NCBI GenBank assembly: GCA_016192915.1
Contig: JACPTF010000002.1
Span: 131,530-195,529 of the forward strand
Origin: Candidatus Woesearchaeota archaeon
Lineage (GTDB): Archaea > Nanobdellota > Nanobdellia > Woesearchaeales > UBA10216
Direction of reading: 5' to 3'
Length of the DNA stretch: 64,000 nucleotides
Shown here: piece by piece, positions 1 to 64,000 of the stretch
Layout of the letters: each line of letters starts with the position of its first letter
Numbering within the stretch: position 1 is the stretch's first letter
Program-made: the position numbers and the translations under genes
Notes under the pieces: model-generated
What the model was told of the DNA's origin: nothing
The model's database searches: none
What the model saw: the letters and a program-made list of their open reading frames with translations, nothing else

Positions 1-34
1 GGCAGCGGCAGGGAAGCCACAAGGTAATGGAAGC

Positions 35-250
35 ATGAAAAACGTGAATGAAAGCGATGCTGATTTTGTAAGCAGAGGCAAACAGGAGATTTACAGGATA
101 ATAAAGGGGCTTGATGCCGGCAGAGGGGCTGACATGATAGAAGTGGTGGCAAAAGCAGCCGGCGGAAATTCCGAACAGCTTATAAAAGAGATGATACTGG
201 CCGGGGACATCTTTGAGATACTGCCTGGAAAGCTCAAGGTTCTGGAATAA
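35..250 (+). CDS. small hypothetical protein (71 aa), family not recognised
   Basis: Intact ORF directly upstream of aIF2-beta on the same strand, with K/E-rich composition typical of the other CDSs here. Confidence 0.4.
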   Translation: MKNVNESDADFVSRGKQEIYRIIKGLDAGRGADMIEVVAKAAGGNSEQLIKEMILAGDIFEILPGKLKVLE

Positions 251-293
251 TAAGGCATAAGCTTTAAAATAGCGCAAAGTTCTCGGCTGCCTT

Positions 294-710
294 ATGACTG
301 CACAAACTTATGAAGGACTGCTGAAAAGGGCCCAGGAGCTGCTGCCGCAGAAAACACTGGCGACGGAAAGGCTTGAGGTGCCAAAGGTGCTCGGCCACAT
401 ACAGGGGAACAGAACAGTAGTGAGCAATTTCCACAACATAGCTGGCGTTATAGGGAGGCCTCTGGACCATTTCCTGAAGTACATGCTAAAGGAGCTCGCA
501 ACATCAGGGGAAATCACTAAAACAGCGCTGATTCTGGGCACAAAAGTGCCTGCATCAAGAATAAACGATAAAGTCCAGCAGTACCTAAAGGACTTTGTGG
601 TATGCCCGGAGTGCAAGAGGCCAGACACAAAGCTGGAAAAAGAAGACAACGTGACATTCATAAAGTGCTCTGCCTGCGGTGCAAGGCACGCTGTCAAGGT
701 AAGAATCTAA
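294..710 (+). CDS. translation initiation factor aIF-2 beta subunit
   Basis: 138 aa with C-terminal C4 zinc ribbon CPECxxPDT...CSACG. Length and motif layout match the eIF2-beta/eIF5 family. Confidence 0.85.
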   Translation: MTAQTYEGLLKRAQELLPQKTLATERLEVPKVLGHIQGNRTVVSNFHNIAGVIGRPLDHFLKYMLKELATSGEITKTALILGTKVPASRINDKVQQYLKDFVVCPECKRPDTKLEKEDNVTFIKCSACGARHAVKVRI

Positions 711-717
711 AGGAAAA

Positions 718-1020
718 ATGCCAGGAACATTCATAGTTGCACAGCACAATTCCGAAGGAAGGCTCATTCTCACAGTCTGCGACAAGGAAGTGCGCGGCAA
801 AAGGCTTGAAGACAAGGAGGCTGTGCTTGATTTGAACTCAAAATTCTACCATGGCGAGGAAAAAGACGCGAAGGTTATTGAAAAGCTTATGCTGCGCGCC
901 TACACAATCCACGTTGTTGGGAAGAATGCTGTTGCACTCGCGATTAAACTTGGCCTGGCAGCAAAAGAAAACGTAAAAACTGTCGATGGAGTGCCGCACG
1001 TGCAGGTTTTAATGTTGTGA
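718..1020 (+). CDS. DUF424-family protein (conserved partner of aIF2-beta)
   Basis: 100 aa, immediately downstream of aIF2-beta as is typical in archaea. N-terminal IVAQHNSEGRLILTVCD pattern fits DUF424. Confidence 0.55.
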   Translation: MPGTFIVAQHNSEGRLILTVCDKEVRGKRLEDKEAVLDLNSKFYHGEEKDAKVIEKLMLRAYTIHVVGKNAVALAIKLGLAAKENVKTVDGVPHVQVLML

Positions 1021-1068
1021 TTATAGCAAATCACTTAAGTTTTCGTATCTTTTCAAGTGAGTTGCTAT

Positions 1069-1112
1069 TAGGCAATAACAGATGGATATGCGGTTATTAA
1101 TGTTATTGCCTA
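1069..1112. terminator. bidirectional hairpin between convergent genes (12-bp perfect inverted repeat TAGGCAATAACA / TGTTATTGCCTA, 20-nt loop)
   Basis: The inverted repeat is visible in the sequence, and it sits between the + strand DUF424 stop and the - strand PolD stop. Confidence 0.4.
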
Positions 1113-1124
1113 TAAGTTGTGATA

Positions 1125-4100
1125 CTACCCAAACCACTTCCCAAGCCCTTCCTGCTTCTCCTTATCCCTTCCAAATACAGACTCAACCCTCTTTTTTGTA
1201 AGGTCCAGAACCTGCAAGAGGTAGGGTGAAACAGCGTACTTGCCGGCAAGGCTGATTGCAGGCTCAAGGTACTTTATGATAGAGCCTTCGGAGATGGTAA
1301 AAAGGATTTTGCCGCTGCATTGGTCACAGACTCCGGCAAGGGGGGGCCTCCTGAATTTTGTGTTGCATTTGATGCACCTGAATTGTTGGGTTGAGAATTT
1401 CCTAAGGTTGCCGCGGACGTCCTTAAGGAGATGCTTTTCTATAACCAGCCTGGCAACGTCCTGCGCGTCAACGGCCCGTATTTTTTCGGCAAGAGCCATC
1501 TGGCCCTTAAGCTTCTCCTCCATTGAAGGGATGGTTTTGTAGGCAGAACATGTAACCCCTATATTGATGCTGGAAAGAGTATGCGTAAAGCCAACCCCTT
1601 CATATTGCTTAGGCGTGTTAAGGCGGGAACCAAGCAGCTCAATCTTAACATCCTGGGGCTGCTTCCACTGCATCGCTGCCTCGTACAGCTCAAGAGGGTA
1701 GTGCCATGCGACATCAAACCTGTGGGCCATGTCATCGACTTCGGCAGGAATAAGCCTTGAAGTCAGGACAAGAGGGCTATCCATTGTCTTTGCACCTCTC
1801 GAATCAGGGAGGAACTGCCTCGAGAAGTTAATAAGCGCGTCAAGCAGAAGGATGACACACGCCTCATCACCATCAGCGTCCCTTCTCATTGCAGCGTGGA
1901 AAAGAGGATGGGCGAAGAAAGCCTGGGTGCTCGAAAAACCCACTATCCTGCCAACAATTCCCGCAGATATGTGCGGGGCAAGCCCTATGACGAGATGCCC
2001 GACAAGGTCCTCTTTTGAATCAAGCCTGTAAAACGGCTCTTCCTTGTAAAATTTCATGAGAAGCTCATCAACAAACTGGGAAATCCTGAAGAGAACGGCA
2101 TCAGAGCTTTCGTCAGTTGAATCGGGGCTGGAAGGAAGAATAACATCCTGGGGCTTCAGCTCGAGCACCTGATGCTCTCCTGTGAGGGGAGTGCCATGAA
2201 TGTCCATTCTGTAGCCAAGGGCTAAAAGCTTCTGGACAGGTGTTCTGACTTCGGCTGGCGTAAAATGAGTCAGGGGAAGCTCGCTCATATCATAACGGAC
2301 AGTGCCGTCTTTGTTAACACACAGCTCGTGCTTGGCCCGGAGCACCCCCTTTGCAAGGTTTTCGGGGGTGTGATTCTTGTTTGAAGTGCCCCTGACTCCC
2401 TTAATTAGGTCAGAATGGGTTGTTTCTGCAAGTGTTTTAAGGGCCACATCTAAAAAATGCTTTATTTGCAGAGGCCTTGTTGAGTAAGTTTTGTTGGCGT
2501 GCGGGCACTTTTCAATAACGCCACACTTCTCGCAGAAAAGCATCCTTTTTGTTTTATTGCCGCAGTTCTCACAAACAGGATATATTGTCTGGGAATTGCA
2601 GCTTGGGCAGGCAGCAATCGGGAAATCAGCTGTCACCTTCCCTGCAGCAATAGCTTCCTGAAAAGAGCGAAGGCGGCCGCCTTCATCACCAACAGGGAAA
2701 AGAACGTGGGGGCTTCCCGTAAGCTTTCGCATCTTTGCCTTCTCAGGCCTGCCCATCCTTGCACCGATAAAAGTGCCTCCCTTGTCCCTCACCTGAAAAA
2801 CAGAAAGCTTTCTTACAAGGTCCAAACCGGTTTGCGGTTGCTGCAAATCGGCAGTAGCCGATTCAGCATCGGCAGCAGCCGATGCGTATCGACCCGAGGT
2901 CGATAGCACATTCCGCATTGCGGAATTGTGCTGTAGCTGCGATGGCTGAACTGCCGAAATTGAAGCACTAATGATGCTTGCCTTCCCCGAAATGACATCA
3001 GAAAACGAGGCTGATGTTTCAGTTGAAAAGAGGAGGGTTCTAACATCAATTCCCAACTGGAGCAGGAGCATTATGACGTCGTTGTGGGCTACAACAACAA
3101 ACTCATTATTAACAAAAAGGTGGGGGAGGCCTAAAAGTTCGAGGGCCCTCTTGCCTGTTTTATCCTGTGAGGAAGACCCGGCAGAAACTACGAGTTTAAC
3201 CTTCCCCACCTCAAAAATAAGCCGTGCCTTTGCAAGAAGGTTAAGCATGGCAACAAACTGCCCGCTATCCAGTGCTGACCAAAAATAAGTGTAAAATGGG
3301 TGGATTGGAACGGCGAGGGCTTCACAAAAGCGAATCGCGGCTTCGGCAGAAGGCTTTTCAAAAGGCGGGGAAAGCAACGCCTGAACTTCGTGCTCTGGCA
3401 GCAAAAGCGCGCTTGCGGCATAGGCAAACGTAAAAGCCCCAAACTTATCGAGCACTGACTTTTTGGCTTCTTCAGCGAACCATTCTTCACAGTACCCCGG
3501 GGGCACAAGCATATGGGCTCGGTCAAAGAAATCACCGTACGAGATAAGAAGGTCGCCCAGGTAAAGAATCTCAGAGACAAATGGTGCTTGCGCTCGGGCA
3601 GTGCTTTCAGAGTCAAACCTGGCAACAGAGCCATCCATCAAGCGAACAATAGGGCCATCTATCGAATCGCAAGGGGTTATTGCCGCGGCTTTGCCGGGGC
3701 GTTCAACCTTAAGCTGGGTTCCTGTGGCAACAAACCTGTCGAGTACAATCATGGTTGCAGGGCTAATGCCTGCAGCAGAATAGCCGCTTGCGCGAGTCTT
3801 GCCGTACCTCAGCCTAAAACCGCCGTGCCTGAGAGGGTGCGTTATGACAGGCCTGCCTGCAACAAGGTCTGAAATAAAAGTGTAATCGGGAGCGAGTTTC
3901 TTGGAATCATCGCTTTTCTCCTTGCTCATGCTTTTCTTTTTCTTTTGCAAGGCAATAAACTTCTCAAGAAAGGACCAGTCAATGTCAAAACCGCCTTTTA
4001 ACTGGATGCGCTTCAGCTCCTTCCAAAGTTTGGGTGCCTTAAAGGCAAGCATTGAAACAACAAGGCACACCCCTCCCCTAATCCTGTTGGTGCTTACTCT

Positions 4101-4829
4101 TGGAAGGTCTTTGTAATTGCTGACCTCAAACTTCTCAGTAGGATCACCATCAACCTCGATTGGGCAGTTTTTAACCAAAAACTCAATCTCATCCTCGCTA
4201 GCCTTGTACTGGAGGTTTGTAATGCGCTCATGGTAATCATCAAGCTCCGAAACAAAACGCTTAGCCTCAAGCTCGTCAGGATCGTAAGCCTCAAAGCCTG
4301 CCCTTCTTCTGAGAAAATCAGCTATAACAAGGCAAAAAGCGGCTGCTGTGCCGCCTGCCCCCCTTATAGGCCCTGCAAAAACAGCTGCAAAGTAATCCTT
4401 GCCATCCTTTCGCTTCTTAATCTTAAGCTCAATAAAGCCCTCAAGAGGCGCAGAAACAACGCCAGTCGTATGATAAGCAAATCCAACCCTGATGCCTGTT
4501 TCCAAGGCTTCACGCTTGTCCTTAAACGAACAGAATTTGCCATCTGCAACCTCGGCTGCGATTGTCAGGGCAACTTCCCAGGCAAGTGCGCCATACTGCC
4601 TCTCCAGATCCTGAATCCTTTCAGCAACACCACCCCCGGCCAGGGCCGGAACTACGGCAGAGACAAGGCCAACGACCCTCTCGGCAAGGTTTGATGCAAG
4701 AGGAATATCAACGACAGGCTCAGGATCCTGCCCTTTTGACCTAGCACTCTTCGCAACAGCATAACAACGCCTAAGCTTTTCATCAATCTCCAGAAAGTAC
4801 TCATCAATTTCAGTGCTCGTGCCTTTCAT
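1125..4829 (-). CDS. polD: DNA polymerase II (PolD) large subunit DP2, carrying an in-frame repeat-element insertion (see findings)
   Basis: 1234 aa containing the conserved GARMGRPEKA segment and Cys clusters (CPSCN...CENCG, CEKCG...C). It lies in the canonical cdc6-dp1-dp2 arrangement. Confidence 0.93.
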   Translation of the reverse strand: MKGTSTEIDEYFLEIDEKLRRCYAVAKSARSKGQDPEPVVDIPLASNLAERVVGLVSAVVPALAGGGVAERIQDLERQYGALAWEVALTIAAEVADGKFCSFKDKREALETGIRVGFAYHTTGVVSAPLEGFIELKIKKRKDGKDYFAAVFAGPIRGAGGTAAAFCLVIADFLRRRAGFEAYDPDELEAKRFVSELDDYHERITNLQYKASEDEIEFLVKNCPIEVDGDPTEKFEVSNYKDLPRVSTNRIRGGVCLVVSMLAFKAPKLWKELKRIQLKGGFDIDWSFLEKFIALQKKKKSMSKEKSDDSKKLAPDYTFISDLVAGRPVITHPLRHGGFRLRYGKTRASGYSAAGISPATMIVLDRFVATGTQLKVERPGKAAAITPCDSIDGPIVRLMDGSVARFDSESTARAQAPFVSEILYLGDLLISYGDFFDRAHMLVPPGYCEEWFAEEAKKSVLDKFGAFTFAYAASALLLPEHEVQALLSPPFEKPSAEAAIRFCEALAVPIHPFYTYFWSALDSGQFVAMLNLLAKARLIFEVGKVKLVVSAGSSSQDKTGKRALELLGLPHLFVNNEFVVVAHNDVIMLLLQLGIDVRTLLFSTETSASFSDVISGKASIISASISAVQPSQLQHNSAMRNVLSTSGRYASAAADAESATADLQQPQTGLDLVRKLSVFQVRDKGGTFIGARMGRPEKAKMRKLTGSPHVLFPVGDEGGRLRSFQEAIAAGKVTADFPIAACPSCNSQTIYPVCENCGNKTKRMLFCEKCGVIEKCPHANKTYSTRPLQIKHFLDVALKTLAETTHSDLIKGVRGTSNKNHTPENLAKGVLRAKHELCVNKDGTVRYDMSELPLTHFTPAEVRTPVQKLLALGYRMDIHGTPLTGEHQVLELKPQDVILPSSPDSTDESSDAVLFRISQFVDELLMKFYKEEPFYRLDSKEDLVGHLVIGLAPHISAGIVGRIVGFSSTQAFFAHPLFHAAMRRDADGDEACVILLLDALINFSRQFLPDSRGAKTMDSPLVLTSRLIPAEVDDMAHRFDVAWHYPLELYEAAMQWKQPQDVKIELLGSRLNTPKQYEGVGFTHTLSSINIGVTCSAYKTIPSMEEKLKGQMALAEKIRAVDAQDVARLVIEKHLLKDVRGNLRKFSTQQFRCIKCNTKFRRPPLAGVCDQCSGKILFTISEGSIIKYLEPAISLAGKYAVSPYLLQVLDLTKKRVESVFGRDKEKQEGLGKWFG

Positions 4830-4888
4830 TTTGGTTTATACCCCACTGCTTGCGGTGAATGAGTAAGTTTATGCCAATCATCAGTTGC

Positions 4889-6481
4889 CTACTTGCCAAA
4901 ATTAATAATCTTTGTAGCTCTTGTTTTCAAATTAAACACAGGCAGCCTTGAGGGTTGCGGGTTGTGCCCAAGGCGCTCCTGAAACTTTGTCTTTCCCTGC
5001 CAGCAGGAGCTGTTAATAAGGGCAATGCCCTTATAATCTGATACAGACGTGCGGTGTATGTGGCCGGTAGCGAATATGTCAGGCACAATTCCGATAAACA
5101 ACGGGTCAGATGCACGGTCAGGAAGTATCAATGTGGAAGTGTGGGCTGGCGCAAGGTGCCTCCGCTGCAGCAGAAATTTCATGATCATGTCAGCCCGCTC
5201 ATAACCTCCTTGGCGCCTTATGGAATCAACATTGGCAACATAATAGTCAAAGCTGTAGCCGTGGTAAAGCAACACGTCAAAGCCGGAAAAATTTTCTGAA
5301 GCATCGATGTTGACAATGGCAGGATTTGAAACAAGAACGGCGTTTGGCAGCTTGAGCAGGGGGGCTGCAAAATCGCCGGAAAAAGCTGCCTGAGGCTCTG
5401 CCGCCCTAACAGCATCGTGATTGCCTGGGGAGATGATTATTTTGATATGCCCAGGTATCTCTGAAAGAAAATCAGCACACATCCTGTACTGCTCTGTGGC
5501 GTCCTTAACTGAGAGCTCATCATACTGGTCCTGGTAAACTCCGACGCCGTCAACAACATCACCGGCAATAAGCACATATTTTACCTTGCTTGCAATCTCC
5601 TTCTGAACCGGATTGCCTAAGCCTCCATTAATCCACTTCAAAAATTTCCTAAAATCTTCCTCAAGAAACTGCGAAGAACCAATATGGAGATCTGACATAA
5701 AAACAGCGTAGCCCTCGTTGGGAGAATGTTTTTGCTCCCTTAAAGGGACATCTGGCAGAACAATGTTTGACGCAAAAAGCGCTCCGTTACGGAAATTGCC
5801 AGTGATCGCTATGACTTCATCAAACACAAGGTCTTGGGCAAGATTAAATATCTCTCTGCGCGTCTTGTTGACAATAACGTTGGTGACTCCTGTAGGGTCC
5901 TCAAGCACAACAACCTGGTGGCCTTGCTTCGTCTGCTGTTTGCCCTTCACCATGCCTATAATTGCAACAGACTCTGCAGCCCCCCCATTCTTGAGGCGGC
6001 TGATTTGCACAAGGTTTGCAAGCTCAGGCCTTGGAGACAAAATGCCCCGGATTGCCTTATAACGGGCAGAGTAATAGCCGACAAAATCACTAACCTCTCT
6101 TTTCGCAGGGGATGCCGCATAAGAGAACACGACCTTGACCGGCGAATCGTCAATTGCTGCAGCCCCGGCCGCTTTTCTAACCCCCCATTGATTCTGAGAA
6201 AAAAGCGTTTCTAGAAATGCGGCATAAACTTCAGGCTTCTGCTTCTTTTCTGAAAGAACCCTGTAACGCTCAAGCTCGAGCCAGTTAACATCAGGCTCGT
6301 TCCTCTTTAAAAGGAGGCCAACATCCTTGTTAACAACCAGAAAGCTGCCGGAAGTGCTATTGATGAGGCTTTGAATATCAAGCGGGCTTGCCTGCTCAAT
6401 CACATCCAAAAAATCAGGGCTGACAAGGATGTTCTGCCTGAGTAGTTCATCTACGCCACTTCGCTTCTTATCAATAGCCAA
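4889..6481 (-). CDS. DNA polymerase II (PolD) small subunit DP1 (Mre11-like phosphoesterase)
   Basis: 530 aa with calcineurin-like phosphoesterase motifs (GDVVDG, GNHD, GHIH) and an N-terminal DP1 domain. Located between cdc6 and dp2. Confidence 0.9.
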   Translation of the reverse strand: MAIDKKRSGVDELLRQNILVSPDFLDVIEQASPLDIQSLINSTSGSFLVVNKDVGLLLKRNEPDVNWLELERYRVLSEKKQKPEVYAAFLETLFSQNQWGVRKAAGAAAIDDSPVKVVFSYAASPAKREVSDFVGYYSARYKAIRGILSPRPELANLVQISRLKNGGAAESVAIIGMVKGKQQTKQGHQVVVLEDPTGVTNVIVNKTRREIFNLAQDLVFDEVIAITGNFRNGALFASNIVLPDVPLREQKHSPNEGYAVFMSDLHIGSSQFLEEDFRKFLKWINGGLGNPVQKEIASKVKYVLIAGDVVDGVGVYQDQYDELSVKDATEQYRMCADFLSEIPGHIKIIISPGNHDAVRAAEPQAAFSGDFAAPLLKLPNAVLVSNPAIVNIDASENFSGFDVLLYHGYSFDYYVANVDSIRRQGGYERADMIMKFLLQRRHLAPAHTSTLILPDRASDPLFIGIVPDIFATGHIHRTSVSDYKGIALINSSCWQGKTKFQERLGHNPQPSRLPVFNLKTRATKIINFGK

Positions 6482-6544
6482 GCTGCCCCACTCCGTCCTT
6501 TTGAAAATGCCACATTGTGTTAAATAAATATCACATTGGATAAA

Positions 6545-7753
6545 TCAAAGGTTTAAAGACTCTTCCAAGATTCTCTTGACGGCAGGTGTTGTTGCCTGCT
6601 GGGCAAGCATAATCTCCCTTGTACGGCCATACCTGCCTTTAGAGATGACCCTTGCCGTAATAATGCCAAGCATGTCAAACTCAGACAAAATATCAGATAG
6701 GCGGCGCTGGGTGAGGGGCCTTAAACCAACCTCTACACAGTACTTCTTATACATCTCGTAAACCTCACCAGTAAAAATAAACTTGTTGGTGCCATTGCTG
6801 ATAGAGACAACAGAGTACAAAACCAGCTGGGCCTGCCTGGGCTGTGTTATAACCAAATCAACTATTTTGTCCTTCTCGATCTTTTCCTCTGCAGCATCAA
6901 CATCAGAGATTCCCACAGTAGCAACACTTCTCCTGTCAGCCAACTCTCCAGCCACCCTTAACAACTCAAGTGCCCTGCGGGCATCACCGTGCTCCCTCGC
7001 AGCAAAGGCGGCACACTTCTCTACCACACCAGACTCAACAGCCCCCTTCCTGAAAGCAATAGCAGAACGGCTGAGCAGAAGGTCCTGCAGCTGAAGGGCA
7101 TTGTATGGGGGGAACAAAAGTTCCTCTTCAGAAAGGGATGATTTCACCCTCGGATCGAGATTATCAACAAACAACAAATCATTGGAAATTCCTATTAATG
7201 AAATTTGTGAGTTTTTAAGTTCTTCGTTTATTCTTGTGAGGTTGTATAAAACATCATCGCCGGCCTTTTTCACAAGCTGATCAATCTCATCCAAGATAAG
7301 AATCACAAGCTGTTTCTCTGAGTCAACAGTAGAAAAAAAAGCCTTATAAATATCCTCGGTGGGGAGACCTGTGGATGGGAGGGGCTTGCCAAGTTGCCTC
7401 GCGAGGCTTGCAATAAGCCTGTATTCGGTGTCTGCAACGTTCTTGAGCTTGCAGTTAACATAAATCTTTTGCAAAGAAACAGATTCGTTTTTGGCAACAA
7501 AAACCAACCTGTCTGTGGTGTGTTTCACTGTAAGGGTTTTGCCTGTGCCGGTTTTGCCATAAACAAAAAGGTTAGAAGGTCTTTCAAACCGCAAAGCAGG
7601 CGCAATTACAGAGGCAATCTGACGCACCTGGTCATCACGGTGAACAATCTCATCAGGAACGAAAGCGACCTGGAGTGATTGTTTATTGACAAACACAGAC
7701 TCTTTTTTAAGATAGTTTTGAAAAAAAACATCAAGGTTTTTTTCCTTCGCCAC
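6545..7753 (-). CDS. cdc6: Orc1/Cdc6 replication initiator, probable GTG start at 7753; the longer ORF to 7897 is a low-complexity extension
   Basis: Walker A GKTGTGKT, Walker B ILDEID and a C-terminal winged helix. The typical N-terminus ...KESVFVNKQSL...VPDEIVHRDDQ begins about 48 codons inside the maximal ORF, where an in-frame GTG is preceded by GGTGGTGAG. Confidence 0.85.
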   Translation of the reverse strand: MAKEKNLDVFFQNYLKKESVFVNKQSLQVAFVPDEIVHRDDQVRQIASVIAPALRFERPSNLFVYGKTGTGKTLTVKHTTDRLVFVAKNESVSLQKIYVNCKLKNVADTEYRLIASLARQLGKPLPSTGLPTEDIYKAFFSTVDSEKQLVILILDEIDQLVKKAGDDVLYNLTRINEELKNSQISLIGISNDLLFVDNLDPRVKSSLSEEELLFPPYNALQLQDLLLSRSAIAFRKGAVESGVVEKCAAFAAREHGDARRALELLRVAGELADRRSVATVGISDVDAAEEKIEKDKIVDLVITQPRQAQLVLYSVVSISNGTNKFIFTGEVYEMYKKYCVEVGLRPLTQRRLSDILSEFDMLGIITARVISKGRYGRTREIMLAQQATTPAVKRILEESLNL

Positions 7754-8016
7754 AATCTCACCACCATTTCCTATGGAAAAGCACAGAGCTCCCTTAATAA
7801 AAATTTTGATTGTGAAAAATATACAATCAAAAACAACATCAGAACTATTCGACGAAAAACAACAAAACACACCATTAATTCTATATTGAATTATCATAAA
7901 CCTGTTTGGTTTTGGGTAGTGGTTTCCACAAGAAACTAAGGGGTGATGGGGGTTTTGTTACTCATAAATAATAAAAAAAGGAAAGGTTTAAATATGGCGT
8001 TTCATTCCCACCCCCT
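7754..8016. promoter_or_regulatory. candidate replication origin (oriC) with ORB-like element and AT-rich DUE
   Basis: ORB-like TTCCACAAGAAAC followed by a G-string (GGGGTGATGGGGG) at 7924-7952, a dyad TTTCCTATGGAAA at 7766-7780, and AT-rich stretches at 7795-7840 and 7960-7995. All of this lies immediately upstream of cdc6 in the cdc6-polD cluster, where Pyrococcus keeps its origin. Confidence 0.5.
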
Positions 8017-8817
8017 ATGTTGATGCAGAACGAGATAATTAACCAACTGAAAGATATTGGGTTGAATAGCTACGAATCTAAACTGTGGCTCGCGTTACTG
8101 TCAAAAGGGATTGCCGCTGCCGGTGAGCTTTCTGATATTGCTAATGTTCCCAGGAGCAGGAGCTATGATGTTTTGGAGAGTTTGGAAAAGAAGGGGTTTA
8201 TAATTCTGAAGATTGGCAAGCCGATAAAGTACATTGCGGTGCCGCCCGGCCACGTCATTGATATTGTCAGGAAGAAACTGATAGAGGATGCAGATAATCA
8301 TGATAAATTTTTGAGTAAAATTGAGCAAAGCCCACTCATTGATGAACTGAAAGGTGTTTATAAAAGTGGCATAAGGGAGATTGACCCCCTTGAGCTTACA
8401 GGCAGTGTACGGGGCAGGAAAAACCTTTACCATCATCTTGACAGGATGATAAAAAATGCCGAGAAGAGTGTTATAATAATGACTACGTCTTCAGGCATTT
8501 TGAGAAAAAAGAATGCCTTAAGCACAGCCTTTAAGAAGGCAAAGGAAAGGCGGGTGAAAATAAAGATTGCAGCCAACATTACAAATGATGTCAGACCCCA
8601 GATTGAAGAGCTGGCAGGCCTTGTTGAGCTAAGGCAGGCAAACACCCCAGCAAGATTTTGTGTTGTTGATGGGAAAGAAGTCGTGCTTATGCCTCTTGAT
8701 GACGAACTCACAAACCCCGCGTCTGACGTCGGAATTTGGGTGAGGTCTAAATTTTTTGCTTCAACTTTCGAGAAGATGTTTGAGGTAGCATGGCCAACAC
8801 TCAAGCAGGCGTTTTAG
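8017..8817 (+). CDS. TrmB-family transcriptional regulator (paralog 1)
   Basis: N-terminal HTH ...SYESKLWLALLSKGIAAAGELSDIANVPRSRSYDVLESLEKKGF..., a TrmB signature, plus a C-terminal effector-like domain. Confidence 0.8.
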   Translation: MLMQNEIINQLKDIGLNSYESKLWLALLSKGIAAAGELSDIANVPRSRSYDVLESLEKKGFIILKIGKPIKYIAVPPGHVIDIVRKKLIEDADNHDKFLSKIEQSPLIDELKGVYKSGIREIDPLELTGSVRGRKNLYHHLDRMIKNAEKSVIIMTTSSGILRKKNALSTAFKKAKERRVKIKIAANITNDVRPQIEELAGLVELRQANTPARFCVVDGKEVVLMPLDDELTNPASDVGIWVRSKFFASTFEKMFEVAWPTLKQAF

Positions 8818-8854
8818 GAAAAATTATAAATGGATTTACCAGCTAAAAAGCATA

Positions 8855-9349
8855 ATGACGCAAGCAGGCCTATCACCGCCCCAACAACAAAAAGAAGTTG
8901 CTTATATAGGTTGTTTGTATTTTCCAGGTCTTAGATTCGTTCAAGTAAGTATTGTAGTGGCGCCAGAAGATAGGTGGGGGCATCCAAGCTTGCACCCTCC
9001 ACGAGTAAAAAGAACCGTGGGGGAATACATTGGGCCTTTAGAAAGTGTTGAGGCTTACGTAATCCAAATACTAACGCCCCGCAATATGCTAAGTGCCGCC
9101 ACTTCTGAGTTGGAAGGGCTTGAAGGACTTATCCGTAAAGCTTCCTACTGGCCTGAGCTTGGCTTAAATTGCGAGCCGAAAAAATCACCAAGCCCCAAAC
9201 ATTCTATTGGCTGGTTTTGGGAAGGGAAGAGAGTGAAGATGCCGGTTTCGGTAATAGAGACGGCAGTATTAAGCCTTCAAGATCCCCAAAGTTACAGAAC
9301 TTTATCTTCAGAGGATTTGGCATACATTAGGGCCAACTGTTTAGCATGA
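8855..9349 (+). CDS. dubious ORF (164 aa) in a 590-bp gap; possibly non-coding
   Basis: Composition is P/W/S/G-rich, unlike the K/E-rich proteins elsewhere in the window. No family recognised. Confidence 0.2.
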   Translation: MTQAGLSPPQQQKEVAYIGCLYFPGLRFVQVSIVVAPEDRWGHPSLHPPRVKRTVGEYIGPLESVEAYVIQILTPRNMLSAATSELEGLEGLIRKASYWPELGLNCEPKKSPSPKHSIGWFWEGKRVKMPVSVIETAVLSLQDPQSYRTLSSEDLAYIRANCLA

Positions 9350-9409
9350 GCAAAAGCTTTTTAAAGCTGCCAGTAAATTACCTTAAGAGCCGTAACTGAG
9401 CTAAAAGAG

Positions 9410-9637
9410 GTGGGGCAAATGCCAGAAGGAAACATTCAAATCATCATTCTTGCAGTAATTATTGGCACCCTTTCAGCAATTGTATATTCCCTTCGAATCC
9501 TTGTCCTCATGGAGAGAAGGATTGCAAGGATAGACGAAAACCTTTTTGCAATCACCAAAAGGATAGCCCTTGAAGAAATCAAGATAGAGCGTGAAGAGAA
9601 GAGAATAGAGGCATCGTTAAGGAGAAGGAAGCGCTAA
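9410..9637 (+). CDS. small membrane protein with one TM helix and a charged coiled tail
   Basis: 75 aa with a hydrophobic N-terminal helix followed by an E/R/K-rich tail. Confidence 0.4.
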   Translation: MGQMPEGNIQIIILAVIIGTLSAIVYSLRILVLMERRIARIDENLFAITKRIALEEIKIEREEKRIEASLRRRKR

Positions 9638-9696
9638 ACTGGTTATCATTCTTATCATTTCTTTTACTTTCATCTTTGCTGATATTACGCTTAGCA

Positions 9697-10257
9697 TCAG
9701 CGCTTTCCCCCGTCTGCTGCTTGGTTTGTTTGGGTGCCCACCGTCCTTTTCCGCAGCTCTTCCAAAAACCTGATTTCTTCACAAATTTTCACCATTTCAG
9801 AACCAAGCCTTCTTTCATCACCCTCAACTTCTTGACCCAAAAGTTCACCACACTCAGGGCAATGGAATGAAAAATCACATGCCTTGTCAAAATCAAGGCG
9901 AACGCACTTATTCAAGCACGAATAGAAATCACTTTTGCCCTCTTTCAAGAAGCGTTCCTTTAGAGACTCAAGCTGGCTTTTTTCGTGCCTTAAAAGAAAG
10001 TCATTGATAATCTCATCATGAAAAGTCCAGTAATAGATGTACCACCCTATTTTGTTGTCCTTCTTCCTGGTAAACGAGGCAAGGTTCAGGCTATGCAACT
10101 TGTACAAAAGATTTCTTGTTTCATTAACTTCTTTTTTTAATGCCTCAGCAAGCTTGAATTCAGAATAGTCCTTTTTCTTGCTAAGCTCCCCGATTAAGTT
10201 AAAGACATCATCCCCAAAATATCCCTTCAACAAGTCATTAACCAAAGATTTTTTCAT
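9697..10257 (-). CDS. tfe: transcription factor E (TFE-alpha, TFIIE-alpha homolog)
   Basis: N-terminal winged helix plus zinc ribbon (CLNKC ... CPECG). Confidence 0.75.
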   Translation of the reverse strand: MKKSLVNDLLKGYFGDDVFNLIGELSKKKDYSEFKLAEALKKEVNETRNLLYKLHSLNLASFTRKKDNKIGWYIYYWTFHDEIINDFLLRHEKSQLESLKERFLKEGKSDFYSCLNKCVRLDFDKACDFSFHCPECGELLGQEVEGDERRLGSEMVKICEEIRFLEELRKRTVGTQTNQAADGGKR

Positions 10258-10340
10258 CTTTATGCTTTAATCATCATCTCCTCGTAGCACCAAAAGCTTT
10301 TTTAAACATATAAAAATCTTTAGAATGCGTAAGTAGGTGG

Positions 10341-10733
10341 CTAAAACACACCCAAAAGCTGCTCAAAGGACAGCCCCTTTTCTTTTACCATCTTTACTGA
10401 CACAGAAAACCCGGTGCCGGCTCTCTTTAAGTCGTCGGGTGTGAAAAAAGCCCATTTCATATCATTAAACCTTACCCCTATCCAAGGCTCTGCGCCAAAA
10501 ATCTTCGCAAACCTAACAAGGTCTTCAACCTGCTCCCTTGGCAGGTGCCTGTTCAGCTCTCCCGAAGACTTGCACTCAATGGCCAGTGACCTTGAAGCCT
10601 TCCCCGCTAGAATGTCCGGGCAGGGGTAAGAAGTTGACCCGGAGCCGGCTGCGCGAATAGCCCCCCACCCCTTGCTCCAGAACATGTGAATGAGCTCGCG
10701 CTCTGCATTGCTGCCTTTTGCTTTAGAGTTCAT
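10341..10733 (-). CDS. hjc: Holliday junction resolvase Hjc
   Basis: 130 aa. N-terminus KGSNAERELIHMFWSKGWGAIRAAGSG and PDILAG...AIECKSS match the PD-(D/E)xK Hjc core. Confidence 0.85.
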   Translation of the reverse strand: MNSKAKGSNAERELIHMFWSKGWGAIRAAGSGSTSYPCPDILAGKASRSLAIECKSSGELNRHLPREQVEDLVRFAKIFGAEPWIGVRFNDMKWAFFTPDDLKRAGTGFSVSVKMVKEKGLSFEQLLGVF

Positions 10734-10739
10734 GCAAAG

Positions 10740-11639
10740 CTAAACCTCTATCCGCATAAAATCCTTTGCACAGACGACATTGTCAAAAGTAGCCCTTGCA
10801 TCCTCCTCAAGCTTGCCAGTTGACTTATACCTTTGCGAGAAGTGGGTCAGGACTAGCTTGCATGCCCCAGCCTTGTTTGCAATAGTGGCTGCCTGGCCTG
10901 CCGTGAGGTGCTTGTATTCACCTGCTTTGCCTTCCAGTTCATCAGCATAGGTTGCTTCACAAATCAACACATCAGCACCTTCTGCAAGTTCTATTGCGCT
11001 GTTGCAAAGCTCTGTGTCCATTATTACAGTCACTTTTTTCCCCTTAGTTGCGTAAGTGACTTCTGAGGGCTTTACAATTTTGCCCTTCCAAGTTACCGTT
11101 TTCCCGACCTGTAGCTGCCCCATCAAAGGGCCCTCAGGCAGCCCGAGCTTTTTGGCAGCAGCCATATTAATATGAACGCGGTCCTTTTGCACTATGCTGT
11201 AGCCAAGGCAAGGCACAGAGTGCTGCAGCTTTCTTGACTCAATGTAAAAATCATCATTTCCAAAGACCATGCCTTCTTCAATATCCTCAACCTGAAGCTC
11301 AAGCCTGCCATCGCCATACTCCATGAGAAATGTCTTGCTCATGTGTTCAAACTGGGCCCTTGTGCCCTTTGGGCCAAAGACCTGCAGCCTGTGCCCTGTT
11401 GTTGAGCTGTTCAAAGTCTGGATAACGCCAGGCAAGCCAAGCACATGGTCTCCGTGCCAGTGGCTTATCAGAATTCTCGTTATCTTTGTCAGGGGAATGC
11501 CTGTGATTTTAAACTGCCTCTGCGTGCCCTCCCCGCAGTCAACCAGAATGCCCTCGGAGCCGTGGCTAATGAAAACTGCCGATTGGTTTCTGTCCTTTGT
11601 GGGCACCATTGAGCTTGTGCCCAAAAACACGATTTCCAT
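10740..11639 (-). CDS. rnz: ribonuclease Z (tRNA 3' endonuclease, metallo-beta-lactamase fold); true ATG at 11639
   Basis: MEIVFLGTSS...ISHWHGDHVLGLPG carries the HxHxDH motif. The upstream 22 codons of the ORF are extension. Confidence 0.85.
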   Translation of the reverse strand: MEIVFLGTSSMVPTKDRNQSAVFISHGSEGILVDCGEGTQRQFKITGIPLTKITRILISHWHGDHVLGLPGVIQTLNSSTTGHRLQVFGPKGTRAQFEHMSKTFLMEYGDGRLELQVEDIEEGMVFGNDDFYIESRKLQHSVPCLGYSIVQKDRVHINMAAAKKLGLPEGPLMGQLQVGKTVTWKGKIVKPSEVTYATKGKKVTVIMDTELCNSAIELAEGADVLICEATYADELEGKAGEYKHLTAGQAATIANKAGACKLVLTHFSQRYKSTGKLEEDARATFDNVVCAKDFMRIEV

Positions 11640-11740
11640 AGAAAAGAAGGCATAAGGCAAATTATTTAAGTGTTGCGTTAAAAAACCCTTGTTGTGTAAT
11701 CGCAAAGCTTTTTAAGCATATTTAAAACCACTTTCTTCCC

Positions 11741-12340
11741 ATGGAAGCCGTTAATTTGCCTGACGTGAAAGAGAAGGAACCATCAAAGGAAGACCATTTG
11801 AAAAAGTCAAAGGAACATGTAAAAGCATTTCTCCTGAGGGAAAGAGTAGTTACTGAGAACACAGACGCTGCAAGGGAGCTCTACAACCAGAGCAGATACG
11901 GAAAACTGCTTCCTGACGGAAGGGTTCAGCTTGCCCTGACAGAAGCCATGTACCTGCTTGAAAGAGGCAAAATAGCCGTTGCCGCTTCTCGAGGGAAACA
12001 AGAAGTAAGCCCAGAGCAATTCATGAAAAAAGCATCAAAAACCCAGCAGAACTTCTGGGTAAAATACTCTGTGTTCAAGGACATAAGGGATAGGGGCTAC
12101 ATAATCAAAACCGCCCTGAAGTTCGGGGCCGACTTTAGGATTTATGACCGCGGCGTCAAACCAGGCGAGGATCACGCTCGCTGGATACTATACCCTGTGC
12201 ATGAGGGGGATACGCTCACGTGGCATGAGTTCTCTGCCAAGAACAGGGTTGCGCACAGCACCAAGAAAAGGCTTCTCATCGGAGTAGTTGACGAGGAAGC
12301 TGACGTGAGCTACTGGGAGGTCCGATGGATGAGGCCGTAA
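11741..12340 (+). CDS. endA: tRNA-splicing endonuclease (EndA)
   Basis: Has the N-terminal domain and the C-terminal catalytic domain with ...YSVFKDIRDRGYIIKTALKFGADFRIY... Confidence 0.8.
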   Translation: MEAVNLPDVKEKEPSKEDHLKKSKEHVKAFLLRERVVTENTDAARELYNQSRYGKLLPDGRVQLALTEAMYLLERGKIAVAASRGKQEVSPEQFMKKASKTQQNFWVKYSVFKDIRDRGYIIKTALKFGADFRIYDRGVKPGEDHARWILYPVHEGDTLTWHEFSAKNRVAHSTKKRLLIGVVDEEADVSYWEVRWMRP

Positions 12341-12416
12341 AATTCTTTTGTTACAGTGATAAATCCCCTGTATTGCCCTGATAAATTATTTAAACCCGCA
12401 GCGCCCTGCCCTTACC

Positions 12417-13385
12417 ATGACAGGCAGCCTCATAACCGACAGGGTAAAGCAGCTTGTGCGCATGCGCGGGCCGGTTATTCCTTCGCAGATTTCCAAAGAG
12501 ATAGGCACAAACATCTTAATGGCTTCTGCAATACTTTCTGAGTTGGCTTCTAAGAATGACGTGAAGATTTCAAGCGTCAAATTTGGGGGAACCCCCCTTT
12601 ACTATGTGGTTGGGCAGGAGCCAAAGCTCCAGAACTACATAGCCGGCCTGCCACAGAAAGAAAAGGAGGCGTTTGAGCTGCTGAAAGCAAATGGTGTGCT
12701 AAGAGACCACAGCATGGAACCGGCAACAAGGTTTGCGCTTCGCCAGATTAAGGACTTTGCAAAGCCGCTTGAGGTAAACATTAATGGGGAAACAGAAATA
12801 TTCTGGAAATGGTACATGCTCGCCAACGAAGATGCCAAAACAGCCATTAAAAAAATAATGGGTGTCGTTGAGGAAACTCAGCCAAAAATAGAGGCAGTAG
12901 TCGGAACGTCAGCGCAGGAAGAGAAGCCCTTCATTGCCCAAACAACCCAGCCGCAATATCCACCCATACAGCCTTTGCAGCAGCAAACAATACTGACAAC
13001 CCAACCGCAAGTGCTGCCGCAGCCACAGCCTAAAAAGCAGATAAGAACTACCTCGCAAAAAACTGCCGCAGCCGCCACCTCAGAATTTTCAAAAACCCTT
13101 GCCGACTTTTTTGCAAAAAGCAACATCGAAATCGAGTCCTCAGACTTAAGCAGCAAGTCAGAAGCCAAGTATACTGTCCTGCTCCCGAGCCCTGTCGGGA
13201 AGCTTAGGTACTGTTGCATTGCCAAAAACAAAAAAACATGCACCGACACAGACATAAGCTCAGCACTTGTGCAGGGGCAGCTAAAGAAACTCCCTGTCCT
13301 TCTTCTGACAAATGGCGAGCTGTCAAAAAAAGCACATGAGCTACTGTCAAAGGAAATCGGAGCCATCGTTGTGAAGAAGATTTAA
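12417..13385 (+). CDS. winged-helix domain protein with Q/P-rich linker; function unknown
   Basis: Two N-terminal wH-like segments, a QPQ-rich linker and a C-terminal domain with CCIAKNKKTC. Confidence 0.4.
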   Translation: MTGSLITDRVKQLVRMRGPVIPSQISKEIGTNILMASAILSELASKNDVKISSVKFGGTPLYYVVGQEPKLQNYIAGLPQKEKEAFELLKANGVLRDHSMEPATRFALRQIKDFAKPLEVNINGETEIFWKWYMLANEDAKTAIKKIMGVVEETQPKIEAVVGTSAQEEKPFIAQTTQPQYPPIQPLQQQTILTTQPQVLPQPQPKKQIRTTSQKTAAAATSEFSKTLADFFAKSNIEIESSDLSSKSEAKYTVLLPSPVGKLRYCCIAKNKKTCTDTDISSALVQGQLKKLPVLLLTNGELSKKAHELLSKEIGAIVVKKI

Positions 13386-13411
13386 AAAACAAGGCATCAG
13401 CCCATTCTGGC

Positions 13412-14446
13412 ATGGGAGTGCAAATAACAGAGCTGCTGCCGAAAAAAGAAGCCAAGCTGGAAGACTTCAGCAACAAAGTGATTGCTGTAGACGCAGCCAA
13501 CCACCTTTACCAGTTCCTGACAACCATAAGGGCCCCTGACGGCGCTTTCTTCACAGACTCGCACGGCAACGTAACCTCACACCTTATTGGCCTGTTTACA
13601 AGGACAACGCACCTGATGAAGCTAGGGATAAAGCCTATTTACGTCTTTGATGGCGAAGTGCCCAAGCTGAAAAAGCTTGAAATAAAAAGAAGGGCGGAGG
13701 CAAAGGAAGTGGCAGCTGAGAAGTACGCTGAGGCCGAGAAAAAAGGCGACATTGAGGAAATGAAGCGCTATGCCACCAGGTCAACAAGGCTCACAAAGGA
13801 AATGATTGCAGACGCAAAAGAGGTCATTGAGGCCCTGGGCTTGCCCGTGGTTCAGGGCTTAAGCGAGGGCGAAGCCCAAGCCGCGCACATTGTTGCTAAT
13901 GGAGATGCTTATGCAATAGCTTCACAAGATGCAGACAGCCTCCTTTTCGGCGCCACAAGAGTGGTGAGAAACCTCTCAATTGAAGGCAGAAGGAAACAAA
14001 ACAGTGTTCTCGGCTACGGCAGAGTAGAACCTGAACTCATCCTGCTTGATGAAGTGCTTTCCTCATTAGGCATCACGCAACAGCAGCTAATCTGCCTTGC
14101 AATGCTCGTTGGCACAGACTACAACACAGGAGGCATAAAAGGCATAGGCCCAAAAACCGCTCTTAAGATGGTAAAAGAGCAAAAAACCACCGAAAAGATA
14201 TTTGCAGCAGCAGGGTGGAGTGAGCACTTTAGCTATCCCTGGCAGGAAGTCTTGGAGCTTTTAGAGCACCCAAAAGTTACTGGCGATTATAGACTAGAAT
14301 TCCACCAGATAAACACAGCCAAGCTTGTCAAAATACTGTGCGAAAAGCACGACTTCTCACAGCAAAGGGTTGAGAACCAGCTTGAAGACATGGAAAAGTC
14401 AGCCGCCGCTAAACGGCAAAGAGGGCTTGGTGACTTCTTTGGCTAA
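13412..14446 (+). CDS. fen: flap endonuclease FEN-1
   Basis: XPG-N/I nuclease motifs (VIAVDAANHLYQF, GEAQAAH) and a C-terminal PIP box QRGLGDFFG. Confidence 0.95.
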   Translation: MGVQITELLPKKEAKLEDFSNKVIAVDAANHLYQFLTTIRAPDGAFFTDSHGNVTSHLIGLFTRTTHLMKLGIKPIYVFDGEVPKLKKLEIKRRAEAKEVAAEKYAEAEKKGDIEEMKRYATRSTRLTKEMIADAKEVIEALGLPVVQGLSEGEAQAAHIVANGDAYAIASQDADSLLFGATRVVRNLSIEGRRKQNSVLGYGRVEPELILLDEVLSSLGITQQQLICLAMLVGTDYNTGGIKGIGPKTALKMVKEQKTTEKIFAAAGWSEHFSYPWQEVLELLEHPKVTGDYRLEFHQINTAKLVKILCEKHDFSQQRVENQLEDMEKSAAAKRQRGLGDFFG

Positions 14447-14447
14447 A

Positions 14448-15236
14448 ATGACTCGCACCGAAAACATAAGGGCGTTTGACATCATAGGCAACACAGCGAT
14501 AGTTGAAATTCCAAAAAAAGCGAAACAGGGTGAAAAAGCCATTGCAGCCGGAATACTGGCACAACAGAAAAACATCAAGGCGGTGTATAAACGCATAGGA
14601 GGCCATGGAGGTAAGCTGCGGCTGCAAAAACTAAAGCACATTCTTGGCGAAAAGAGAACCGTAACAACCCACAAGGAGAACAACGTGCTGCTAAAGCTCG
14701 ATATCGCAAAGGTTTACTTTTCCCCGCGCCAGGCAACCGAGAGGAAAAGGGTCTTCTCACAAATAAAGAAGCAAGAAACTGTATTGGTTATGTTTTCCGG
14801 AGCTGGGCCATTCGCAATCGAAATAGCAAAAAACACACCAGCCAAGTTGGTTTATGGCATAGAGCTTAACAAAATAGCACACAAATACGCCCTTGAAAAT
14901 TCCGAACTCAACAGAGTTGAAAACAAAGTAAAACTATGTTGCGGTGATGTAAGGAAAATAGCCCCGAAGCTGAGAAAAAAGTTCGACCGCATAGTTATGC
15001 CATTGCCAAAAGGCGCAGAAAATTTCCTTAATATTTCTTTTGCAGCCGCAAAGAAAGGCGCAATAATTCACTTCTATGATTTTGAAAAAGAAGAAGATAT
15101 ACCAACAAAAGCGGTTTTAAAGGTAAAAACTGCAGCCGCAGCCTCCGGAAAGAAGATAAAAATCATCAGCATCGTGAAGTGCGGGCAGCTGGCACCGAGG
15201 GCTTATAGGGTGTGTGTTGACTTCAAGGTTTTGTAG
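14448..15236 (+). CDS. Met-10+-like SAM-dependent tRNA methyltransferase (Trm5/Taw2 family); start immediately after FEN-1 stop
   Basis: ...VLVMFSGAGPFAIEIAK... is a class I methyltransferase motif in a Trm5-type fold. The first 41 codons of the maximal ORF overlap fen. Confidence 0.6.
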   Translation: MTRTENIRAFDIIGNTAIVEIPKKAKQGEKAIAAGILAQQKNIKAVYKRIGGHGGKLRLQKLKHILGEKRTVTTHKENNVLLKLDIAKVYFSPRQATERKRVFSQIKKQETVLVMFSGAGPFAIEIAKNTPAKLVYGIELNKIAHKYALENSELNRVENKVKLCCGDVRKIAPKLRKKFDRIVMPLPKGAENFLNISFAAAKKGAIIHFYDFEKEEDIPTKAVLKVKTAAAASGKKIKIISIVKCGQLAPRAYRVCVDFKVL

Positions 15237-15480
15237 CGAACTTTTTGTGTTACCCCTAACTTCTTTGGTTTCTTAATGCTATTTTTCTTGAGTAAGTGTT
15301 ACTAATAAGGCTATTAAAACTGCCACCAGTTAAGTAATTATAGCCTTTATTCGCTACAACTGTATTAAGTTAAAGCTTTGGCAGATGTTTAGCTGTGGCA
15401 GTCGCGGCTATGACGAAGGTTTTAAATAATAGTAACAACAACCGCCAGACCGCGTGCAATGATCGCGTGAACACCCTCTG

Positions 15481-15514
15481 ATGACCTTCTTAAGAAGAAG
15501 GTCAATCAAGAAAC
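15481..15514 (+). repeat. palindrome-plus-tail motif, copy M1 (TGACCTTCTT aag AAGAAGGTCA ATCAAGAAACT)
   Basis: 10-bp perfect arms. The same motif recurs at 20556, 23039 and 48612. Confidence 0.7.
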
Positions 15515-15653
15515 TCAAGAACAGACCTTTTTAAGACAAGGGCGATGAAGAACGGGAGTAACTGGAGAGCACGCAAATTTCATCCGCCCCCCTTTAAACA
15601 AAAAATTTATATTTGCCTTCCCTTAGGGGTAGCTTATTTCAGGGGACGTACAT

Positions 15654-16190
15654 ATGGTAGGGCCACAGGATGCAGAAAAAGAAGAAAAAAGGGTAATGGG
15701 TGAAGAAATAAAAGAATTTAAAGAGCTGGAAGAAGCCTTATCTTTATTGCGCAATGTTTACGATCGCTCTTCCAAATTTCACTTAACCGCGCCTGAGGAT
15801 GTACCCTTTCTTGAAAATGCAGCAAGGCTCTTGCGTCAAGCGGAAAACAGTGCTGCCAAAATAATAGCCTTTTCAACAAGGCTCAAAAATGACATATTCG
15901 CAATCCCGAAACCCACAAGCCACGTTGAAAGATACCTGCAAAGTGTAGCAAGTCAACTGCAAACTGCAAAAAATGCCGACGCACTCCTCACCAACATAAT
16001 TCACGCAGTGGATCACGCAATTTATTATTCCAAGCAAACAAGTCATACTTCTTACAATGTTTATAATGAGGAAGGAACTAATGGTTTCAAAGCAATGGAC
16101 CATGCGTATATGGAACTCGCGGCTTTAACTCAGGCAGTAAAACAATTATACGAGTTCGAACGCTGGCTCGATGCTGAACTTAAGAAATAA
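15654..16190 (+). CDS. hypothetical protein (178 aa)
   Basis: Intact ORF with a TATA-like AAATTTATATTTG about 35 bp upstream. Confidence 0.45.
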   Translation: MVGPQDAEKEEKRVMGEEIKEFKELEEALSLLRNVYDRSSKFHLTAPEDVPFLENAARLLRQAENSAAKIIAFSTRLKNDIFAIPKPTSHVERYLQSVASQLQTAKNADALLTNIIHAVDHAIYYSKQTSHTSYNVYNEEGTNGFKAMDHAYMELAALTQAVKQLYEFERWLDAELKK

Positions 16191-16207
16191 GCCGAACATT
16201 CTTTTTA

Positions 16208-16313
16208 TAGAGGACTTTGAATAACTCCCTTATATTTAACTTTTGTTCAAAGTCCTCTAAGACAACTTTGACAAAAAATGGTTAATCAAAGTTGTCTATA
16301 ATTTGTTTTTTCC
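16208..16313. terminator. two consecutive hairpins plus T-run between convergent genes
   Basis: IR1 TAGAGGACTTTGAA / TTCAAAGTCCTCTA (16208-16259) and IR2 AGACAACTTTGA / TCAAAGTTGTCT (16260-16297), then TTTGTTTTTTCC. Confidence 0.45.
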
Positions 16314-16318
16314 TCTAT

Positions 16319-17479
16319 TCACCCAAACATTTTCACATATTCTGTGCTTTCGGCTTCGTCCTTGCTCCTGACCTTTGATATAGCGCTTATGAAGTCCTTT
16401 GTCTCAACAGATGCGCGCTCCTCCCGTATGGCAAAATAGCCTGCCTCGGTGCAGACCGCCCTTATATCTGCGCCAGTTAGGTTTTCCGTCATCTCAACCA
16501 CCTTGTCAACATCAAGCTTGCTCGTGCTCATTGTTCCCGTATGAATCCTGAGTATCTCTTCCCTTGCATCTTTGGCAGGGATGGGGAAGTGGATGTGCCT
16601 TTCCAGGCGCCCAGGCCTCATTATGGCAGGGTCAAGTATGTCCTTCCTGTTTGTGCATCCGATAATTTTGACGTTACCAAGGCCTTTAAACCCGTCAATC
16701 TCAGCCAGAAGCTGCATAAACGTCCTTTGGACTTCCCTTTCGCCAGATGTGCCAATATCCATCCTTTTGGCGGCTAAGGCGTCCAGTTCATCTATGAAAA
16801 TAATAGAGGGGGCTTTCTGCCTGGCCATATTGAAGATTTCCTTGACAAGCTTGGCGCCTTCCCCAATAAATTTCTGGACAAGCTCAGAGCCAACAATCTC
16901 TATAAACGTTGAATTTGTGGCAGTTGCCACAGCCTTCGCAAGGAGCGTTTTCCCGGTTCCTGGTTGGCCGTGCAGAAGAACGCCCTTAGGCGGCTCAATG
17001 CCGACCTTTTCAAACAGCTCGGGCTTGTTAAGGGGGAGCTCAACAATCTCGCGAATCTCCCTTATCTGCTCCTCAAGCCCTCCAATTTCCTTCCACGGCA
17101 CGTTTGGCTTCTCAACAATCACAAACTTTTCAACACTATACCTTTTTGAAACGCCGGCTTTTTTCACAATCGAAAGGTTTTTCTGTTCAACGAAAACCAG
17201 CTCGCCAGGCCTTAGCTTGCCGCAGCCCGAAAGAACATCAACAAAGAACCTGTTGCCGTTGGGCATCTTTATCACGGCATTGCCGCCTTTTGCTGTCACA
17301 ACCTCACAAACCATTAGAGGGGAGCGCTTAAGCCTGTCCATATCATCCTTGAGCTGGCTTACTGTTTTCCTGAGAAGCGTGTTTTCCTCTTCAAGCAGGC
17401 TTATTGTGTGGTCATAAACAACATCAGAAAGCCTCCCGCTTCCACTTTCAACGCTGCCTTCAGTAACTATCAAACACAC
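16319..17479 (-). CDS. pan: proteasome-activating nucleotidase PAN (AAA+ ATPase)
   Basis: N-terminal coiled coil and OB domain, Walker A GQPGTGKT, Walker B IIFIDELD, and a C-terminal tail. Confidence 0.9.
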   Translation of the reverse strand: MCLIVTEGSVESGSGRLSDVVYDHTISLLEEENTLLRKTVSQLKDDMDRLKRSPLMVCEVVTAKGGNAVIKMPNGNRFFVDVLSGCGKLRPGELVFVEQKNLSIVKKAGVSKRYSVEKFVIVEKPNVPWKEIGGLEEQIREIREIVELPLNKPELFEKVGIEPPKGVLLHGQPGTGKTLLAKAVATATNSTFIEIVGSELVQKFIGEGAKLVKEIFNMARQKAPSIIFIDELDALAAKRMDIGTSGEREVQRTFMQLLAEIDGFKGLGNVKIIGCTNRKDILDPAIMRPGRLERHIHFPIPAKDAREEILRIHTGTMSTSKLDVDKVVEMTENLTGADIRAVCTEAGYFAIREERASVETKDFISAISKVRSKDEAESTEYVKMFG

Positions 17480-17504
17480 CTTTTTACATTATTTTCGTTT
17501 CCCA

Positions 17505-17627
17505 CGTCGCCATGCTGCGACGGGGCCCAATCGTGCTTTGCACGATTTGGGTTTGATGAACCCCAAGTCGCCTGTTGGCGACTGGGCCCAGTCGAGTTTT
17601 TCTCGACTTGGGCTTTTTCGGAAAAAG
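17505..17627. repeat. multi-hairpin repeat element, copy A (five tandem hairpins bracketed by GGG/CCC)
   Basis: CGTCGC/GCGACG, CCCAATCGTGC/GCACGATTTGGG, CCAAGTCGCC/GGCGACTGG, CCCAGTCGAG/CTCGACTTGGG and CTTTTTC/GAAAAAG. Three of these stems carry a single bulged A. Confidence 0.7.
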
Positions 17628-17642
17628 GTTCGCCGCAGCCAC

Positions 17643-19034
17643 TTACTCCACTGACTTTGTCATCTTGACGTCCCTAACCAGCACAGCAGGCGTAATGGTG
17701 GGGATTTCAACCTCCCATCCAAAAACAGGCTCTGGCTCTGAGCCAACCGCGGCAACATTCTTCAAAATCCTTATCAGGTTGTCATTTATCCTTAGCTCCT
17801 TTACAGGGCCGGTGACCTTCCCGTTCTCTACCAGGAACATGCCATCTCGGGGTATTGTTGAAAAATCCCCCGCCTCATAGTTCTGGAACCTGGTGTACCA
17901 GACATTGGTAATAATCAGCCCGCGCTTTACCTGCCTTATCATTTCCTCCTTATTAAATTTTCCATTCTGCAAAATAATGTTGAACGGAAGCGGGGTCACA
18001 AGGCCGGCATTTGCCGTAGTTTTTACCTTGTGCCTGTTCGCGGTTGAAGTGTTGTGCAGGTAAGTCTTCAGGACACCCTTTTCAATGATGGTGTTTTTCC
18101 TTGTTGGGACCCCTTCCTCGTCAAACCTCACGCTGTCAAAGCCGTTTGGCAGGGTTCCATCATCAACCAAAGTTACATTGCCACTGCCAACCTTCTTGCC
18201 AAGCTTGCCTGAGAAGCAGGAAAGCTTCGACTCCACATTAAATATTGAGGCCGCCTTCCCCACGCTTTCCAAAATGTTCGCGAACGGCAATGGCGCAAAA
18301 ACCACGTCGTATGTTCCCGGAACTCCATGCCCTGGGTTGACAGCCTGCTTGGCAATTACGGCAGCCCTTTCAGCGCTGGCTTCAGGAGTAAATCTCCTTA
18401 AAACCCTTGCGTTACATATGTGATGGCCAGAGGCGTACTTGTCAACAAAAGCCCTTACAGAAAAATAAGCCTTCGTGCCCTTATCCTCGGCCTCAACACC
18501 GTTTGAAGTGAGAAGGTAAGTGTTGAAAAAAGTTGTCTCAAAAACCCCTGCTGTGCGCTTTGCGCCGTTCCTGTGAGCAACGCTTATGGCCCCTTTGAGG
18601 AGGTCAATGCCCGTTTCACCGAGCTCAACTATGCTTTTGTCGTACGTTTCTGAAATGCCTGCATAGTTGAAAGGCCCCTCCGCAATTCCTGTGTATTCCT
18701 TATTTGGGAGAGCGGCAGCGGCAAACTTGAGCATCCTGCCGATAGCGTCATCAACAGCTTTTGTAGAAAGATCCCTTACGCTTGTGCCTATGAGCTTCTT
18801 GTCAATGGCCAAAAATATGTTCAGTTTGTCAGAATGCCACGTTTGTGTGGTGCTTATCATGCTGTTGGCAAACTTCAGCTGAGTGGCATCCTCGCTTACA
18901 GCAGAGACCACAACATCATCAGCACCTTTTTTCTTTAGCTGCCTGACCAAATAAGCAGCTATTGAATGCGCATCGTTACCTTTCGCGTTAGTTTCAGCAG
19001 GTGCAACAACAATTTTCCCCTGTGTTTTTCCCAT
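17643..19034 (-). CDS. pmbA: PmbA/TldE-family metallopeptidase (peptidase U62)
   Basis: 463 aa of the TldD/PmbA family, paired with tldD. Confidence 0.75.
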   Translation of the reverse strand: MGKTQGKIVVAPAETNAKGNDAHSIAAYLVRQLKKKGADDVVVSAVSEDATQLKFANSMISTTQTWHSDKLNIFLAIDKKLIGTSVRDLSTKAVDDAIGRMLKFAAAALPNKEYTGIAEGPFNYAGISETYDKSIVELGETGIDLLKGAISVAHRNGAKRTAGVFETTFFNTYLLTSNGVEAEDKGTKAYFSVRAFVDKYASGHHICNARVLRRFTPEASAERAAVIAKQAVNPGHGVPGTYDVVFAPLPFANILESVGKAASIFNVESKLSCFSGKLGKKVGSGNVTLVDDGTLPNGFDSVRFDEEGVPTRKNTIIEKGVLKTYLHNTSTANRHKVKTTANAGLVTPLPFNIILQNGKFNKEEMIRQVKRGLIITNVWYTRFQNYEAGDFSTIPRDGMFLVENGKVTGPVKELRINDNLIRILKNVAAVGSEPEPVFGWEVEIPTITPAVLVRDVKMTKSVE

Positions 19035-20485
19035 TAAAAGCTCAGCCTCACATTTCTTATTCGCATGCTCGGGCCGCCAAACCAGACAGGTATTGCCTGC
19101 ATGGGCTCAGCCTTGCCGCAAGTTCCGGCATGGTACTCCATATTGCCTGCTACCGCATCAACAGAGCTCCAGAGCTTTGGGGTTGAAATTTCTATAGTTG
19201 GCCTCCATACTGGCTCGGCTAGCTTCCCATTCCTTATAATATATGCCTCTGCGCCCGTATACTTGGCGTTCAGGCGCTTGTCATCAATGTTCCACTCCAT
19301 GAAATTCTTCAGGAAAACACCATGCTTAACAGACTCAATCAGCTCGGCCTCATCGTAATCTCCGGGCTTAACAATGGAATTCGCCATCCTTACAATAGGC
19401 TCGCGGTCGTAGCCTGTTGCTCTGGCTGAGCCATTGCTCTTGCAATTAAGAACTGCCGCTGTTTCGCGGTTGTGGAGAAGCCCCGTTATTATTCCTTTTT
19501 TTATAAGCCAGCGCTCCCGCGCCTTCACACCCTCGTCATCGTAAAGGTAATACCCAAAGCTGCCTTGGATGGTCGGGTCATCAACTATGTTGACAGCAGG
19601 AGAGCCAATCCTCGTGCCAAGCATGTTCGCTGAGATGAAAGACTCACCAGCCTGTGCCGCCTCCCTTCCCAAAACCCTGTCAGCTTCATAAGGGTGGCCG
19701 ACGCTCTCATGAACCATAATGCCAGTTATCTGTGGGGCAACAACAAGGTCAATCTTGCCCTTCGGAGGAGCTACAGCTTTTTTCAAGTTTGTATAAGTTG
19801 CCTTTACCTCACCAGCAAGCACTTTAGGAAAGTTATAATCATAAATCTTTTCAAAGCCGCCGGCTGCACCGTACTGCCAGTACCTCTGCGCAGTCCTTTC
19901 TGCTTCCTCAACCGTGATAAAATACCAGAAGTCTGTCCTTGGAATTTTTGAAAGGACGCGGCTGCCCTCACTATTGGCAAAATACCTTTCTGTGTAAAAA
20001 TCCGACATTGAAAAAAATCTTCCAGGGACATTAACCTTTGTTGATTTTATGGCCTTTTCCGCATCAAAAAGCACCTTCAGCTTTTCCTTAGGGCTCAAAT
20101 CATCCAGCTTCACCTTCTGCTTTACCGCATAACTGCCAACCTCGGCCTTCTCGTGGCTGAATTTCACCTTTCCCCCTATAATTGCGGCTGCAGCCGTAAT
20201 CTTAGCGGCTTTTTCAATAACCTTTCTCACATTCTCCTTCGAAATGTCGTTGGTTGATGCAAAGCCCAAAGTGCCATTCATAACAACCCTGATGCCAATG
20301 CCTGAGACCCTGTCAAAGCCTGCAACCTGAGGCACGCCGTTCTTCAGAACAAAGCCATTGACCTGCGTGGATTCAAGACGGGCATCGGCATAGCTCGCGC
20401 CAATCTTCCTCGCATGCTCAATAGCAGAATGTGCAATGTCAATGTCAAGAGCATCTTCAGACTTAACAGCAGATTTAGCAAGCAT
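19034..20485 (-). CDS. tldD: TldD-family metallopeptidase (U62); true start probably the MLAKSAV... ATG at 20485
   Basis: Contains HESVGHPYEADR, the TldD HExxxH motif. Confidence 0.8.
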   Translation of the reverse strand: MLAKSAVKSEDALDIDIAHSAIEHARKIGASYADARLESTQVNGFVLKNGVPQVAGFDRVSGIGIRVVMNGTLGFASTNDISKENVRKVIEKAAKITAAAAIIGGKVKFSHEKAEVGSYAVKQKVKLDDLSPKEKLKVLFDAEKAIKSTKVNVPGRFFSMSDFYTERYFANSEGSRVLSKIPRTDFWYFITVEEAERTAQRYWQYGAAGGFEKIYDYNFPKVLAGEVKATYTNLKKAVAPPKGKIDLVVAPQITGIMVHESVGHPYEADRVLGREAAQAGESFISANMLGTRIGSPAVNIVDDPTIQGSFGYYLYDDEGVKARERWLIKKGIITGLLHNRETAAVLNCKSNGSARATGYDREPIVRMANSIVKPGDYDEAELIESVKHGVFLKNFMEWNIDDKRLNAKYTGAEAYIIRNGKLAEPVWRPTIEISTPKLWSSVDAVAGNMEYHAGTCGKAEPMQAIPVWFGGPSMRIRNVRLSF

Positions 20486-20555
20486 AAAAAAATCCCCCGA
20501 AATAAACAAAAAACTTAACTCCCGCAGCACAGCAGGTATATAAAGTTTATTGGCA

Positions 20556-20592
20556 TGACCTTCTTTGAAAAAGAAGGTCAATCAAGAAATCA
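20556..20592 (+). repeat. palindrome-plus-tail motif, copy M2 (TGACCTTCTT tgaaa AAGAAGGTCA ATCAAGAAATCA)
   Basis: Located immediately 3' of the tyrS stop. Confidence 0.7.
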
Positions 20593-20595
20593 CTT

Positions 20596-21672
20596 CTATC
20601 TTGTCACTTCAAAACTCCTGACCTGCTCCAGAAGCTTTTTTGCCTTAGAGTTTGTTGCAAAGTGCTTCCTAACAGGCTCCAAAAGCTCATTAAGCTTATC
20701 AGAAACAGCATTCTTCAGGTCCATTGGGTGAACTTTCCCTTCGGAGTAAAGCTTTTCCAGCTCGCTATAGCCGCCAACATTCAAGCTGCCGCCATACTTC
20801 TCAGCCCTCTTTATTTCAAGCGAATCAAATTTCTCAAAGACGATATAGCGGCAGTATTCCATGATGGGATTCTCGTCAACCTTCCTCTCAGGGCAGTAAG
20901 CCTTGCCGATTTTTCTTTTCACATCCTCTTCAGAGTCTGTCATGAAGATAGCAGTGTCAGGCTTTGACTTTGACATTTTCAAATCAAGCAGCCTGTCATC
21001 CGGGTCTTTGTAACTTGTTTTTGGCTCTCCTAAGCCAAGAATCATGTGGTGGCTTACCACAACCGGCTTCCAGAAGCCAAGCTTCGGCCCAACCTCCCTT
21101 GCAAGGATGTTGACTTTCCTCTGGTCTTTCCCCAGCTGGCAAATATCACATTTAAGATGGAAAATGTCGGCTGCTTGCATGCACGGGTAAATTATCTGTG
21201 CCGCGCTTAAACTCTCCGTGCTCCTCCTGCCCATAATCTGGCTTGTCCTTAAAATCCTCTGAACAGTAGATGCCCTCGCTATGTCAATCGTTGTCTTCCA
21301 GTGACCCTCTTGCCTTACCAAATCCTTTGACCAGATAAACTCAACGCCTTCTATATTCATACCACAGGCTTTCCATACTTCAATCAGGTAGTCCCCTGTA
21401 GTCCTTATCTTTTCCAAGTCGCCACCAAGCTTGTTGTTCATCCATGCGAACCAATCTGCAACAAGCATCTTGAATTTACAGCCTGCCTTTAGCATTTTGT
21501 TGACATTGATTGTTCTCAGAATCCCTTGGGCAATGTGTGCTCCTCCCGAAGGCTCAAAGCCGTCATACGCTATTGGGTGGTCCTTTGCCTCAAGAAGCTG
21601 CCTGAGCTCATCAACAGTTATTATCTCCTCTCCAACTTCTTTAATTACAGATAGCCTTTCCTCAATATCCAT
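20596..21672 (-). CDS. tyrS: tyrosyl-tRNA synthetase (archaeal/eukaryotic type); true ATG at 21672
   Basis: Has YDGFEPSG...HIAQG, KMSKS and KAYCP...NPIMEY...HPMDLKNAV, closely matching archaeal TyrRS. The first 46 codons of the ORF are extension. Confidence 0.9.
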   Translation of the reverse strand: MDIEERLSVIKEVGEEIITVDELRQLLEAKDHPIAYDGFEPSGGAHIAQGILRTINVNKMLKAGCKFKMLVADWFAWMNNKLGGDLEKIRTTGDYLIEVWKACGMNIEGVEFIWSKDLVRQEGHWKTTIDIARASTVQRILRTSQIMGRRSTESLSAAQIIYPCMQAADIFHLKCDICQLGKDQRKVNILAREVGPKLGFWKPVVVSHHMILGLGEPKTSYKDPDDRLLDLKMSKSKPDTAIFMTDSEEDVKRKIGKAYCPERKVDENPIMEYCRYIVFEKFDSLEIKRAEKYGGSLNVGGYSELEKLYSEGKVHPMDLKNAVSDKLNELLEPVRKHFATNSKAKKLLEQVRSFEVTR

Positions 21673-21823
21673 GGTAGCCGCTGCCGAACCAAACGATATA
21701 AATCTTTTTGTTTTCCTCGAAAGTGTTACGGCAAAAGCGAATACTTTCCGAAAATGAGCCCCACTGGACACTGGACAGACCCGGGCAAGGTATTTAAACC
21801 CAAGCAACAAATTACAGCAGCAT

Positions 21824-22660
21824 ATGGAAGAATTTAAAGTAGCAGCAGCTGAAATAGTAGCTGAAGCTACTCAGGCCATGATTTCAGTCACTGACCTGAC
21901 TTCCTTCATGTATTGCCCAAGGGTGCTTTACCAGCAAAAGGTTCTGGGTTATGAGGAAAAGCCAACTGCAGCAATGGTGCTCGGGGCTATAAGGCATAGC
22001 TTCCACGACTTGGCGAACAAATACGAAGAAGCGATAGTCGTTGGCATGCCGCAGGAGATGGCGCACGACGAAACCATAGCAGCTTACGCAAGAACGTACG
22101 AAAACCTAATCAAATCGGCAGTCATGAGCCGTGCAAAATCGCTTGCGTTGTTTGACATCCAGCCATTTCAAATCCTTCCGCAGCTGCAGCAGCTGGCTGC
22201 AGCCGAGGCGCACGAGCGGGCTGTCAATGTCCACAGGTTTTCCACAACGCACAACGTGTTCGGGGAGGAGCTATGGCGGCTTCTCACGCCAAAGATATTC
22301 ACTGAAGTCAGGGTAAGGTCGCAGCCGCTAAGGCTCAAAGGCGTAGTTGACAGGGTTGAGGTCTACGAGAACTCTGTCCTGCCAATAGAGCTGAAGACAG
22401 GAAAAATGGCTCACGATGGCGTCTGGCCCTCCCACAGAGTCCAGGTTGCCGCTTATATGATGCTTCTGCAGGAAAAGTTCAATACGGCAGTTACAAAAGC
22501 TGTTGTAAGATACCTTGACCACAACAGCAGCAAAACTGTGGTGATGAACCCCTATATGGAGTTGGAGGTCAGGGAACTGACTGAGAAAGTGATAAGGCTG
22601 CTGCAAGGCGAAACAGTGCCTAAGCCATGCGGAAGGGAAAGCTGCAACTGCAGCCGCTAA
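21824..22660 (+). CDS. Cas4-like / RecB-family PD-(D/E)xK nuclease (DUF83), stand-alone
   Basis: N-terminal YCPRVLYQQ, motifs GVVDRVEV and IELKTG (ExK), Q..Y, and a C-terminal Cys cluster CGRESCNC. Confidence 0.6.
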   Translation: MEEFKVAAAEIVAEATQAMISVTDLTSFMYCPRVLYQQKVLGYEEKPTAAMVLGAIRHSFHDLANKYEEAIVVGMPQEMAHDETIAAYARTYENLIKSAVMSRAKSLALFDIQPFQILPQLQQLAAAEAHERAVNVHRFSTTHNVFGEELWRLLTPKIFTEVRVRSQPLRLKGVVDRVEVYENSVLPIELKTGKMAHDGVWPSHRVQVAAYMMLLQEKFNTAVTKAVVRYLDHNSSKTVVMNPYMELEVRELTEKVIRLLQGETVPKPCGRESCNCSR

Positions 22661-22777
22661 AACAAGCAACACAACATTTAAATATAAGCTCTGCCCAGAA
22701 AAACACCATTTCATTAGCATTATAGAATAGTAACTGAATCATCATTCACGGCATTCGTGGGTTGCAGGGTGTTTTTT

Positions 22778-23041
22778 ATGGCAGAAGATGATAAAAAGTT
22801 CTCCAGGCAGGTTATTGGCAAGATTGTTGTAAGCAAATCAGGAAAAAGATTTGGCGAAGTTGCAGACATAGTGTTTGAAACTAAAACGGGAGAGCTGATT
22901 CACCTTGTCCTGGCGAACCCGACACCGTACATCCAGAAGCTGGAGCTTGAGCGGGATGGTGAAGGTAACATACTTATCCCCTTCAGCGCAGTAATGGCGA
23001 TGGGTGATTTCTTGGTTATATCTGAAGAAGACATTGTATGA
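22778..23041 (+). CDS. PRC-barrel domain protein
   Basis: About 87 aa with the small PRC beta-barrel pattern. Confidence 0.45.
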   Translation: MAEDDKKFSRQVIGKIVVSKSGKRFGEVADIVFETKTGELIHLVLANPTPYIQKLELERDGEGNILIPFSAVMAMGDFLVISEEDIV

Positions 23042-23073
23042 CCCTTTTAAGAAAAGAGGTCAATCAGAAAACT
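23039..23073 (+). repeat. palindrome-plus-tail motif, copy M3 (TGACCCTTTT aa GAAAAGAGGTCA ATCAGAAAACT)
   Basis: Slightly imperfect arms. Lies 12-45 bp upstream of the rfcS ATG. Confidence 0.6.
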
Positions 23074-23084
23074 AAACTACTTGT

Positions 23085-24107
23085 ATGTCAATCAAAAATA
23101 ATTCTTCTACGAAACCTTTATATTGCATTCCACCTCCCGCAATCGCAATGGACAGCGCGTTGTGGGCGGAGAAATACAGGCCTTCTAGTTTCAGGGATAT
23201 GATAGGCCAGGAAGACGTAGTAAAAAGACTGGAGGCGTTTGTCAAGCACCAGAATCTGCCGCACCTTCTTTTTGCGGGGCCGCCAGGGGTTGGCAAGACG
23301 TCAATGGCATTAGTAATAGCAAAACAGCTGTACAAGGGCGACTGGCGCCAGAACATTATTGAGCTTAACGCAAGCGATGAAAGAGGTATAGACATTATCA
23401 GAACCAAGGTTAAGGACTTTGCGCGCACCAAATCAATCGGGCAAGTGCCCTTCAAAATGTGCATCCTTGACGAATCAGACTCGCTAACAAGGGAGGCACA
23501 GCAGGCCCTTCGCAGAACAATGGAAAACTACACCTCAACATGCAGGTTCGTCCTGCTGGCCAATTACTCGTCTAAAATAATTGAGCCAATCCAGAGCAGA
23601 TGCGCGGTATTCAGGTTCAAGCCGCTTTCTGATTCTGAGATCATAAAAATAATTGAAACAGTGGCTGCTGCAGAAAACCTTGTTGTTGGCGATAAGGCAA
23701 GAAAAGCCCTTATTGAGGTCTCAGAAGGCGACTGCAGGAAGCTTGAGAACGTGCTGCAAAGCTGTGCAGTAATGTCCTCTGCAATAACAGAGGACCTGAT
23801 TTACGCAATAGCAAGCGTTGCAAGGCCAAAAGAGGTAAAGGAAGTGATTGAGCTGGCGTTTTCAAACAACTTTCAAAAGGCAAGGGACAAGCTTCTTGAA
23901 ACAATGCTTGCCCACGGCCTGTCTGGATTGGACATTATCAAGCAGCTGCAGAAAGAGGTACTCGACAGTGCCATAGAGCCTAAAAAGAAGCTCGCCCTGG
24001 TTGAAAAGTGCGGCGAGATAGAGTTCAGGATGAGCGAAGGCGCAGACGAGTTTGTGCAGCTTGAAGCCCTGTTGAGCCAAATCGCGCTCGCTGGGTTAAA
24101 AGAGTAG
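23085..24107 (+). CDS. rfcS: replication factor C small subunit
   Basis: Walker A GPPGVGKT, DEAD-like DESD, SRC motif (SRCAVFRF); 340 aa with no intein. Confidence 0.9.
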   Translation: MSIKNNSSTKPLYCIPPPAIAMDSALWAEKYRPSSFRDMIGQEDVVKRLEAFVKHQNLPHLLFAGPPGVGKTSMALVIAKQLYKGDWRQNIIELNASDERGIDIIRTKVKDFARTKSIGQVPFKMCILDESDSLTREAQQALRRTMENYTSTCRFVLLANYSSKIIEPIQSRCAVFRFKPLSDSEIIKIIETVAAAENLVVGDKARKALIEVSEGDCRKLENVLQSCAVMSSAITEDLIYAIASVARPKEVKEVIELAFSNNFQKARDKLLETMLAHGLSGLDIIKQLQKEVLDSAIEPKKKLALVEKCGEIEFRMSEGADEFVQLEALLSQIALAGLKE

Positions 24108-24172
24108 GGATTTGCCAATTTAGCAAAGATTAAATACCTGTCTAAGCCAATAATTGCCAGTCAACAGGCAAA

Positions 24173-26779
24173 ATGGGATTCAGAAAAGAAAAAGAGGTCA
24201 AAAGAGACAATTCCGGAAAGCCGGAGGAATCCGGTTTGGTTTACAAAGTTTACCCCCCTTTTGGGCAGCCACAAAACGGATACGACTCTTCATATGAATT
24301 CAAGCTCAAACAGCTTTCGGCCCAGCTTCTGCGAAAGAACGTAGACCTTGAAAGGCTGCGGGATTATGTGACGCAGCTTGAAGAAGGTGAAAAAGGGCTT
24401 ATTCAAGAGCTGACAAAACAGCTCGCCATTAAGGATGAAGAGATAAGCAGGGTTGCTTCCATTTACGCAAAAAAAGAGGCGGAAAACAGGAAGCTTTCAG
24501 CATTGCTTGAAACAAACGTTGTTTCCCAAAGGGAGCACGCCGAAAAAATAAAAGCTATTCTTGTCAAGAAAGAGGCAGAAACAAAGCAGCTTATCGATGG
24601 CCTTAGCGCGCAACTTGAAAAAAAGAACGCAGACATCACATCACTCAGGAAACAACTGCTGGAAAAGGCGTCAACAGAAAATTCAGCGATTTCCCAGCAA
24701 GAGTCAAGCTCCCCGCATCTCGAGCTGCTCGTGAAAGAGATTGAGCGCAGGAAAAAAGAAACCACGAACACAGAAAAGCTGCTGTTGGAAGAGCAAAGGC
24801 TTGCCAAAGAAGCAGAGCACAGATTCAGGCAGCAACTCACCGAAACACGGCAGCATGTTGAAGAGCTCAAAGTGATCCTGGTTGGAAAAGACAGCACAAT
24901 AGCGCAGCTTGAGTCAGCGATTGAGAAGAAATTCTTAGAGCTTGAGAGGGAAGCGCACAAAGCCAAAGCGGCAGCGCCGGTGGCAAGCTTCCCTTCTTAC
25001 GAGACTGAGAAATTTATTGAAAAGCTGCAGAAAGAGCTTAAGCACAAAAATGGAGAAATAAGCTCGCTTAACGAGCAGCTTGCCAAAAAGCTCGGCAGCA
25101 CCAGCTTCACGGGCTCAGAGGGAGGCAGGGGCCACGAACGAAGAATAGAAAAGCTTGAACAAGAATTAGAACAGAGCGGTAGTGAAATCAGAAAATTGGA
25201 TGAATCGCTGCTTGAGGAACAGAGGCTTGGCAAATCCATGCAATCACGGCTCAAGGAACAACTGGTACAAAAGAGCAGCCAGCTGGAAGAGCTCAAAACG
25301 CTCCTGATAGAGAAGGAAAAAATCGTGCGCAACCTCGAAACAGCTTTTGAGAAGAACCTGGCGGCGAAGGAAGAGCAGTTGCGCCATTTTAGGCAATCCG
25401 CAATTAAAAAGCCCGAGACGCACCTTCACCGCGAGCTCGACGAGCTAAAATCTGAGATTCACATCAAGGAAGAATCATCAAAGTTCATGGCAGAAGAGGT
25501 TGCAAAGCTCAAGGAGCAGGCAGCCCTCCTGCGCAAGCGGCTCGAAGAAAGGCAGCGCATATACTTCGAAAGTGAAAAGGCCTACGAAGAGCTTATAGCC
25601 AAGCTCAGGGAGCAGCACGACACCAGGGTAAAGTCGTTTTTGCAAGAGTCATCACAGAAAGAGTCAGCATTAAAAATAGCTCTTGAAGAGGAACGCGCAA
25701 AGCTGCAGCGCGAAACAGCCCTCATGAAAGAGAAGGAAACCCAGATTAAGGAAACGCTGCAAACATTTACTGTGACGTCGCATCAGCTGCTTAAGCTTCA
25801 AGGTGCAGGAATTGTCAGTGAAGCAGCAGGGCTTAACATCACTGAGCTGCTTGAAAAAGAGAAGCACCTTGCAAGCAAGGAAGAAGAGCTTAAACAGCTG
25901 CTTGCATCAACAGAAACAAAAATAGCAGAGCTAAAAGAGAGGGAAGCGGGCATAGGAAGAAAAGAGCAGATGCTGCTAAATGGGCAGGAAGCGCTTGCCA
26001 AAGAGCTGGAAATACTCGGCAGCGCAGGGGTTGAAATAGGAAGGTCAAGGCAGTACATACAGCAAAAGCTTGCCCAACTGAGCACATTTGAACAGCCGCA
26101 GCAAAGAATTCAGCAGCCGGCGGAAGCTACAGAGGCACCGGAAGACAGTTTCTTCACGCAAACGCCAAGATCAGGAACTGAACTGCAGACAACGGTCGAA
26201 GAGGCGCCTGAAGAAAACAAGATCAAGCCGCAAGATCCTGCAGAAACCATGATGGGGGGAAGAACAGTTGAAGAAGAGCTTCCAGGTGAGGCAGCTGCAG
26301 AGGATGAGGGCTTTGAGAGCATAAAGCCGCAAAGCATTTTGAAAAGGGCGCCGAAAGCGGGCAAGGAGGCGGGCGCAATAAAATCCAAACTGCAACAAAA
26401 AAAGGTAAAGCAAACCAAACTCAAACCAAAAGCGGCAGCGAAATTAGCTGCAAAACAGCAAAAATTGCCAATAAAGCAGCCAGAATATGTCACGGCCTTC
26501 AAAACAGCCACAGTCAAGCCTATTACAAAACAGCCGCCTAAAAAAACAGAGCAATCAACAGTTAAGGAAATGCCCATAGGCGCAAGGGAAGCAGCTGGGC
26601 GCGCCGAACAGGAACTATTCACGGAAATTGGCGGTTATTCTGAGCTCGATGAGATAAAGTCAATAGTTGATGTCGGTCTTCAGCACGGCGATTCCATTAA
26701 TCAGATTAGGGAATCATTACTGACTTCCGGCTATTCAAAGCAGAACATCGAGAAGGCGCTGGGCAGCGTTAAGAAGTGA
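24173..26779 (+). CDS. large coiled-coil protein (868 aa) with internal duplicated heptad segments and a basic K/A-rich C-terminal region
   Basis: Extremely E/K/L/Q-rich with no Walker motifs. Contains a repeated LLEEQRL...EQL module. Confidence 0.55.
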   Translation: MGFRKEKEVKRDNSGKPEESGLVYKVYPPFGQPQNGYDSSYEFKLKQLSAQLLRKNVDLERLRDYVTQLEEGEKGLIQELTKQLAIKDEEISRVASIYAKKEAENRKLSALLETNVVSQREHAEKIKAILVKKEAETKQLIDGLSAQLEKKNADITSLRKQLLEKASTENSAISQQESSSPHLELLVKEIERRKKETTNTEKLLLEEQRLAKEAEHRFRQQLTETRQHVEELKVILVGKDSTIAQLESAIEKKFLELEREAHKAKAAAPVASFPSYETEKFIEKLQKELKHKNGEISSLNEQLAKKLGSTSFTGSEGGRGHERRIEKLEQELEQSGSEIRKLDESLLEEQRLGKSMQSRLKEQLVQKSSQLEELKTLLIEKEKIVRNLETAFEKNLAAKEEQLRHFRQSAIKKPETHLHRELDELKSEIHIKEESSKFMAEEVAKLKEQAALLRKRLEERQRIYFESEKAYEELIAKLREQHDTRVKSFLQESSQKESALKIALEEERAKLQRETALMKEKETQIKETLQTFTVTSHQLLKLQGAGIVSEAAGLNITELLEKEKHLASKEEELKQLLASTETKIAELKEREAGIGRKEQMLLNGQEALAKELEILGSAGVEIGRSRQYIQQKLAQLSTFEQPQQRIQQPAEATEAPEDSFFTQTPRSGTELQTTVEEAPEENKIKPQDPAETMMGGRTVEEELPGEAAAEDEGFESIKPQSILKRAPKAGKEAGAIKSKLQQKKVKQTKLKPKAAAKLAAKQQKLPIKQPEYVTAFKTATVKPITKQPPKKTEQSTVKEMPIGAREAAGRAEQELFTEIGGYSELDEIKSIVDVGLQHGDSINQIRESLLTSGYSKQNIEKALGSVKK

Positions 26780-26798
26780 ATGCTATTATTCTCCTCAT

Positions 26799-27284
26799 TC
26801 ACAACGACTTTAACAAAGCAGCAAACCTTGAATAAAGTTCTGTGGAGATGTAAAAACCATTTGCGACCATCCCGTCAAAAATGTCCATTGCTTCCTCTTT
26901 TGCAATAAACTTTCTGGAGCAAGCTAGAAAAAGGACGTAAAGAGCTCCGTGAGCTTCCACCCCTAATATGGAGGCGTACGATTTTGCTGAATCATCGTCT
27001 ATCAGCAAAACGGTTTTGTGCTTTGCAGCTAGTGATATGGCCTCTTTCTCGCCTCGCCCCATTTTTTCAGTGAGCAGCATTCTGTTAATGACAACATTTT
27101 CAACAGCAACCCATCCCTCCCCGATCGCCTTGCCTAGAGCCGCAGCTTCAGGACTGTCCTTTTTAACGCTCACTTCATCATAAACGCTTCTCGGGATAAG
27201 AACCTTTCCAAAGCATCTTTTTAGAAGGTTCAAAATACCCCGTTTTCCTAAAACAATAAGCGGCGAAGAGTTAGAAACCATCAT
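26799..27284 (-). CDS. DUF3368-family PIN-like protein (putative toxin partner of UPF0175)
   Basis: 161 aa. Family and adjacency to the UPF0175 gene were recognised from sequence pattern. Confidence 0.5.
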   Translation of the reverse strand: MMVSNSSPLIVLGKRGILNLLKRCFGKVLIPRSVYDEVSVKKDSPEAAALGKAIGEGWVAVENVVINRMLLTEKMGRGEKEAISLAAKHKTVLLIDDDSAKSYASILGVEAHGALYVLFLACSRKFIAKEEAMDIFDGMVANGFYISTELYSRFAALLKSL

Positions 27285-27291
27285 TTTGCTT

Positions 27292-27609
27292 TTACGCCTT
27301 TAACGCCGCTTTAAAATCCTTCTCAAGCGAGCCCAGTGAATAGTTGAGCGGTATTTTCCTTTCCGCAGCCGCCTTTAAGAAGTCTGTCAGAGGCACCCTC
27401 GCCAACTCAGCCGCTCTTCCAAGAGAAACCAGTCTTTTTGAATACTTCCCCAACGCAAGCTCCAGAAGCTTCTCCCTTACGGCAGTAGACAGCAGTTCCC
27501 TTATCACTTTAGACTTGTCAGTGCCCTCTTCCCTGGCAACAGAGTCTATGTCTTTAACAACAGACTCCGGAACCCGCGCAGCAACATTCTCGTACACCTT
27601 AACCACCAC
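27292..27609 (-). CDS. UPF0175-family putative antitoxin
   Basis: 105 aa, immediately upstream of the DUF3368 gene on the same strand. Confidence 0.5.
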   Translation of the reverse strand: MVVKVYENVAARVPESVVKDIDSVAREEGTDKSKVIRELLSTAVREKLLELALGKYSKRLVSLGRAAELARVPLTDFLKAAAERKIPLNYSLGSLEKDFKAALKA

Positions 27610-27771
27610 TTAACGTAAACAAAAGCTAGTAATCGTAAACTTGTATTTAAATGTTTGGTTATTTTAGTTGAGGGCAATAGTTTCGCATATTTATTTTCCT
27701 CAAACAAAGTTTGGAAGGCATGACATTTTGTGTGCATTACTTATGTCTTCCATTATTTTAGCGGCGTTAAA

Positions 27772-28797
27772 TCAAGAAAGAAGGTGCTTCACAAGAATGC
27801 TTGTGCTCTTGGAAATCAGGTAATTGTACGTTAACTTGACGTCAATCTTCTTTACCGAGTCCTCTTCAGGAGTCGGCTGTATGCATGAGAACGTTCCTTC
27901 GCCGTTGCTGAGCCTTAAATACCCCGCATATTCGCCATTTACAACATCCAGCGGCCTGCCATCTGATAAGCCATTGCATGTAAGGCTGCCCAAACCGGTT
28001 TTAACAGCAACAAGAACCTGGTCCGTAGTTTTGAAGTCACCCCTCTCGCAAGCCGTCTTACCAGTTACAGAATCAAACTTAAAAACATTTCCAGTGCCAA
28101 CGCTTTTCACGTTAAATGTGAGCAAAACCTTGTTCTTGCCGGCAATGCTTTCCTTCACTGTTGTTACATGAACAGGCGCGCCTGAGTTAAACACCTGCTT
28201 CTGCGCAGCTATCTGGCACACGCCTGAAACGCTTTTAGTCAGGTCCTTTCGAATGCACATGTCTGCCTGTGCTTTTGTCTGGTAAGTGTAGCAGATATCT
28301 GCCTGCACCGGGAAAGGGTTATTGCCCTGAAGCTCCTTCTGGTAAGCCAACTGCTTAAACCAGACATCAGTAGTCCCGCCGGGTATCTTGTTGCCGTCAG
28401 GGTCCTTTTTAACCCCGTTCAAGTCTTCAGCTGGAGATACCCCTATTAGAGAAACGGCTGCATTATCGGTATTCTTTCTACTCTTAAGGAAATCACTCGC
28501 TGATAAGCCGCTAATTGTTACAGTAGCCCCAGCCTTCAATACATCGTACTCGCCAACATTCTCGAGGAGCACAACAATATCAAAAGGAAAGGTGGGGGTT
28601 ATTGCGCCTGCCGGATTCTTCTGGGCGTCTGTAACCTCTGGGGGTGGGGAATTCTCTGCAAACTTCGCCGTCAAGCCCTCAGCCCCCCCAATAAAGGGGG
28701 TGGAGGAGGAAGAAGTTACGCCCTTATCACCACCCTTGCAGCCGGCAATAACTAACGCAAAAGCCATAAGGAGAACTAAAACGACACCCTTTTTCAT
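27772..28797 (-). CDS. secreted/lipoprotein-like surface protein (paralog of 30416..31408); ATG at 28797
   Basis: Signal peptide MKKGVVLVLLMAFALVIAGC, followed by a conserved CY.Y.TK...C motif shared with the paralog. Confidence 0.55.
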   Translation of the reverse strand: MKKGVVLVLLMAFALVIAGCKGGDKGVTSSSSTPFIGGAEGLTAKFAENSPPPEVTDAQKNPAGAITPTFPFDIVVLLENVGEYDVLKAGATVTISGLSASDFLKSRKNTDNAAVSLIGVSPAEDLNGVKKDPDGNKIPGGTTDVWFKQLAYQKELQGNNPFPVQADICYTYQTKAQADMCIRKDLTKSVSGVCQIAAQKQVFNSGAPVHVTTVKESIAGKNKVLLTFNVKSVGTGNVFKFDSVTGKTACERGDFKTTDQVLVAVKTGLGSLTCNGLSDGRPLDVVNGEYAGYLRLSNGEGTFSCIQPTPEEDSVKKIDVKLTYNYLISKSTSILVKHLLS

Positions 28798-28878
28798 TTT
28801 TGAGTGAATCTGAAAAATGTCGTATTTAAATGTTTCCATCAAAAGATTTATAAGTTGTTTATACGAAGTCAGCAAGAA

Positions 28879-30429
28879 ATGAAAAAAAGAGTGTTGCAAC
28901 TGTTAGCTGTGGCAGTTTTGGTCCTTTCGCTTGCAGCAGTTGACTCCATTACCAGTTCTCTCAATGGGCAATTGCAAGTCAAATCATCCCCTGCTTTAAT
29001 GGCAACTTCTGGGCTTGTTGGGCTTTCGGCCATCACAGGGGCAGTAGTTGGAACAGATTCACCGAAATGCGAGCAAAAAGCGCCCTGTGCATACCCGTCA
29101 GGCTGGAAGTGCATGTCAAACAGCAAATGCTACGACTACAGCGACTGCTTGGTTAGGTGCCCTTCGTCTTCACAGCCTGAACAGCCGACCCTGCAGGAAT
29201 GCATTTGTGGTGACTGGCAAACAAGCGGAGGTTGCGGGGGGGGAGGGTGCCCATCAAACAAAGTCCCTCAGTCTAAGAGCTGCACCGGAGGATCGACCTG
29301 CAAAACAGAGAGCAGGTGTTTAGAGTCAGCACAATGCACCAGCTTAACACCGGGCGAGGGCCAAGGCCAAACACCTGAGGGTGTCAAAGAAGGAGTAAAC
29401 CTCGTGCCTGAGCTGGAAATAAGCCCCAGCGAGGGGCTGAAAAGCGGCGACACGATGGAAGTGACGTTTTACATTAAAAACCTCGGCTCCAAAGCCGCAA
29501 CGCAGTACGACATGAAGGAGAAGGGGACGACAACCCTAATCAACATCATTTACTTCTACAAGGAAAAGGAGTACGGCCCAGATGTCATACAGCCGATACA
29601 CGCCCCTGTAAGCATCCTGCTGCTTCAAGGCAGCGCAATAAAGCCAGGAGAAGCCGGGAAGGTGCAGCTGGCAAAGCAGACAGTAAAAATACCGGATGAT
29701 TTCTCAGGGGACCTGGTCATTGCAGCAGTTGTTGACGCCCAATTCTCCTACCCGGAAACGAACGAAAACGACAACCGGCCAACGAGGACTTTAAGCGTAA
29801 GGCCTCTGGTGAAGCCAAACCTTGCAATAACAGGCTTTGAAACAAGCATCAGAAGCTTTGACGTGTTGCCAGTAGCAATCGGCCCGGTCTTCATAACCGT
29901 TGAGAACAGGGGAGAACTGCTGGCAGCATCAACACAGCCTATTCAGAACAAGGTCTCAATATTCAAGGGTGACACAGAGATCTGCAGGGCAACTGCAAAG
30001 GAGTCGATGGTTGAAGGCATAGTGCCTGGAAAACAGCGGAAGTTCGCCCTAGACCCGAGGTTTATAACCGAAAGCATGGCCGGAAACCAGTGCAGCGTTG
30101 ACGGCGCAGATGCAAACTACCGCGCTGTTGTGGAGATAGATACGCCGCAGCTTGACGCGCAAGGTGATGTCCTGCAAGGAGGGGTTATTGCAGAGTCAAG
30201 CGAGAACGACAACAAGCAACCGTTCGCCATAAAGGCAAGGGAGAAATGCTCCCCACTCGGCAAAATCGAAGCCGTCACATACTGCGACATAGCAACGGGA
30301 ACATGGCTTGCACAGAAAACCCCAGGCCAGCAATGCAGCCACAACTTTGAATGCAATCTGGAGCTGTGCGTTAAGGGCAAGTGTGTTACTCAGGAGCAGA
30401 AAGGCAGGATTCTTGCTATTGTTGGATGA
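28879..30429 (+). CDS. secreted Cys-rich protein with CARDB-like beta-sandwich repeats
   Basis: Signal peptide MKKRVLQLLAVAVLV, an N-terminal Cys-rich module, CARDB-like segments (TFYIKNLGS..., FITVENRGE...) and a C-terminal Cys knot. Confidence 0.55.
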   Translation: MKKRVLQLLAVAVLVLSLAAVDSITSSLNGQLQVKSSPALMATSGLVGLSAITGAVVGTDSPKCEQKAPCAYPSGWKCMSNSKCYDYSDCLVRCPSSSQPEQPTLQECICGDWQTSGGCGGGGCPSNKVPQSKSCTGGSTCKTESRCLESAQCTSLTPGEGQGQTPEGVKEGVNLVPELEISPSEGLKSGDTMEVTFYIKNLGSKAATQYDMKEKGTTTLINIIYFYKEKEYGPDVIQPIHAPVSILLLQGSAIKPGEAGKVQLAKQTVKIPDDFSGDLVIAAVVDAQFSYPETNENDNRPTRTLSVRPLVKPNLAITGFETSIRSFDVLPVAIGPVFITVENRGELLAASTQPIQNKVSIFKGDTEICRATAKESMVEGIVPGKQRKFALDPRFITESMAGNQCSVDGADANYRAVVEIDTPQLDAQGDVLQGGVIAESSENDNKQPFAIKAREKCSPLGKIEAVTYCDIATGTWLAQKTPGQQCSHNFECNLELCVKGKCVTQEQKGRILAIVG

Positions 30430-31408
30430 CTCCTTTCTCAACGCTTACATGAACTGGCGCGCCGGTTGACTTGTAGCCGTAGCTGAGCCCAATGCTTAAG
30501 GGCGTGGCAAACACGCCAAGGTCCTTGCTAAGGTCAATGCCGTTGTATTCGCAAAAGATGTAATCATCAGCAGATGTTCCTGTAATTGTTTTCTCGGCTT
30601 CTGTGCACTTGAGATTTTCGCCTTTGAGCCCGGCATTATCAACGCTTACAATACTCTTTTCCTTAACAGCATTGCTTTGGTCGTCTGTGCAGGCCGTGGC
30701 TATGCCTCTTTTATCAACAATCCTTCCCTTGCCAACGTTCGTTATGAAAATCTTAAACTTGGGAACAACATAGCCCTCGCCGCTTGCCTGCCTCGGCTCT
30801 ATTCTTGTTATTGCCACAGGTGCGCCCTGGCTTTTGAACACCAAAGGCTTTTCAGCATCGCACGGCTTTCTTACCTTCTGGAAGCTTGGGGTGCCAAGGG
30901 TCGTGTCAATGCAAACATTAGCTGTCAGTTTTGTCTTGTAAGGATAACAAACAGTAGCAAGAAGGTTTGTTTCTGCGCCCTTCCCTCCAAGGTTCTTGGC
31001 AGTGGCCTTAACCTTTATGGAGTCAAAATAACCTGCAGGGTTTGTTTCCCTGCCAGGAAGGGTTGTAATTTCACTATTGCCAGAGTCAATGACTGCGGGT
31101 TCAAACTTAAACGCAGCCCTGTCGTCCCTTGCTAAAATTGTGAGAGCCTTCGGGTCAACCCCGGCAGCGCCCTTATTGGAAACAATAAGCAAGGCGTAAT
31201 GAACGCTGCCCTCTGTTGTTGCCTTTGGAATACTATCAGGGGCAAACTGCGCATCAACGCCTTCTGTCCCAACATAAATTTCTGGTAAGTTAATTCCTTT
31301 GTTGGTTTTGGTCCCCAGCTGCCCGCAGCCAGAGACTAGTAGAACTGCCAAAATTGCCATCACAGGCAAAAACCTGGCAATCTTAAAGTGTTTTTTAAAA
31401 AGTGGCAT
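30416..31408 (-). CDS. secreted/lipoprotein-like surface protein (paralog of 27772..28797)
   Basis: Signal peptide plus Cys (LLVSGC) and the shared VCYPYKTKLTANVCID motif. Confidence 0.55.
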   Translation of the reverse strand: MPLFKKHFKIARFLPVMAILAVLLVSGCGQLGTKTNKGINLPEIYVGTEGVDAQFAPDSIPKATTEGSVHYALLIVSNKGAAGVDPKALTILARDDRAAFKFEPAVIDSGNSEITTLPGRETNPAGYFDSIKVKATAKNLGGKGAETNLLATVCYPYKTKLTANVCIDTTLGTPSFQKVRKPCDAEKPLVFKSQGAPVAITRIEPRQASGEGYVVPKFKIFITNVGKGRIVDKRGIATACTDDQSNAVKEKSIVSVDNAGLKGENLKCTEAEKTITGTSADDYIFCEYNGIDLSKDLGVFATPLSIGLSYGYKSTGAPVHVSVEKGVIQQ

Positions 31409-31463
31409 TTTGTTAGTTTTCTATTTTTTGGCTTATTTATGTTTATGTTGCTGGTTTTTGGGG

Positions 31464-33533
31464 TTACGGTGGAAGAGGATTGCCGCAACAAACCACCTGC
31501 GGCCCTGCGGCAGTACTTGATGTGCATTGAGTCTGTCCTGATGGGCAGGATGCCCCGCAGGAAGATGCAACACAGGAGGTAAGGCCTGATGCGCAAGCTG
31601 GCGGATTAGTACAGGCAGGCGAGCCTGTCACCGTGAATGTTATGCCTTCCTTCTTCACAGCAAATATGAAAACGCCCTCTACATCGAACCTGGCTGGAGC
31701 CCAGTCAGCGCCGTGCAACGCATCAGCTTTCACAATTAGCCCGCAGTCAAAACGCTTGCCTTCCCCAATGAACTTGCCAACCCAGTCACTTTTTACGCGA
31801 TACTTATTAGGAACCTCAGTTACAGCTTCAAACGCGCACGGCTTGCCCTTGCTTGTGTCAAGTGCAACACCATCTGGCACCGTAAGATAAAGTTTTTCTA
31901 TGCCATCTATCTCCCCTTCCCAACCAGTGTTTCTGGCGACGTAAATTTGTATGGCAAGATTGCTTTGCCCTGTGCTGAAATCAACCGGTGCAGGAGATGT
32001 CACTAGCCCAATCGGGCCCCATGTTAATGTTACAGGCACATTGCTGTACTCTGCTTTCTCTATTGGGGTGTGTTCCACAACAGCAGGGTCTTTTCCTTCC
32101 CTCCTGAGGTTCCTAAGCTCTGCAGCCTTCATGAAAGAAGTGCTCAGGTAAGAATCGGCTTCCACCCTGTACTTGACTTTTGCCTCGATTGTGTAGCTCT
32201 TGCTTTCCCAGCATGACACATCTCCAGCTACATTGCTGCATTGCGAGCATGTAATCGTTGTGCCGCCCCTGCCGCCAGTATAGTAAACCTCAAGAGGCAC
32301 TCCAGCATTAAACTCATCAACTGCTTTTTGAAGCTTGACTTGTTTGTCAGTTCCGGTTTTATCATTGCACTCAATCCCTATTACTTCAAGATACTTCTTC
32401 TTGAAATCAGGAGGGAAAGGGCTCGGAACTTTTATGAGGAAGCTGGGAGCTGGCTCGCGAACACTCTTGTCAAATTCGGTTGGCATTGTCGGGTCATTAA
32501 AAAGCTGCAGCCCAACTTTCGGCTCCTCTTTGGCAGTGCCGAAGCCGAAGGTTTCCTCAGCTTTCTCGTAGGCATAGGCAATCGAAGGGTTGACAAACTT
32601 AAGAGTAAAGAAGTTAAAAAAGTTTCTTAAGGAAGTAGTTAGGACATTACCGGCTTGCTGGCCCTCGTCAGAAGTTAGCGGTGTAGCGCCTTCTCTATAC
32701 TGCTTTATGGTATCGGCAAGGATGGGTGTTGCGGCTGCAAATAAGTAGATGAAAAAGACAATCCCGAAAAGCCTTCCAGCCACTATAGGGCTTTCTTTCT
32801 TCATGTACATTAGGCCGTATAATAGCATGATGGGGTTAAGCAGCCTGTTCATCAAATAGCTGACGCCCTTTAAAACTACGCCTGCATTTTCAGCATACTG
32901 GAGCAGCGGCACCCTGAAAACATTCAGGACAAGCACGTCGATTGCTGCAATGAACGGTATCCCCTTAAGCGGCATCGGAACGTTGCTTTTCAAATACATG
33001 ACCAAAGCAAAGGCAAGCAGCACAGCTCCACCCGTGGCTCGCCAAACAAACGCTGGGCCCTGCAGAGTGACTTGCCATATGGCAAGGAAGATAATTGTCA
33101 CCCAAATATAATTCCATCTGCTTATGTTTTCGTTTCTCTCAGCTATGAGGATAAAGGCGACCATGGCGAAAATCAGGTGTTCGGCAAGTGCTATGCCTGG
33201 GTTAAAGCCATGGATAAAATCTGCAAAATACATCACAGCCGCTATTTTTATGAACAAGTCGTACTCGTTATTATTGGCAATAATTGTGTCCCAGAAAAAG
33301 CTAAATATCTTGCCAGGGATTGCCGAGAGCCTGAAGCCAACGCCGAGACCTAATCCTTGCACAGCGCCCCCAACAGCAGGTGCCGCAGCTTTCAGAGCAG
33401 TCTTAGCAGCAGCAAGCTTACCGCCTGTTGCAACCTCAGCTGCCGCCTCGGCAACCTTTGCCGGATCGATGGGTGGCGCCTTGCCGAGGCTCATACCCTG
33501 GCCAATCCTGCCTATCATACCTCCTAAAGCCAC
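31464..33533 (-). CDS. large polytopic membrane protein with extracellular C-terminal domain and Cys-rich tail
   Basis: 689 aa with multiple hydrophobic helices in residues 80-290. The C-terminus ends ...CTNPPACASGLTSCVASSCGASCPSGQTQC... Confidence 0.5.
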   Translation of the reverse strand: MALGGMIGRIGQGMSLGKAPPIDPAKVAEAAAEVATGGKLAAAKTALKAAAPAVGGAVQGLGLGVGFRLSAIPGKIFSFFWDTIIANNNEYDLFIKIAAVMYFADFIHGFNPGIALAEHLIFAMVAFILIAERNENISRWNYIWVTIIFLAIWQVTLQGPAFVWRATGGAVLLAFALVMYLKSNVPMPLKGIPFIAAIDVLVLNVFRVPLLQYAENAGVVLKGVSYLMNRLLNPIMLLYGLMYMKKESPIVAGRLFGIVFFIYLFAAATPILADTIKQYREGATPLTSDEGQQAGNVLTTSLRNFFNFFTLKFVNPSIAYAYEKAEETFGFGTAKEEPKVGLQLFNDPTMPTEFDKSVREPAPSFLIKVPSPFPPDFKKKYLEVIGIECNDKTGTDKQVKLQKAVDEFNAGVPLEVYYTGGRGGTTITCSQCSNVAGDVSCWESKSYTIEAKVKYRVEADSYLSTSFMKAAELRNLRREGKDPAVVEHTPIEKAEYSNVPVTLTWGPIGLVTSPAPVDFSTGQSNLAIQIYVARNTGWEGEIDGIEKLYLTVPDGVALDTSKGKPCAFEAVTEVPNKYRVKSDWVGKFIGEGKRFDCGLIVKADALHGADWAPARFDVEGVFIFAVKKEGITFTVTGSPACTNPPACASGLTSCVASSCGASCPSGQTQCTSSTAAGPQVVCCGNPLPP

Positions 33534-33586
33534 TCAATCACACCTCATTTTTAGCAATCACGCCGTTGCCATTGCCATGCGTGGTT

Positions 33587-34084
33587 TTAAACTTTTCCCC
33601 TATGCCAGATTTCTTCAGGATTTATCCTAACTATGTCCTTCAGTCTGTCAAAATCGGCATCTGTTGAAAGTATCTTTTTGCAATCGTAAACCTTCATTGT
33701 TTGGTAATGTATGCTGTCCCTTGGCAGAAGGCCTTTTTCCAAGTATTCTGGGATGACTGCAGCCAAATCGCCATCAGCGTCGGCAATTTCAAGGTTATTG
33801 AACGAGAATATCACTCCAAAAACCTCTTTAATTTTCGGGATGAATTCCAGCACAACTTCTGGGCTTTCCCTTATCTTTTCTTTCGGATGGATGGAATACT
33901 TCTTGTGGATGAGCTTCATTAAAATGATATAAGCCAACTCATCAAGGGTCAAGCAACTCGTGAGGCCGAGCTTTTTCCCTTTCTGCATATCATCAAAGGT
34001 TTTCTTTACTTTGTCAAACGATTTAGGTTCCTCAAAAAAGAAGGCGTAGAAAGCATTAGTATCAAGATAAATCATTTCTGCCAT
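33587..34084 (-). CDS. vapC: PIN-domain ribonuclease VapC (toxin)
   Basis: IYLDTNAF... N-terminal Asp and overall PIN layout. Overlaps its partner by 13 bp. Confidence 0.65.
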   Translation of the reverse strand: MAEMIYLDTNAFYAFFFEEPKSFDKVKKTFDDMQKGKKLGLTSCLTLDELAYIILMKLIHKKYSIHPKEKIRESPEVVLEFIPKIKEVFGVIFSFNNLEIADADGDLAAVIPEYLEKGLLPRDSIHYQTMKVYDCKKILSTDADFDRLKDIVRINPEEIWHRGKV

Positions 34085-34314
34085 TGTGTTTTTTCATACT
34101 CCCAAATCAAGTCCTTGACCCTGGTAAACCCTCTATCTTTGCCGAGCATGCCAGCTTTTTCAACAGGGTTGGCAATCTTAGGCATTAAAACGATTTCATT
34201 GCCAGAAGCTTTAGCTATTAGTTCTGTGCCTTTCCTGATTTGGAGCGCTTCCCTGATGTCTGAAGGCAATGTTATTTGCCCTTTTTCCCTGACTTTCACA
34301 AGTGTTAATTTCAT
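34072..34314 (-). CDS. vapB: AbrB/SpoVT-family antitoxin VapB
   Basis: 80 aa with the looped-hinge helix motif GQITLPSDIREALQI. Confidence 0.65.
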   Translation of the reverse strand: MKLTLVKVREKGQITLPSDIREALQIRKGTELIAKASGNEIVLMPKIANPVEKAGMLGKDRGFTRVKDLIWEYEKTQWQK

Positions 34315-34363
34315 TTTTCCTACTTTTTTAGAAAAAGTCTTACTAATATATAAATATTCCTAT

Positions 34364-35605
34364 TCAGCCGCACTCCTCAGCTTTCCTGCAGTCAAGCTTG
34401 AGCTTGAGCTCAACTATGTTGAGGGTAGTTTCAGGAACCAGCCTGATGTAGTTTGTCCCGGCAACCAGGAAGGAATCAATGTTCTTGGAGTAATTCGCGG
34501 ATTTGGTGTCAATTCTTGTTTTCTGGTTGTTAATCTCAAGATTCGCGACCTTCCTCTCCTTGTCATCAACAAACATTATGGCAAGCGTTGAGTTCACCGT
34601 GTTATTCTCAATCCTCCTGAAAGTGGAGCTGTTTATGCTGAAGAAGTACAGCGGGAAGATTGGCTCCTTCAGCTTGGTCCTCAGGAGCAGCCTGTCAAGC
34701 AGGTAAGTTCCCTTCTCGGCAACAAACCTGAACTCGTTCTTCCCGGGAACAATGTCTTTTGGGTCAATCTGCAGCTTCTCCGGGCTGCCGCAGTCAGGCA
34801 CCTTGGAAGCCAAAAGCTTGCCGTTAACATAAGCCAAGAACTTGCCTACATCCTTCACGTTGCAGTCAACAAAGTAGCTCAGGCTTGCTTCAGACAGCAA
34901 GTCTGCCTCCTCCTGCCCTATTATCACTGCCTGGACAGCTTCCTTGTTGTCAATCAGTTCAACAGTGCCGGTTATCTTGGCATCCCTCAAGTCATAGAAA
35001 TTCTTTGAAAAAGGCTTGTACCACGGCACAGGGTCTGTGGAAAACTCGAACAGGTTTTCCTCTCTGAGATTAATGCTTAACGGCTCGGTAAAGCTGTCAA
35101 CCTCCCCCTCGAAAATCTCGTTATCATTTTGGGTTATTATAAGGTTTCCGCTATGGCTGGCCACACTGAAGCTGAGCTTTGCATTCTCAACCTTGTCCTT
35201 GACAGTCAAAATAACAGACCTTCTCTTATCAGAACTCCTTGCAGCTTCAACGTAAATAGAGTCAACGCTTTTCAAAACCGTATCCTCCTTCTTCGTAAAA
35301 AGGTTGAACGAAGGGAGCTTATGGTCAAATTCTGTTTCCTTAACCTTGGTAAGGGTGCCCGGCGATTCATCAAGCAAAACAGAGCCTCGAACAGCAGCAA
35401 GCACAGAAGACCCGCTGCCGGATGTGTCCTGTTCAAGAATTCTGTCTCGCTCGCTCTTGGGCAGGAACAGGATGTAAAGCAGGATAAAAGCACCAATCAC
35501 GAATACAAGAACAGCAGCATTGCCTCCTGATGGCTGCCCCTTTTTACTAAAATGCCTCATGCACTCTTCCTCAGTAGTTAGATATATAAATGTTTTTCCA
35601 TGCAC
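34364..35605 (-). CDS. membrane-anchored hypothetical protein
   Basis: An N-terminal TM helix (AAVLVFVIGAFILLYILFL) followed by a large soluble domain. Confidence 0.45.
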   Translation of the reverse strand: MHGKTFIYLTTEEECMRHFSKKGQPSGGNAAVLVFVIGAFILLYILFLPKSERDRILEQDTSGSGSSVLAAVRGSVLLDESPGTLTKVKETEFDHKLPSFNLFTKKEDTVLKSVDSIYVEAARSSDKRRSVILTVKDKVENAKLSFSVASHSGNLIITQNDNEIFEGEVDSFTEPLSINLREENLFEFSTDPVPWYKPFSKNFYDLRDAKITGTVELIDNKEAVQAVIIGQEEADLLSEASLSYFVDCNVKDVGKFLAYVNGKLLASKVPDCGSPEKLQIDPKDIVPGKNEFRFVAEKGTYLLDRLLLRTKLKEPIFPLYFFSINSSTFRRIENNTVNSTLAIMFVDDKERKVANLEINNQKTRIDTKSANYSKNIDSFLVAGTNYIRLVPETTLNIVELKLKLDCRKAEECG

Positions 35606-35613
35606 AACACGTA

Positions 35614-35806
35614 TTTGCCGGTTTTGGCAACCGCGTTGGCTGTTTTAGCTGCCATCGCAGCTATTGCAAATCGGGCATTGCCCGATTGCACACAGCATCG
35701 GCAAAGCCGATGCGCATAGTCGAGCTGATAGCTCGACTAGCTCAAACTATGAGTTTGAGCATAGGCAGCGTAACTGCCTATGTTCCGCTCATCGCGGAAT
35801 TGTGCC
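35614..35806. repeat. multi-hairpin repeat element, copy B (about 8 tandem hairpins) forming the region directly upstream of pelota
   Basis: TTGCAAATCGGGCA/TGCCCGATTGCA (bulged A), GCATCGGC/GCCGATGC, TAGTCGAGCT/AGCTCGACTA, GCTCAAACT/AGTTTGAGC, CATAGGCAG/CTGCCTATG, TTCCGC/GCGGAA, then the TTGTGCC tail. The terminal modules match the PolD and SufS copies. Confidence 0.75.
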
Positions 35807-35823
35807 GAAACAGGATTGCCCAA

Positions 35824-36846
35824 ATGAAAATACTGAAAAAGGATTTGAAGCAGGGAAAGGTGGTTGTTCAGGCACAAAGCCTTGACGACCTCTGGTGCCT
35901 TAGCCAGGTTGTGCTTAAAGGGGACACCGTAAGTGGCAAAACAACGCGCAAGGTAAGGCTTGGCTCGGCAGAGGAAGCAGTGAAAAAGACCTACACGCTC
36001 TCCCTTGCCGTTGAGGATTCTGAATTCAGGGACCAGTGCCTGAGGATAAGGGGCGCAACAACAGAGCAGCACGAAGACATACCAAAGGGGGCGCACCACA
36101 CTATAACGGCAGAGCCTGGTGAAGTCCTGGCAATAATCAAGGCGCGCTGGCAGAAATACCAGCTGGACAGGCTCCAGCAGGCAACTCAGGAGCAGCTAAA
36201 AGCACTCATCGTTGTGTTCGACAGGGAAAACTGCCTCCTCGCACAGCTCAAAAGCAGGGGTTACGAAGTAGTGGCAGAGCTGAAAGGAAAAGTCAGGAAA
36301 AAGGACTATGCGGCCACAACAGTCACCAATTTTTACAAAGAAATCATCACCGCCATAAAGGAGTACGATGAGAGGAATAATCCTGACAAAATAATACTGG
36401 CAAGCCCGGCATTCTGGAAAGAAGAACTCGCCAACGAACTGAAGAATGACCCCCTCAGCAAAAAAGTTGCCATCGCAACTTGCAGCAGCGTAAGCGAAAA
36501 CGCCATTGACGAAGTGCTGAAAAGGCCCGAAATGGGCACCGTTTTGGCTAATGCGATGGCAGCCAAAGAGCTGAGGCTCATTGATGAGTTAATGGCCGGG
36601 ATTGCAAAGGATGGGAAGGTCGCCTACGGGAAAAAAGAAGTCGGAGAAGCAATAGACGCTGCCGCAGCTGAAAAACTGCTTGTGACAGACGTCAAGGTAT
36701 ACAACAACCCTGAAACAGAAGCGCTGATGAAAAAGGTTGAAGACAGCGGAGGGAAAGTGTTTATAATAAACTCAGAAAACCAGGCTGGGCAGAAGCTGGA
36801 CGCGCTTGGCGGAATGGCGGCGTTGCTGAGGTATAAGCTCTTCTAA
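35824..36846 (+). CDS. pelA: Pelota/Dom34 (aRF1-like ribosome rescue factor); true ATG at 35824
   Basis: MKILKKDLKQGKVVV... is a typical Pelota N-terminus. The 78 upstream codons of the ORF run through the hairpin element. Confidence 0.85.
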   Translation: MKILKKDLKQGKVVVQAQSLDDLWCLSQVVLKGDTVSGKTTRKVRLGSAEEAVKKTYTLSLAVEDSEFRDQCLRIRGATTEQHEDIPKGAHHTITAEPGEVLAIIKARWQKYQLDRLQQATQEQLKALIVVFDRENCLLAQLKSRGYEVVAELKGKVRKKDYAATTVTNFYKEIITAIKEYDERNNPDKIILASPAFWKEELANELKNDPLSKKVAIATCSSVSENAIDEVLKRPEMGTVLANAMAAKELRLIDELMAGIAKDGKVAYGKKEVGEAIDAAAAEKLLVTDVKVYNNPETEALMKKVEDSGGKVFIINSENQAGQKLDALGGMAALLRYKLF

Positions 36847-36938
36847 TTGCCTGCAACACTCAATAATGCTGACTAATGGGGTTATTTGCACAACCTTCCA
36901 CAAAATTTATATATAAGATATCATATCTAAGATATGAA

Positions 36939-37178
36939 ATGCCACTAGCACACGTAACCAGGACAGGCAATATCTCATTACCAAAAGAGTGGCGCGAGGC
37001 ACTCGGCATAGAACCCAATTCCAGCGTGGTTATTCATAGGTCTGAGCACAAGATAACCATTGAGCCACTAAGAAAAGAAAGGTTTCAGACTATCTTGAAA
37101 GGGCTTGATGAGGAAATATCAAGAAAGAAGATATCTTTCTCAAAGGAGGAAGCACTGAAAGATGACTTCTACGACTAA
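36939..37178 (+). CDS. vapB: AbrB/SpoVT-family antitoxin VapB (second module)
   Basis: MPLAHVTRTGNISLPKEWREALGI... Palindrome AGATATcATATCT sits just upstream as a likely operator. Confidence 0.6.
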   Translation: MPLAHVTRTGNISLPKEWREALGIEPNSSVVIHRSEHKITIEPLRKERFQTILKGLDEEISRKKISFSKEEALKDDFYD

Positions 37179-37536
37179 ATTCATTGATGCCAACATATTC
37201 ATACTAAGATGGAGCAACCCCAAAGTAAAGGAATTCATTGATTCACTAAACAGGGAAGAGCATTGCACATCTGTTTTGGTCTTAGCCGAGGTTTACCATA
37301 AGCTAAAGCAAAAAAAGGTGGAAAACGTCTTCAATTACATAAGGGGGATTCTGGGGACCATAAAAATCCACGACTTTACGCAGGATGAACTATTCGAGGC
37401 AATCAAGAGCCCTCTGGAAATAAATATAAACGACAAGATACACCTGGCAGTAATGAAAAACAATAGCATCAATACCGTCATTTCCTTTGACAAGGATTTT
37501 GACAAGGATAAAACAATCAAGAGAGAAGAGCTATAG
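37162..37536 (+). CDS. vapC: PIN-domain VapC toxin (second module)
   Basis: KFIDANIFI... N-terminal Asp. Overlaps its antitoxin by 17 bp. Confidence 0.65.
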   Translation: MTSTTKFIDANIFILRWSNPKVKEFIDSLNREEHCTSVLVLAEVYHKLKQKKVENVFNYIRGILGTIKIHDFTQDELFEAIKSPLEININDKIHLAVMKNNSINTVISFDKDFDKDKTIKREEL

Positions 37537-37550
37537 GGAACTGCTGTTTT

Positions 37551-39773
37551 TTACCTCTTTTTCTTGCTTTTTGCCGAAGCACCTGTGACTGCTGCTGTCG
37601 TGGCCTCCGCTTTTTGCAGCTTAGACAAGAACCCGCCCCTGTCGATAAGGGCTTTTATTGCAACAACCGCCTTCCTTATGTCGTTAAAGTCCGGTATGCG
37701 CATGTTGTCGAGGTAGTGCATACCCTTCCTGCTGAACCTCCCACCCATGAAACAGCTTATGATGGGCTTGCCGGGAAAGAGCTTATGGGCTTCAACAACA
37801 GCCTTCGCGTCAAGGACAGGGTTAGTCATTGCCTGAAGCGTCTGGATTATGATGAGGCCGTGAATGTAAGGCTCTTTCAGCAGCGCGTTTATGGCGAGCT
37901 CGTACCTGTCAGGCATTGCATCGCCGACAATATCAAGAGGATTTCTTCTTGAATAGGCGGGGTGCATTACGCCGCTCTTGTCAAAGGCTTTCAGCACGTC
38001 CTTGCTTAACTGGGGGAGCTTCACCCCAAGCTCATCACAGTAGTCGGAGCAGATGACGCCGCAGCCGCCACCATTCGTAACTATCCCGATTCCATTGCCG
38101 CTGCACACAGGCTGCTCAGCAAGCACCTTTGCCAAATCAAAGAGTTCTTCAACAGTATCTGCAATAACTGCGCCAGTTTGCCTGACTGCCGCCTCAAACA
38201 CCTTGGCATCGCCTGCCAAAGAGGCTGTGTGGGTTGCTGCTGCACTTGTACCTGAAGATGTTCTCCCGCCCTTTAATACAACGACCGGCTTTTTGATAAC
38301 AAGCTGCCTGAGCTTCTCAAAAAAGGCTCTGCCATTGTTAACACCTTCAATGTAAATAGCAACAGACCGTGTTTCCTCATCGTTAGCGAAGAAATCAAAG
38401 AAGTCATAGCAGTCGAGCATTGCCTTGTTGCCGTAGCTGACAATTGCGCTAAAGCCGTATCTGGCCTGTATGGACCAGTCAATTATGCTGTCTGCCAGCG
38501 CGCCCGACTGGCTAACGAAGGCAACTGACCCTTTTGGAGGCATGCTCGGCCCAAAGCTGGCATTGAGGTTATGCGCAGGCCTCACTATGCCGAGGCAGTT
38601 AGGGCCCAGCATGGGAATCCTTGCCTTCTTGAGCTTATCAGTCATTTTTGCTTGAAGCCTTCTGCCTTCTTCATTGAACTCGCCAAATCCCGAGCTGATT
38701 ATTATGGCGGATTTCACCTTTTTCTTGATGCAGTCGTCAACAGCCTTCATCACGATAGCATGAGGAACAGCAACAATGGCCATGTCAACATCCTCTGGTA
38801 TGCTCGAGACAGAAGGGTAGCACTTAAACCCGAGAATCTCTGTGGCAAAAGGGTTAACAGGGAAAAGCTTGCCCAGGAAAGGCCTGCAGTACTCGCAGCG
38901 GTGAACGCAGCCAAGGGTAAGGTTGCGCATTATGGACTGGCCAACAGATTCAGCATGCCTGGAAGCACCAATAACTGCCACAGAGGTGGGGGTGAAGAAC
39001 TTTGTAACAGCGGCAGGTTTCCAGCCATCGCTTGCCGATTTTGCTATTTTCGCTGCAGCTTTTTGGGCAACAGCCCTCACATCAACTGCAGTAACATCAC
39101 CAGAATCCTCAGCAACAAAAACAGGGTTTATGTCAAGCTCGCGGATTTCTGGATGATTCATCATAAGATTTGAGGCCTTAACAATGGCCGCCGCCAGATT
39201 CTGCAGCGCAATACCGCCGCCCTTTAAATTCTGAAGTTTGCCGTAAAACCTCGTGCCTTTAATCATGGCCGAAGCTTCTTCAGCTGCTACAGGGCAAAGC
39301 ATCACCGCAACATCGCCCAGCTCCTCGGCCAGGATGCCGCCAGAGCCAAATAAGATGGCAGGTCCAAAAGAAATGTCACGCTTTGCGCCAATGATGCACT
39401 CAAGTCCTGAAATCTCTTTCTGGACGGCAAGCACAAGCCTTCGCTCCACAGACTTTTTTGAGGCAAGCTTTGAATGGGCAGCCACTAGCTTCTTATAAGC
39501 GGCAGCGAGAGATTGAACGCTCTCAACTCTGGCAACCAGCCCATGCTTCGCCTTGTGAACGGCAACCTCTTTGGCTGGGGATGAAACAACCTTAAGAAAT
39601 ACAGGGAAACCCAGCTTTTCTGCGGCTGAAAGGCAGGCGGCTTCGTAAGCATTCTCCAAAAAAACTGTTGAGGGGAATGGTATCCCGGCCCTTGCCAGCA
39701 GATTAACAGCTTCTGAAAAGGCAAGAGGCCGTGCCGAGCTTTTTTGTGCCATTCCATTACAAACCGACGCCAA
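37551..39773 (-). CDS. ADP-forming acetyl-CoA synthetase (NDP-forming acyl-CoA synthetase), fused beta-alpha
   Basis: N-terminal ATP-grasp, C-terminal CoA-binding (VIGAS..., Rossmann) and succinyl-CoA-synthetase-like flavodoxin domains; 740 aa. Confidence 0.8.
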   Translation of the reverse strand: MASVCNGMAQKSSARPLAFSEAVNLLARAGIPFPSTVFLENAYEAACLSAAEKLGFPVFLKVVSSPAKEVAVHKAKHGLVARVESVQSLAAAYKKLVAAHSKLASKKSVERRLVLAVQKEISGLECIIGAKRDISFGPAILFGSGGILAEELGDVAVMLCPVAAEEASAMIKGTRFYGKLQNLKGGGIALQNLAAAIVKASNLMMNHPEIRELDINPVFVAEDSGDVTAVDVRAVAQKAAAKIAKSASDGWKPAAVTKFFTPTSVAVIGASRHAESVGQSIMRNLTLGCVHRCEYCRPFLGKLFPVNPFATEILGFKCYPSVSSIPEDVDMAIVAVPHAIVMKAVDDCIKKKVKSAIIISSGFGEFNEEGRRLQAKMTDKLKKARIPMLGPNCLGIVRPAHNLNASFGPSMPPKGSVAFVSQSGALADSIIDWSIQARYGFSAIVSYGNKAMLDCYDFFDFFANDEETRSVAIYIEGVNNGRAFFEKLRQLVIKKPVVVLKGGRTSSGTSAAATHTASLAGDAKVFEAAVRQTGAVIADTVEELFDLAKVLAEQPVCSGNGIGIVTNGGGCGVICSDYCDELGVKLPQLSKDVLKAFDKSGVMHPAYSRRNPLDIVGDAMPDRYELAINALLKEPYIHGLIIIQTLQAMTNPVLDAKAVVEAHKLFPGKPIISCFMGGRFSRKGMHYLDNMRIPDFNDIRKAVVAIKALIDRGGFLSKLQKAEATTAAVTGASAKSKKKR

Positions 39774-39809
39774 ATTATTTAAAACTATTTATCAAACCAT
39801 AAAACAGGC

Positions 39810-39830
39810 AAGCTTTGCGGGGCAAAGCTT
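39810..39830. promoter_or_regulatory. perfect palindrome AAGCTTTGC-ggg-GCAAAGCTT upstream of TrmB paralog 2
   Basis: 9-bp arms, in the divergent promoter region between the ACD and trmB-2 genes. Confidence 0.35.
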
Positions 39831-39904
39831 AAATAGTAGTTCTTAAGCAGTCAGCAAGGTTCATTTACTGGGGTGCAGTAAAAAAACGTAACATATTAAT
39901 AGTA

Positions 39905-40768
39905 GTGTTGTCAATTCACCCCTTATTAATTGTTGGAGGGTTTCAAATGATTATTAAAGAAGAATTCCTTAGTAAACTCAGGACTTATTTCTCGCTAAAC
40001 CTTTACGAAGTCAAAATATGGACAGCGTTGCTGTCAAGAGGAGTCGCAACAGCCGGTGAGCTTTCTGATATTGCTAATGTTCCCAGGAGCAGGAGCTATG
40101 ATGTTTTGGAGAGTTTGGAAAAGAAGGGATTTGTAATAATGAAGTTTGGCAAGCCGATAAAGTACCTTGCAGTGCAGCCAGTAGAGGTAGTTGAAAGGGT
40201 AAAGAAGCATATGAAGGAGGAGTCTGAAAAAAGGCTCAAGAGGCTTGATGAAGTTAAAAACACAGAGATTGTTGATGAGCTCAAGATGCTGCACCAGCAG
40301 GGTATAGAGCTTGTAGAGCCGGCAGACCTTTCAGGCAGCCTGAAGGGAAGGCACAACCTCTACAACCACCTTGATCTCATGATAAAGAACGCCGAAAAAA
40401 CCGTTACAATACTGACAACATCCCAGGATTTCCTTAGAAAAGTGGAAGGCTTGAAGATGACAATGGAAAAGGCTAAGAAAAGGGGTGTAAAAATCAGAAT
40501 TGCCGTGCCTATCTCAAAGGAAAACAAGCACGCTGTAGACGCAATCACCGACATTGCAGAGGTGAGGCACACCGAAGCAAAAGGGAGGTTCTGCGTTATT
40601 GACGGCAAGGAAATGATGTTCATGGTAATGGATGACAAGGACGTCCACCCAACCTATGACGTGGGCATCTGGGTTAACACGCCATTCTTCGCGGCAGCGC
40701 TAGAGAGCCTGTTTGAGGTTGCCTGGAAAGGCATGAAGTCTGCAGTTGAAGTAGCTAGACGTGCATAA
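39905..40768 (+). CDS. TrmB-family transcriptional regulator (paralog 2)
   Basis: HTH region nearly identical to paralog 1 (AGELSDIANVPRSRSYDVLESLEKKGF), and the same domain layout. Confidence 0.8.
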   Translation: MLSIHPLLIVGGFQMIIKEEFLSKLRTYFSLNLYEVKIWTALLSRGVATAGELSDIANVPRSRSYDVLESLEKKGFVIMKFGKPIKYLAVQPVEVVERVKKHMKEESEKRLKRLDEVKNTEIVDELKMLHQQGIELVEPADLSGSLKGRHNLYNHLDLMIKNAEKTVTILTTSQDFLRKVEGLKMTMEKAKKRGVKIRIAVPISKENKHAVDAITDIAEVRHTEAKGRFCVIDGKEMMFMVMDDKDVHPTYDVGIWVNTPFFAAALESLFEVAWKGMKSAVEVARRA

Positions 40769-40782
40769 AACGATCTTCCTGT

Positions 40783-41451
40783 TTATCTATGTGTGGAATC
40801 AACTACTTTCTTGATGTCTGCTGCCTTCTTTGGCCCTATCAGCTCAACCTTTTGCAGCTGTTCCTCGCTCGCATTGATTATTTCGGCTACGGACCCGAAT
40901 TTTCCCAGGAGAGCCCTTGCCAGTTTCAGCTCTATCCCTGGCAGTGAGGTAATTACATACTCCTGCTGCTCCTTTAGCGTCGCAGGCTTTTTGGCGTGCA
41001 TGGCTGGCTGCGGTACATTATTTTCCATCTCCCTTTTTGCAATCGCCACGATTAAGCCAGCAGTGTCTCTTGGATTTCTGGAATGAAGTATGGGTATGCC
41101 ATAGCCTACCGCTATTGCAGCCAGCATGCCCCTTATAGCGTTTGGGTGCACATTCCTGATTGAGTAGAGGTCATGTTCGTCTGCTCCTTCTATTATCAGT
41201 ACAGGCCTCTCGAAGCTTTCCTTCATTTCCCTCAGCTGCCGCAGCAGCCTTCCATCTACGATTGAATTAACAAAATCAGAAGAGCGTTTCAGCTCAACAG
41301 CAGCCCTGCTGCTGCACAGGAAATCCCCTACCGGAAGGGCTTTGAGCTCTATCAGTGCTCCTTCATCATATAGGGCTTTGACAACGCCTGAATGCTTTTC
41401 CCTTACGTCGGCAAATATCCTTATTTTCTCTTCCATTTTTATTTTAGTCAA
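40783..41451 (-). CDS. hef: Hef/XPF-type ERCC4 nuclease with C-terminal HhH2 domain (split from helicase)
   Basis: ERCC4 motifs (FADVRE, GDF, ELKR) and C-terminal (HhH)2. TTG or ATG start abuts the helicase stop. Confidence 0.75.
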   Translation of the reverse strand: MTKIKMEEKIRIFADVREKHSGVVKALYDEGALIELKALPVGDFLCSSRAAVELKRSSDFVNSIVDGRLLRQLREMKESFERPVLIIEGADEHDLYSIRNVHPNAIRGMLAAIAVGYGIPILHSRNPRDTAGLIVAIAKREMENNVPQPAMHAKKPATLKEQQEYVITSLPGIELKLARALLGKFGSVAEIINASEEQLQKVELIGPKKAADIKKVVDSTHR

Positions 41452-43008
41452 CTAGGCAAATTTGTCAAGCTGTCTTTGTGCTATTGGCGTTAGCTTGAGT
41501 TTGCTTTTCAGTGTTTTCAGTATGCGGTGCATCCTCTTTTCCCTGTGGTGGGCAACCCACCTGAATGCTTCGTCTCTGGTGTCTCTTGTCACGAGTATTA
41601 CGACCTTGCCTTTTTCCTGCCTTCCTGTTCTCCCCCTGCGCTGAATCTGTCTTATCGCTGAGGGTATTGGCTCGTAAAAAACCACCAAATCAACCTTTGG
41701 AATGTCCAGCCCTTCCTCTCCGATTGAAGTGGCAATTATGGCGTTGAACTCGCCCTCTGCAAATCTCCGGAGAAGTTCCTTTTGCTCCTTTTGCGATAGC
41801 CCTGTATCGCCTTTTTTCATCTGCCCCACGAAGATGCTGGCCCTGACCCCTTCCATTTTATTGAGCTCATGCTGCAGTTTCTGTGCCGAATCCCTGTACT
41901 GGTTGAACACTATTGCCTTTGCCCCTTTGGCATCAGCAACGTTCTCTTTTATTATCCTCTTAAGCTCGTCCAGTTTGGGGTGCTCGACTTTTTTCTCGTA
42001 AAGCTGCCATGTTTTTTCAATTGCGGCAAGGAAATTGTTGTCAGTGAAAAGCCTTTTGACCGCTTTTGTCTTCGCTGCCTTTGCGTCTTCCTTTAGCCTT
42101 TCCGCGTATTTGTAAAGTGCCGTAACCCCCTGCGTTTCTATTAACTCTAGTGCGTGCCCGACTTTCATTGCTTCTGACAGGGCTGAAACAGCCATGAGCA
42201 GCGGGAAATGCTTCCTGCCGCTTGCCATTTCTGCATGCAGCCTTGCCTGAAGCTTTAGGAGGTCGCCTTTGGTGACTCCGGTTATTCCGCTGAGGAAACC
42301 CATCTTTTTAACCACTTCAAGCTTAGACCTCAAAGACAGCTCCAGAAGCTTTTTTATCTCCACAAACTCCCCAGGAAGGTCGACCTTTACCCAGTCTATG
42401 TTCATCTCCTGAACGTAGGGCTTCACGTCCTGATCAGACTCTGTTCTGACCTCTATGTCCTCTATGAACAGGTTTTGGCAGACCTCTGTTATCTTTTCCA
42501 TGTCGCTTCCCGGTGACGCTGTTAGTGCCAGTATTCTTGGGAACCTTGCAGTTTTGATGTAGTGCTTTGCTATCCAGACATAGCTATAATCCTTCACTGC
42601 CCTGTGAGCCTCGTCAAACCCCAGCAGTGTGGCGTTTTCAAGGCTTATCCTCCCGGCAAGCAGGTCGTTCTCCAGCCCCTGTGGTGTGCTGAATATCACT
42701 GTAGCATTGCCCCACAGCTCCATCCTCTTCTCAGCAGCAACCACCCCAGTAAGCACAGCCATCCTTCCCTCTGCTATGTCAAAGTATTTCCTGAAAACCT
42801 CCCTGTACTGGTCAATGAGGGGCCTTGTTGGCCCTATCAGGAGTATCTTGCTGTCAGGGTAAAGCTTGAGCCTGTGCGCTGCCAGCATGAGGAATATGTT
42901 TGTCTTCCCCAGCCCCGTTGGCAAAACCACCAGGGTGTTTTTGGTGGTGGTGGTTGCCAGGATGGTTTCCTGGTACAGCCTTGGGGTAAATCCTTTTATC
43001 ATCAGCAT
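41452..43008 (-). CDS. hef: Hef-type superfamily-2 helicase (FANCM/Hef family), encoded separately from the nuclease
   Basis: LPTGLGKT Walker A, DEAH box (FDEAHR), and HELICc with QRRGRTGR. Confidence 0.8.
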   Translation of the reverse strand: MLMIKGFTPRLYQETILATTTTKNTLVVLPTGLGKTNIFLMLAAHRLKLYPDSKILLIGPTRPLIDQYREVFRKYFDIAEGRMAVLTGVVAAEKRMELWGNATVIFSTPQGLENDLLAGRISLENATLLGFDEAHRAVKDYSYVWIAKHYIKTARFPRILALTASPGSDMEKITEVCQNLFIEDIEVRTESDQDVKPYVQEMNIDWVKVDLPGEFVEIKKLLELSLRSKLEVVKKMGFLSGITGVTKGDLLKLQARLHAEMASGRKHFPLLMAVSALSEAMKVGHALELIETQGVTALYKYAERLKEDAKAAKTKAVKRLFTDNNFLAAIEKTWQLYEKKVEHPKLDELKRIIKENVADAKGAKAIVFNQYRDSAQKLQHELNKMEGVRASIFVGQMKKGDTGLSQKEQKELLRRFAEGEFNAIIATSIGEEGLDIPKVDLVVFYEPIPSAIRQIQRRGRTGRQEKGKVVILVTRDTRDEAFRWVAHHREKRMHRILKTLKSKLKLTPIAQRQLDKFA

Positions 43009-43034
43009 CTGCCAGCAATCTTTGAGTTAAAAAC

Positions 43035-43379
43035 TTATGCCAAGAAATCAAGGTTTTTGTGCAGGTAATAGCTTGCTGCAGTTGCCGAAACAAACACTAA
43101 GGTTATGATGATGCCGTTCCCTATCCTGTGGCCTATTAAGTAGCCGACTATGAAGGCTAGGCCTATTGCCTGGAAAGGCAAGGGGTCGTTCTGCCTTTTA
43201 ACGTAAAAAAGCCTCCCGGCGATTAAGCCTGCAGCCGCAACTAAAACGTGCGCAAATGTTGCATCAACAACAAGCTTTCCCAAAACAAATCCCGTGATCA
43301 GAGTTCCAAAAAAGGATAGCTCTACCCAGTTTGTCAGGACTTCAAACCCTCCCTTTCTCCAGCGCCTCATCTTTATCAC
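43035..43379 (-). CDS. small integral membrane protein
   Basis: 114 aa with 3-4 hydrophobic helices. Confidence 0.4.
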   Translation of the reverse strand: MIKMRRWRKGGFEVLTNWVELSFFGTLITGFVLGKLVVDATFAHVLVAAAGLIAGRLFYVKRQNDPLPFQAIGLAFIVGYLIGHRIGNGIIITLVFVSATAASYYLHKNLDFLA

Positions 43380-44131
43380 TTAAGCAGCTTGCCTTCAACG
43401 AATTTGAAATACATCACTGCAGTAAATATTCCTATGGCAAGAGCGGCTGCTATTGTAAGCCATGTGCTTAGCCATGGTATAAGGAGCAGCAGCCCGCAGC
43501 TTATTACTGCCCCGAAAACAAACGGGTAGGCTGTTTTGCTGGCGTACATTATGTTCGCCCCGTCCAGTGGCGGTATGGGCAGTACATTGGTTATTGCAAA
43601 CAACACATTCACAAGGATGAGCTTCTCAGAAACAGGCTGCGGCAGGAACCCCATGCTTTTGACTATAATTGCAATCAGCAGGTTTGTGAGCGGCCCTGCC
43701 AGTGATACCTTTCCAAGGTCAAAGTACCCCAATTGGTACCTGAAATAGCCCAGCCTGTGCTTCTCCATTATGTTCAGGAACACGCCGCTGTAAGCAAGGA
43801 ATATCACTTTGCCGTAAGTCATGAAAGCCAGAATAATGCCTGCGAGCAGCCCGTAAATGAATGGCTTGAATTCTGTCTTGTATCCCATGTTCAGCCCGAA
43901 TATCCTGTGCGCTGACTCGTGCGCAAAAACCGCGACTGCCACCGCTATCAGGCTTAAACCGAAATTGTTCAGGAAAACGTTGAGGGCAAACTTGTCCCCC
44001 TCAAACCTGAATCCGACTATGAACGCCATTACCAGCACAGATATCAGGAGAAAAATCTGCTCGTTCCTGCTGAATGCATAGTACCTTTTAAGCCTGTCCA
44101 GCCAGTCGTAAAAGCTATACAGTGATGCCAT
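43376..44131 (-). CDS. M50-like (site-2 protease family) membrane metalloprotease
   Basis: HESAH (HExxH) in a TM helix and a distal LDG motif, in a polytopic protein. Confidence 0.65.
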   Translation of the reverse strand: MASLYSFYDWLDRLKRYYAFSRNEQIFLLISVLVMAFIVGFRFEGDKFALNVFLNNFGLSLIAVAVAVFAHESAHRIFGLNMGYKTEFKPFIYGLLAGIILAFMTYGKVIFLAYSGVFLNIMEKHRLGYFRYQLGYFDLGKVSLAGPLTNLLIAIIVKSMGFLPQPVSEKLILVNVLFAITNVLPIPPLDGANIMYASKTAYPFVFGAVISCGLLLLIPWLSTWLTIAAALAIGIFTAVMYFKFVEGKLLK

Positions 44132-44178
44132 CTTTTTTTCTCCCTCTCTTTTTAGCTTACTATCCTATTAGCAACTTT

Positions 44179-44859
44179 TTAAATGCTTCGCTCAGTTTGT
44201 TTTTTAACAAGCCTCATAATCTCCCTCTCGTGCCCCGCCCCCACAACCGCGACTATCTTGCTGTCAAGTTCGCTTCTCATTATCGTGGCAAGCATCTTAG
44301 CCATGTAATAATCCCTGTCTGTTACAAGCGCCTTGTATAGCCCAGGATACCTCCCCTTTACCTTTCGCATTGCCATCTCTACAAAGCTGCCTGTTGGCGT
44401 CTTTGAGAGGTCTATGTTTACCTTTTCCGTTTCTAGCCCAGCCATTCCGAAGATTACGTCTTTGGCAAGCCTCAGTTTTTCCCTGAGCCGTATTTTTGAC
44501 AGGTTCCTCATTGTTATACTGAGCGGCTGGTCTATCAAGGCAACCCTTGCGTTGTTCTGCTTCGCTACCTCCACAGCTGTTTTCATTTCCTCCCCAGGAA
44601 CTGCACCAATGAGCCTGCCAAGTTTTCTTTGCAGCAGCCCTCCTATTGTAAAGAAAGCAAACCCTGTAAGGCCCATGGCCCTCAGCGCGGCAATGCTGAA
44701 CCTGGGCTTCTCCTCAGAAAGCAGCGCGTGAAGCCTGGCGTGGTCAAGCTCAACCGCCACTATGTCAGGCTTCTCAGCCGTTATTGTCTCAGTTACCCTT
44801 CTCACGCTGTCTTTGGCTATGTGCGATGTCCCTATTATTGTCAGGTTTTCATGTTTCAT
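44179..44859 (-). CDS. TraB/GumN-family protein
   Basis: N-terminus LTIIGTSHIAKDS...IVAVELD matches the TraB family pattern. Confidence 0.6.
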   Translation of the reverse strand: MKHENLTIIGTSHIAKDSVRRVTETITAEKPDIVAVELDHARLHALLSEEKPRFSIAALRAMGLTGFAFFTIGGLLQRKLGRLIGAVPGEEMKTAVEVAKQNNARVALIDQPLSITMRNLSKIRLREKLRLAKDVIFGMAGLETEKVNIDLSKTPTGSFVEMAMRKVKGRYPGLYKALVTDRDYYMAKMLATIMRSELDSKIVAVVGAGHEREIMRLVKKQTERSI

Positions 44860-44961
44860 TTTTGTTTGCCCCAGTGACGATTTTTTAAGCTGGAGGTTCC
44901 AAAAAATTTATATATCGCTGCAGGGATAGTTGCAGGCTTAAGTGTTTATTGTTTTTGGAAG

Positions 44962-45246
44962 GTGAGCTTTATGCTGAGGACAAAAAGGGTTAGAGAAACT
45001 TATGATATGAGGGTTTTTACCGATACGGGCGATTACTTTGGCGATGTTGAGGAAGCCCTCATGACCCAGACCAAGGTCATAGGCTGGCGTGTCAAAGCCA
45101 CCAGAAACTCTGTTCTGAGCAAGCTCTTGGGCAGCGCTAAGGGCGTTGTAGTCCCGCATCAGCTGGTCAAGTCCGTTGGGGACGTCATGATAATTTCCAA
45201 GGCGGCGATGCCAAGCTACACTGGAGAAGAGCCGGTTGGTGTTTAG
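44962..45246 (+). CDS. PRC-barrel domain protein (second)
   Basis: Small beta-barrel pattern similar to 22778..23041. Confidence 0.4.
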   Translation: MSFMLRTKRVRETYDMRVFTDTGDYFGDVEEALMTQTKVIGWRVKATRNSVLSKLLGSAKGVVVPHQLVKSVGDVMIISKAAMPSYTGEEPVGV

Positions 45247-45273
45247 CTAATTTCTCAAAGCTTATCAAAGAAG

Positions 45274-46653
45274 CTACAGAAGCTGCCTTTGCTCGTACAC
45301 CAACCTTGGCCTCTGCTGCACCAGTGGATCTTTAGTAAGTGCCACGAGGTTGTGCAAGGCAATGTTGAAGTTTACCCCAACCTGGGGTAGAGTATACCTT
45401 ACAAGTCTTTCCCTCTGACTGCCGTCTTCTACTACCTGTTCATGATCTTCAACAAGCACGCCCCCTTTTACATGCCCACTTTCTGAAAACCTTAACCCAT
45501 ACATTTTCTCAAAACCAGTCAGAGTGTCCCTTGATAGCTCTGGGAACATTGGCAAAACAACAAACTTTCTTCCAGGGTCCACCTCGCCTTCCAGCTGCCA
45601 TCTTGCTGTTCTAAGCATTCTAAGGTACGCAAAAACTGCATGCCTGTCAACAAGAACCTCATCCCCTTTTCTTTCTGCCCTGTTGAAGATCTGAATAGTT
45701 CTTCTGTGGTACTTTGCTGTCCAGAGCACCTCTTTAGGGCAAGTGTCCTCTGCCCTGAAGTCGTAGCTCATGCCAATAGCCTCTGGCGTAACCACAACAC
45801 TGTTCCTTCTCCTATCAAAATTCCTTCTGGGAACAAGGGGTATGTGATGCAGTGTTACAATGTAGGTCTCGCCTGGCTTTGTCAGTGAAGGAACGTTTTT
45901 TACTATAGCTAATCCTCCCATTGTCCATATATCGTCTGTGTCGCAGTAAAATGTAACTTCTCCTATAAAGTCGCCCCACAGCCTTTGCGGCAGAGTTCTG
46001 TCCATCAGCTGGGCTATAAAGAAATCAGATAAATACATCACCCTGAAAGTTCTGTTAGAAGATGTTATGCCTCTAAAATCTAAGCCCACTCTTATGTCCC
46101 CCATCTTTAGCCCTCTTAACCTCTCTTCCATGGCGTGAGGCATAAGAACAACAGCCTCGTCAATGCTATCATAACGAGGAGTGGTAACCAAATGATGGTT
46201 TTTTGAAAGCTGCATCCTTGGGTAATTGGGGAATATGTTGTTTTCTGGGGTAATTAGGACAACTTTGTTCGGTCCTGCCTCTAGTCTGGCTTCACTAAAC
46301 CGCTGCCAAGCGTCTCTATAAGGCTGCTCAAGATGAGCATATTCTTGTGAAGGGAAAATCCCGCCTTCCTCAAACTTGAACCGTCTGTACTCTTCTGGCA
46401 AGCGCAAATCTGGCACAACAACTAAGCCCTTGGCAGCTAACTCTCCCAAAACCTGCCTGCTGTTGTGGATGTAGTCCTGCCATGTGCGGTTGATAAACCT
46501 CAACTTAGGCTCGATTAGTTCCTTTATCCCAGCCGGCTGTAAGTTTCTTACAAGCCTTTCCAATGGTTTTTCAGCAATCTCCCCTAAAGTCATAACAATC
46601 TGGAAAGCATTCCGCAGTAAAAAATGTTGTGGTATTCTTACGGGCAGCAACAC
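45274..46653 (-). CDS. conserved hypothetical protein (459 aa)
   Basis: Long intact ORF with no confidently recognised family. Confidence 0.4.
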   Translation of the reverse strand: MLLPVRIPQHFLLRNAFQIVMTLGEIAEKPLERLVRNLQPAGIKELIEPKLRFINRTWQDYIHNSRQVLGELAAKGLVVVPDLRLPEEYRRFKFEEGGIFPSQEYAHLEQPYRDAWQRFSEARLEAGPNKVVLITPENNIFPNYPRMQLSKNHHLVTTPRYDSIDEAVVLMPHAMEERLRGLKMGDIRVGLDFRGITSSNRTFRVMYLSDFFIAQLMDRTLPQRLWGDFIGEVTFYCDTDDIWTMGGLAIVKNVPSLTKPGETYIVTLHHIPLVPRRNFDRRRNSVVVTPEAIGMSYDFRAEDTCPKEVLWTAKYHRRTIQIFNRAERKGDEVLVDRHAVFAYLRMLRTARWQLEGEVDPGRKFVVLPMFPELSRDTLTGFEKMYGLRFSESGHVKGGVLVEDHEQVVEDGSQRERLVRYTLPQVGVNFNIALHNLVALTKDPLVQQRPRLVYEQRQLL

Positions 46654-46685
46654 CTTTTTAAACCTAAAAACTACCCCCCCGCTTT

Positions 46686-46991
46686 ATGGCAGAAGCGTTA
46701 TCGAAAGAATCCATCCTTGACCAGCTCAAGCAAGTCGAGGACCCGGAGCTCCGTTGCAACATAGTTGATCTTGGCCTCATTTACGGTGTCAAGATAGACA
46801 ATGGCATGGTTGTTATTGACATGACCTTAACATCGCCAGCATGCCCTGTCGGCCCGTACATCATCGCAGAGGTTGAAAAGGCTGTAAAGAAGATGGCCGG
46901 TGTTACCGGAGTTACAGTTAACGTAGTCTGGGAGCCGTTGTGGAGCCCTGACCGCATGTCTGAAGAGGCCAAGGTTGCGCTTGGAATATGA
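46686..46991 (+). CDS. DUF59/MIP18-family Fe-S assembly protein (SufT-like)
   Basis: VEDPELRCNIVDLGLIYGV...CP signature. Confidence 0.7.
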   Translation: MAEALSKESILDQLKQVEDPELRCNIVDLGLIYGVKIDNGMVVIDMTLTSPACPVGPYIIAEVEKAVKKMAGVTGVTVNVVWEPLWSPDRMSEEAKVALGI

Positions 46992-47054
46992 GTCTTGTTT
47001 TGCACGGCTGCAACAACAATCTTTAAATCAGCACACAGAATCCTTCTTATCTGC

Positions 47055-47125
47055 ACGGCAGTGGTCCAGTGGTAGGACAAAAGCTTCCCAAGCTTTTAAT
47101 GCGGGTTCGATTCCCGCCTGCCGTA
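47055..47125 (+). tRNA. tRNA-Gly (anticodon CCC)
   Basis: Acceptor stem ACGGCAG/CTGCCGT, D arm GTCC-AGTGGTAG-GGAC, anticodon stem AAAGC/GCTTT with loop TTCCCAA, T arm GCGGG-TTCGATT-CCCGC. A TATA-like CTTTAAATC sits about 25 bp upstream, and no CCA is encoded. Confidence 0.85.
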
Positions 47126-47158
47126 CTCATTAAAGTTATATACTGACTGGCATTAGCT

Positions 47159-47836
47159 GTGTTTATGGAGCTGCCCCAAGAAAGTTTTGAAGAGCTTCTG
47201 AGCAGTCGCAGGCTGCGCATTTCACTTGTTGGAATGTCCAACGTTGGCAAGACTCGCAGAGTCAAGAGCCTTGTCGCAGACACTTCCTTGAACTTTATCC
47301 GGGTTTGCGGCGACGACCTTATTGAAGCCAAGCTTAAACCTTTTCTGGAAGGGAAAGGCTTCCGTGGCGTCAACGGTGTTGCTGCGTGGATGGGCCAGCC
47401 TTACGAAGCCCGCTACCCTGAAACCCAGCGGCTTTTTCTGGAGTTTGAGGAGGAGGCGATGGCGGAGATTGATTACTCTGTTGGCAAGAACATGGTTGTT
47501 GACACCACCGGCAGCGTCATTTACCTCTCCCAGCAGGCACTGAAACGGCTGAAAGAGAACACACTCATCATTTACCTGGAAGCAACAGAAGACGTCAAGA
47601 AAATGTTGTTTGAAAGATACATTTCCAACCCGAAGCCCGTAGTCTGGGGCAGCAGCTTTAACAGAAAGGGAAGGGAAAGTGATTTGGAAGCGCTTAAAAG
47701 ATGCTATCCTCAGCTGCTTGACTACAGGGCAGCAAGGTACGAGCAGCTGGCTGATATAGCTGTTCCGCATTACATTCTTCGCGACACAACAGGGCAGCAG
47801 TTTTTGGAAGAGGTAAGAAAGAGGCTGCGCCCTTAG
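47159..47836 (+). CDS. P-loop NTPase/kinase-like protein, family uncertain
   Basis: Walker A LVGMSNVGKT; about 225 aa. Confidence 0.45.
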   Translation: MFMELPQESFEELLSSRRLRISLVGMSNVGKTRRVKSLVADTSLNFIRVCGDDLIEAKLKPFLEGKGFRGVNGVAAWMGQPYEARYPETQRLFLEFEEEAMAEIDYSVGKNMVVDTTGSVIYLSQQALKRLKENTLIIYLEATEDVKKMLFERYISNPKPVVWGSSFNRKGRESDLEALKRCYPQLLDYRAARYEQLADIAVPHYILRDTTGQQFLEEVRKRLRP

Positions 47837-47871
47837 TAAACTTTTTAATACGACCCCTTTTCCACCACAAT

Positions 47872-48612
47872 ATGCCGAACATAAAGGAATTAACAACCAA
47901 GATAGAAAATATCATCACATATTCGGAAAACCTCAGGGTTCTCAGGCTCAGGCTTCCTGAAGGCAGCGGCTTTTCGTTTGTTCCAGGCCAGTTTGTGATG
48001 GTTTCCCTTCCAGGCCTTGCTGACGCCAATGGCAGAAAGATAGCAAAGGCTTACTCTATAGCATCCTCTCCATCACAAAGTGGCATTCTTGAGCTTTGCA
48101 TAGTAAGCTACCCAGCGGGCGCCCTGTCCCCGAAGGTGTTCCAGAAAAACATCGGTGACGAGGTTGTTGTGACAGGGCCTTACGGCGTATTTCAGCTTAA
48201 GCAGCCTGTCCACCCAGGCACTGTTTTTATGGCTGGAGGCACAGGCCTTGCCCCTCTGATTAGCATGCTTAGGTCGCTTTATGCTGAAGGCTACAAGGAA
48301 AAGTTGTGGCTTTTTTACAGTGCCAGCGAGCCAAAGCTGTTCCTGTTCAGGGAAGAGATTCTCGGATACGCTAAACATAATAACCTGCAGCTTGTTGTTT
48401 CAACCAGCAATGGCAACTCTGAATGGGTGTGGGAAAAGGGAAGGGTAACCGAGACGTTCCCTAAACACCTGCAGCAGCTGCAGCAGGACGGCGTTCCAAA
48501 TGAGGAAAGGCAGTTTTACATCTGCGGCCCTCCGCTAATGGTCACTGATACAGTAAAAATGCTGCTTGAGCTCGGCTTCAAAAAGGAGAACATCCACAAG
48601 GAGCAGTGGTAG
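47872..48612 (+). CDS. FNR-family FAD/NAD(P)-binding oxidoreductase
   Basis: RAYSIAS FAD motif and GGTGLAP NAD(P) motif; 246 aa. Confidence 0.7.
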   Translation: MPNIKELTTKIENIITYSENLRVLRLRLPEGSGFSFVPGQFVMVSLPGLADANGRKIAKAYSIASSPSQSGILELCIVSYPAGALSPKVFQKNIGDEVVVTGPYGVFQLKQPVHPGTVFMAGGTGLAPLISMLRSLYAEGYKEKLWLFYSASEPKLFLFREEILGYAKHNNLQLVVSTSNGNSEWVWEKGRVTETFPKHLQQLQQDGVPNEERQFYICGPPLMVTDTVKMLLELGFKKENIHKEQW

Positions 48613-48644
48613 AACCTTTTTAACAAAAAGGTTCATCAAAAACT
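48612..48644 (+). repeat. palindrome-plus-tail motif, copy M4 (GAACCTTTTT aac AAAAAGGTTC ATCAAAAACT)
   Basis: Between the convergent FNR-like and nth genes. Confidence 0.6.
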
Positions 48645-49275
48645 ACATCTGCTTTGCAACCCCATTCTTCGGGCACAAGTTGTTGAGCATGCACTTGCTG
48701 CAAAAGGGAACTGGCGCCCTGCACACAGCCCTGCCGTGGTCTTTGAGCAGCCACGTTATCCTTTTCCACTCTGGCTTGGGAACGATTGCCATAAGGTCTT
48801 TTTCTATCTTTTCGGGATTGGTGTTTTTTGTCAGTCCAAGGCGGTAGCTCAATCGGATTACGTGGGTGTCCACGGTAATTCCGAGCACTTTACCGAAGGC
48901 GTTAATCAGGATGGCATTCGCTGTCTTTCTTCCAATCCCTGGCAGCGATGTCAGCTCTTCCATTGTTTCAGGAACTTTCCCATTGTGCTTGTTAACAAGC
49001 AGCTTTGCTGCTTCCCTGATGTTTTTTGCCTTGTTGTTGAAGAACGTGATTGACTTTATGTCGTCTTCCTTTAGTTTTGTGAAGTCTGCAGCTGTTTTGT
49101 ACTTTTGAAATAATTTAGTCGTTGCGGCATTGACAACCTCATCGCGGCATTGCGCTGACAGAATAGCTGCCACCATGAGCTGCAGAGGGTTTGAGAAGCT
49201 CAGGTAGTACTTTGAGTTTGGATACTCTTTTTTCAAAATTCTTATTGCATCTTCGGCATTTGCTGCGATTGTCAC
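48643..49275 (-). CDS. nth: endonuclease III (Nth) DNA glycosylase/AP lyase
   Basis: HhH-GPD motif (LPGIGRKTA) and C-terminal 4Fe-4S Cys cluster C-x6-C-x2-C-x5-C. Confidence 0.85.
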   Translation of the reverse strand: MTIAANAEDAIRILKKEYPNSKYYLSFSNPLQLMVAAILSAQCRDEVVNAATTKLFQKYKTAADFTKLKEDDIKSITFFNNKAKNIREAAKLLVNKHNGKVPETMEELTSLPGIGRKTANAILINAFGKVLGITVDTHVIRLSYRLGLTKNTNPEKIEKDLMAIVPKPEWKRITWLLKDHGRAVCRAPVPFCSKCMLNNLCPKNGVAKQM

Positions 49276-49359
49276 GGCATTTTCGATATTTTCATCCTTA
49301 TTAACTTTGTGGGAAAGTGGAGGAAAACTTTAAGAAAGGGCAAAAATTCTCGTCTCGTT

Positions 49360-49941
49360 ATGTCGGAATACGAGGTAAGGGTTGACAGGAAGAAGTGCAT
49401 CGGTGCAGGATTTTGCGAGAAGCTTGTGCCGAGGATGTTCAAACTCGATGTTAAGAATAAGGCAACGCTTAATGGCGGTGTGGCGGTCGATGACGAGACA
49501 GTAGCGCTGACCGTTGGTGATAATGACCTAAAGGATAGCGTAATGGCCGCCAAGGTCTGCCCTTCTTACGCTATTTCGGTTGCCAACAAAGCCACTGGGG
49601 AAAACGTGCTTGACATTGAGCCTGAAAAGCACATCGAGGTTAGGAACATACCTGCTCATTACGACAGCATGAAGGAGTGGGTGATGGACCCGCTCGGCTT
49701 TTTCACGATTAAGCCTTTCCCTGATGAAGGGGTTATCAGGGTTAGGTACTACAACGCAAAGCACCAGCTTGCAGCCCTGATAGAGGGAAAAAGCGCAGAG
49801 GAGATTTACATTACAATCTGCCGCGAGGGACTCGTATCAATTCCCAGCCACGCCGCTTATTTGGGCAGCGAGCTCCAGAAGGCGGAGATAGCCATGAAAA
49901 AGAGAATTGATTATGTGCAGGACGACCCCTTGAATATTTAG
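49360..49941 (+). CDS. ferredoxin-domain protein (N-terminal 4Fe-4S motif fused to uncharacterised C-terminal domain)
   Basis: CIGAGFC...C-P motif near the N-terminus. True start likely MSEYEV. Confidence 0.45.
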   Translation: MSEYEVRVDRKKCIGAGFCEKLVPRMFKLDVKNKATLNGGVAVDDETVALTVGDNDLKDSVMAAKVCPSYAISVANKATGENVLDIEPEKHIEVRNIPAHYDSMKEWVMDPLGFFTIKPFPDEGVIRVRYYNAKHQLAALIEGKSAEEIYITICREGLVSIPSHAAYLGSELQKAEIAMKKRIDYVQDDPLNI

Positions 49942-50939
49942 GCAACTGCATTTATTGGTTTCTTCTTCGCAAAAGCGTTAATGTTCTCAATTGTCGTGTT
50001 AAGTATCCTCACTAGTGCCTCTTTGCTGTTGAAGGCGTTATGAGGGGTTATTATGACGTTCTTGTGGTTTAGTAGCATGTGGTTCTCAAGCATCGTTTTC
50101 AGGTCGCATTCCTTCTCAAAATCCTTTGACAGAAGCTGCTTCTCCTCCTTTATGCTGTATTCCTCTTCCAGAACGTCAAGCCCTGCCGCAGAGATTATCC
50201 CGCTATTCAGTGCCTTGAGCAGCGCTTTTGTCTCAATAAGCCCTCCCCTTGCAGTATTTATCAGCATTGCCCCTCTTTTTATCCTGCTGGTGTTGCTGCT
50301 GTTTATCATGTGGCGAGTTGCCTTGTTATAGGGGCAGTGCAATGTTATTATGTCAGAGCTTTTTAGTAGCGTGTCGAAGTCAACGTATCTGAAGCCAAGC
50401 CTTTTTGCTGCCGCAGCATCTTTTTTGACGTCAAACGCAATAACGTTCATCTCGAAGCCCCTTGCTATCCTTATGACGTGTATTCCTATGTGGCCTGTTC
50501 CGACAACACCGATTGTTTTGCCTTTCAGGTCAAAACCTCTTAGGCCGTCAAGGGTGAAGTCGCCGTGCCTTGTCCTTTCGGCAGAGTCAGCTATTCTCCT
50601 TGACAGTGCCAGAATAAGCGCGAATGTGTGCTCTGCAACCGTGTTTTCGCCGTAAGTTGGGACATTGCTCACTGCAATCTTCCTTTTCTTCGCAGCCGTA
50701 ATATCTATGTGGTCGTATCCTGTTGACATAGTTGCGATAAACCTGAGCTTTGGCAGCTTTCTCAGAACTGTTTTATCAACTTTAGAATAAATAAACATGG
50801 CAGCAGTATCGCAATCTTTGACCTTTGCAGCAGTCTCTTTTGTCAGGCTGTCATCAACAAAAACCAGGGTATGCCCTTTCAGGTTCTGCTTTATGTAGTC
50901 CTTTTCCCACTCCTCGAGCTCAAAGAAAGCGATTTTCAA
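49938..50939 (-). CDS. D-isomer-specific 2-hydroxyacid dehydrogenase (NAD-binding)
   Basis: GVVGTGHIGIHV Rossmann motif and catalytic R/E/H pattern; 333 aa. Confidence 0.8.
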   Translation of the reverse strand: MKIAFFELEEWEKDYIKQNLKGHTLVFVDDSLTKETAAKVKDCDTAAMFIYSKVDKTVLRKLPKLRFIATMSTGYDHIDITAAKKRKIAVSNVPTYGENTVAEHTFALILALSRRIADSAERTRHGDFTLDGLRGFDLKGKTIGVVGTGHIGIHVIRIARGFEMNVIAFDVKKDAAAAKRLGFRYVDFDTLLKSSDIITLHCPYNKATRHMINSSNTSRIKRGAMLINTARGGLIETKALLKALNSGIISAAGLDVLEEEYSIKEEKQLLSKDFEKECDLKTMLENHMLLNHKNVIITPHNAFNSKEALVRILNTTIENINAFAKKKPINAVA

Positions 50940-50948
50940 TCTGCTGCC

Positions 50949-51389
50949 TCACTTGCTACCGGTGCTTCCGAATCCGCCCCGTGCCTTGCCCATTTGGTCT
51001 TTCTCGTCCCACTCAAACTTATCTACTTTGACAAAGATGCCCTGTGCCACCCTCTCGCCTTTGTCAACCCTGACAATGTTATCTGTGTTGTTGTAAACCT
51101 GAACTTTTACCTCATCGCCCTCGCCGCAGTAGTCGTTGTCTATAACGCCAATACCGTGCGGCTTAATCAGCCCTTTCTTCCTTGGAGTTGAGCTTCGCAG
51201 CGCCACCAGCAGCATGTAGCCAGGCGGCGTTTCGACAATTATGTTGCCGGGAATGAGTGCTATCTGCCGAGGCTGTATCTCCATATCCTCCCTTGAGTAA
51301 ATGTCAAACCCTACCGAGCCAGAGGTCTGGTAAACCGGCAGCGGCAGTGATTTATCAACGCGCTTTATCTTGACTTTCATATTGGACAA
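50949..51389 (-). CDS. dut: dUTP diphosphatase (trimeric dUTPase)
   Basis: GVIDNDYCGE and C-terminal RGGFGSTG motifs. Confidence 0.85.
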   Translation of the reverse strand: MSNMKVKIKRVDKSLPLPVYQTSGSVGFDIYSREDMEIQPRQIALIPGNIIVETPPGYMLLVALRSSTPRKKGLIKPHGIGVIDNDYCGEGDEVKVQVYNNTDNIVRVDKGERVAQGIFVKVDKFEWDEKDQMGKARGGFGSTGSK

Positions 51390-51414
51390 CTGCTTATTGG
51401 CTTTTCTTAAATGT

Positions 51415-52023
51415 TTACCCTTTTTCTGTCTGCGTTCTTGTTATTGAAAATTTTCCTTCCATTCTTCTATACCATTCTTTGGCCATATCCCACCTGTTTG
51501 TTTTCCCATCAATGAAATATAAGAATGCGGAAAACATAATATTTTCCCAGTCACCTGCCGCACCCGGAATCGGTATATTATCTAACCCTTCGTAAAATCC
51601 AAATAAGCTAGAAATACCTATTGCTAAAAATGGAAATCGAATAGGTCTGGTAAATGTGAAAAAGAGCGTTCCAGGAATATTTTTCACATCATCAAATTTT
51701 GTTGAAAACATCCTTATCCTCGGGGTTAAATAGAAAGGGTACGCGACTAAGTTGAAAAAAGCATCCCCTGCTTTGAATAATGCCGATTTAACGTTTCGCG
51801 GTTCGCTTAGCCAATAACCTGCCATACTGGCGCCGGCCATAAGACCTCCGCCTATGATGACCGCCTGCGCTACTTGATACCTGTCAACACCAGTCTTGCT
51901 TATTAGCGAAGCCAACCCATCAACAGCTGTTTTGACTGTTCGGTCAGGCAGCAGTAAAGCATTCCAGGCAATGTCGCCTAGTTTTTTCTCAATGCCCATC
52001 ACTAAAAGGGAAGTAGAATCCAT
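51415..52023 (-). CDS. hypothetical membrane protein
   Basis: 202 aa with hydrophobic segments. Confidence 0.4.
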   Translation of the reverse strand: MDSTSLLVMGIEKKLGDIAWNALLLPDRTVKTAVDGLASLISKTGVDRYQVAQAVIIGGGLMAGASMAGYWLSEPRNVKSALFKAGDAFFNLVAYPFYLTPRIRMFSTKFDDVKNIPGTLFFTFTRPIRFPFLAIGISSLFGFYEGLDNIPIPGAAGDWENIMFSAFLYFIDGKTNRWDMAKEWYRRMEGKFSITRTQTEKG

Positions 52024-52031
52024 TTAAAAAA

Positions 52032-52478
52032 TTACTTCTTTATCAGCTTCTTCAGTTCCTTCTCAAAGCTCTCGAGGTCGGCAAATTCCCTGTAGACAGA
52101 AGCAAATCTGATGTAGGCAACCTTGTCGAGCTTTTTGAGCTTCCTCATAACCAATTCGCCGACATGGCTGCTGCTTAGTTCTTTTTTCTCCTCGTTTCTT
52201 AGCTCGGCCTCTATCTCGTCAACTGCGTGGTCTATCTTTTCCTGCGGTATGGGCCTTTTCTCGCAGGCCTTAGTCATGCCGCTTCTGAGCTTCTCGCGGT
52301 TGAACGGCTCCCTTCTTCCGTCCTTTTTCACAACAACAAGGTCAAACGGCTCAATCCGTTCGTAAGTCGTAAAGCGCTTTTTGCAGCGAAGGCACTCTCT
52401 CCTGCGCCGTGTTGCCTCGTTTGCCTCGCGCTTGTCAACAACCCTGTGCTCTTCGTTTCCGCAGTAGGGGCAGTTCAT
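52032..52478 (-). CDS. nrdR: transcriptional repressor NrdR (Zn ribbon + ATP-cone)
   Basis: MNCPYCG...C..C zinc ribbon. C-terminus ...LRSGM...KLKKLDKVAYIRFASVYREF is nearly diagnostic of NrdR. Confidence 0.9.
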   Translation of the reverse strand: MNCPYCGNEEHRVVDKREANEATRRRRECLRCKKRFTTYERIEPFDLVVVKKDGRREPFNREKLRSGMTKACEKRPIPQEKIDHAVDEIEAELRNEEKKELSSSHVGELVMRKLKKLDKVAYIRFASVYREFADLESFEKELKKLIKK

Positions 52479-52493
52479 GGTATTTTCGAAGAA

Positions 52494-53042
52494 TCAGTCT
52501 CGGTTATAGTATTTATAAGTTGGCTTTTCCTCTTTGATGTTGCCCTTCTTGTTCTCAACCCTTGCCATTACATGGAAAAGCGACGAGAGCCTGTTGGCGT
52601 ATTTCAGCAGAAACGGGTTGGTTTCCTCTTTTTTTGCCAGCCTTACAAGCTGCCTTTCGGCCCTTCTGGATACTGTTCTTGCAAGGTGGAGCAGGGCTGC
52701 TTCTTTGTTGCCTCCTGGGAAGATAAATGACCTTTGCGGCTCCAGGGATCTTTCAGCATCGTCAATTATTTTTTCTATGCGTTCAACGTGTTTTTCCGTA
52801 ATCCTAGGCATGTTGTCTATTACCGCAGCGATTTCAGCGCATATGGTGTGTATGTCGTCCTGTACTGTCTTGAGAAGGCTCATTGCGTCTTCTGAGTCAG
52901 AAAATGTCCCGGCAACCCCAACAACGGCGTTGAGCTCGTCAAAGCACCCGAGAACCTCTATCCTTGTATCATCCTTTTCTATGTTGCATCTTCCGATTAT
53001 GGATGTTGTCCCGTCATCCCCTATGCACGTGTAGCATGCCAT
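52494..53042 (-). CDS. PduO-type ATP:cob(I)alamin adenosyltransferase
   Basis: DDGTTS...R...ELNA...D and a C-terminal helical-bundle pattern of the PduO/MMAB family. Confidence 0.75.
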   Translation of the reverse strand: MACYTCIGDDGTTSIIGRCNIEKDDTRIEVLGCFDELNAVVGVAGTFSDSEDAMSLLKTVQDDIHTICAEIAAVIDNMPRITEKHVERIEKIIDDAERSLEPQRSFIFPGGNKEAALLHLARTVSRRAERQLVRLAKKEETNPFLLKYANRLSSLFHVMARVENKKGNIKEEKPTYKYYNRD

Positions 53043-53065
53043 TTTTTATCGTTTTTTGGTTGAGC

Positions 53066-53129
53066 CGCAAGTCGCTAGCAACTGCGCACAGTCGAGCTAT
53101 GCTCGACTTGTGTTTTTGCTTGCAAAAAG
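53066..53129. repeat. multi-hairpin repeat element, copy C
   Basis: CGCA(A)GT/ACTGCG, CAGTCGAGC/GCTCGACTTG (bulged A) and TTTTTGC/GCAAAAA. Same module types as copy A. Confidence 0.6.
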
Positions 53130-53130
53130 G

Positions 53131-53247
53131 TCATGAGCAAATCCCCCAGCCGCATGCCTCGTCTTTGCAGCTGAAGCAGGTGCCTTCGCTTTTGATTTCC
53201 TTTTTGACATGCCCTCCACAGTTCGGGCATTCGGTTACGTCTTTCAT
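53131..53247 (-). CDS. small zinc-ribbon protein (about 38 aa), paralog of the RNR C-terminal zinc ribbon
   Basis: MKDVTECPNCGGHVKKEIKSEGTCFSCKDEACGWGIC resembles the RNR tail ...CQSCGKKTLKIENGCHSCLNEDCGFSKC. Confidence 0.45.
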   Translation of the reverse strand: MKDVTECPNCGGHVKKEIKSEGTCFSCKDEACGWGICS

Positions 53248-53270
53248 TTTCGTAAGGTGGATTTCTTTGG

Positions 53271-56200
53271 TTAAACTTCGCACTTGCTGAATCCGCAGTC
53301 CTCGTTGAGGCAGGAGTGGCAGCCGTTTTCTATCTTCAGTGTTTTCTTGCCGCATGATTGGCAGTTGCTGAGCTTCATGTCTGAAGCATAAATCTCCTTG
53401 CCGTTTCCATGCGCTTCGTGAGTTTCTTTTTTTTCAGCTGCAACAGCCACTGTTGCGAGAGGTTCGCTTACAAAATTATCCACGGCCTTTGTGAAGAGGT
53501 ACCTGTTGCCTTCCTTTTTCAGCAGGCCATTTCTCAAGGCGTGGTATGCGGTGGTGAGCCTGCCGTTTGGGAGCCCTATGACATCGTCTCCGTGAAGCAG
53601 CTTTTGCTCGCCGTCAATCTCGACATCGTGGATTTGCTCTTTGCTGTCTTGGAACTCAGACTCGTGGGTTTCTGTGCTTAGTATGGGGAATCTTGAGCCT
53701 TCCCTGTATATGGTTATGCCCTTGAGCCCGTGCTTCCAGGCATCAAGGTAAATGTTTGATATTGTTTCCGGGTCAATGTCCTCTGGCAGGTTGACTGTTG
53801 AGGAGATGCTGTGGTCTATGTATTTCTGCCATAGCCCCTGCACCACCACTCTTTTGCTCGGGTCTATGAAGTGCGCTGTCCTGAAGAAGTGCGCTGGCAA
53901 TATTCGCTTCAGCTCTTCAGCATCCTTGCATTTCTGGGCTTCTTCAGCCAGGTTGTGCTGCTGTATGTAGCCGTCAACTGTAGAGTGGAATATTTTGAAG
54001 AACATGTTGCTCCCCCCTGAGCTGAGGCCCTCTGACCTTCTGGTGTAGTAAAGGGCAAACACAGGCTCTATCCCCCCGCTTACTCCGATAAAGTTCCTGT
54101 CTCCAAGCCTGTAGCCAAGCACTATGTTTGATATTGTCCCTGTTGGGGCTATTGAGAGTATTGCGACGTTTCTGAGCCCTTTCTTCCTTATCGTTTCTTT
54201 CGTCTCATCAGTTAGTATTTCCTGGAAGAACCTTCCCCTGCTGTATGCCTCATACTCGAATATTGGCGATGGCGTTTTTTCCTCTGCCAGCTCAGCTGAT
54301 GCGTCGTATGCAGTGTTTGCGAAAAGCTTTGCGGCTTCTTCGAGTATCTTTATCCCTTTTTCGCTGTCATACCCTGTTCCGAGCTGGTTGAGCATGTCTG
54401 CTATGCCCATAACGCCAAGCCCGAGCCTTCTTGTTTCGTAAGCTGCCTTTCTTTGCTTTTCAAGCGGATTTAGAAGCTCGTTCCACGTTACAACATTGTC
54501 AAGGAACCTTACAGACAGTGCTGTTGTGTCCTTAATGCCTTCCCAGTCTATCCCTGCATTGTCCGTATATCCGTTCACAACAAACCTTGACAAGTTTACT
54601 GAAGCCAGGTTGCACGCCCCTCCGTCTTCAAGAGGAACCTCTCCGCAGTTGTGCACGACGATGCCGTTGGCTATGAAAGAGTGCGTTATTGGCTCTTGCA
54701 GGTCATAAACTTCTTTTAACCCATTAGCGTTTATGCTGCTAATGTTGTCATATGTGCTCCTGCCTTCTCTATTTGTTAAAATTTTGTTGCCGGCAGTAAG
54801 ATTCCTGGCTTCTGCCCAACCCCCGGTCGTCATTACCTTATGGTCTTTAGTGCATACCAGTTCAAAACCCTTCTGTGTTGTTATTTTCAGCGTGTCCTTC
54901 TCTCCTGTTTTAATTGCGGCAGCTATGGGAAGTAATATTTTGCCCTCTAGTACTAAGCCGTTGCCTGGCAGCATCCTGGCATCTACAGCCACATTTACCC
55001 CGCCATTGCCGTAGTTTTCAGCAATTTCCTTAATTGTCATGATTCCATTATCTGTTTCTATTTTGGTGTCGCCAGCAACGCAAGGGTTTGTGCTGGCTAT
55101 CGGCCTTCCGACGTAGTTGGATGGCGAATACTTTACCATGGTGCTCCAGAATATGAGCCCTGGCTCAGCTGTCTTGTAGTTTCCCTCTATGAATGCGTTC
55201 CATATTGTCCTTGCCTTTACCAGGCGCTTTATCTCGCCTGTTTCCCTTGCGTTATAGTAAAGCATGAAGTCCCCTGCGTGCTTTATGGCAAGGTCGAATT
55301 CTGAGCTCCTGTCATGTACTACGAAATCCCCAAACATGTCCCTTTTTGACACATCAGTGAGGTCTTTCTCTGTTATTGCCTCTGAGTTGTGCCCTGTAAG
55401 GAAGCTGTTAAGCTCTTCAAAGGTATCAAATGCCTTCATCAGCCTGTACTTTTCTATTGGCTTTGCAGGAATTCCATACGAATAGTGCACTGCCCCGCCC
55501 TGCATGATTCCGAGTCCTGATACGCTTTTGTCTTTCAGGTAGACGAGTACCTTTTCTGTGCCGTATTTGTTCTGCTCTTCTACTGCCTGCATGAACTCAT
55601 CAGTTACTTTCAGGCTGATATTGGCAAACCTGACCTGCGTGTTCTCCCTTACCTGCCGTTCTACGTCCCTTAGCTGCTGCTCGTTGAACTTGCCTGACCA
55701 TTTGCACTGCTCCACTATCTGGTTTGTTACCCAGTTCGGTACCTTCTTCACGTTGATGAAGTGCGGGCTGTCAGGGTGCTTTATGTCAATCGTCAGCATC
55801 AATGCCCCCCTTCTTCCTGACTGGCCAATCAGCCCTGTTGTTAATGAAAATAATTCCATGAATGAAACGCTTCCTGTTGACGTATCTGCAGCATTATGGA
55901 CTATCGAGCCCTTCGGCCTCAACCCAGAGATGTCCACCCCGATGCCCCCTCCATAGGAGTATGTCCTTGCGCATTCATACGCAGACTGGTATATGGCTTC
56001 TATATTATCCTCTGAAATCAGTGATACAAAGCAGTTTGCCAGTGTCTTCAGCCTGTAAAGGTCCCCCCCGCCTGCTATGACCCTGCCTCCCGGCACAAAA
56101 TAGCCCTCGTACAATGCCCTGTAGAATCTTGCAGCCCACTCCCTTTGCTTTTCTGGCGTTGGCTCAACAGCGGCCATGAAGGCAGCCAGCCTTGAGTAAA

Positions 56201-56804
56201 CGTCTTCCGGCCTTTTCTCTATCAGCTTGTTGTTGATGTCCTTAAGGTAGTATTTTTTCTGGAATATGCTGGTTGCCAGCTCGTTGCCGTTAAGGTAGTC
56301 TCCTGGGTGTAGGGGCAGTTCGCCTGTCTTTTGCAGTTCCTTAATGTAGAATAGAAGGTTCTTGTATGCCTCAATCCTGTCATATCCTATGATTGATGCG
56401 AGCTTGCTTTTGTGTGCGAACATGTCAAGCAGCGCTGTCTTTTCCCCATCAGTCCCTTTTGCTGCCTCTGTCGCAGCCTGCCTTAGCTCTGCCCTTTTAG
56501 CCCTGTAAAGTATGTATGCTTTTGCGGTTTTTGCGTGGCCTTCTTCTATGAGTACTTTTTCAACAGCATCCTGTATTTCTTCAACTGATGGCAGCTTTTC
56601 TATTTTTGCCACATAATCAACAACAAGCCTTGTGAGCCTTTCTGCCTCTTTCCTGTCGCTTCCTCCAACAGCCCTTGCGGCTTTCATTATGGCAGATGTT
56701 ATCTTTTCAGGGTCAAAATCAGCCACCCTTCCGTCCCTCTTTACAATCTTGGAAACTTTTGTAACTATTACAGTTTTCCCCGTTTCAGAAGCCTTTGGTG
56801 TCAT
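53271..56804 (-). CDS. nrdJ: ribonucleoside-diphosphate/triphosphate reductase, class II-like (ATP-cone, NPCGE active site, C-terminal Zn ribbon), interrupted by a mini-intein
   Basis: N-terminal ATP cone (VKRDGRVADFDPEKI) and active-site STNP|C...HN|CGEVPL split by an intein. C-terminal CxxC...CxxC. PduO and NrdR lie directly downstream. Confidence 0.85.
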   Translation of the reverse strand: MTPKASETGKTVIVTKVSKIVKRDGRVADFDPEKITSAIMKAARAVGGSDRKEAERLTRLVVDYVAKIEKLPSVEEIQDAVEKVLIEEGHAKTAKAYILYRAKRAELRQAATEAAKGTDGEKTALLDMFAHKSKLASIIGYDRIEAYKNLLFYIKELQKTGELPLHPGDYLNGNELATSIFQKKYYLKDINNKLIEKRPEDVYSRLAAFMAAVEPTPEKQREWAARFYRALYEGYFVPGGRVIAGGGDLYRLKTLANCFVSLISEDNIEAIYQSAYECARTYSYGGGIGVDISGLRPKGSIVHNAADTSTGSVSFMELFSLTTGLIGQSGRRGALMLTIDIKHPDSPHFINVKKVPNWVTNQIVEQCKWSGKFNEQQLRDVERQVRENTQVRFANISLKVTDEFMQAVEEQNKYGTEKVLVYLKDKSVSGLGIMQGGAVHYSYGIPAKPIEKYRLMKAFDTFEELNSFLTGHNSEAITEKDLTDVSKRDMFGDFVVHDRSSEFDLAIKHAGDFMLYYNARETGEIKRLVKARTIWNAFIEGNYKTAEPGLIFWSTMVKYSPSNYVGRPIASTNPCVAGDTKIETDNGIMTIKEIAENYGNGGVNVAVDARMLPGNGLVLEGKILLPIAAAIKTGEKDTLKITTQKGFELVCTKDHKVMTTGGWAEARNLTAGNKILTNREGRSTYDNISSINANGLKEVYDLQEPITHSFIANGIVVHNCGEVPLEDGGACNLASVNLSRFVVNGYTDNAGIDWEGIKDTTALSVRFLDNVVTWNELLNPLEKQRKAAYETRRLGLGVMGIADMLNQLGTGYDSEKGIKILEEAAKLFANTAYDASAELAEEKTPSPIFEYEAYSRGRFFQEILTDETKETIRKKGLRNVAILSIAPTGTISNIVLGYRLGDRNFIGVSGGIEPVFALYYTRRSEGLSSGGSNMFFKIFHSTVDGYIQQHNLAEEAQKCKDAEELKRILPAHFFRTAHFIDPSKRVVVQGLWQKYIDHSISSTVNLPEDIDPETISNIYLDAWKHGLKGITIYREGSRFPILSTETHESEFQDSKEQIHDVEIDGEQKLLHGDDVIGLPNGRLTTAYHALRNGLLKKEGNRYLFTKAVDNFVSEPLATVAVAAEKKETHEAHGNGKEIYASDMKLSNCQSCGKKTLKIENGCHSCLNEDCGFSKCEV
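54648..55082 (-). other. mini-intein (145 aa, no homing endonuclease domain) within RNR
   Basis: Starts CVAGDTKIE (block A), has TKDH (block B) and ends ...GIVVHN followed by Cys +1. The host motif NP-CGE is restored after splicing. Confidence 0.8.
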
Positions 56805-57011
56805 CTTTCATTACCTCGCAATAAATACAACCTGTTGTGTACCTCTCCCGTCTAGAACCCCAATATGTTGTGGTTTTAGGATTCACACCTATTTAAAGGT
56901 TTTTGTGCCCAAAACTATATTAACCATAATTTATAATAGAATTTCTAGCTGGTGGTGGTGTAAATTCAAAAGCATCAATCGCAGTTGGTATAAGTTTTAT
57001 ATAAAACTCCA

Positions 57012-57290
57012 TCAACCAAGTTTCCAATACCTCTTCTGCCCCAGTATAAGCGCGGCAGTAAAAAGCACGTAAACGAACAGGTAGCTAACTTCTGTGAGGA
57101 AAAATCCGAAGTCAATCACGCTTTTGTTTTCAGCCAGCCGCATCGCAAAGCCGGCTGCAAACAGCGGCATCGCAATGTAAAGCGGATAAAGCCCTTTTCT
57201 GCTCGTCTTGAATTGTGAAAGGAAGCCATTCAGTACTGCAATAAGCAACGCAATGACAGCAGCCTCCCCAACAAGTTGCCAAAGCAGCAT
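57012..57290 (-). CDS. small membrane protein
   Basis: 92 aa with 3 hydrophobic helices. Confidence 0.35.
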   Translation of the reverse strand: MLLWQLVGEAAVIALLIAVLNGFLSQFKTSRKGLYPLYIAMPLFAAGFAMRLAENKSVIDFGFFLTEVSYLFVYVLFTAALILGQKRYWKLG

Positions 57291-57418
57291 TCAACCACAA
57301 CACTTTGCTCGATAATAATGTTTATTTTATTATATATTTTATAAAGTAAGTGTTGTAGTATCTATATATAAATGTTGCCATAAAACTTTAAAAACATTCA
57401 CTCACATTTGCTGCATTT

Positions 57419-57820
57419 ATGCCTGGCGCAATCCCTCACATAGCTGTTGGCCTTCTATCTGCAGCCCTTATCCACCTTAAGCACTTCCGGCTTGAGTTCA
57501 GCCTTGCCATATTCATTGGCAACCTTCTCCCTGACGCAATAAGGCAGGGCATCTCCGCAATAACACAAGGCACGATAGATGTTCTGCATGTCAGGCAGGA
57601 CGGCTTGTTTCGCTTCCTCTCAACAACTACCAACAGCCCTGCAAACTGGTTCACTCTCGGCTTCTTCCTGCTGCTTCTGGTAACATTCCTTTACCATTAC
57701 CACGTCATCAAGAAAAAGAAGCTCTGGGAGTACGAGGAACTCTACATATTCTTGCTGATTGGCATCGTAACGCATCTCATCATGGATGCACTCATTATAG
57801 AGAAGGGGCCGTGGTTTTAG
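57419..57820 (+). CDS. membrane protein
   Basis: 133 aa with hydrophobic helices. Confidence 0.35.
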   Translation: MPGAIPHIAVGLLSAALIHLKHFRLEFSLAIFIGNLLPDAIRQGISAITQGTIDVLHVRQDGLFRFLSTTTNSPANWFTLGFFLLLLVTFLYHYHVIKKKKLWEYEELYIFLLIGIVTHLIMDALIIEKGPWF

Positions 57821-57823
57821 CTC

Positions 57824-59428
57824 TCAGCTTTTGGTGTTAATGAACGGGCTTTGCGCTAATCTTGCTTTGTCCTGCTCAAGCAGCCCTGTGTTCGGGTAGT
57901 TCCAGTGGTAGCCTATTAAAGTCTTTTCCCAGTCGGCGGCTGTTGTTCCTGAATATCCATCAGGATGAGGCAGGTTTAAAGCGTGCCCAAGCTCATGGCC
58001 CAGTGCTCCTATTCCAAACCCCTCTGCCTTTCCTGATGGCAGCCAGCTGTTCTTGCAGCTATCCTTTGCATTTGGCGGGTTGTCTGTTGTGAAGTACTTA
58101 TCTAGAACCCTGTTGCAGTTGCCATCCTTGGCAGCATATATGCCCGCATCCCCCACTATCGCCAGTCCTCCTCCTGTTGGGTAAAATCTTCCTCCAGCAT
58201 ATCCTCCTCCTCCGAATGCCGCAACCCAGGTAACCCTGTTGGCAGGGAATTTGTTCCAGTCTGGCTCAACAGGGAAACCTTTTCTTTTCAGCTCATCTAT
58301 TATGCTTGCCTCAAAGTTGTTTTTGACACATCCTGCCTGGTTGTCCACGCACCAGTACCACTCGTGGCTATGGTCGCCGCTGACAACTTGCGGCTGCAGC
58401 ATTGTGAACGTAGTGCCTGCCTTAGTTAGGTAGAACTGCCTTATTTCCTCAAATTTGTCCTTCAGGTAATTTACCATATCCTGATCGTTGGCATAGTCTG
58501 TTGGGAAAAATATTACTGGTTGGACTTTATAGGATGTGTCAGCAGTTTTGCAGTTTCCAGCCATGCAAATCTGGCCTTGCTGGCATAGGCTGCCCTCATC
58601 CACTTGGCTATTGCAGTCATTGTCTTTGTTGTCGCATGCTTCTGCTGAAGGCTCAGTCTGGCCTGTGCAGCTTCCCCAGATGTGGCTGCTTTGGCAAACC
58701 TGAGTCCCCAACTTGCATAGTCCAACGTTGTTGTAGCCGCAGCTTTTTGTTTGTCCCGGGCTGCAATCACACGTTATGCCATCATCAGCCAATCCGTTGC
58801 AGTTGTTGTCCAAGCCATCGCATACCTCTGCTGTTGGGGTGCAGGTTGGTTGTGGCTGAGGCAGTGCCTGCTGCTGTGCCTGCTGTTGTTGCTGCTGGCT
58901 GACCTGCTGCCCTTGTGAGTTGCTTTCGCTTCCAGAGCTTCTTCTCACTCCTGAACCTTCTTCCTGGGCGGCTGTATCCTTTTTCTGCTCTTCAACCGCA
59001 CATTTGTTGTTATTGCAAAGCCCCGATGGGCATTCCCTATTGTTGCAGCACTCGTATTCCACACATGTCCTGTTGTTGGTGTAGCCGCACTCGCATTCTA
59101 TTTGTGCGCACTTGTTGGTGTTCACGCTGCACGTCTCGTTTTTGCCGCATTCTGCGTCAGCGCAGCATTCGTACTTGTGGCAGGTTTCGTTGGCAGCGTA
59201 TTCGCAATAGCCGCACGCGATGTTAGTGCAGGAATGATTTGTGCAGCTTTGGGAGGGGAGGCATCCTGTGTCTTCGCAGCAGTTTTGCGGCGTTTCGCCT
59301 TGCTCCAAAATGTCGTTGCCGCACCCTGCACGCTCACCGCTGTTTAGCAAAACCACTGTTGCCACTAGCAGTGGGGCAGCAAGCAGGCTATACAGGATTA
59401 TACCCGGAACCACTTTTGCTTTAAGCAT
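57824..59428 (-). CDS. secreted Cys-rich zinc metalloprotease (HExxHxxxxxH zincin)
   Basis: Signal-like N-terminus, repeated C-x-C EGF-like modules, a poly-Q linker and C-terminal HELGHALNLPH. Confidence 0.6.
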   Translation of the reverse strand: MLKAKVVPGIILYSLLAAPLLVATVVLLNSGERAGCGNDILEQGETPQNCCEDTGCLPSQSCTNHSCTNIACGYCEYAANETCHKYECCADAECGKNETCSVNTNKCAQIECECGYTNNRTCVEYECCNNRECPSGLCNNNKCAVEEQKKDTAAQEEGSGVRRSSGSESNSQGQQVSQQQQQQAQQQALPQPQPTCTPTAEVCDGLDNNCNGLADDGITCDCSPGQTKSCGYNNVGLCKLGTQVCQSSHIWGSCTGQTEPSAEACDNKDNDCNSQVDEGSLCQQGQICMAGNCKTADTSYKVQPVIFFPTDYANDQDMVNYLKDKFEEIRQFYLTKAGTTFTMLQPQVVSGDHSHEWYWCVDNQAGCVKNNFEASIIDELKRKGFPVEPDWNKFPANRVTWVAAFGGGGYAGGRFYPTGGGLAIVGDAGIYAAKDGNCNRVLDKYFTTDNPPNAKDSCKNSWLPSGKAEGFGIGALGHELGHALNLPHPDGYSGTTAADWEKTLIGYHWNYPNTGLLEQDKARLAQSPFINTKS

Positions 59429-60248
59429 TATTCCACATCTTTTTCAATATCAGCGCGTCTCCCTCAATGTTCGGGCTCTCCGAAATAACAACTCCGGCAA
59501 TGTCAAATTCTTTCCAGCTGCGCACAATTTCTTCATATTTCAAGTCCGACTCCCTCAGCGTCAAATGGTTTAATTCCCCTTTGCCGCTGTAGTTTACCCC
59601 CGCTATTTGTATGTGCATGTCCTTCAGCGCCTCTTTTCCAAGTTCTTTTTCTACAGCGGCAAGGATTTCCTTAAATTCCTCATGGCTGTTATTTTTGCTT
59701 TCGCGTGCGTGCATGTGCGCATAATCAATGCACGGCATGACCTGGTTGATTTCGTTGCACAGCCGCATTATCTCAGAAAGATCCCCGAACTGAGACCTTT
59801 TGCCTGTTGTCTCAGGCCTCACCCAGATGCCGCAGCCAATGTTCTTCAGTTCGGCAACAACCATTTTCAGCTGTCGCTTCACTTTTTCATACACTTTATC
59901 CTTATCCATGCCCAGATAGTAGCCTGGGTGGAAAGCCACGCTCTGCCCGCCGCACAGCCCTGCCACTTCAGCAGCCTTAATCAGCCTTTTTTTGCTTGCT
60001 TCCAGCTTCGCATCCTCGGCAGCGTTCAGATTGATGTAGTAGGGCGCGTGGCACGTCAGCACAACATTCTCTTTTTCGGCTGCGGCCTTGATTTTCGGAG
60101 CGTTCTCCCTGCTTATGTTCACAGACTGGACGAACTCGAGCTCCATTGCATCCAGGCCAAGAGCCCTTACCGCCTTTATTCCGGAAGCCGTGTCTGTCCC
60201 TTTTGCTGCTATGGGAATGCCTGCTGTGCCGAACAGTAGCTTATTCAT
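59421..60248 (-). CDS. nfo: endonuclease IV (Nfo, AP endonuclease, TIM-barrel); true start MNKLLFGTAG
   Basis: Xylose-isomerase-like fold signature ...HAPYYINL...HPGYY...PETTG...DYAHMH. The first 20 codons of the ORF overlap the upstream gene. Confidence 0.8.
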   Translation of the reverse strand: MNKLLFGTAGIPIAAKGTDTASGIKAVRALGLDAMELEFVQSVNISRENAPKIKAAAEKENVVLTCHAPYYINLNAAEDAKLEASKKRLIKAAEVAGLCGGQSVAFHPGYYLGMDKDKVYEKVKRQLKMVVAELKNIGCGIWVRPETTGKRSQFGDLSEIMRLCNEINQVMPCIDYAHMHARESKNNSHEEFKEILAAVEKELGKEALKDMHIQIAGVNYSGKGELNHLTLRESDLKYEEIVRSWKEFDIAGVVISESPNIEGDALILKKMWNNA

Positions 60249-60280
60249 TAGAAATAGCTGTTGCAGCGTAAGATAAAAAC

Positions 60281-60868
60281 CTATCCAAACGAGCTGCCGC
60301 AGCTGCACACAGCATGAGCATTAGGGTTGTCAACTTTGAATCCAGACTTATTTAGCGACTCAACGTAGTCAATAACAGACCCCTTCAATGCCTCTGCGCT
60401 TGCCGCATTGACGACAACCTTCATTCCGTTCTTTTCTACAGCTATATCATCTGTTTTGACTTCATCATCCAAAGAAAACTCGTATGAGTATCCTGCGCAG
60501 CCTCCAGGCTTGACTTCAACCCTGAGGTTAAAGCCGCTAACGCCCTGTTTCTTCATGAGCTCCTTGACTTTCTCAACCGCTGCCTCTGTCACTTCAAATG
60601 TGGCAGGCCTTTCTTTTGGCCGCTCTGATTCTATTTTGGCTGCTGCTGCGTTTAACTCGTTTAGCATCGTGTTGAAATCTCCATCATTCATTACTGACGC
60701 GGCAGCTGCTTTGAGCTGCTCCTGATACGGTGTTCCGCAGCCACTCATTGCCATGCCGCGCATCGCCATAGTGTCAGCAAGCTGAGGGTATTTCAGCATT
60801 ATCTCTCCTATTGTTGTTTCGTTCCTTATCAGCTGTTTTTCAGTTGGCGTTTCCATTTTCATCACCAC
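60281..60868 (-). CDS. Fe-S cluster insertion protein (IscA/HesB-type A carrier) fused to an N-terminal DUF1858-like domain
   Basis: C-terminus ...KPGGCAGYSYEF...CSCGSSFG, the three-Cys A-type carrier motif. Confidence 0.65.
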   Translation of the reverse strand: MVMKMETPTEKQLIRNETTIGEIMLKYPQLADTMAMRGMAMSGCGTPYQEQLKAAAASVMNDGDFNTMLNELNAAAAKIESERPKERPATFEVTEAAVEKVKELMKKQGVSGFNLRVEVKPGGCAGYSYEFSLDDEVKTDDIAVEKNGMKVVVNAASAEALKGSVIDYVESLNKSGFKVDNPNAHAVCSCGSSFG

Positions 60869-60889
60869 AGATGCAGTTGCTGCTGCTGG

Positions 60890-61144
60890 TTATAATATCT
60901 TCTCTCCGTTGTCCTTATTTTTCAGATGAATGACATTCACGGGGCAGGCTTCTGCTGCTGCCTTGTTTGCCTCGAAATCCTCTTGCCCAATTTCCAGCTC
61001 TTGCCAGCCGTCCGGCCTGTGCTTGCCGTCGATGATGTCTGTTTTGTTGTCCTCATTCATTACCCAGTTCTTCGCATTAACCGCAACGCATGCCGCGCAT
61101 CCGATGCAGTCCGGCCTGTTGTGCTCAAGCAGGTATTTTGTCAT
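60890..61144 (-). CDS. small 4Fe-4S ferredoxin-like protein
   Basis: CIGCAAC...CP motif; 84 aa. Confidence 0.6.
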   Translation of the reverse strand: MTKYLLEHNRPDCIGCAACVAVNAKNWVMNEDNKTDIIDGKHRPDGWQELEIGQEDFEANKAAAEACPVNVIHLKNKDNGEKIL

Positions 61145-61890
61145 TGCGCAACCACCTTTATTGATTCGTAGCCTGTGCTTTCTATCTGGTGGACGAGCTC
61201 TGCCCCTCCGCTTTTAACAATTTTTCCATCCATCATTATATACACCTTGTTCGGCTTTATGTAGTTCAGTATCCTCTGGTAGTGCGTTATCAGCATCACC
61301 CCTGTTTCAGGGTTCATCAGCTTGTTTATGCCTTCTGCTACAACCTTGAGCGAGTCAACATCGAGCCCTGAGTCTGTCTCATCCAGTATTGCCATCTCAG
61401 GCCTGAGCATTGCCATCTGCAGTATTTCAGCGCGTTTCTTCTCGCCTCCTGAAAAGCCCTCGTTCAGGTAGCGGTGCATGAATGACTCATCAACCTTTAA
61501 TGTTTTCATTGTTCCCTTTAGCTGTTTTACAAATTCCCCAACAGGCATTGGGTTCTTTTTGTCTCGCCTTGCGTTTACCGCTGTCCTGAGGAAGTTTGCC
61601 ATGCTTACTCCGGGCACTTCGCTTGGGTACTGGAACGACAGGAACAGCCCTTTTTTAGCTCGTTCATTTACCGGCAGCTTCGTAACATCTTCCCCTTTGT
61701 AAATTATATTCCCGGAAGTTACCTTGTAGTTAGGATGGCCAAGAAGCGCATACCCTAGTGAGCTTTTTCCTGCGCCGTTTGGCCCCATCAGGGCAACTAC
61801 CTCGCCCTTGCTCACTTCAAGGTTTACTCCTTTGAGTATTTCCTTGCCTTCAACTTCCACGTGCAAATCTTTTATTTCAAGGTCGCTCAT
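61141..61890 (-). CDS. sufC: SufC Fe-S assembly ATPase
   Basis: Walker A GPNGAGKS, ABC signature LNEGFSGGEKKR and Walker B ILDETDSGLD. Confidence 0.9.
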   Translation of the reverse strand: MSDLEIKDLHVEVEGKEILKGVNLEVSKGEVVALMGPNGAGKSSLGYALLGHPNYKVTSGNIIYKGEDVTKLPVNERAKKGLFLSFQYPSEVPGVSMANFLRTAVNARRDKKNPMPVGEFVKQLKGTMKTLKVDESFMHRYLNEGFSGGEKKRAEILQMAMLRPEMAILDETDSGLDVDSLKVVAEGINKLMNPETGVMLITHYQRILNYIKPNKVYIMMDGKIVKSGGAELVHQIESTGYESIKVVAQ

Positions 61891-62297
61891 TTCGCCTCCC
61901 TAACCCTGTTGGCCTCGTACTGCACTATCCCTTTCTGCACTGCCCTCAGCGCCAGCATTGCGCATTTTATCCTTACCGGTCCAGGGTTTATCCTTATTAT
62001 TTTAAGCATTTCGTCTTGTTTCATTGCTACAATCCCCTTGGCACTTTTTCCCCCAATCTCTTCTGTGAGCATTGATGCTGCTGCCTGGCTTATTGCGCAC
62101 CCTTTGCCTGTAAACATGGCTTCTTTCACTGTTCCGTTTTCCATCTTTAGCTGCATGGTTATTTCATCACCGCACACTGGGTTGTAGTCCTGATAGCTGA
62201 CATCAGCATCCCTGATTTTCCCGAAGTTTCTCGGGTTTTGGTAGTGGTCCATTATCTCTTCCCTATACAGCTCTTCTACGGGATCTGTTTTGTCCAT
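61887..62297 (-). CDS. sufU: SufU/NifU-like Fe-S scaffold
   Basis: NPRN...CGD...GCAIS...C pattern, closely matching SufU. Confidence 0.75.
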   Translation of the reverse strand: MDKTDPVEELYREEIMDHYQNPRNFGKIRDADVSYQDYNPVCGDEITMQLKMENGTVKEAMFTGKGCAISQAAASMLTEEIGGKSAKGIVAMKQDEMLKIIRINPGPVRIKCAMLALRAVQKGIVQYEANRVREAK

Positions 62298-62303
62298 TTT
62301 CTT

Positions 62304-63590
62304 TCACGCTGTCCTTGCCGCCATTTTCTTCATTTTTGCAGCAGCTGTTTCCAGGGCCTCTGCTAGTTTTTCTATCTCTTCCTGGGTGTTGTACAGGTAG
62401 AAGCTTGCCCGCGCTGTGCCTGTTATGCCTAGGAGCTTTGCAAGTGGCATTGCGCAGTGGTGCCCGCCCCTTACAGCTATGCCTTCAGCATCAAGCATGG
62501 CCGAAACATCATGGGGGTGGATGCCGTTTATGTTGAATGAGACAAGCCCTCCTCTTCTCGCTGCTTCAGGCCCGTAGATTGTGAGTTCATCTATCTGCCT
62601 GAGCTTTTCCATCGCCATCTTGGTCAGCATTTTTTCATGCTCATGTATGTTTTCCACTCCAATCCCTTCCAGGTAGTCGACAGCAGCTGTCAGCCCAACT
62701 GCGCCTGCAACATTTGGTGTTCCTGCCTCAAACTTCCATGGCAGCTCGTTCCACTTTGCATCCTGGAAGCTTACCTCGCTTATCATGTCCCCTCCGTATA
62801 GGAGAGGCTCCATCTTTTCGAGCAACTCCTGTTTGCCGTAAAGGACTCCAATCCCTGTAGGGCCAAGCATCTTATGCGCGGAAAAAGCCATGAAGTCGCA
62901 GTCAAGTTTCTTTACGTCAACTGGCATGTGTGGCACAGACTGTGCTGCGTCCAGCACCGTTATTGCCCCTGCTTCTTTTGCTGCAGCTATTATTTCCTTC
63001 GCTGGATTTATCGTGCCCAGAACATTTGAAACGTGCGTGAACGCAACGATTTTCGTTTTTTTGCTCATCAGTTGCGGTAGTTGCAAATCGGACGATGTCC
63101 GATTGCACATTCCGCTTGTGGCGGAATTGTGCTGCAGCTTTAATTCGCCGTTGCCGTCTATTTCCAAAAACCTGAGTTTTGCTCCTGTCCTTTTGGCTGC
63201 CTGTTGCCACGGCACTATGTTGCTGTGGTGCTCCATCTGTGTTAATACTATCTCGTCCCCCTTCTTTAGTTGCTGTGACAGGGAATTTGCAGCCAAGTTG
63301 AGTGACTCTGTCGTGTTTTTGGTGAATATTACCTCTTCCATTCCAGTTGCCGCAATAAATTTGGCAACCTTTTCGTGGGCTTCATCGTATTCTACGGTGG
63401 CTTCCTGGCTTAGCTTATGCACTGCCCTATGCACATTGGAGTTGTAGTTCTCGTAGTAGTAGTTCATTGCCTGTATTACCTGAACCGGCTTTTGCGTTGT
63501 AGCAGCATTGTCTAAGTATACCAGTGGCTTTCCGTACACCTTCCTCTTCAGTATCGGGAAGTCCTCCCGTATCTTTTTGGCATTAATCAT
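62304..63590 (-). CDS. sufS: cysteine desulfurase SufS (class V aminotransferase), carrying a 54-nt in-frame repeat-element insertion
   Basis: [22 protein letters not shown] (PLP Lys) and GHHCA motifs. An extra 18 aa [18 protein letters not shown] sits between GELKL and [10 protein letters not shown]. Confidence 0.9.
   Translation of the reverse strand: [428 protein letters not shown]
63081..63134. repeat. hairpin repeat element, copy D, in-frame inside sufS
   Basis: TGCAAATCGGAC/GTCCGATTGCA (bulged A) plus ATTCCGC/GCGGAAT and a TGTGCTG tail. Same terminal modules as copies B and E. Confidence 0.75.
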
Positions 63591-63602
63591 TGCCCATAAC
63601 CT

Positions 63603-64000
63603 CTAAGCTTCTGCAGCTGCCATTATCTCCTGCCCTGCTGTTTCCATCTTGGTTGTTATTGTTTTCCTCATGTCTTCTGTCATTTCTTCGAAAGGTATTT
63701 CCTTAAGGAGCGGCTCGAAGAACCCCTCTACGACGAGCTTTACCGCCTCGCTGCTTTTCAGTCCTCGAGTCATCATATAAAATAGTTTCTCCTTGTCAAG
63801 CTGCCCTACAGAAGCCTCATGAGAGGCCTTTACGTCGTAATTGTCTATCTCCAGCTTTGGTATCGGGGAGGCTCTTGCCGTGTCGCTGAGCAGCAGGATG
63901 TTTGCTTTCTGGTGCCCTTCTGAGTTTGCGGCGTCCTTCATTATCTTTGTGAAGCTTTGCACAATCGCCTTTGCCTTTCCCTTCAGCGCGCCCTTTATTC
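63603..64000 (-). CDS. SufB/SufD-family Fe-S assembly protein, C-terminal part (gene continues past window end)
   Basis: ...ASHEASVGQLDKEKLFYMMTRGL... is the conserved SufB/D C-terminal motif. Confidence 0.7.
   Translation of the reverse strand, partial: IKGALKGKAKAIVQSFTKIMKDAANSEGHQKANILLLSDTARASPIPKLEIDNYDVKASHEASVGQLDKEKLFYMMTRGLKSSEAVKLVVEGFFEPLLKEIPFEEMTEDMRKTITTKMETAGQEIMAAAEA

Follow-up and report, generated by a model that had tools for sequence, protein, structure and literature searches.

A dispersed hairpin repeat with a mirror-image purine tail in uncultured archaea

Short dispersed bacterial repeats that could fold into an intrastrand triplex have been described as BoxC, PIT elements and TMECO, which are one and the same (Hoyne & Maher 2000/2002; Holder et al. 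2015, PMC4666352). Repeats of the PIT/TMECO type, with the TMECO consensus CCCTCNCCC-N3-6-GGGNGAGGG-N3-GGGNGAGGG, acted neither as promoters nor as terminators when tested, and are tied to local genomic instability (PMC4666352). Here we examine a non-coding element of ~30-40 nt, consisting of a hairpin and a purine tail, that occurs in a window of 64,000 nt (the whole stretch of DNA analysed), the nearest relative of which is labelled Candidatus Woesearchaeota. A literature search for the element sequence itself gave no relevant match, and its closest known relatives are, on our best reading, the potential intrastrand-triplex repeats BoxC/PIT/TMECO. Like these, it is a short, dispersed and mostly intergenic repeat in which a pyrimidine block is followed by a purine block and a second, fold-back purine block (class II; class IV on the complement). 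It also shares with them the use of either orientation, the lack of a link to neighbour function, deletions and rearrangements between relatives, and the lack of a known mobilising enzyme. However, TMECO is G/C-rich, with 9-nt blocks and loops of 3 and 3-6 nt, whereas the present element is archaeal and A/T-rich with only 5-6 triads, carries an additional Watson-Crick clamp (xxACC/GGTxx) beneath its triplex tract, has an ATC linker that does not vary, and is found in tRNA introns and, in frame, in coding sequence.

Also triplex-capable are the methanogen G-quadruplex/C-track repeats of the Methanomicrobiaceae, which fold to a hairpin or an antiparallel triplex in vitro (PMC8044849). These too are archaeal, intergenic and highly repeated, and a single strand can add a purine third strand to a hairpin; they differ from the element in being G-rich, in competing with the quadruplex, in belonging to another lineage with no common sequence, and in lacking a described clamp or tail covariation.

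A further likeness is to REP/RAYT and PATE repeats, which are palindromes of 20-40 nt with an asymmetric conserved flank at the hairpin foot, present in tens to hundreds of copies, often just after stop codons, and without regular target duplication. Although the palindrome is present, the conserved 5'-foot GT(A/G)G tetranucleotide of REP is absent from the element, whose hairpin is followed on the 3' side by ATCA (on the other strand, preceded on the 5' side by TGAT) instead of carrying GTAG, and the covarying partner of its tail is the stem itself. ORF domains and approximate-query tblastn, covering 860 kb around the copies, revealed no RAYT, TnpA or TnpB. In IS200/IS605 systems, single-stranded hairpins are reportedly recognised by base triples together with guide-like pairing, and the lack of target duplication at the element would fit a single-strand transposon end of this type, which inserts 3' of a fixed 4-5 nt target; among the matches listed, the ..GC|A flank occurs in only about 63% of copies. 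Among other small selfish repeats of palindromic form, the Rickettsia palindromic elements (RPE) enter protein-coding and RNA genes in frame, and mycobacterial MIRUs occupy operon spacers, overlapping stop and start codons; unlike the element, these are bacterial, 40-150 bp long, unrelated in sequence and without a triplex-type tail. A MITE was considered and rejected, there being neither a fixed-length target-site duplication nor a related IS among the neighbours.

Copies in the window and anatomy of the family

The first-pass annotation had placed four palindromes with a conserved tail at gene boundaries of the window, and a profile of the wider family recovered exactly these four (E = 6e-11 to 4e-7; Table 1), all on the plus strand (p = 1/8). 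Three of them are among the only four perfect hairpins with at least 10 pairs in the 64 kb. Folded as single-stranded DNA with ViennaRNA, which models Watson-Crick pairs only, the window hairpins reach -6.5 to -10.2 kcal/mol (z = -3.6 to -5.6) with their tails unpaired. Copy 4 carries a different two-base clamp (GAACC/GGTTC variant) and one A fewer.

Table 1. Copies and remnants of the element in the window.
Feature	Position	Strand	Sequence and structure	Profile match and folding
Copy 1	15482-15514	+	TTCTT variant; hairpin 15482-15504, TGACCTTCTT-aag-AAGAAGGTCA; linker (ATC) plus mirrored purine tail at 15505-15514, ATCAAGAAAC	E = 6e-11; -9.6 kcal/mol, z = -4.6
Copy 2	20556-20590	+	11-bp hairpin with 3-nt loop, 20556-20580, then ATCAAGAAAT	E = 5.5e-8
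Copy 3	23039-23072	+	Hairpin 23039-23062 with imperfect stem, TGACCCTTTT / AAAAGAGGTCA, then ATCAGAAAAC; right arm and tail of TCTTT-variant type	E = 1.5e-7
Copy 4	48612-48644	+	Hairpin 48612-48634, GAACCTTTTT-aac-AAAAAGGTTC, then ATCAAAAAC	E = 3.7e-7
Decayed copy, directly 3' of copy 1	15524-15552	+	GACCTTTTTAAG-ACAAGGGCGATGAAGAA; 23/30 identical to family consensus	Weak nhmmer match
Remnant (right arm and tail)	44951-44970	-	AAAGCTCACCTTCCAAAAAC; left arm and loop deleted	
Orthologous position of the copy in L105, L098 and L005	43009-43034	-	Hairpin replaced by 26 nt of unrelated sequence; AAAAAC(TT) only kept	

Inspection of the ORFs confirmed the gene context given earlier for all four copies. 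Copy 1 lies 245 nt past the trm5/TYW2 stop in a gap of 417 nt, where small ORFs were unconvincing and neither a permissive Rfam scan nor, around the copy, a promoter/terminator scan with bacterial-type models gave a match. Rfam at gathering thresholds, applied to the window and 19 loci, returned tRNAs and one lysine riboswitch, with no match to the element. Copy 2 is flanked on one side by the TldD/PmbA gene's TATA box (20537-20544) and on the other by the tyrS stop (20596-20598), both on the minus strand, and its tail ends 5 nt from that stop. The first three bases of copy 3 (TGA) form the stop codon of the PRC-barrel gene, and a TTTTT-variant copy occupies the same place in the ortholog L027. 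Copy 4 is squeezed between the convergent stops of the FNR-like gene (TAG, 48610-48612) and nth (48643-48645).

Scanning a genome collection with the tail left free identified at least 109 stretches, mostly from about 15 related archaeal bins, and a relaxed search of those stretches yielded at least 128 copies. The repeat family that had been proposed is genuine, with dozens of copies per genome in one group of uncultured groundwater archaea. The locus sample was seeded by our own pattern and the counts given below hold among the matches listed; genes around the copies are crude ORF calls. The 5' half of the element comprises (gc)A, a two-base clamp with invariant ACC, a pyrimidine tract of 4-6 nt and the loop, and the 3' half a purine tract, GGT with the clamp, invariant ATC, the purine tail and (A)CG; as the annotation had stated, conservation of the repeat extends to its asymmetric tail. 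In the matches listed, 99.2% of hairpin cells are paired and 6 of 10 pairs have changed on both sides, with TG/CA, CA/TG, CG/CG, AA/TT and GA/TC clamps all observed. ACC, GGT and ATC are invariant in 122 of 122 aligned copies among these matches; the invariance of ATC is partly ascertainment because the searches required it, and of 132 matches to a hairpin-only search, about five lack any ATC. We also observed a repeat with the same core, GACCTTTTT-gaa-AAAAAGGTCAATCAAAAAC, in Oscillospiraceae/Clostridia.

Turnover and genomic placement

We consider it probable that these copies constitute a family of miniature non-coding elements, mobile or formerly mobile, with a structure-constrained hairpin and a triplex-coded tail. 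Of the options raised initially, it is the small dispersed element that the evidence favours, and the doubt expressed about a generic terminator hairpin was borne out. The site of copy 4 is empty and clean in L021 (net 28 nt shorter), with the FNR-like gene and nth still convergent, and L002 possesses a 30-nt in-frame insertion relative to the empty L087. Compared with the M. infernus Elp3 of known structure, the ELP3 of two genomes is longer by an insertion of 15 aa; the DNA hairpin is conserved between the two insertions and the loop differs. Decayed remnants occupy orthologous sites in related genomes: L021 holds an intact copy at the site of the 44951-44970 remnant, and L105, L098 and L005 an intact copy between the two co-oriented genes at the equivalent of 43009-43034. 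Tandem arrays and duplicated tails also exist among the copies. In the matches listed, flanking duplications occur in only five copies and span 11-39 nt; duplications this long and variable fit no known transposase. General target-site duplication was rejected, as only 4 of 99 listed copies exceeded the 99% control, and clean filled/empty pairs show none. In ELP3 and at the empty L087 site, the ..GC|A 5' flank belongs to the target itself, and ..GC followed by A precedes only about 63% of copies among the matches listed. We infer that the element moves via single-stranded intermediates and inserts preferentially 3' of ...GC without regular target duplication.

The annotation had treated placement relative to genes as non-random, and random location as grounds for refutation. 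Among the matches listed, 43 copies lie in tandem, 20 in divergent and 7 in convergent spacers, which follows the available intergenic DNA (43.8, 22.2 and 14.8 kb, respectively) and comes roughly to the random outcome that the annotation had named. In these matches tRNA introns harbour 9 copies, in both orientations, and 12 copies are found 0-5 nt from tRNA ends. Genes beside the copies are housekeeping genes without relation to one another, with 189 Pfam families in 150 proteins. No recurrent transposase was found among the 150 neighbouring ORFs, and tblastn with three approximate Y1 transposase queries gave no match in about 860 kb around the copies. Orientation relative to GC skew is unbiased (54:45, p = 0.13) and a mild A-rich-strand bias is seen (64:35), both among the matches listed; the latter could follow the coding strand, as coding-strand bias correlates with GC skew at r = 0.73. 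Effects on neighbouring genes would be incidental, the element donating TGA/TCA stop codons and T-tracts. Judged from sequence, it is probably not a dedicated terminator, promoter or operator. Several other candidate roles were discarded: most ORFs using the 'GCAT' flank as an opposite-strand start codon span only 3-30 codons, the spacing for Shine-Dalgarno mimicry (AGGT beside ATG) is wrong by inspection, and CUGAUGA, the likeness to hammerhead, C/D-box or H/ACA motifs, occurs in copy 1 only and is absent from the family consensus.

Intact orthologous copies persist between genomes with genes only about 75% identical, which could instead reflect host function. Under this alternative, which we regard as unlikely, the element would be a host-beneficial structural DNA or RNA site, bound by a structure-specific protein (candidates being nucleoid, replication, or RNA stability and processing factors that recognise hairpin and tail) and kept by purifying selection rather than mobility. 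Near-consensus copies across genomes only about 70-80% identical in coding DNA agree with it, as do the invariant ACC, GGT and ATC, orthologs that differ by fully compensated changes only (e.g. L073 vs L035, and L006 vs L062/L070), and the 0-1 nt adjacency to tRNA 5'/3' ends and the anticodon-loop intron site. However, ATC invariance carries the ascertainment noted above, and a host site accords poorly with presence/absence polymorphism, decayed remnants and one lost copy within the window itself, with insertion into coding sequence, or with the use of either orientation to genes, absence of a link to gene function and lack of a GC-skew orientation bias in the listed matches. The more specific suggestion of a double-stranded protein-binding site gained no support, given compensatory changes in clamp and stem and a tail relation that DNA-reading symmetry leaves unexplained.

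It is improbable, in our estimation, that the element is a bidirectional intrinsic terminator or 3'-end signal, at whose oligo-T tracts, a stop for archaeal RNA polymerase, transcription would halt, with copies recruited behind genes. T/C-rich tracts do occur on both strands, the TTTTT variant offering T5 on one and T6 plus T5 on the other; window copies 2-4 adjoin stop codons, copy 4 between convergent genes; the hairpin TGA is the stop of a long ORF in about 18 of 99 copies among the matches listed; and many opposite-strand ORFs end in the TCA of ATCA or GGTCA. Yet 20 of the listed copies separate divergent genes, and the classes follow the spacer DNA on offer; termination would be harmful within the 9 tRNA introns occupied in both orientations; and in-frame copies lie in ELP3 and another ORF. 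Furthermore, the convergent FNR-like/nth pair manages without the element in L021, the T-run is broken in TTCTT and TCTTT variants, and neither clamp covariation nor the mirror tail finds an explanation. The RNA 3'-end or processing signal favoured as an option by the annotation is not supported either, on the same observations of orientation, divergent spacers, tRNA introns and coding sequence among the matches listed.

Less probable again is an intron-like RNA element, tolerated or spreading, that would be cut from transcripts by splicing endonuclease, RNase P or RNase Z. It would account for the tRNA-intron, tRNA-end and ELP3 positions, including the 12 listed copies that adjoin mature tRNA ends, and the 38-nt tRNA intron of L009 and L059 is essentially the element alone, with the Rfam tRNA model still spanning L009 at full length. 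In 6 tRNAs the hairpin, in plus orientation, directly follows the 7-nt anticodon loop, and in minus orientation it ends exactly at the 3' exon. Against this, a canonical bulge-helix-bulge, with 3-nt bulges on opposite strands around a 4-bp helix and the element hairpin as that inner helix, could not be drawn for L009/L104 by inspection: GGTCA is not followed by the 4-nt partner of positions 32-35, and a 3' bulge of 8-10 nt would result. Most copies, moreover, are in plain spacers, and both coding-sequence insertions keep the frame, with lengths divisible by three (45 and 30 nt), which is what translation rather than splicing would lead one to expect. The element fills canonical 37/38 tRNA introns, where broad-specificity endonucleases may still act on relaxed motifs.

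Mirror relation of tail and stem

Closer examination of the tail showed that positions t4-t8 are the parallel-order complement of left-arm positions p6-p10, and hence the mirror image of the purine arm. Among the matches listed, a T-A pair at p7 is accompanied by A at t5 in 114 of 114 copies and a C-G pair by G in 14 of 14; p8/t6 follows the same rule in 97 of 97 and 31 of 31; T-A at p6 goes with A at t4 in 108 of 108; the CC variant has a GG tail in all seven copies; and the single C-G case at p10 has G at t8. The exception is a sub-variant of seven copies with C-G at p6, in which t4 is C and not G, the correct position with a non-canonical base. In this parallel mapping 98.1% of cells are complementary, 4 of 4 tested pairs have changed on both sides, and doubly changed cells number 55 vs 0-7 in slid controls. 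Antiparallel pairing of the tail with the left arm was rejected, as it fails in the variants. A prediction made in advance, that a p9 = C variant should carry G at t7, was matched by a single metagenome sequence, L111 (ATCAAAGAAAAAG). Orthologous copies also change stem and tail together, and in the T4 copy of L051 both tract and tail are shorter.

Since variant types are few (about 7 among the matches listed, with near-identical copies within each), part of the stem-tail association reflects descent from a few founder copies. That the tail has no structural role whatever, the association being co-inheritance within founder-derived subfamilies and the mirror a coincidence, seems to us the least probable account despite the 'wrong' base of one type (ATCC), as 7 of 7 types change at the predicted position (of about 8 possible) and 6 of 7 to the predicted base, quite apart from the advance prediction at p9/t7, the joint shortening in L051 and the joint switches between orthologs.

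Returning to the mobile, structure-constrained element, the mirror relation would be the code of an intramolecular triple helix. On the shown strand the tail would lie antiparallel on the purine arm in A.A-T and G.G-C triads; on the complementary strand the 5' pyrimidine tail would lie parallel to it in T.A-T and C+.G-C triads. A falls over every T-A level and G over C-G levels at p7, p8, p9 and p10, giving usually five and sometimes six triads. The three-block order and mirrored third block of the intrastrand triplex motif (ITxF classes II/IV) are present, and the element lies outside the ITxF size criteria (6-15 triads, loops of 1-6 nt): the second 'loop', GGTxxATC, measures 8 nt with 5 of them in Watson-Crick pairs, A and T prevail in the composition, and the ATC linker would need to bridge a 5-bp clamp with 3 nt. 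Selection may maintain the fold of hairpin and third strand, either in single-stranded DNA or in complementary-strand RNA, the likeliest reason being recognition of this fold by a propagation or maintenance machinery. A bolder extension, in which the element or its enzyme would use Hoogsteen-type third-strand pairing of a purine or pyrimidine single strand with the stem as a programmable recognition code in DPANN-type archaea and perhaps Oscillospiraceae, strikes us as doubtful; such a code could serve the element's own processing or pick insertion sites beside matching A-rich tracts, as a triplex-guided analogue of IS200/IS605 guide/target pairing.

Covariation support for a triple helix is seldom available in natural sequences, composition alone being the basis of most candidate triplex repeats. 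To our knowledge such support has not been reported for the third block of TMECO; the element has covariation at five positions. With at least 128 copies in seven variant types, a position-by-position rule and one variant predicted in advance, it provides a test case for in vivo selection of intramolecular triplexes. Small-genome archaea would thereby gain a REP-like or PIT-like selfish element of their own, and its presence in tRNA introns, beside tRNA ends and, in frame, within an essential tRNA-modification enzyme bears on the origin of archaeal tRNA introns and short protein insertions.

In the annotation of such bins, the element may also account for unusual stop codons, for ORFs that are extended too far and for 'extra' tRNA introns. 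In the window, the annotation had copy 3 overlapping the rfcS promoter because an over-extended ORF start at 23085 was used. The most likely rfcS start is the ATG at 23148, preceded by a TATA box at 23116-23124; both are conserved in the ortholog L027, and copy 3 lies ~45 nt upstream of this predicted promoter.

Copies in the window and in related archaea

The four repeat sites reported in the first-pass annotation were all present, each running hairpin to tail on the forward strand, and a profile of the wider family matched exactly these four copies in the window (E = 6e-11 to 4e-7). In copies 1, 2 and 4 the arms pair perfectly over 10-11 bp around a 3-nt loop, and in a scan of the whole 64 kb these copies made up three of the four perfect hairpins with at least 10 pairs; the hairpin of copy 3 is imperfect. 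In computed folding as single-stranded DNA, the copy hairpins gave -6.5 to -10.2 kcal/mol (z = -3.6 to -5.6), with the tail unpaired. Pfam confirmed the gene names assigned earlier (trm5/TYW2, two TldD/PmbA, tyrS, PRC-barrel, rfcS, FNR-like reductase and nth). Copy 3, previously placed across the rfcS promoter, instead lies upstream of it, because the most likely rfcS start, ATG 23148 (MDSALWAEKYRP...), and the preceding CTTTATATT at 23116-23124 are both kept in the ortholog L027. In the gap that holds copy 1 and the decayed copy behind it, Rfam gave no match and no small ORF was convincing; a TATA-like TTTATATT at ~15607 probably serves the gene starting at 15654.

Locations of the element and associated features (L numbers denote loci fetched from other genomes and metagenomes)
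Feature	Location	Strand
Copy 1	window 15482-15514	+
Copy 2	window 20556-20590	+
Copy 3	window 23039-23072	+
Copy 4	window 48612-48644	+
Decayed copy directly after copy 1	window 15524-15552	
Remnant, right arm and tail	window 44951-44970	-
417-nt gap holding copy 1 and decayed neighbour	window 15237-15653	
ELP3 element	L069 7906-7939 into L002 (contig JACPIJ010000004.1); L087 57-90	
Duplication-flanked copies	L039 2390-2450; L091; L108; L071; L099 190-300	
Three complete elements in tandem	L100 ~4900-5060	
Two elements tail to tail	L111 2380-2450 (metagenome contig Ga0247727_10035475)	
Second hairpin family	window 17502-17611, 35601-35822; L022 ~1800-1870; L043	
Bacterial core	L011, L013, L018, L025, L044, L047, L068, L072, L074, L082, L084, L088, L110	
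Ribonucleotide reductase	window 53271-56804; L051 1043-4558	

Scanning one genome per species with GACCYYYTT-N0-8-AARRRGGTCAATCA, a pattern that neither imposed arm complementarity nor constrained the tail after ATCA, yielded at least 109 stretches. Among the matches listed, most came from ~15 related archaeal metagenome bins, labelled Ca. Woesearchaeota (NC_groundwater_435/437/268/269/292, nzgw63), 'uncultured Methanosarcinales' (two binchicken bins), Aenigmatarchaeota or 'uncultured archaeon', and a single bin holds at least 23 loci. The window is 90% identical to NC_groundwater_435 over 4.9 kb and ~70-80% identical to the other bins. A relaxed search of the fetched DNA and the window raised the family to at least 128 copies, in a locus sample selected by the element pattern itself; no Rfam family matches the element. 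Genes were called as crude ORFs and with ARAGORN, which with intron detection found 41 tRNA genes, as against 11 without, in ~860 kb that includes bacterial loci. In many of these calls an intron of 32-96 nt sits at the canonical position; a few calls whose intron spans 700-1300 nt are probably spurious.

A compensated stem and a mirrored tail

The consensus reads gcA / TGACC TTYTT / loop of 2-7 nt / AARAA GGTCA / ATC / ARAAA (A)CG. ACC, GGT and ATC are invariant among copies, the last partly preset by searches that demanded it; ATC is nevertheless present in all but ~5 of 132 hairpins found without this requirement. The outer two stem pairs (the clamp) vary with full compensation (TG/CA, CA/TG, CG/CG, AA/TT, GA/TC), and across the stem 99.2% of cells are paired, with both-sided changes in six of ten pairs.

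Tail positions t4-t8 are the complement of left-arm positions p6-p10 in the same 5'-to-3' order, and the tail is therefore a mirror image of the purine arm. This parallel mapping is 98.1% complementary, and all four tested pairs change on both sides (55 cells, versus 0-7 with the partner slid). Antiparallel pairing of the tail, as in an ordinary hairpin, was also tried and rejected, as it covaries at the symmetric centre only and breaks elsewhere.

Tail variants observed for each left-arm tract
Tract (p6 onward)	Tail	Copies
TTTTT	ATCAAAAAA	common
TTCTT	ATCAAGAAA	31
TCTTT	ATCAGAAAA	9 among the 99 non-orthologous copies; 8 listed from the relaxed search
CTTTT	ATCGAAAA	4
CTTTT	ATCCAAAA	7
CCTTT	ATCGGAAAA	7
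TTTTCTT	ATCAAAAGAA	1

A prediction was set beforehand that a variant with C at p9 should carry G at t7, and the metagenome collection was scanned with the tail left free. The single match, L111, reads GACCTTTCTT-aga-AAGAAAGGTCA-ATCAAAGAAAAAG, as predicted, and since it adds the fifth case, all five tail positions follow the mirror rule. This locus holds two elements in opposite orientations directly after a tRNA anticodon loop, one being the p9 variant and the other carrying the GAACC/GGTTC clamp of window copy 4.

These patterns contradict two explanations. A duplex operator, one form of the protein-binding site offered by the first-pass annotation, is at odds with compensatory stem covariation and with a tail that obeys the mirror rule. 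Pure hitch-hiking of stem and tail within subfamilies is contradicted by the variant types, all seven of which change where the mapping predicts in the tail, one having been forecast before it was seen.

At the sequence level, H-DNA and intrastrand triplexes are defined by a purine tract that is repeated in mirror image beside the duplex it belongs to. Judged from sequence, the strand shown would give a class II purine motif (A.A-T, G.G-C; third strand antiparallel) and the complementary strand a class IV pyrimidine motif (T.A-T, C+.G-C; third strand parallel), as these classes are defined in PMC4666352. At T-A levels the tail has A, never T, which would fit slightly better the stricter pyrimidine motif of the complementary strand, a motif that RNA could also form. 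The fold of hairpin and third strand is probably what selection acts on, most likely because the machinery that propagates or maintains the element would recognise it on single-stranded nucleic acid.

Gain, loss and genomic context

The 99 non-orthologous copies lie between tandem (43), divergent (20) and convergent (7) genes, inside tRNA genes (9), overlapping long ORFs (9) and at locus edges (11). With 43.8, 22.2 and 14.8 kb of tandem, divergent and convergent intergenic DNA in these loci, the distribution follows available space, so that the outcome which the first-pass annotation named as refuting its reading, random placement relative to genes, is roughly what these loci show. A dedicated terminator is contradicted by copies in divergent spacers, introns and coding sequence, and by the orthologous L021 site without an element; the RNA 3'-end or processing signal offered by the first-pass annotation is not supported. 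The own TGA of ~18 copies is the stop codon of a long ORF, and for many ORFs on the opposite strand the TCA within GGTCA or ATCA supplies the stop; we infer that the stop codons and T-tracts supplied by the element are incidental. The 150 neighbouring proteins comprise 189 Pfam families with no recurrent transposase among them, and searches with three approximate Y1 transposase queries found no homologues in ~860 kb around the copies. Orientation is unrelated to GC skew (54:45). The element is indifferent to gene orientation and function, and is tolerated where a ~35-nt insertion is harmless, in spacers, introns and a surface loop of ELP3.

The small dispersed element proposed in the first-pass annotation is the favoured reading, and its copies are gained, lost and degraded between related genomes under structural constraint. 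In L021 the convergent gene pair orthologous to the site of copy 4 has no element; it is shorter by 28 nt and its stop codons are 2 nt apart. L002 has a 30-nt in-frame insertion relative to L087. Conversely, the window has unrelated sequence where L105, L098 and L005 carry a copy, and right arm and tail alone where L021 carries one. Orthologous copies may differ in clamp, tract and tail together, always with compensation (L073 versus L035; L006 versus L062/L070; window copy 3 versus L027). In two genomes the element lies in frame within ELP3, a radical-SAM tRNA-modification enzyme (LPSS-MTFFDKKVNQKND-CGS), adding 15 residues between the conserved LPxS and RESDLEGLKELF segments when compared with the solved M. 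infernus Elp3; the DNA hairpin is kept, but the two genomes differ in the loop and so in the encoded peptide.

Nine copies occupy canonical 37/38 tRNA introns in both orientations, the 38-nt introns of L009 and L059 being essentially the element alone, and a further 12 lie 0-5 nt from mature tRNA ends; wherever a copy adjoins tRNA sequence, it does so with its hairpin and never with its tail. An intron-like RNA element fits these tRNA data, but by inspection of L009 and L104 no canonical bulge-helix-bulge intron motif could be drawn with the element's hairpin as inner helix, and the coding insertions are in frame. A structural site that benefits the host is possible, given copies well conserved across diverged genomes.

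We infer that the element is or was mobile. The 5' flank is ..GC/A in ~63% of copies, and in ELP3 and at the empty site of L087 this GC belongs to the target itself. Five copies sit within a gene or tRNA, a few codons or 11 nt from its start, flanked by direct duplications of 11-39 nt of the gene's 5' end, so that an intact gene or tRNA copy follows the inserted element; the upstream duplicate ends exactly at the hairpin. We know of no transposase that makes duplications so long and variable. Tandem elements in L100 have a 53-nt period, and tails alone are repeated in L040 (15-nt unit, three times) and in L031 and L103 (12-nt unit, three to four times). In having no regular duplications and in its ..GC/ preference the element resembles single-strand (HUH-type) transposition. 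Its tail arrays and its long duplications of variable length look more like the product of stalled replication and template switching at a non-B structure, a mechanism discussed for triplex repeats of bacteria (PMC4666352).

Known potential triplex repeats and neighbouring repeats

The closest kind is the potential intrastrand-triplex repeats, namely BoxC, PIT and TMECO of enterobacteria and cyanobacteria (PMC4666352) and a triplex-capable G-rich repeat of Methanomicrobiaceae (PMC8044849). The element shares their three-block logic, dispersed intergenic habit, local instability and lack of a known function. Unlike them, it is A/T-rich with no more than 5-6 triads, has a compensating clamp and an invariant linker, enters tRNA introns and a coding sequence, and has covariation support for its third block. 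It also behaves like REP, RPE and MIRU-type selfish palindromes, yet, in the DNA sampled, without their defining features.

A second, unrelated family of short perfect hairpins occurs in tandem arrays (e.g. CCCAATCGTGC-ttt-GCACGATTTGG, CCAAGTCGCC-tgtt-GGCGACTGGG). In the window, at least six lie within ~220 nt between a TATA box (~35582) and the ATG at 35825, likely the true gene start; at the same site L073 carries the mirror-tail element and L035 TGCATAAG alone. In L022 and L043 one family runs straight into the other (ATCAAA-CCCAAATCGTGAGCGCACGATTGGG...).

Clostridia/Oscillospiraceae gut and rumen bins repeat the core GACCTTTTT-gaa-AAAAAGGTCAATCAAAAACTTT of the element many times, with no stem variants seen among the 13 listed loci. 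This core, which may reflect either homology or convergence, usually lies just 3' of a GC-rich hairpin; in bin RGIG5511 it falls inside a ~100-nt repeat, and in L044 it extends to a full palindrome with 22-bp arms (AAAGTTTTTGATTGACC...GGTCAATCAAAAACTTT).

The ribonucleotide reductase of L051 matches an intein splicing domain (PF14890, E = 1.2e-12), and its window ortholog (1177 aa, 78% DNA identity) probably carries one too.

What the first reader, a model, noticed from the sequence alone, without database searches (positions are those of the whole stretch)
35614..35806. About 190-nt array of eight consecutive hairpins lying directly upstream of the pelota start codon
This stretch contains TTGCC-ggttt-TGGCAA, TAGCTGC-catc-GCAGCTA, TGCAAATCGGGCA-t-TGCCCGATTGCA (bulged A), GCATCGGC-aaa-GCCGATGC, TAGTCGAGCT-gat-AGCTCGACTA, GCTCAAACT-atg-AGTTTGAGC, CATAGGCAG-cgtaa-CTGCCTATG and TTCCGC-tcat-GCGGAA, then TTGTGCC. 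It ends 18 nt before the pelota ATG at 35824. The only TATA-like sequence nearby (35581-35590) lies upstream of the array and likely serves the divergent gene. Pelota is therefore probably either transcribed with a long, highly structured leader or regulated through this element. The maximal ORF call (35590 start) wrongly reads through it. The array is the long form of the elements inserted in polD and sufS, with identical first and last modules and extra internal hairpins.
Basis: seen in the sequence. Interest (0 to 1): 0.7.

Follow-up and report, generated by a model that had tools for sequence, protein, structure and literature searches.

The report
Hairpin mobile element inserted before pelota
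The hairpin array in front of the pelota gene is a recently inserted copy of a small, modular, palindromic mobile DNA element that in these tiny archaeal (Woesearchaeota) genomes usually sits in frame inside essential genes. It is probably not an evolved regulator of pelota.

Summary
Window 35614-35806 folds into seven strong hairpins and one weak one (z = -8.9 on the + strand, -9.7 on the - strand).

The array is not one unit. Hairpins 1-2 belong to an older pelota leader that close relatives also have. Hairpins 3-8 (35668-35802, flanked by TGC at 35665-35667 and 35803-35805) are a clean 138-nt insertion. It is absent from three relatives whose pelota is 88-94% identical.

The insert is the longest copy seen of a multi-copy family in groundwater Woesearchaeota (DPANN). 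Each copy has a left hairpin H1 (AAATCGG..CCGATT), a spacer GCACA and a right hairpin H2 (TTCCGC..GCGGAATTG). Some copies carry extra hairpins in between.

- 27 of 31 copies have a length divisible by three.
- The backbone has no stop codon in any of the six frames.
- Copies lie in frame, in either orientation, inside PolD, SufS, aIF5B, Trm1, RtcA, Rrp4, L18, TFE and a helicase.
- Stems change only by strict Watson-Crick double changes, which points to DNA-level palindromes rather than an RNA motif.
- One nested copy with spacer GCGCA is flanked by CGC instead of TGC, so the element may specify its own target triplet.

No transposase was found. Pelota is now probably transcribed with a leader of about 210 nt. 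This is inferred and not tested. The closest known analogues are Rickettsia palindromic elements and REP/BIME repeats. I rate it a new variant of a known kind.

The parts
35583..35590 (.). Palindromic TATA box (TATATAAA / TTTATATA), probably a bidirectional promoter for pelota (+) and the divergent 398-aa gene (-).
   Evidence: Conserved in L103-L107. In L107 it lies 23 nt from both ATGs, which predicts leaderless transcripts. The function is inferred from archaeal promoter geometry, not measured.
34364..35560 (-). Divergent gene (398 aa, no Pfam family). The true start is the ATG at 35560, not the GTG at 35605.
   Evidence: The orthologue in L103 is 398 aa. Pfam gave no hit. Sequence read.
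35614..35664 (+). Older part of the pelota leader. It is not part of the insert.
   Evidence: Present in L103, L104 and L105, which lack the insert. Hairpin 2 is perfect only in the window.
35665..35667 (+). Left TGC triplet. This is the target triplet, present once in the empty site.
   Evidence: The empty site in L104 reads GCTGT-TGC-CGAAAC. The two blastn pieces overlap by exactly these 3 nt.
35668..35802 (+). Inserted palindromic element proper (135 nt). Its parts in order: H1 35668-35687; spacer GCACA 35688-35692; M1 35695-35713; M2 35717-35739; M3 35740-35760; M4 35760-35782; H2 35783-35799; TTG 35800-35802.
   Evidence: Absent from L103-L105. The ends match 30 other copies. All 50 stem base pairs are Watson-Crick.
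35803..35805 (+). Right TGC triplet, a repeat of the target triplet that closes the insertion.
35806..35823 (+). Last 18 nt of the leader (CGAAACAGGATTGCCCAA), with a weak AGGA motif. It existed before the insertion.
   Evidence: L104 has the same sequence. The mean unpaired probability around the AUG is 0.35, against 0.51-0.57 in relatives.
35824..36846 (+). Pelota gene (340 aa).
   Evidence: 646 homologues at E <= 1e-30; the listed ones are mostly 339-354 aa and carry Pelota_N/eRF1_2/eRF1_3 domains.
2842..2931 (+). 87-nt copy (plus one TGC) inside PolD DP2 (gene on the - strand), with four hairpins. It is in frame and encodes HNSAMRNVLSTSGRYASAAADAESATADL.
   Evidence: It lies in a variable linker that homologues lack. 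The same long form sits at other loci: L064, L114 and L117.
63082..63132 (+). 48-nt copy (plus one TGC) inside SufS (gene on the - strand), with two hairpins. It is in frame and encodes HNSATSGMCNRTSSDL.
   Evidence: It corresponds to exactly a 16-residue gap against the solved SufS 5xt5. An identical copy sits at the same site in L093.

Best explanation
The array is two things side by side.

1. Positions 35614-35664 are part of a 72-77-nt pelota leader that close relatives already have.
2. Positions 35668-35805 are a 138-nt insertion of a small, non-autonomous, modular palindromic mobile DNA element, 135 nt plus a repeated TGC.

The family lives in groundwater Woesearchaeota (DPANN archaea). 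Its minimal form is 45 or 48 nt, counting one TGC triplet. It consists of hairpin H1, a 5-nt spacer GCACA and an inverted hairpin H2. Long forms carry one to four extra hairpins between H1 and H2, and the pelota copy is the longest seen.

The hairpins are DNA-level palindromes:
- They fold equally well on both strands.
- They vary only by strict Watson-Crick double changes.

The family is adapted to gene-dense genomes. Lengths are multiples of three and the backbone has no stop codon in any of the six frames. Most copies are therefore carried as in-frame peptide insertions in housekeeping genes, and are probably translated.

Insertion is site-selective. The target consensus is roughly G-Y-TGC-C-G, and the triplet ends up on both sides of the element. 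The triplet is complementary to the central spacer. This suggests, by inference, a mechanism that reads folded single-stranded DNA, such as an HUH/Y1-type transposase or a site-specific recombinase, acting in trans.

At pelota the element landed downstream of a shared bidirectional TATA box. The pelota mRNA is therefore predicted to carry a leader of about 210 nt with very stable structure. That is a side effect of a recent insertion, not an evolved control element.

Shown: the insertion, the family, its coding compatibility and the target triplet.
Inferred: transcription of the leader, translation of the in-gene copies and the enzyme.
For: **Empty versus filled site.**
- L104 reads ...GCCGCTGT-TGC-CGAAACAGG. 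The window reads ...GCAGCTAT-TGC-[135 nt]-TGC-CGAAACAGG.
- The blastn pieces 34482-35667 and 35803-37111 map to L104 1-1186 and 1184-2458, overlapping by 3 nt.
- L103 and L105 also lack the insert.

**Multi-copy family.**
- Three copies lie in the window.
- 17 loci from six Candidatus Woesearchaeota MAGs, plus three more archaeal contigs, came from the genome collection.
- 14 more loci came from metagenomes.
- All have different flanks and both orientations occur.
- The polD-type long form recurs at L064, L114 and L117.

**Compatibility with coding sequence.**
- 27 of 31 copies have a length divisible by three, reached by different combinations of H1 and H2 lengths.
- On average 5.0 of 6 frames are open, against 2.8 in shuffles.
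- Copies lie inside aIF5B, Trm1, a Hel308-like helicase, an RNase-H-like protein, Rrp4, RtcA, L18, TFE, PolD and SufS, in at least 4 of the 6 frames.
- SufS shows exactly a 16-residue gap against PDB 5xt5.
- The PolD insertion lies in a variable linker.

**DNA-level palindromes.**
- z = -8.9 and -9.65 on the two strands.
- 96% of cells are paired, three pairs show double changes, and no pair shows a one-sided (G-U) change.

**Nested copy.** Removing 48 nt from L119 restores the L048 element 51/51. That inner copy has spacer GCGCA and is flanked by CGC..CGC.

**Target preference beyond TGC**.

**Promoter and leader.** In L107 the TATA lies 23 nt from both ATGs. Predicted leaders are 0 nt (L107), 72-77 nt (L103-L105) and 210 nt with -110.7 kcal/mol in the window.

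**No Rfam family**.
Against: - No transposase or recombinase was found in the window (L103 annotation) or next to 20 ORFs adjacent to elements. Mobility is inferred only from the distribution of copies and from two empty/filled comparisons.
- The internal modules M3 and M4 of the pelota copy occur nowhere else in about 0.5 Mb of related sequence held. This exact 138-nt form is single-copy so far, and part of it could have arisen on the spot.
- The link between spacer and triplet rests on one variant copy.
- Copies at orthologous sites are identical while their flanks have diverged. The sufS copy is 48/48 identical to L093 in a gene that is 77% identical. The TFE copy is 51/51 identical. Simple neutral decay of a selfish insert does not predict this. 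For sufS a 120-nt tract of 96-98% identity suggests recent recombination.
- Transcription of the leader and translation of the in-gene copies were not measured.
Confidence: 0.8

Rival explanations
1. The array is an evolved cis-regulatory RNA leader of pelota (a structured 5' UTR, protein-binding platform or sRNA source).
For: It lies between the only TATA box and the start codon, so it is probably transcribed. It is extremely stable. It lowers the predicted accessibility of the start region from 0.51-0.57 to 0.35.
Against: - It is absent from relatives with 88-94% identical pelota.
- The same element occurs in the opposite orientation relative to transcription inside polD and sufS, and inside many other ORFs.
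- None of the 50 stem base pairs is a G-U pair, and covariation shows no one-sided changes.
- Both strands fold equally well.
- No Rfam family matches.
Confidence: 0.07
2. The elements are intervening sequences removed after transcription, for example introns cut by the tRNA-splicing endonuclease. Host proteins would then not carry the extra peptide.
For: The window encodes a tRNA intron endonuclease (11741-12340). Elements sit in essential genes, where removal would be convenient.
Against: - Removal at the RNA level would put no constraint on length or stop codons. Yet 27 of 31 copies have a length divisible by three, and 5.0 of 6 frames are open against 2.8 expected.
- Every in-gene copy keeps the host frame.
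- The element occurs in both orientations, so one RNA motif cannot serve all copies.
- I saw no bulge-helix-bulge arrangement at the junctions. This was checked by reading the sequence only.
Confidence: 0.03
3. It is the same mobile element, but moved by a classical DDE transposase. The flanking TGC would then be an ordinary 3-bp target-site duplication, and its complementarity to the spacer a coincidence or a later palindrome correction.
For: A 3-nt direct repeat flanks both independently verified insertions, TGC at pelota and CGC in L119. A large census by others counts MITEs, defined by terminal inverted repeats and target duplications, at high density in a Woesearchaeal genome (PMC11602168).
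Against: - Terminal inverted repeats are poor (AAATCGG against CAATTCC). The conserved features are subterminal hairpins with a bulged base.
- 30 of 31 copies sit at TGC, with a wider preferred context.
- The one variant triplet goes with the matching spacer change.
- No DDE transposase was found.
Confidence: 0.25
4. The hairpins were generated on the spot by replication errors such as template switching or snap-back synthesis. They would not be a transposed unit.
For: Modules M3 and M4 are unique to this locus and abut each other without spacers. Template-switch repair is known to keep palindromes perfect; this is established knowledge and was not tested here.
Against: The insertion ends exactly with the family's H1 and H2 termini and is flanked by the family's TGC triplet. 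M1 and the M2-type stem (AGTCGAGC) recur elsewhere. Local processes may explain how internal modules are added, but not the element itself.
Confidence: 0.05

Closest known systems
Rickettsia palindromic elements (RPEs)
   Same: Both are small palindromic repeats. Both insert in frame into unrelated housekeeping genes of a reduced genome and add a peptide segment without destroying the gene. Neither has an associated transposase (PMC10969869, PMC3733652).
   Different: There is no sequence relationship. The host is an archaeon, not a bacterium. The minimal unit here is much shorter (45-48 nt against about 100-150 bp). The element is modular, with a variable number of hairpins. Its backbone is open in all six frames and it is used in at least four frames and both orientations.
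REP / BIME / REPIN repeats of bacteria, mobilised by RAYT (Y1 HUH) transposases
   Same: Both have hairpin units of 20-30 nt with a conserved base and a variable tip. Units are paired in inverted orientation, like a REPIN, and clustered into mosaic arrays, like a BIME. Occasional REPs lie inside genes, and clusters encoding 43-82 aa are reported (PMC3733652).
   Different: The units have no GTAG or CGTC tag; they carry A-[A/G/T]-T-C after a bulged A. No RAYT gene was found. The elements are mostly inside genes rather than between them. REP-like repeats reported in archaea come from intergenic screens of Euryarchaeota and Crenarchaeota, not DPANN (PMC12306157).
IS200/IS605-derived miniature elements (PATEs), and HUH transposition in general
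   Same: Both have subterminal hairpins instead of good terminal inverted repeats. Both insert next to a short specific sequence. A sequence inside the element is complementary to the cleavage or target site, and the variant spacer and triplet change together.
   Different: The two hairpins are in inverted rather than direct orientation. The element is 10-20 times shorter than known PATEs. No TnpA or TnpB was found. The guide-like pairing is plain Watson-Crick and rests on a single variant.
Integron attC sites
   Same: Both are imperfect palindromes with extrahelical bases. A conserved triplet ends up at both boundaries after recombination. This comparison comes from established knowledge and was not tested here.
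   Different: There is no cassette ORF and no integrase. The units are far shorter and sit inside genes. This is an analogy of mechanism only.

Membership tests
MITE (non-autonomous DDE transposon) | Small size and many copies at unrelated sites | tested here: met
   31 distinct copies of 45-138 nt with different flanks.
MITE (non-autonomous DDE transposon) | Target-site duplication | tested here: inconclusive
   A 3-nt repeat flanks both verified insertions (TGC; CGC). It is almost invariant and matches the spacer, so it may be specified by the element rather than being a true duplication.
MITE (non-autonomous DDE transposon) | Terminal inverted repeats shared with a partner insertion sequence | tested here: not met
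   The ends AAATCGG and CAATTCC match at only 3 of 7 positions. No partner IS or transposase was found in the window or next to 20 adjacent ORFs. Only about 0.5 Mb could be searched.
REP/BIME with RAYT | Imperfect palindromes of 20-40 nt, often paired in inverted orientation and clustered | tested here: met
   Units are about 20-30 nt. H1 and H2 are inverted relative to each other. Arrays hold 2-6 units.
REP/BIME with RAYT | Conserved GTAG or CGTC tetranucleotide at one end (PMC3733652) | tested here: not met
   H1 and H2 have neither tag. The conserved core is A-A-T-C or A-T-T-C after a bulged A.
REP/BIME with RAYT | A RAYT (Y1 transposase) gene flanked by the repeats | tested here: not met
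   Pfam scans of the window and of ORFs next to elements gave no Y1_Tnp hit. Whole genomes could not be scanned.
Rickettsia palindromic elements | In-frame insertion into unrelated protein-coding genes | tested here: met
   Ten kinds of host gene, with the host frame kept in every case.
Rickettsia palindromic elements | Sequence similarity to an RPE family, and a Rickettsiales host | not tested
   RPE sequences were not compared. The host is an archaeon, so this is a functional analogy, not membership.
IS200/IS605-type (HUH) miniature element | Subterminal hairpins and insertion next to a fixed short target | tested here: met
   Hairpins H1 and H2 lie 1-6 nt from the ends. 30 of 31 copies follow TGC.
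IS200/IS605-type (HUH) miniature element | Target recognised through a guide sequence inside the element | tested here: inconclusive
   Spacer GCACA goes with TGC and spacer GCGCA goes with CGC. Only one variant copy was found.
IS200/IS605-type (HUH) miniature element | A TnpA (Y1) enzyme that cleaves the folded single strand | not testable with these tools
   This needs a complete genome census and biochemistry.
Archaeal bulge-helix-bulge intron | A bulge-helix-bulge motif at both junctions, and no constraint on frame | tested here: not met
   Length divisible by three in 27 of 31 copies, and depletion of stop codons. I saw no such motif when reading the junctions.
Any curated RNA family (Rfam 15) | Match to a covariance model | tested here: not met
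   Only a tRNA reached the threshold in the window. Around the array the best E-values were 2.8 and 4.5.

The most novel reading that the evidence does not exclude
These hairpin elements may be a minimal, self-programmed transposon type specific to DPANN archaea. The 5-nt spacer between two inverted hairpins would act as a guide that pairs with, and so selects, the 3-nt target. The same triplet then closes the element. The element is built to live inside open reading frames, with a length divisible by three and no stop codon in any frame. Arrays such as the one at pelota would grow by insertion of units into earlier copies. The enzyme would be an unrecognised protein that reads folded single-stranded DNA, of HUH or recombinase type, or even a host structure-specific nuclease.
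Probability: 0.22. Interest if true: 0.8.

Novelty: new variant of a known kind. Interest (0 to 1): 0.55.

Why it matters
DPANN archaea have genomes of about 1 Mb with almost no intergenic space. A mobile element that survives there by being translatable in any frame shows how selfish DNA adapts to extreme gene density. It is an archaeal counterpart of the Rickettsia palindromic elements.

The practical consequences are immediate:
- These elements lengthen and mis-start gene calls. Here pelota is called at 418 aa instead of 340 aa.
- They add 15-46 residues to core proteins such as PolD, SufS, aIF5B and TFE.
- They can mislead alignments and phylogenies of DPANN marker genes.

If the spacer-triplet rule holds, the family would also offer a very small natural system of programmable DNA insertion. 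For pelota itself the finding is modest: a recent insertion that gives the gene a long structured leader.

Tried and rejected
- **Rfam.** Searches of the window, the array and the Bacteroidota loci matched nothing relevant.
- **Exact-protein look-ups.** Both pelota ORF versions were looked up and the source contig is not on record.
- **PolD DP2 segment search for an empty site.** It returned only fragments at 30-65% identity, so there is no orthologous empty site. The alignment still shows that the insertion lies in a variable linker.
- **Search for a transposase.** Pfam was run on 40 window ORFs, 9 host ORFs, the 398-aa gene divergent from pelota, and 20 ORFs next to elements. All hits were ordinary housekeeping, toxin-antitoxin or metabolic genes.
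- **Search for further copies of modules M2-M4.** None was found in any held locus.
- **Similarity of the target's left flank to the element's own right end.** It is significant only in a register chosen after the fact (3.12 against 2.10 +/- 0.26 matches). I treat it as a hint only.
- **The 12-mer hits at window 744 and 5083.** They have one mismatch each and are ordinary coding sequence, not elements.
- **Single hits of the search pattern in about 70 bacterial genomes.** These are chance matches in 596 Gb.
- **Replication origin, CRISPR array and terminator.** All rejected. The Cdc6 gene is 28 kb away, there are no spacer-repeat units, and no T-tracts follow the hairpins.

Full report
**1. 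The observation**

Window 35614-35806 does contain a run of hairpins. A scan for perfect Watson-Crick hairpins finds six adjacent ones at 35646-35782, with stems of 7-10 bp. The 6-bp TTCCGC-tcatc-GCGGAA follows at 35783-35799. A weak 5-bp hairpin lies at 35615-35630.

Folded as RNA, 35605-35823 reaches -108.4 kcal/mol, against -68.5 +/- 4.5 for dinucleotide shuffles (z = -8.9). The opposite strand does as well (-111.6 kcal/mol, z = -9.65). Rfam has no family for it.

**2. The organism and the gene**

The window carries ordinary archaeal core genes: PolD DP1/DP2, Cdc6, TFE, Hjc, EndA, FEN1, RFC, PAN, an RNR with an intein, and SUF. Its nearest relatives are Candidatus Woesearchaeota MAGs from groundwater.

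Pelota homologues are 339-344 aa and start at the equivalent of the ATG at 35824. The 418-aa ORF from 35590 is therefore an artefact. It exists only because the array has no stop codon in that frame.

**3. The array is an insertion**

I fetched the pelota loci of five relatives and read the region between pelota and the divergent gene.

- L107 (pelota 77% identical) has only 53 nt there. A palindromic TATA box (TTTATATA/TATATAAA) lies 23 nt from each start codon. This fits a shared bidirectional promoter with leaderless transcripts. That reading is inferred from archaeal promoter geometry.
- L103, L104 and L105 (pelota 94, 90 and 88% identical) have about 125-130 nt between the two genes.
- The window has the same sequence plus 138 extra nt. 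L104 reads GCCGCTGT-TGC-CGAAACAGG. The window reads GCAGCTAT-TGC-[135 nt]-TGC-CGAAACAGG.

The two blastn pieces overlap by exactly the three bases TGC. Hairpins 3-8 are therefore a discrete, recent insertion, and hairpins 1-2 are older leader.

**4. It belongs to a repeated family**

The same ends occur inside polD (2842-2931) and sufS (63082-63132) in the window.

A scan of the genome collection for the right-hand hairpin found 17 loci from six Woesearchaeota MAGs and three more archaeal contigs. The remaining hits were single chance matches in bacteria, apart from one unrelated Bacteroidota repeat. A metagenome scan added 14 loci.

The common plan is TGC | AAATCGG-(variable tip)-CCGATT | GCACA | TTCCGC-(loop)-GCGGAA-TTG | TGC.

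- Short forms add 45 or 48 nt.
- Long forms carry extra hairpins between H1 and H2: 72 nt (L032), 87-90 nt (polD, L064, L114, L117) and 138 nt (pelota).
- The polD-type long form has different flanks at each locus, so it moves as a unit.
- The pelota form shares M1, and the stem type of M2, with other arrays. Its M3 and M4 were found nowhere else.

**5. The family is built to sit in genes**

- Of 31 distinct copies, 27 have an insertion length divisible by three. Different combinations of H1 and H2 lengths reach 45 nt: 18+16 and 19+15.
- The four exceptions have lengths of 46, 46, 47 and 49 nt. Three of them belong to one intergenic composite subfamily, and the fourth (L096) has a degenerate H1.
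- On average 5.0 of 6 frames are free of stop codons, against 2.8 in shuffles. The stop codons that do occur lie in loops.
- Long ORFs read through the element in aIF5B, Trm1, a Hel308-like helicase, an RNase-H-like protein, Rrp4, RtcA, ribosomal protein L18, TFE, PolD DP2 and SufS. Both orientations and at least four frames are used.
- Against the solved Bacillus SufS the element is exactly a 16-residue gap.
- In PolD it lies in a variable linker just before the conserved RDKxGTFIGARMGRPEKAK block.

These constraints argue that the in-gene copies are translated rather than spliced out. No expression data were available.

**6. DNA palindromes, not an RNA motif**

In an alignment of 21 short copies, 96% of cells are paired. 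Three pairs show changes on both sides. No pair shows a one-sided, G-U type change. All 50 stem base pairs of the pelota insert are Watson-Crick, and both strands fold equally well. The element also occurs in either orientation relative to host transcription.

**7. The target and a possible guide**

The reconstructed target is not random. Positions -7 C, -5 G, -3 A, -2 G, TGC, +1 C, +2 G and +4 A all carry information against a background of all TGC sites. Several targets lie in loops or arms of other hairpins (L046, L102, L013, L019-type).

In L119 a 48-nt copy sits inside the loop of H1 of an older copy at the N-terminus of TFE. Removing it restores the L048 element 51/51. This inner copy is flanked by CGC..CGC, and its spacer is GCGCA instead of GCACA.

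In both variants the flanking triplet is complementary to the spacer. This could mean that the element specifies its target, as in IS200/IS605-type transposition. It could also be an ordinary 3-bp duplication plus one compensating change. One variant cannot decide between these.

No transposase or recombinase was found in the window, in the L103 annotation or beside 20 ORFs adjacent to elements.

**8. Consequence for pelota**

No TATA-like sequence lies between the insert and the ATG. Placing the start 23 nt downstream of the TATA box gives these predicted leaders:

| Locus | Predicted leader | Minimum free energy |
|---|---|---|
| L107 | 0 nt | - |
| L103-L105 | 72-77 nt | -15 to -29 kcal/mol |
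| window | 210 nt | -110.7 kcal/mol |

The start region is also somewhat less accessible in the window: mean unpaired probability 0.35, against 0.51-0.57. This is a prediction only. Because the insert is absent from close relatives, I read the effect as a by-product of insertion, not as an evolved control.

**9. What remains unexplained**

Copies at orthologous sites are identical although their flanks have diverged. The sufS copy is 48/48 identical to L093 in a gene that is 77% identical. The TFE copy is 51/51 identical between L048 and L119.

For sufS, a 120-nt tract of 96-98% identity around the element suggests a recent recombination event that carried it. For TFE I have no explanation.

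**10. Comparison with what is known**

The closest known systems are these:
- Rickettsia palindromic elements, which also insert in frame in housekeeping genes.
- REP/BIME/REPIN repeats, which are also hairpin units in inverted pairs and mosaic clusters and are occasionally found inside genes.
- Miniature derivatives of IS200/IS605.

These are described in PMC3733652 and PMC10969869.

The defining tags and enzymes of those families were not found here, so I propose an analogy of mechanism, not membership. A census by others noted that one Woesearchaeal genome has one of the highest MITE densities among archaea (PMC11602168). REP-like repeats have been screened in intergenic regions of some archaea (PMC12306157). 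In the held literature I found no description of in-frame hairpin elements in DPANN archaea.

**Verdict**

- The array is a recent copy of a modular palindromic mobile element, a new variant of a known kind.
- Interest is 0.55, mainly for the family's coding compatibility and the possible self-specified target.

Noticed in passing
window 17500-17625 and 53060-53130; also L015 7385-7429, L044 1579-1684, L048 374-445, L086 4984-5026: A second kind of hairpin array lies in intergenic regions. Its units have the form CCC-A-AGTCGAG..CTCGACT-GGG, GCGC-A-AGTCGGC..GCCGACT-GCGC and similar, and the arrays often end in ctttttc..gaaaaagg. The plan is the same as in the pelota element (outer 3-4 bp stem, bulged A, then A-R-T-C core), but the stems differ.
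   Followed up: partly
window 1021-1114; L046 5539-5632: A 94-nt AT-rich sequence forms two long hairpins between the DUF424 gene and the end of polD. A 97% identical copy sits in a different context in another Woesearchaeota MAG. It may be another mobile repeat or a conserved small RNA. Rfam has no match.
   Followed up: partly
window 15482-15504 and 20556-20580; L019 449-471, L044 2684-2708, L048 7906-7929, L103 16484-16506: The palindrome TGACCTTCTT-N3-AAGAAGGTCA, followed by ATCAA, recurs in intergenic regions of several genomes. It looks like a conserved protein-binding site or promoter-associated element.
   Followed up: no
window 53271-56804 (- strand): The ribonucleotide reductase large subunit carries an intein splicing domain.
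   Followed up: no
window 36876-37536: A MazE-like antitoxin and PIN toxin pair sits directly after pelota. The close relative L103 lacks it, and L106 has other PIN/RHH pairs at the same place. The site appears to be a hot spot for toxin-antitoxin cassettes.
   Followed up: partly
L004, L008, L014, L016, L038, L061 (Bacteroidota 'Lejia' MAGs): A repeated element in two Bacteroidota MAGs begins with almost the same hairpin (ATTCCGCTTTAGCGGAATTGTGC). It continues gtcacctgaggtgaaatcagacccgggatttatcccgggg. No Rfam family matches, and any relation to the archaeal element is unknown.
   Followed up: partly
window 63081-63200 against L093: A tract of about 120 nt around the sufS element is 96-98% identical between two species whose sufS genes are otherwise 77% identical. 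This suggests a recent recombination tract that carried the element.
   Followed up: partly
L119 (reverse strand) 884-968; L048, L017: The N-terminus of TFE carries the same element in three genomes. In L119 a second element is nested in its first hairpin. Both are read in frame and add 32 residues.
   Followed up: yes
L033, L064: Two short contigs binned as 'Methanosarcinales' carry the Woesearchaeota element. L064 is 96% identical to the polD copy, so these contigs are probably mis-binned.
   Followed up: no

Follow-up and report, generated by a model that had tools for sequence, protein, structure and literature searches.

The nrdJ-znS-pduO-nrdR operon of a Woesearchaeota archaeon and its predicted control by NrdR

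Genes and features of the locus

The window analysed here, by which the whole 64-kb stretch of DNA is meant, belongs to a tiny groundwater Woesearchaeota archaeon (DPANN), and the operon under study sits on the chromosome. The window encodes the archaeal markers PolD DP2/DP1, Orc1/Cdc6, TFE-alpha, Hjc, tRNA-splicing endonuclease, FEN1, RFC, aRF1 and XPF, and archaeal genes flank the operon on both sides. Its PduO is 100 % identical to a protein on a 259,782-bp Candidatus Woesearchaeota MAG contig (NCBI). An earlier note on this DNA had described four co-directional genes, and all four open reading frames were confirmed at its coordinates, as follows.

52032-56804, minus strand: nrdJ-znS-pduO-nrdR operon
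53271-56804, minus strand: nrdJ, precursor of an adenosylcobalamin-dependent class II ribonucleotide reductase (RNR), 1177 aa, 1032 aa once spliced
56490-56750, minus strand: N-terminal ATP-cone of NrdJ (aa 19-105)
54648-55082, minus strand: mini-intein of NrdJ, 145 aa (aa 575-719), at TNP/CGE directly before the catalytic Cys
53274-53378, minus strand: C-terminal six-Cys zinc ribbon of NrdJ, CxxC-x10-CxxC-x4-C-x4-C, which ends the cysteine-rich domain
53131-53247, minus strand: znS, free-standing 38-aa paralogue (six Cys) of the zinc ribbon in the NrdJ tail
52494-53042, minus strand: pduO, PduO-type ATP:cob(I)alamin adenosyltransferase, short form, 182 aa
52032-52478, minus strand: nrdR, repressor, last gene of the operon
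52359-52478, minus strand: Zn ribbon of NrdR (aa 1-40)
52077-52337, minus strand: ATP-cone of NrdR (aa 48-134)
52026-52031, minus strand: T6 tract immediately after the nrdR stop codon, read from the sequence
50949-51389, minus strand: dut (dUTPase), conserved downstream neighbour

The layout supports reading the four genes as one operon. The intergenic gaps are 23, 88 and 15 nt in this genome and 0-15 nt in its relatives, and the gene order is kept in L002-L008 and L015. The 88-nt spacer between znS and pduO holds a T5 tract and a hairpin, which may in this genome loosen the coupling of pduO-nrdR to nrdJ. The T6 tract is the probable end of the operon and probably also contributes to a TATA-like element of the gene that follows; relatives have a TATA-like ATTTAAAA after nrdR, approximately 25 nt before the dut start codon. 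The dut gene (TIGR00576, 113.3 bits) follows nrdR in L001-L009 and L015 and is probably a separate transcription unit.

The family assignments of nrdJ, pduO and nrdR all lie above curated cut-offs (Pfam, NCBIfam). NrdJ scores 473.5 bits against TIGR02504 (NrdJ_Z, NCBIfam; cut-off 399.95), which upholds its earlier designation as a class II RNR, and contains the Pfam domains ATP-cone, RNR all-alpha and RNR barrel. Orthologues in Woesearchaeota and Nanoarchaeota MAGs are 80-87 % identical. The ATP-cone and the C-terminal zinc ribbon noted previously were both recovered, the former by PF03477 (84.2 bits) and the latter as a six-Cys pattern that is kept in all orthologues. From its family, the ATP-cone is predicted to be the dATP/ATP overall-activity site. 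The cysteine-rich domain of NrdJ binds zinc and is required to re-reduce the active site (PMC5704485).

The active site had been given as an NPCGE motif; its residues are present, but a 145-aa intein divides them, with junctions ...STNP/CVAGDTK... and ...IVVHN/CGEVPLE in the NrdJ translation. NPCGE would thus be formed only after protein splicing. The intein is of the Hint type (PF14890 and TIGR01445), and C1, the TxxH block (TKDH), the terminal HN and the +1 Cys can be read from its sequence. A homing-endonuclease domain is absent from this mini-intein. The element is exactly missing from six orthologues, and an intein occupies the same site in 33 of the 120 NrdJ homologue clusters. The insertion site is probably shared with the Mth RIR1 mini-intein.

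The 38-aa zinc-ribbon paralogue is also real: znS shares 41 % identity with the last 34 residues of NrdJ (pairwise E 9e-7), with all six Cys aligned; it is a duplicate of the nrdJ tail and is restricted to this clade. It could be read as functionless and decaying, left over when the 3' end of nrdJ was duplicated in tandem: it is a tiny gene in a single clade, is missing in L005 and L015, and has only two stand-alone relatives elsewhere in a 1.8-billion-protein library. That reading is unlikely, given that the 7 genomes of the clade that carry znS all preserve its length, start codon and six Cys, that dN/dS is 0.03-0.15 with synonymous sites near saturation, and that L006 retains znS although it has lost pduO. 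The gene is under purifying selection, and a free-standing zinc-ribbon micro-protein of this kind looks new.

PduO matches TIGR00636 (PduO_Nterm) with 171.9 bits (cut-off 108.45), PF01923 with 161.6 bits and solved PduO-type enzymes with E 1e-29, and the motifs YTxxGDxGxT and FxFPGG are seen in its sequence. Together with its adjacency to nrdJ in the operon, these matches agree with the proposal that it activates the cofactor of a class II RNR, and support PduO as a sensible candidate supplier of AdoCbl. An ECF S-component-like gene lies between pduO and nrdR in the relative L003; no recognisable transporter gene was found in the present 64-kb window.

NrdR was correctly described as a full protein with bacterial-type motifs. 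It scores 193.5 bits against TIGR00244 (cut-off 124.65), is also matched by PF22811 and PF03477, and aligns over its full length with the solved NrdR proteins of E. coli (E 3.5e-41) and S. coelicolor (E 2.3e-31). Its two CxxC pairs, D15, R17 and the RRRR motif, whose roles are described in PMC9110341, align with E. coli NrdR, and the DNA-reading residues are conserved.

Promoter and candidate NrdR operator

The following features lie upstream of nrdJ.

56890-56897, minus strand: TATA box TTTAAATA, predicted archaeal core promoter, a perfect TTTAWATA 16 nt upstream of box 1
56858-56873, minus strand: NrdR box 1 CCACAACATATTGGGG, predicted operator, 6/6 consensus positions matched
56841-56857, minus strand: linker between box 1 and box 2, 17 bp
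56825-56840, minus strand: NrdR box 2 ACACAACAGGTTGTAT, predicted operator, 5/6 consensus positions matched

The TATA box recurs in 6 orthologous loci as well as in L015, and its spacing would place the transcription start near 56867. The NrdR box consensus has six conserved positions, C4, A6, A8, T9, T11 and G13 (PMC13584703). Box 2 departs from the published regular expression in having G in place of A/T at position 9; the validated box 2 of E. coli nrdAB has the same deviation, a central AG (PMC13584703). At 17 bp, the linker sits at the upper margin of the common 15-16 bp. Box 1 is conserved in L002, L003, L006-L008 and L015, box 2 is invariant in 7 loci, and in six orthologous loci the boxes are conserved despite near-saturated synonymous sites.

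A search for NrdR boxes found one strict tandem site in the 64-kb window, before nrdJ, and none of 200 Markov simulations produced one; this supports the archaeal NrdR regulon suspected in the earlier note. In 970 kb of related loci, the same strict criteria gave 28 sites, all directly upstream of nrdR or of an adjacent RNR gene. Two canonical NrdR boxes that begin 16 nt downstream of the TATA element lead us to predict that the operon is self-repressing.

The boxes might instead be the site of another factor or an RNA element, with the target of NrdR lost or changed. The linker and approximately 130 bp further upstream are as strongly conserved within the clade as the boxes, and other factors may therefore bind there; the centre of box 2 and the length of the linker depart from the norm; and a looser six-position box score, with 1.8 matches expected per window, is not significant by itself. 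The confinement of strict sites to nrdR and RNR genes nevertheless points to NrdR, as do L015, in which the linker is 15 bp with a changed sequence and both boxes are retained, and the intact DNA-contact residues of NrdR. No sign of RNA structure was seen in the leader (z-score -0.21, consensus energy -4.7 kcal/mol), nor any Rfam match at E<=1. We therefore consider a function other than that of NrdR operator distinctly improbable.

The placement of the predicted operator differs sharply between the domains. In bacterial loci (8/8), a TTGACA hexamer stops 0-1 nt short of box 1, or in one case reaches into its first base, and the hexamer most like a -10 element is found near the start of the box linker. 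Among 21 archaeal loci, the distance from a TTTAWATA-like TATA box down to the boxes is 16-18 nt in 12 and 26 nt in 4, and a perfect TTTAWATA within 45 nt upstream was found for 10 of 16 independent archaeal NrdR operators versus 0.8 % of random windows (P ~5e-18). No -35/-10 elements were found in the operon promoter. An NrdR operator positioned by an archaeal TATA box, not by sigma-70 -35/-10 elements, looks new.

Lineage of the operon

The earlier note considered the arrangement unusual and suggested lateral acquisition of the whole module. NrdR is indeed found in 77 % of bacterial versus 22 % of archaeal genomes (PMC13584703), and Haloarchaea took nrdR-nrdAB operons from bacteria (PMC3019208). 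CPR bacteria (Woykebacteria, Gottesmanbacteria, Spechtbacteria) fall among the DPANN sequences, which makes it likely that the two groups exchanged genes in ancient times; the NrdR tree was built by neighbour-joining, without support values, and its sampling favours the query. A recent acquisition of nrdJ-pduO-nrdR from bacteria is, however, very hard to reconcile with the remaining evidence. The best named matches of NrdR, NrdJ and PduO are almost all DPANN archaea, and the closest relatives of all three remain DPANN down to approximately 60 % identity, with bacteria beginning at 52-61 % for NrdR. The promoter is archaeal, the GC, GC3 and codon usage of the operon match those of the flanking genes without anomaly, and the operon recurs in at least 8 related MAGs.

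In a genome scan, nrdR adjoined an RNR or ATP-cone gene in ~35 of 45 archaeal-labelled contigs, and most DPANN relatives have nrdR beside an RNR gene and preceded by NrdR boxes and a TATA promoter. Given the DPANN nearest relatives, the flank-like composition and the published NrdR and nrdJ-pduO precedents, a recent lateral acquisition is unlikely, and among DPANN the arrangement is nothing out of the ordinary.

An assembly or binning artefact that fused bacterial DNA to an archaeal contig is scarcely credible. The source is a metagenome-assembled genome, and some related contigs are implausibly labelled as to taxon ('Methanosarcinales' for L004, L009, L021 and L073; 'Spirochaetales' for L049), but archaeal genes lie on either side within the window, the composition is uniform, and the nrdR-RNR adjacency was assembled independently in several samples and occurs in the closed DPANN chromosome L012 (CP058998).

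Predicted mechanism and known systems

The best explanation, which we hold with considerable confidence, is a native, self-repressing dNTP-supply operon of a DPANN (Woesearchaeota) archaeon that would work in seven steps. Transcription would start from the archaeal TATA promoter (step 1). By analogy with the bacterial mechanism, NrdR would sense the dATP/ATP ratio through its ATP-cone, and the dATP/ATP-loaded tetramer would bind the two 16-bp boxes starting 16 nt downstream of the TATA box; from their position these would cover the predicted transcription start and early leader, and binding would keep RNA polymerase from being recruited or from escaping the promoter, and so repress every gene of the operon, nrdR among them (step 2). 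The NrdJ precursor would first excise its mini-intein, the +1 nucleophile of which is the catalytic Cys of NrdJ, to yield the NPCGE loop (step 3). PduO, judging from the protein families and the known nrdJ-pduO linkage, would adenosylate salvaged cobalamin to AdoCbl for NrdJ (step 4), and the ATP-cone of NrdJ would add dATP/ATP control at the enzyme level (step 5). The C-terminal six-Cys zinc ribbon would deliver reducing equivalents to the active site, as described in PMC5704485 (step 6). Speculatively, znS, a selected and translationally coupled duplicate of the tail, would most likely act in trans with NrdJ as an additional shuttle or modulator (step 7).

Other RNR active-site inteins (RIR1/NrdJ, e.g. 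NrdJ-1, PDB 8ubs) likewise place a Hint-domain intein in an RNR, and the present intein is likewise a mini form lacking the endonuclease, with Cys as the +1 residue; its similarity to solved inteins is distant (E 5.6e-13, the best value against mini-inteins, to 5e-6).

In the split class II RNR NrdJa+NrdJb of Pseudomonas aeruginosa (PMC5704485), the cysteine-rich domain is a separate gene, and a six-Cys zinc motif is, as with znS, carried on a separate polypeptide directly downstream of the catalytic gene. NrdJ here, unlike that enzyme, retains its complete own tail, and znS is an extra copy of the last ~35 residues only and not of the full domain of 150-220 aa. Attempted in vitro reconstitution with a much larger cysteine-rich domain supplied in trans failed (PMC5704485).

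A nrdJ-cbrS-cbrT-pduO cluster is reported in the B12-auxotrophic Lactobacillus delbrueckii (PMC5997447), where a class II RNR is likewise clustered with a PduO-type adenosyltransferase in an organism dependent on B12 salvage; that cluster is bacterial and lacks nrdR, whereas the present operon is archaeal and contains it. The nrdR-nrdAB/nrdBA operons of Haloarchaea (PMC3019208) also link nrdR to an archaeal RNR operon, but they are class I, judged to be bacterial imports and sometimes plasmid-borne, while the present operon is class II, in DPANN, and has DPANN-specific relatives.

The nrdRJ operon of Streptomyces coelicolor (PMC9110341) has the same Zn-ribbon and ATP-cone repressor with D15, R17 and RRRR conserved, a pair of partially palindromic 16-bp boxes spaced by about three helical turns, and a regulated class II RNR that shares its operon with nrdR, giving the autoregulation that is predicted here. 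Boxes of the bacterial NrdR regulon fill the sigma-70 -35/-10 spacer, whereas those of this archaeal host lie downstream of a TATA box. The present operon further differs from S. coelicolor nrdRJ in its 17-bp linker, in the extra genes znS and pduO, and in gene order, nrdR being first in S. coelicolor and last here, a terminal position that looks new.

Operon layout, the NrdJ intein and PduO

The four co-directional open reading frames of the operon lie on the minus strand exactly where an earlier note had placed them. The observation made there was confirmed with one correction, an intein in NrdJ, and its overall interpretation was partly supported. The coding features and the tract that follows them are:

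53271-56804, minus strand: nrdJ, 1177 aa, with an N-terminal ATP-cone and the RNR all-alpha and barrel domains
54648-55082, minus strand: mini-intein within NrdJ, aa 575-719, 145 aa (PF14890 and TIGR01445)
53131-53247, minus strand: znS, 38 aa, 41% identical to the last 34 residues of NrdJ, with six shared Cys
52494-53042, minus strand: pduO, a short PduO-type corrinoid adenosyltransferase
52032-52478, minus strand: nrdR, a full-length NrdR (TIGR00244)
52026-52031: T6 tract immediately 3' of nrdR

That the host is an archaeon is clear from the window genes for PolD DP2/DP1, Orc1/Cdc6, TFE-alpha, Hjc, tRNA-splicing endonuclease, FEN1, RFC, aRF1 and XPF, and an NCBI Candidatus Woesearchaeota MAG has a protein 100% identical to its PduO. 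The order nrdJ-znS-pduO-nrdR is kept in the related loci L002, L003, L004, L007 and L008, while L005 and L015 have the operon without znS and L006 has it without pduO. Intergenic gaps within the operon of relatives are 0-15 nt, so co-transcription is likely. The znS-pduO spacer of the window is 88 nt and contains a T5 tract and a hairpin, where relatives have almost no spacer; the hairpin is a perfect 8-bp one (AGTCGAGC-TAT-GCTCGACT, 53090-53108). The dut gene is a conserved neighbour of the operon, and in relatives a TATA-like ATTTAAAA is found 3' of nrdR, about 25 nt ahead of the dut start, so dut and orf202 are probably separate units. The latter (51415-52023, minus strand, 202 aa) lies between nrdR and dut and has no Pfam, NCBIfam or PDB match, and so could not be tied to B12 transport; translation probably begins at Met9 (51999), with a TATA-like TTTTTTAAAT about 24 nt upstream of it.

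NrdJ scored above the curated cut-off of TIGR02504, the NCBIfam equivalog for adenosylcobalamin-dependent RNR (473.5 bits against 399.95), with the match in two stretches and the intein between them. No nrdB-like gene was noticed within the window, and pduO adjoins nrdJ. The C-terminus has the pattern CxxC-x10-CxxC-x4-C-x4-C, which is kept in orthologues; a C-terminal cysteine-rich zinc domain is present in about 70% of NrdJ (PMC5704485).

The NPCGE active site reported previously is not contiguous in the open reading frame and appears only after in-silico removal of aa 575-719. Across the catalytic motif the frame reads STNP/CVAGDTK...GIVVHN/CGEVPLE, slashes marking the ends of the intein, and six orthologues that are without exactly these 145 residues read STNPC(G/A)EVPLE (NPCGE or NPCAE). 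The inserted element has the intein hallmarks C575 (C1), a TxxH block (TKDH) and VVHN followed by Cys, and its closest solved mini-intein match has an E-value of 5.6e-13. No LAGLIDADG homing-endonuclease match was found in the 145 aa, and the element is a mini-intein. Since it is placed between NP and CGE, the thiyl-radical Cys is also the +1 nucleophile of the intein, and the NPCGE loop would be formed only once the predicted splicing removes it. An intein at the same site is carried by 33 of the 120 best NrdJ homologue clusters, as mini forms in 14 (140-147 aa) and long forms in about 19 (349-403 aa), and PF14528 (homing endonuclease) is listed in a precomputed table for most intein-bearing homologues longer than about 1240 aa. 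The allele is common in this NrdJ clade, and the element is of a known kind. The contig with the identical PduO also encodes an NrdJ of 1177 aa that has this intein; its public entry (HYY73_01140) bears the name 'hypothetical protein', seemingly as a result of the intein interrupting the family match. Among other homologues with an intein, several are named 'hypothetical protein' or just 'ATP cone domain-containing protein'.

PduO was assigned with the family models TIGR00636 and PF01923, exceeding the curated TIGR00636 cut-off (171.9 bits against 108.45) and matching solved PduO-type homologues in the PDB at E-values of 1.7e-29 and below. The claim that cofactor activation is built into the operon is a reasonable reading of a design already known: nrdJ, pduO and a B12 ECF transporter are clustered in the B12-auxotrophic Lactobacillus delbrueckii (PMC5997447). 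The nrdJ-pduO linkage was also found in one further archaeon (L021) and one CPR bacterium (L055). In the close relative L003, the gene between pduO and nrdR (7398-7955) encodes a 185-aa membrane protein that barely passes the cut-off of the ECF S-component model PF07155 (28.4 bits, 26.7 required); the arrangement recalls the Lactobacillus nrdJ-cbrT-pduO cluster and makes this protein a candidate cobalamin S-component. Short Cys-rich C-terminal extensions are present on the PduO of L004, L005, L007 and L008 (for example ...CCNGLENCKSC, ...CCEQIK and ...CCQEPLKK) and absent from that of the window.

NrdR and its predicted operator

NrdR is above the curated TIGR00244 equivalog cut-off (193.5 bits against 124.65), with residues 1-145 of 148 covered, and consists of an N-terminal Zn ribbon (PF22811, 59.6 bits) with two CxxC pairs (C3/C6 and C29/C32) followed by an ATP-cone (PF03477, 88.4 bits). 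It can be aligned over its whole length with the solved Escherichia coli and Streptomyces coelicolor repressors. D15, R17 and RRRR, which have DNA-contact roles (PMC9110341), are kept, the segments reading VVDKRE and TRRRRE against VIDSRL and VRRRRQ in E. coli. Upstream of nrdJ the following elements were predicted:

56890-56897, minus strand: archaeal TATA box, TTTAAATA, with a 16-nt spacer to box 1
56858-56873, minus strand: NrdR box 1, CCACAACATATTGGGG
56825-56840, minus strand: NrdR box 2, ACACAACAGGTTGTAT, with a 17-bp linker from box 1

A GAGGT Shine-Dalgarno sequence and the ATG of nrdJ are downstream of box 2. Compared with the published consensus and its highly conserved positions (PMC13584703), box 1 has all six of these (C4, A6, A8, T9, T11 and G13) and box 2 has five, with G at position 9; box 2 of E. 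coli nrdAB, which is functional, deviates in the same way, with a central AG (PMC13584703). A loose score using the six conserved positions only was not significant (1.8 tandem hits per simulated window) and was replaced by stricter criteria: C4 and G13 mandatory, no fewer than 5 of the 6 conserved positions, agreement with the consensus at 11 or more of 16 positions, and a linker of 14-17 bp. With this filter the pair upstream of nrdJ was the only site in 64 kb, and none of 200 simulated windows contained any. Applied to 970 kb of related loci, it returned 28 sites, every one directly upstream of nrdR or the RNR gene adjacent to it. In L015, a more distant orthologous locus, both boxes are kept and the linker differs in sequence and length (15 bp). 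Elsewhere in the window, for example ahead of PolD, Orc1/Cdc6 or dut, only chance-level relaxed hits were obtained, none of them in a promoter.

The promoter context of the boxes differs between the two domains. At eight bacterial loci retrieved with the same query, TTGACA ends 0-1 nt ahead of box 1, overlapping its first base in one, and the closest match to a -10 hexamer is near the start of the linker (TATAAT without mismatch in three loci, only 4/6 matches in the others), which is the layout described for bacteria. At 21 archaeal loci a TTTAWATA-like TATA box is found upstream of box 1, at a distance of 16-18 nt in 12 loci and 26 nt in four. Counting the clade of the window once, 10 of 16 archaeal operators have a perfect TTTAWATA within 45 nt, the background being 0.8% in random windows and 5.5% ahead of long ORFs (binomial P ~5e-18). 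A scan for bacterial promoters and terminators gave counts equal to the shuffled expectation. Archaeal transcripts normally begin some 23-27 nt 3' of the TATA box, and at this spacing the start is predicted inside or just ahead of box 1. A bound NrdR tetramer would then be positioned where archaeal repressors typically block RNA-polymerase recruitment. A search of the available literature library, the 2026 MMBR review on NrdR apart, found no paper on NrdR boxes in archaeal promoters.

An RNA element in the nrdJ leader was considered and rejected (no Rfam match at E<=1, a z-score of -0.21 and a weak consensus fold). About 115 bp of noncoding DNA upstream of the nrdJ TATA box (56898-57011, minus strand) is almost invariant across six genomes in which synonymous sites are near saturation. 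It contains a second TATA-like TTTATATA (56998-57005), an 11-bp palindrome TAGAAATTCTA (56937-56947) and TATGGCTAATATAGTTTTGGGCACAAAAACC, and has no Rfam match; it may be a second promoter, the site of another regulator or a small RNA. The idea of a conserved small ORF in this block was discarded, because relatives differ there by indels of 22 and about 28 nt, which disrupt every frame. A short hairpin-forming insert, GGCATGACCTTTTTGGAAAAGGCCAATC, which looks like a small mobile repeat, is present upstream of nrdJ in L002 (about 3810-3840) and L006 and absent from the window.

Elsewhere in the window, PolD DP2, PolD DP1 and Orc1/Cdc6 are clustered at 1125-8817, with a divergent gene for a TrmB-family regulator after them; the search for NrdR boxes gave none at this cluster, and there may be a replication origin next to Orc1/Cdc6. 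At 57824-59428 (minus strand) is the gene for a Cys-rich, probably secreted protein of 534 aa, kept in L006, which combines MopE-like metal-binding repeats and a Gln-rich linker with a C-terminal HExxH-like metallopeptidase motif.

Origin of the module

Relatives of the NrdR at 55-98% identity are from Woese-, Pace-, Nano-, Micr- and Aenigmatarchaeota, including a closed chromosome (L012, CP058998), and bacterial NrdRs start at 52-61% (CPR, Dehalococcoidia, Omnitrophota, Clostridia and Planctomycetes). In a rough neighbour-joining tree with biased sampling and no support values, the DPANN sequences form one group, inside which the CPR Woyke- and Gottesmanbacteria also fall; the remaining bacteria are separate. 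Relatives of NrdJ and PduO have the same DPANN-first pattern. In GC, GC3 and codon usage the operon genes are inside the range of 15 other window genes and show no anomaly against the flanks; the sole outlier is orf202, with an unusually low GC3 (0.38), which was found only in the window and L008 and may be a recent insertion. Lateral acquisition of the whole module, one of the two options in the earlier note, is thus unlikely as a recent import, since the nearest relatives are DPANN and the composition matches that of the window. An old gene pool common to DPANN and CPR is plausible.

NrdR is described as 'absent' or 'rare in archaea' in three papers (bioRxiv 10.1101/2025.03.28.645925; PMC9110341; PMC12176259), and a newer figure places it in 22% of archaeal genomes (PMC13584703). 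Five contigs labelled 'uncultured Methanosarcinales archaeon' or 'Spirochaetales bacterium' (L004, L009, L021, L073 and L049) have NrdR proteins and operon layouts of the Woesearchaeota or DPANN type, and their taxon labels are probably wrong.

ZnS and comparison with known systems

The cysteine-rich domain of NrdJ binds zinc, and turnover with non-dithiol reductants depends on it (PMC5704485). This domain ends in the six-Cys tail, and znS duplicates that tail alone. In alignment, the initiator Met of ZnS (MKxxTxC) falls on a Met that is conserved in the NrdJ tail (SDMKLSxC), a sign that the 3' end of nrdJ was duplicated in tandem. The gene was found in seven genomes with all Cys kept and a dN/dS of 0.03-0.15, synonymous sites being near saturation. 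Its start is usually 0-5 nt past the nrdJ stop codon, which suggests coupled translation. A NrdJ-ZnS fusion made by read-through or frameshifting was rejected, as the frame relation is inconsistent among loci (in frame in L002 and L003, out of frame in the window, L006, L007 and L008), and independent coupled translation is preferred. A pattern search of 80 loci found stand-alone six-Cys mini-proteins in the clade of the window only, which gives no wider family among them, and a library-wide search for ZnS relatives returned two small ones.

Our best guess, put forward with low confidence, is that ZnS is a partner of the redox relay in NrdJ and acts in trans. A broader joint reading, which we consider rather unlikely, is that ZnS is a new RNR accessory subunit and the operon part of a DPANN-wide NrdR regulon with a re-positioned operator. 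ZnS would in that case be a 38-aa free-standing duplicate of the redox-shuttle zinc ribbon of NrdJ, translated in step with the enzyme, that acts in trans on the class II active site by supplying it with reducing equivalents or gating their delivery, and the operator would have been shifted to where it keeps RNA polymerase from being recruited at archaeal TATA promoters.

NrdR is under study as a bacteria-specific drug target, and papers still describe it as rare or absent in archaea. Judged by sequence, this locus and its relatives have a complete NrdR system of repressor, canonical tandem boxes and RNR that looks functional and is tied to archaeal TATA promoters across DPANN lineages, and it offers a test case of a bacterial-type nucleotide-sensing repressor on archaeal transcription machinery. 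In a genome-reduced, presumably B12-salvaging organism, enzyme, cofactor activation and feedback control are bundled in one unit. What is gained in practice is modest, namely a corrected RNR annotation, a predicted operator with defined coordinates for binding assays and a candidate micro-protein partner of class II RNR.

ZnS resembles NrdJb of the split NrdJa and NrdJb enzymes solely in carrying the six-Cys motif on a separate polypeptide. NrdJb is a complete cysteine-rich domain that replaces the tail missing from the catalytic subunit, whereas ZnS has 38 aa in place of the 150-220 aa of such a domain and NrdJ keeps its own tail. In most other DPANN and bacterial loci nrdR is first and the RNR gene second; nrdR in last position is a feature of the clade of the window. 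The locus is a lineage-typical DPANN operon of a class II RNR under predicted NrdR control, made of parts of known kinds. Three of its features are variants: the placing of the operator at an archaeal promoter, nrdR in last position and the stand-alone tail zinc ribbon.
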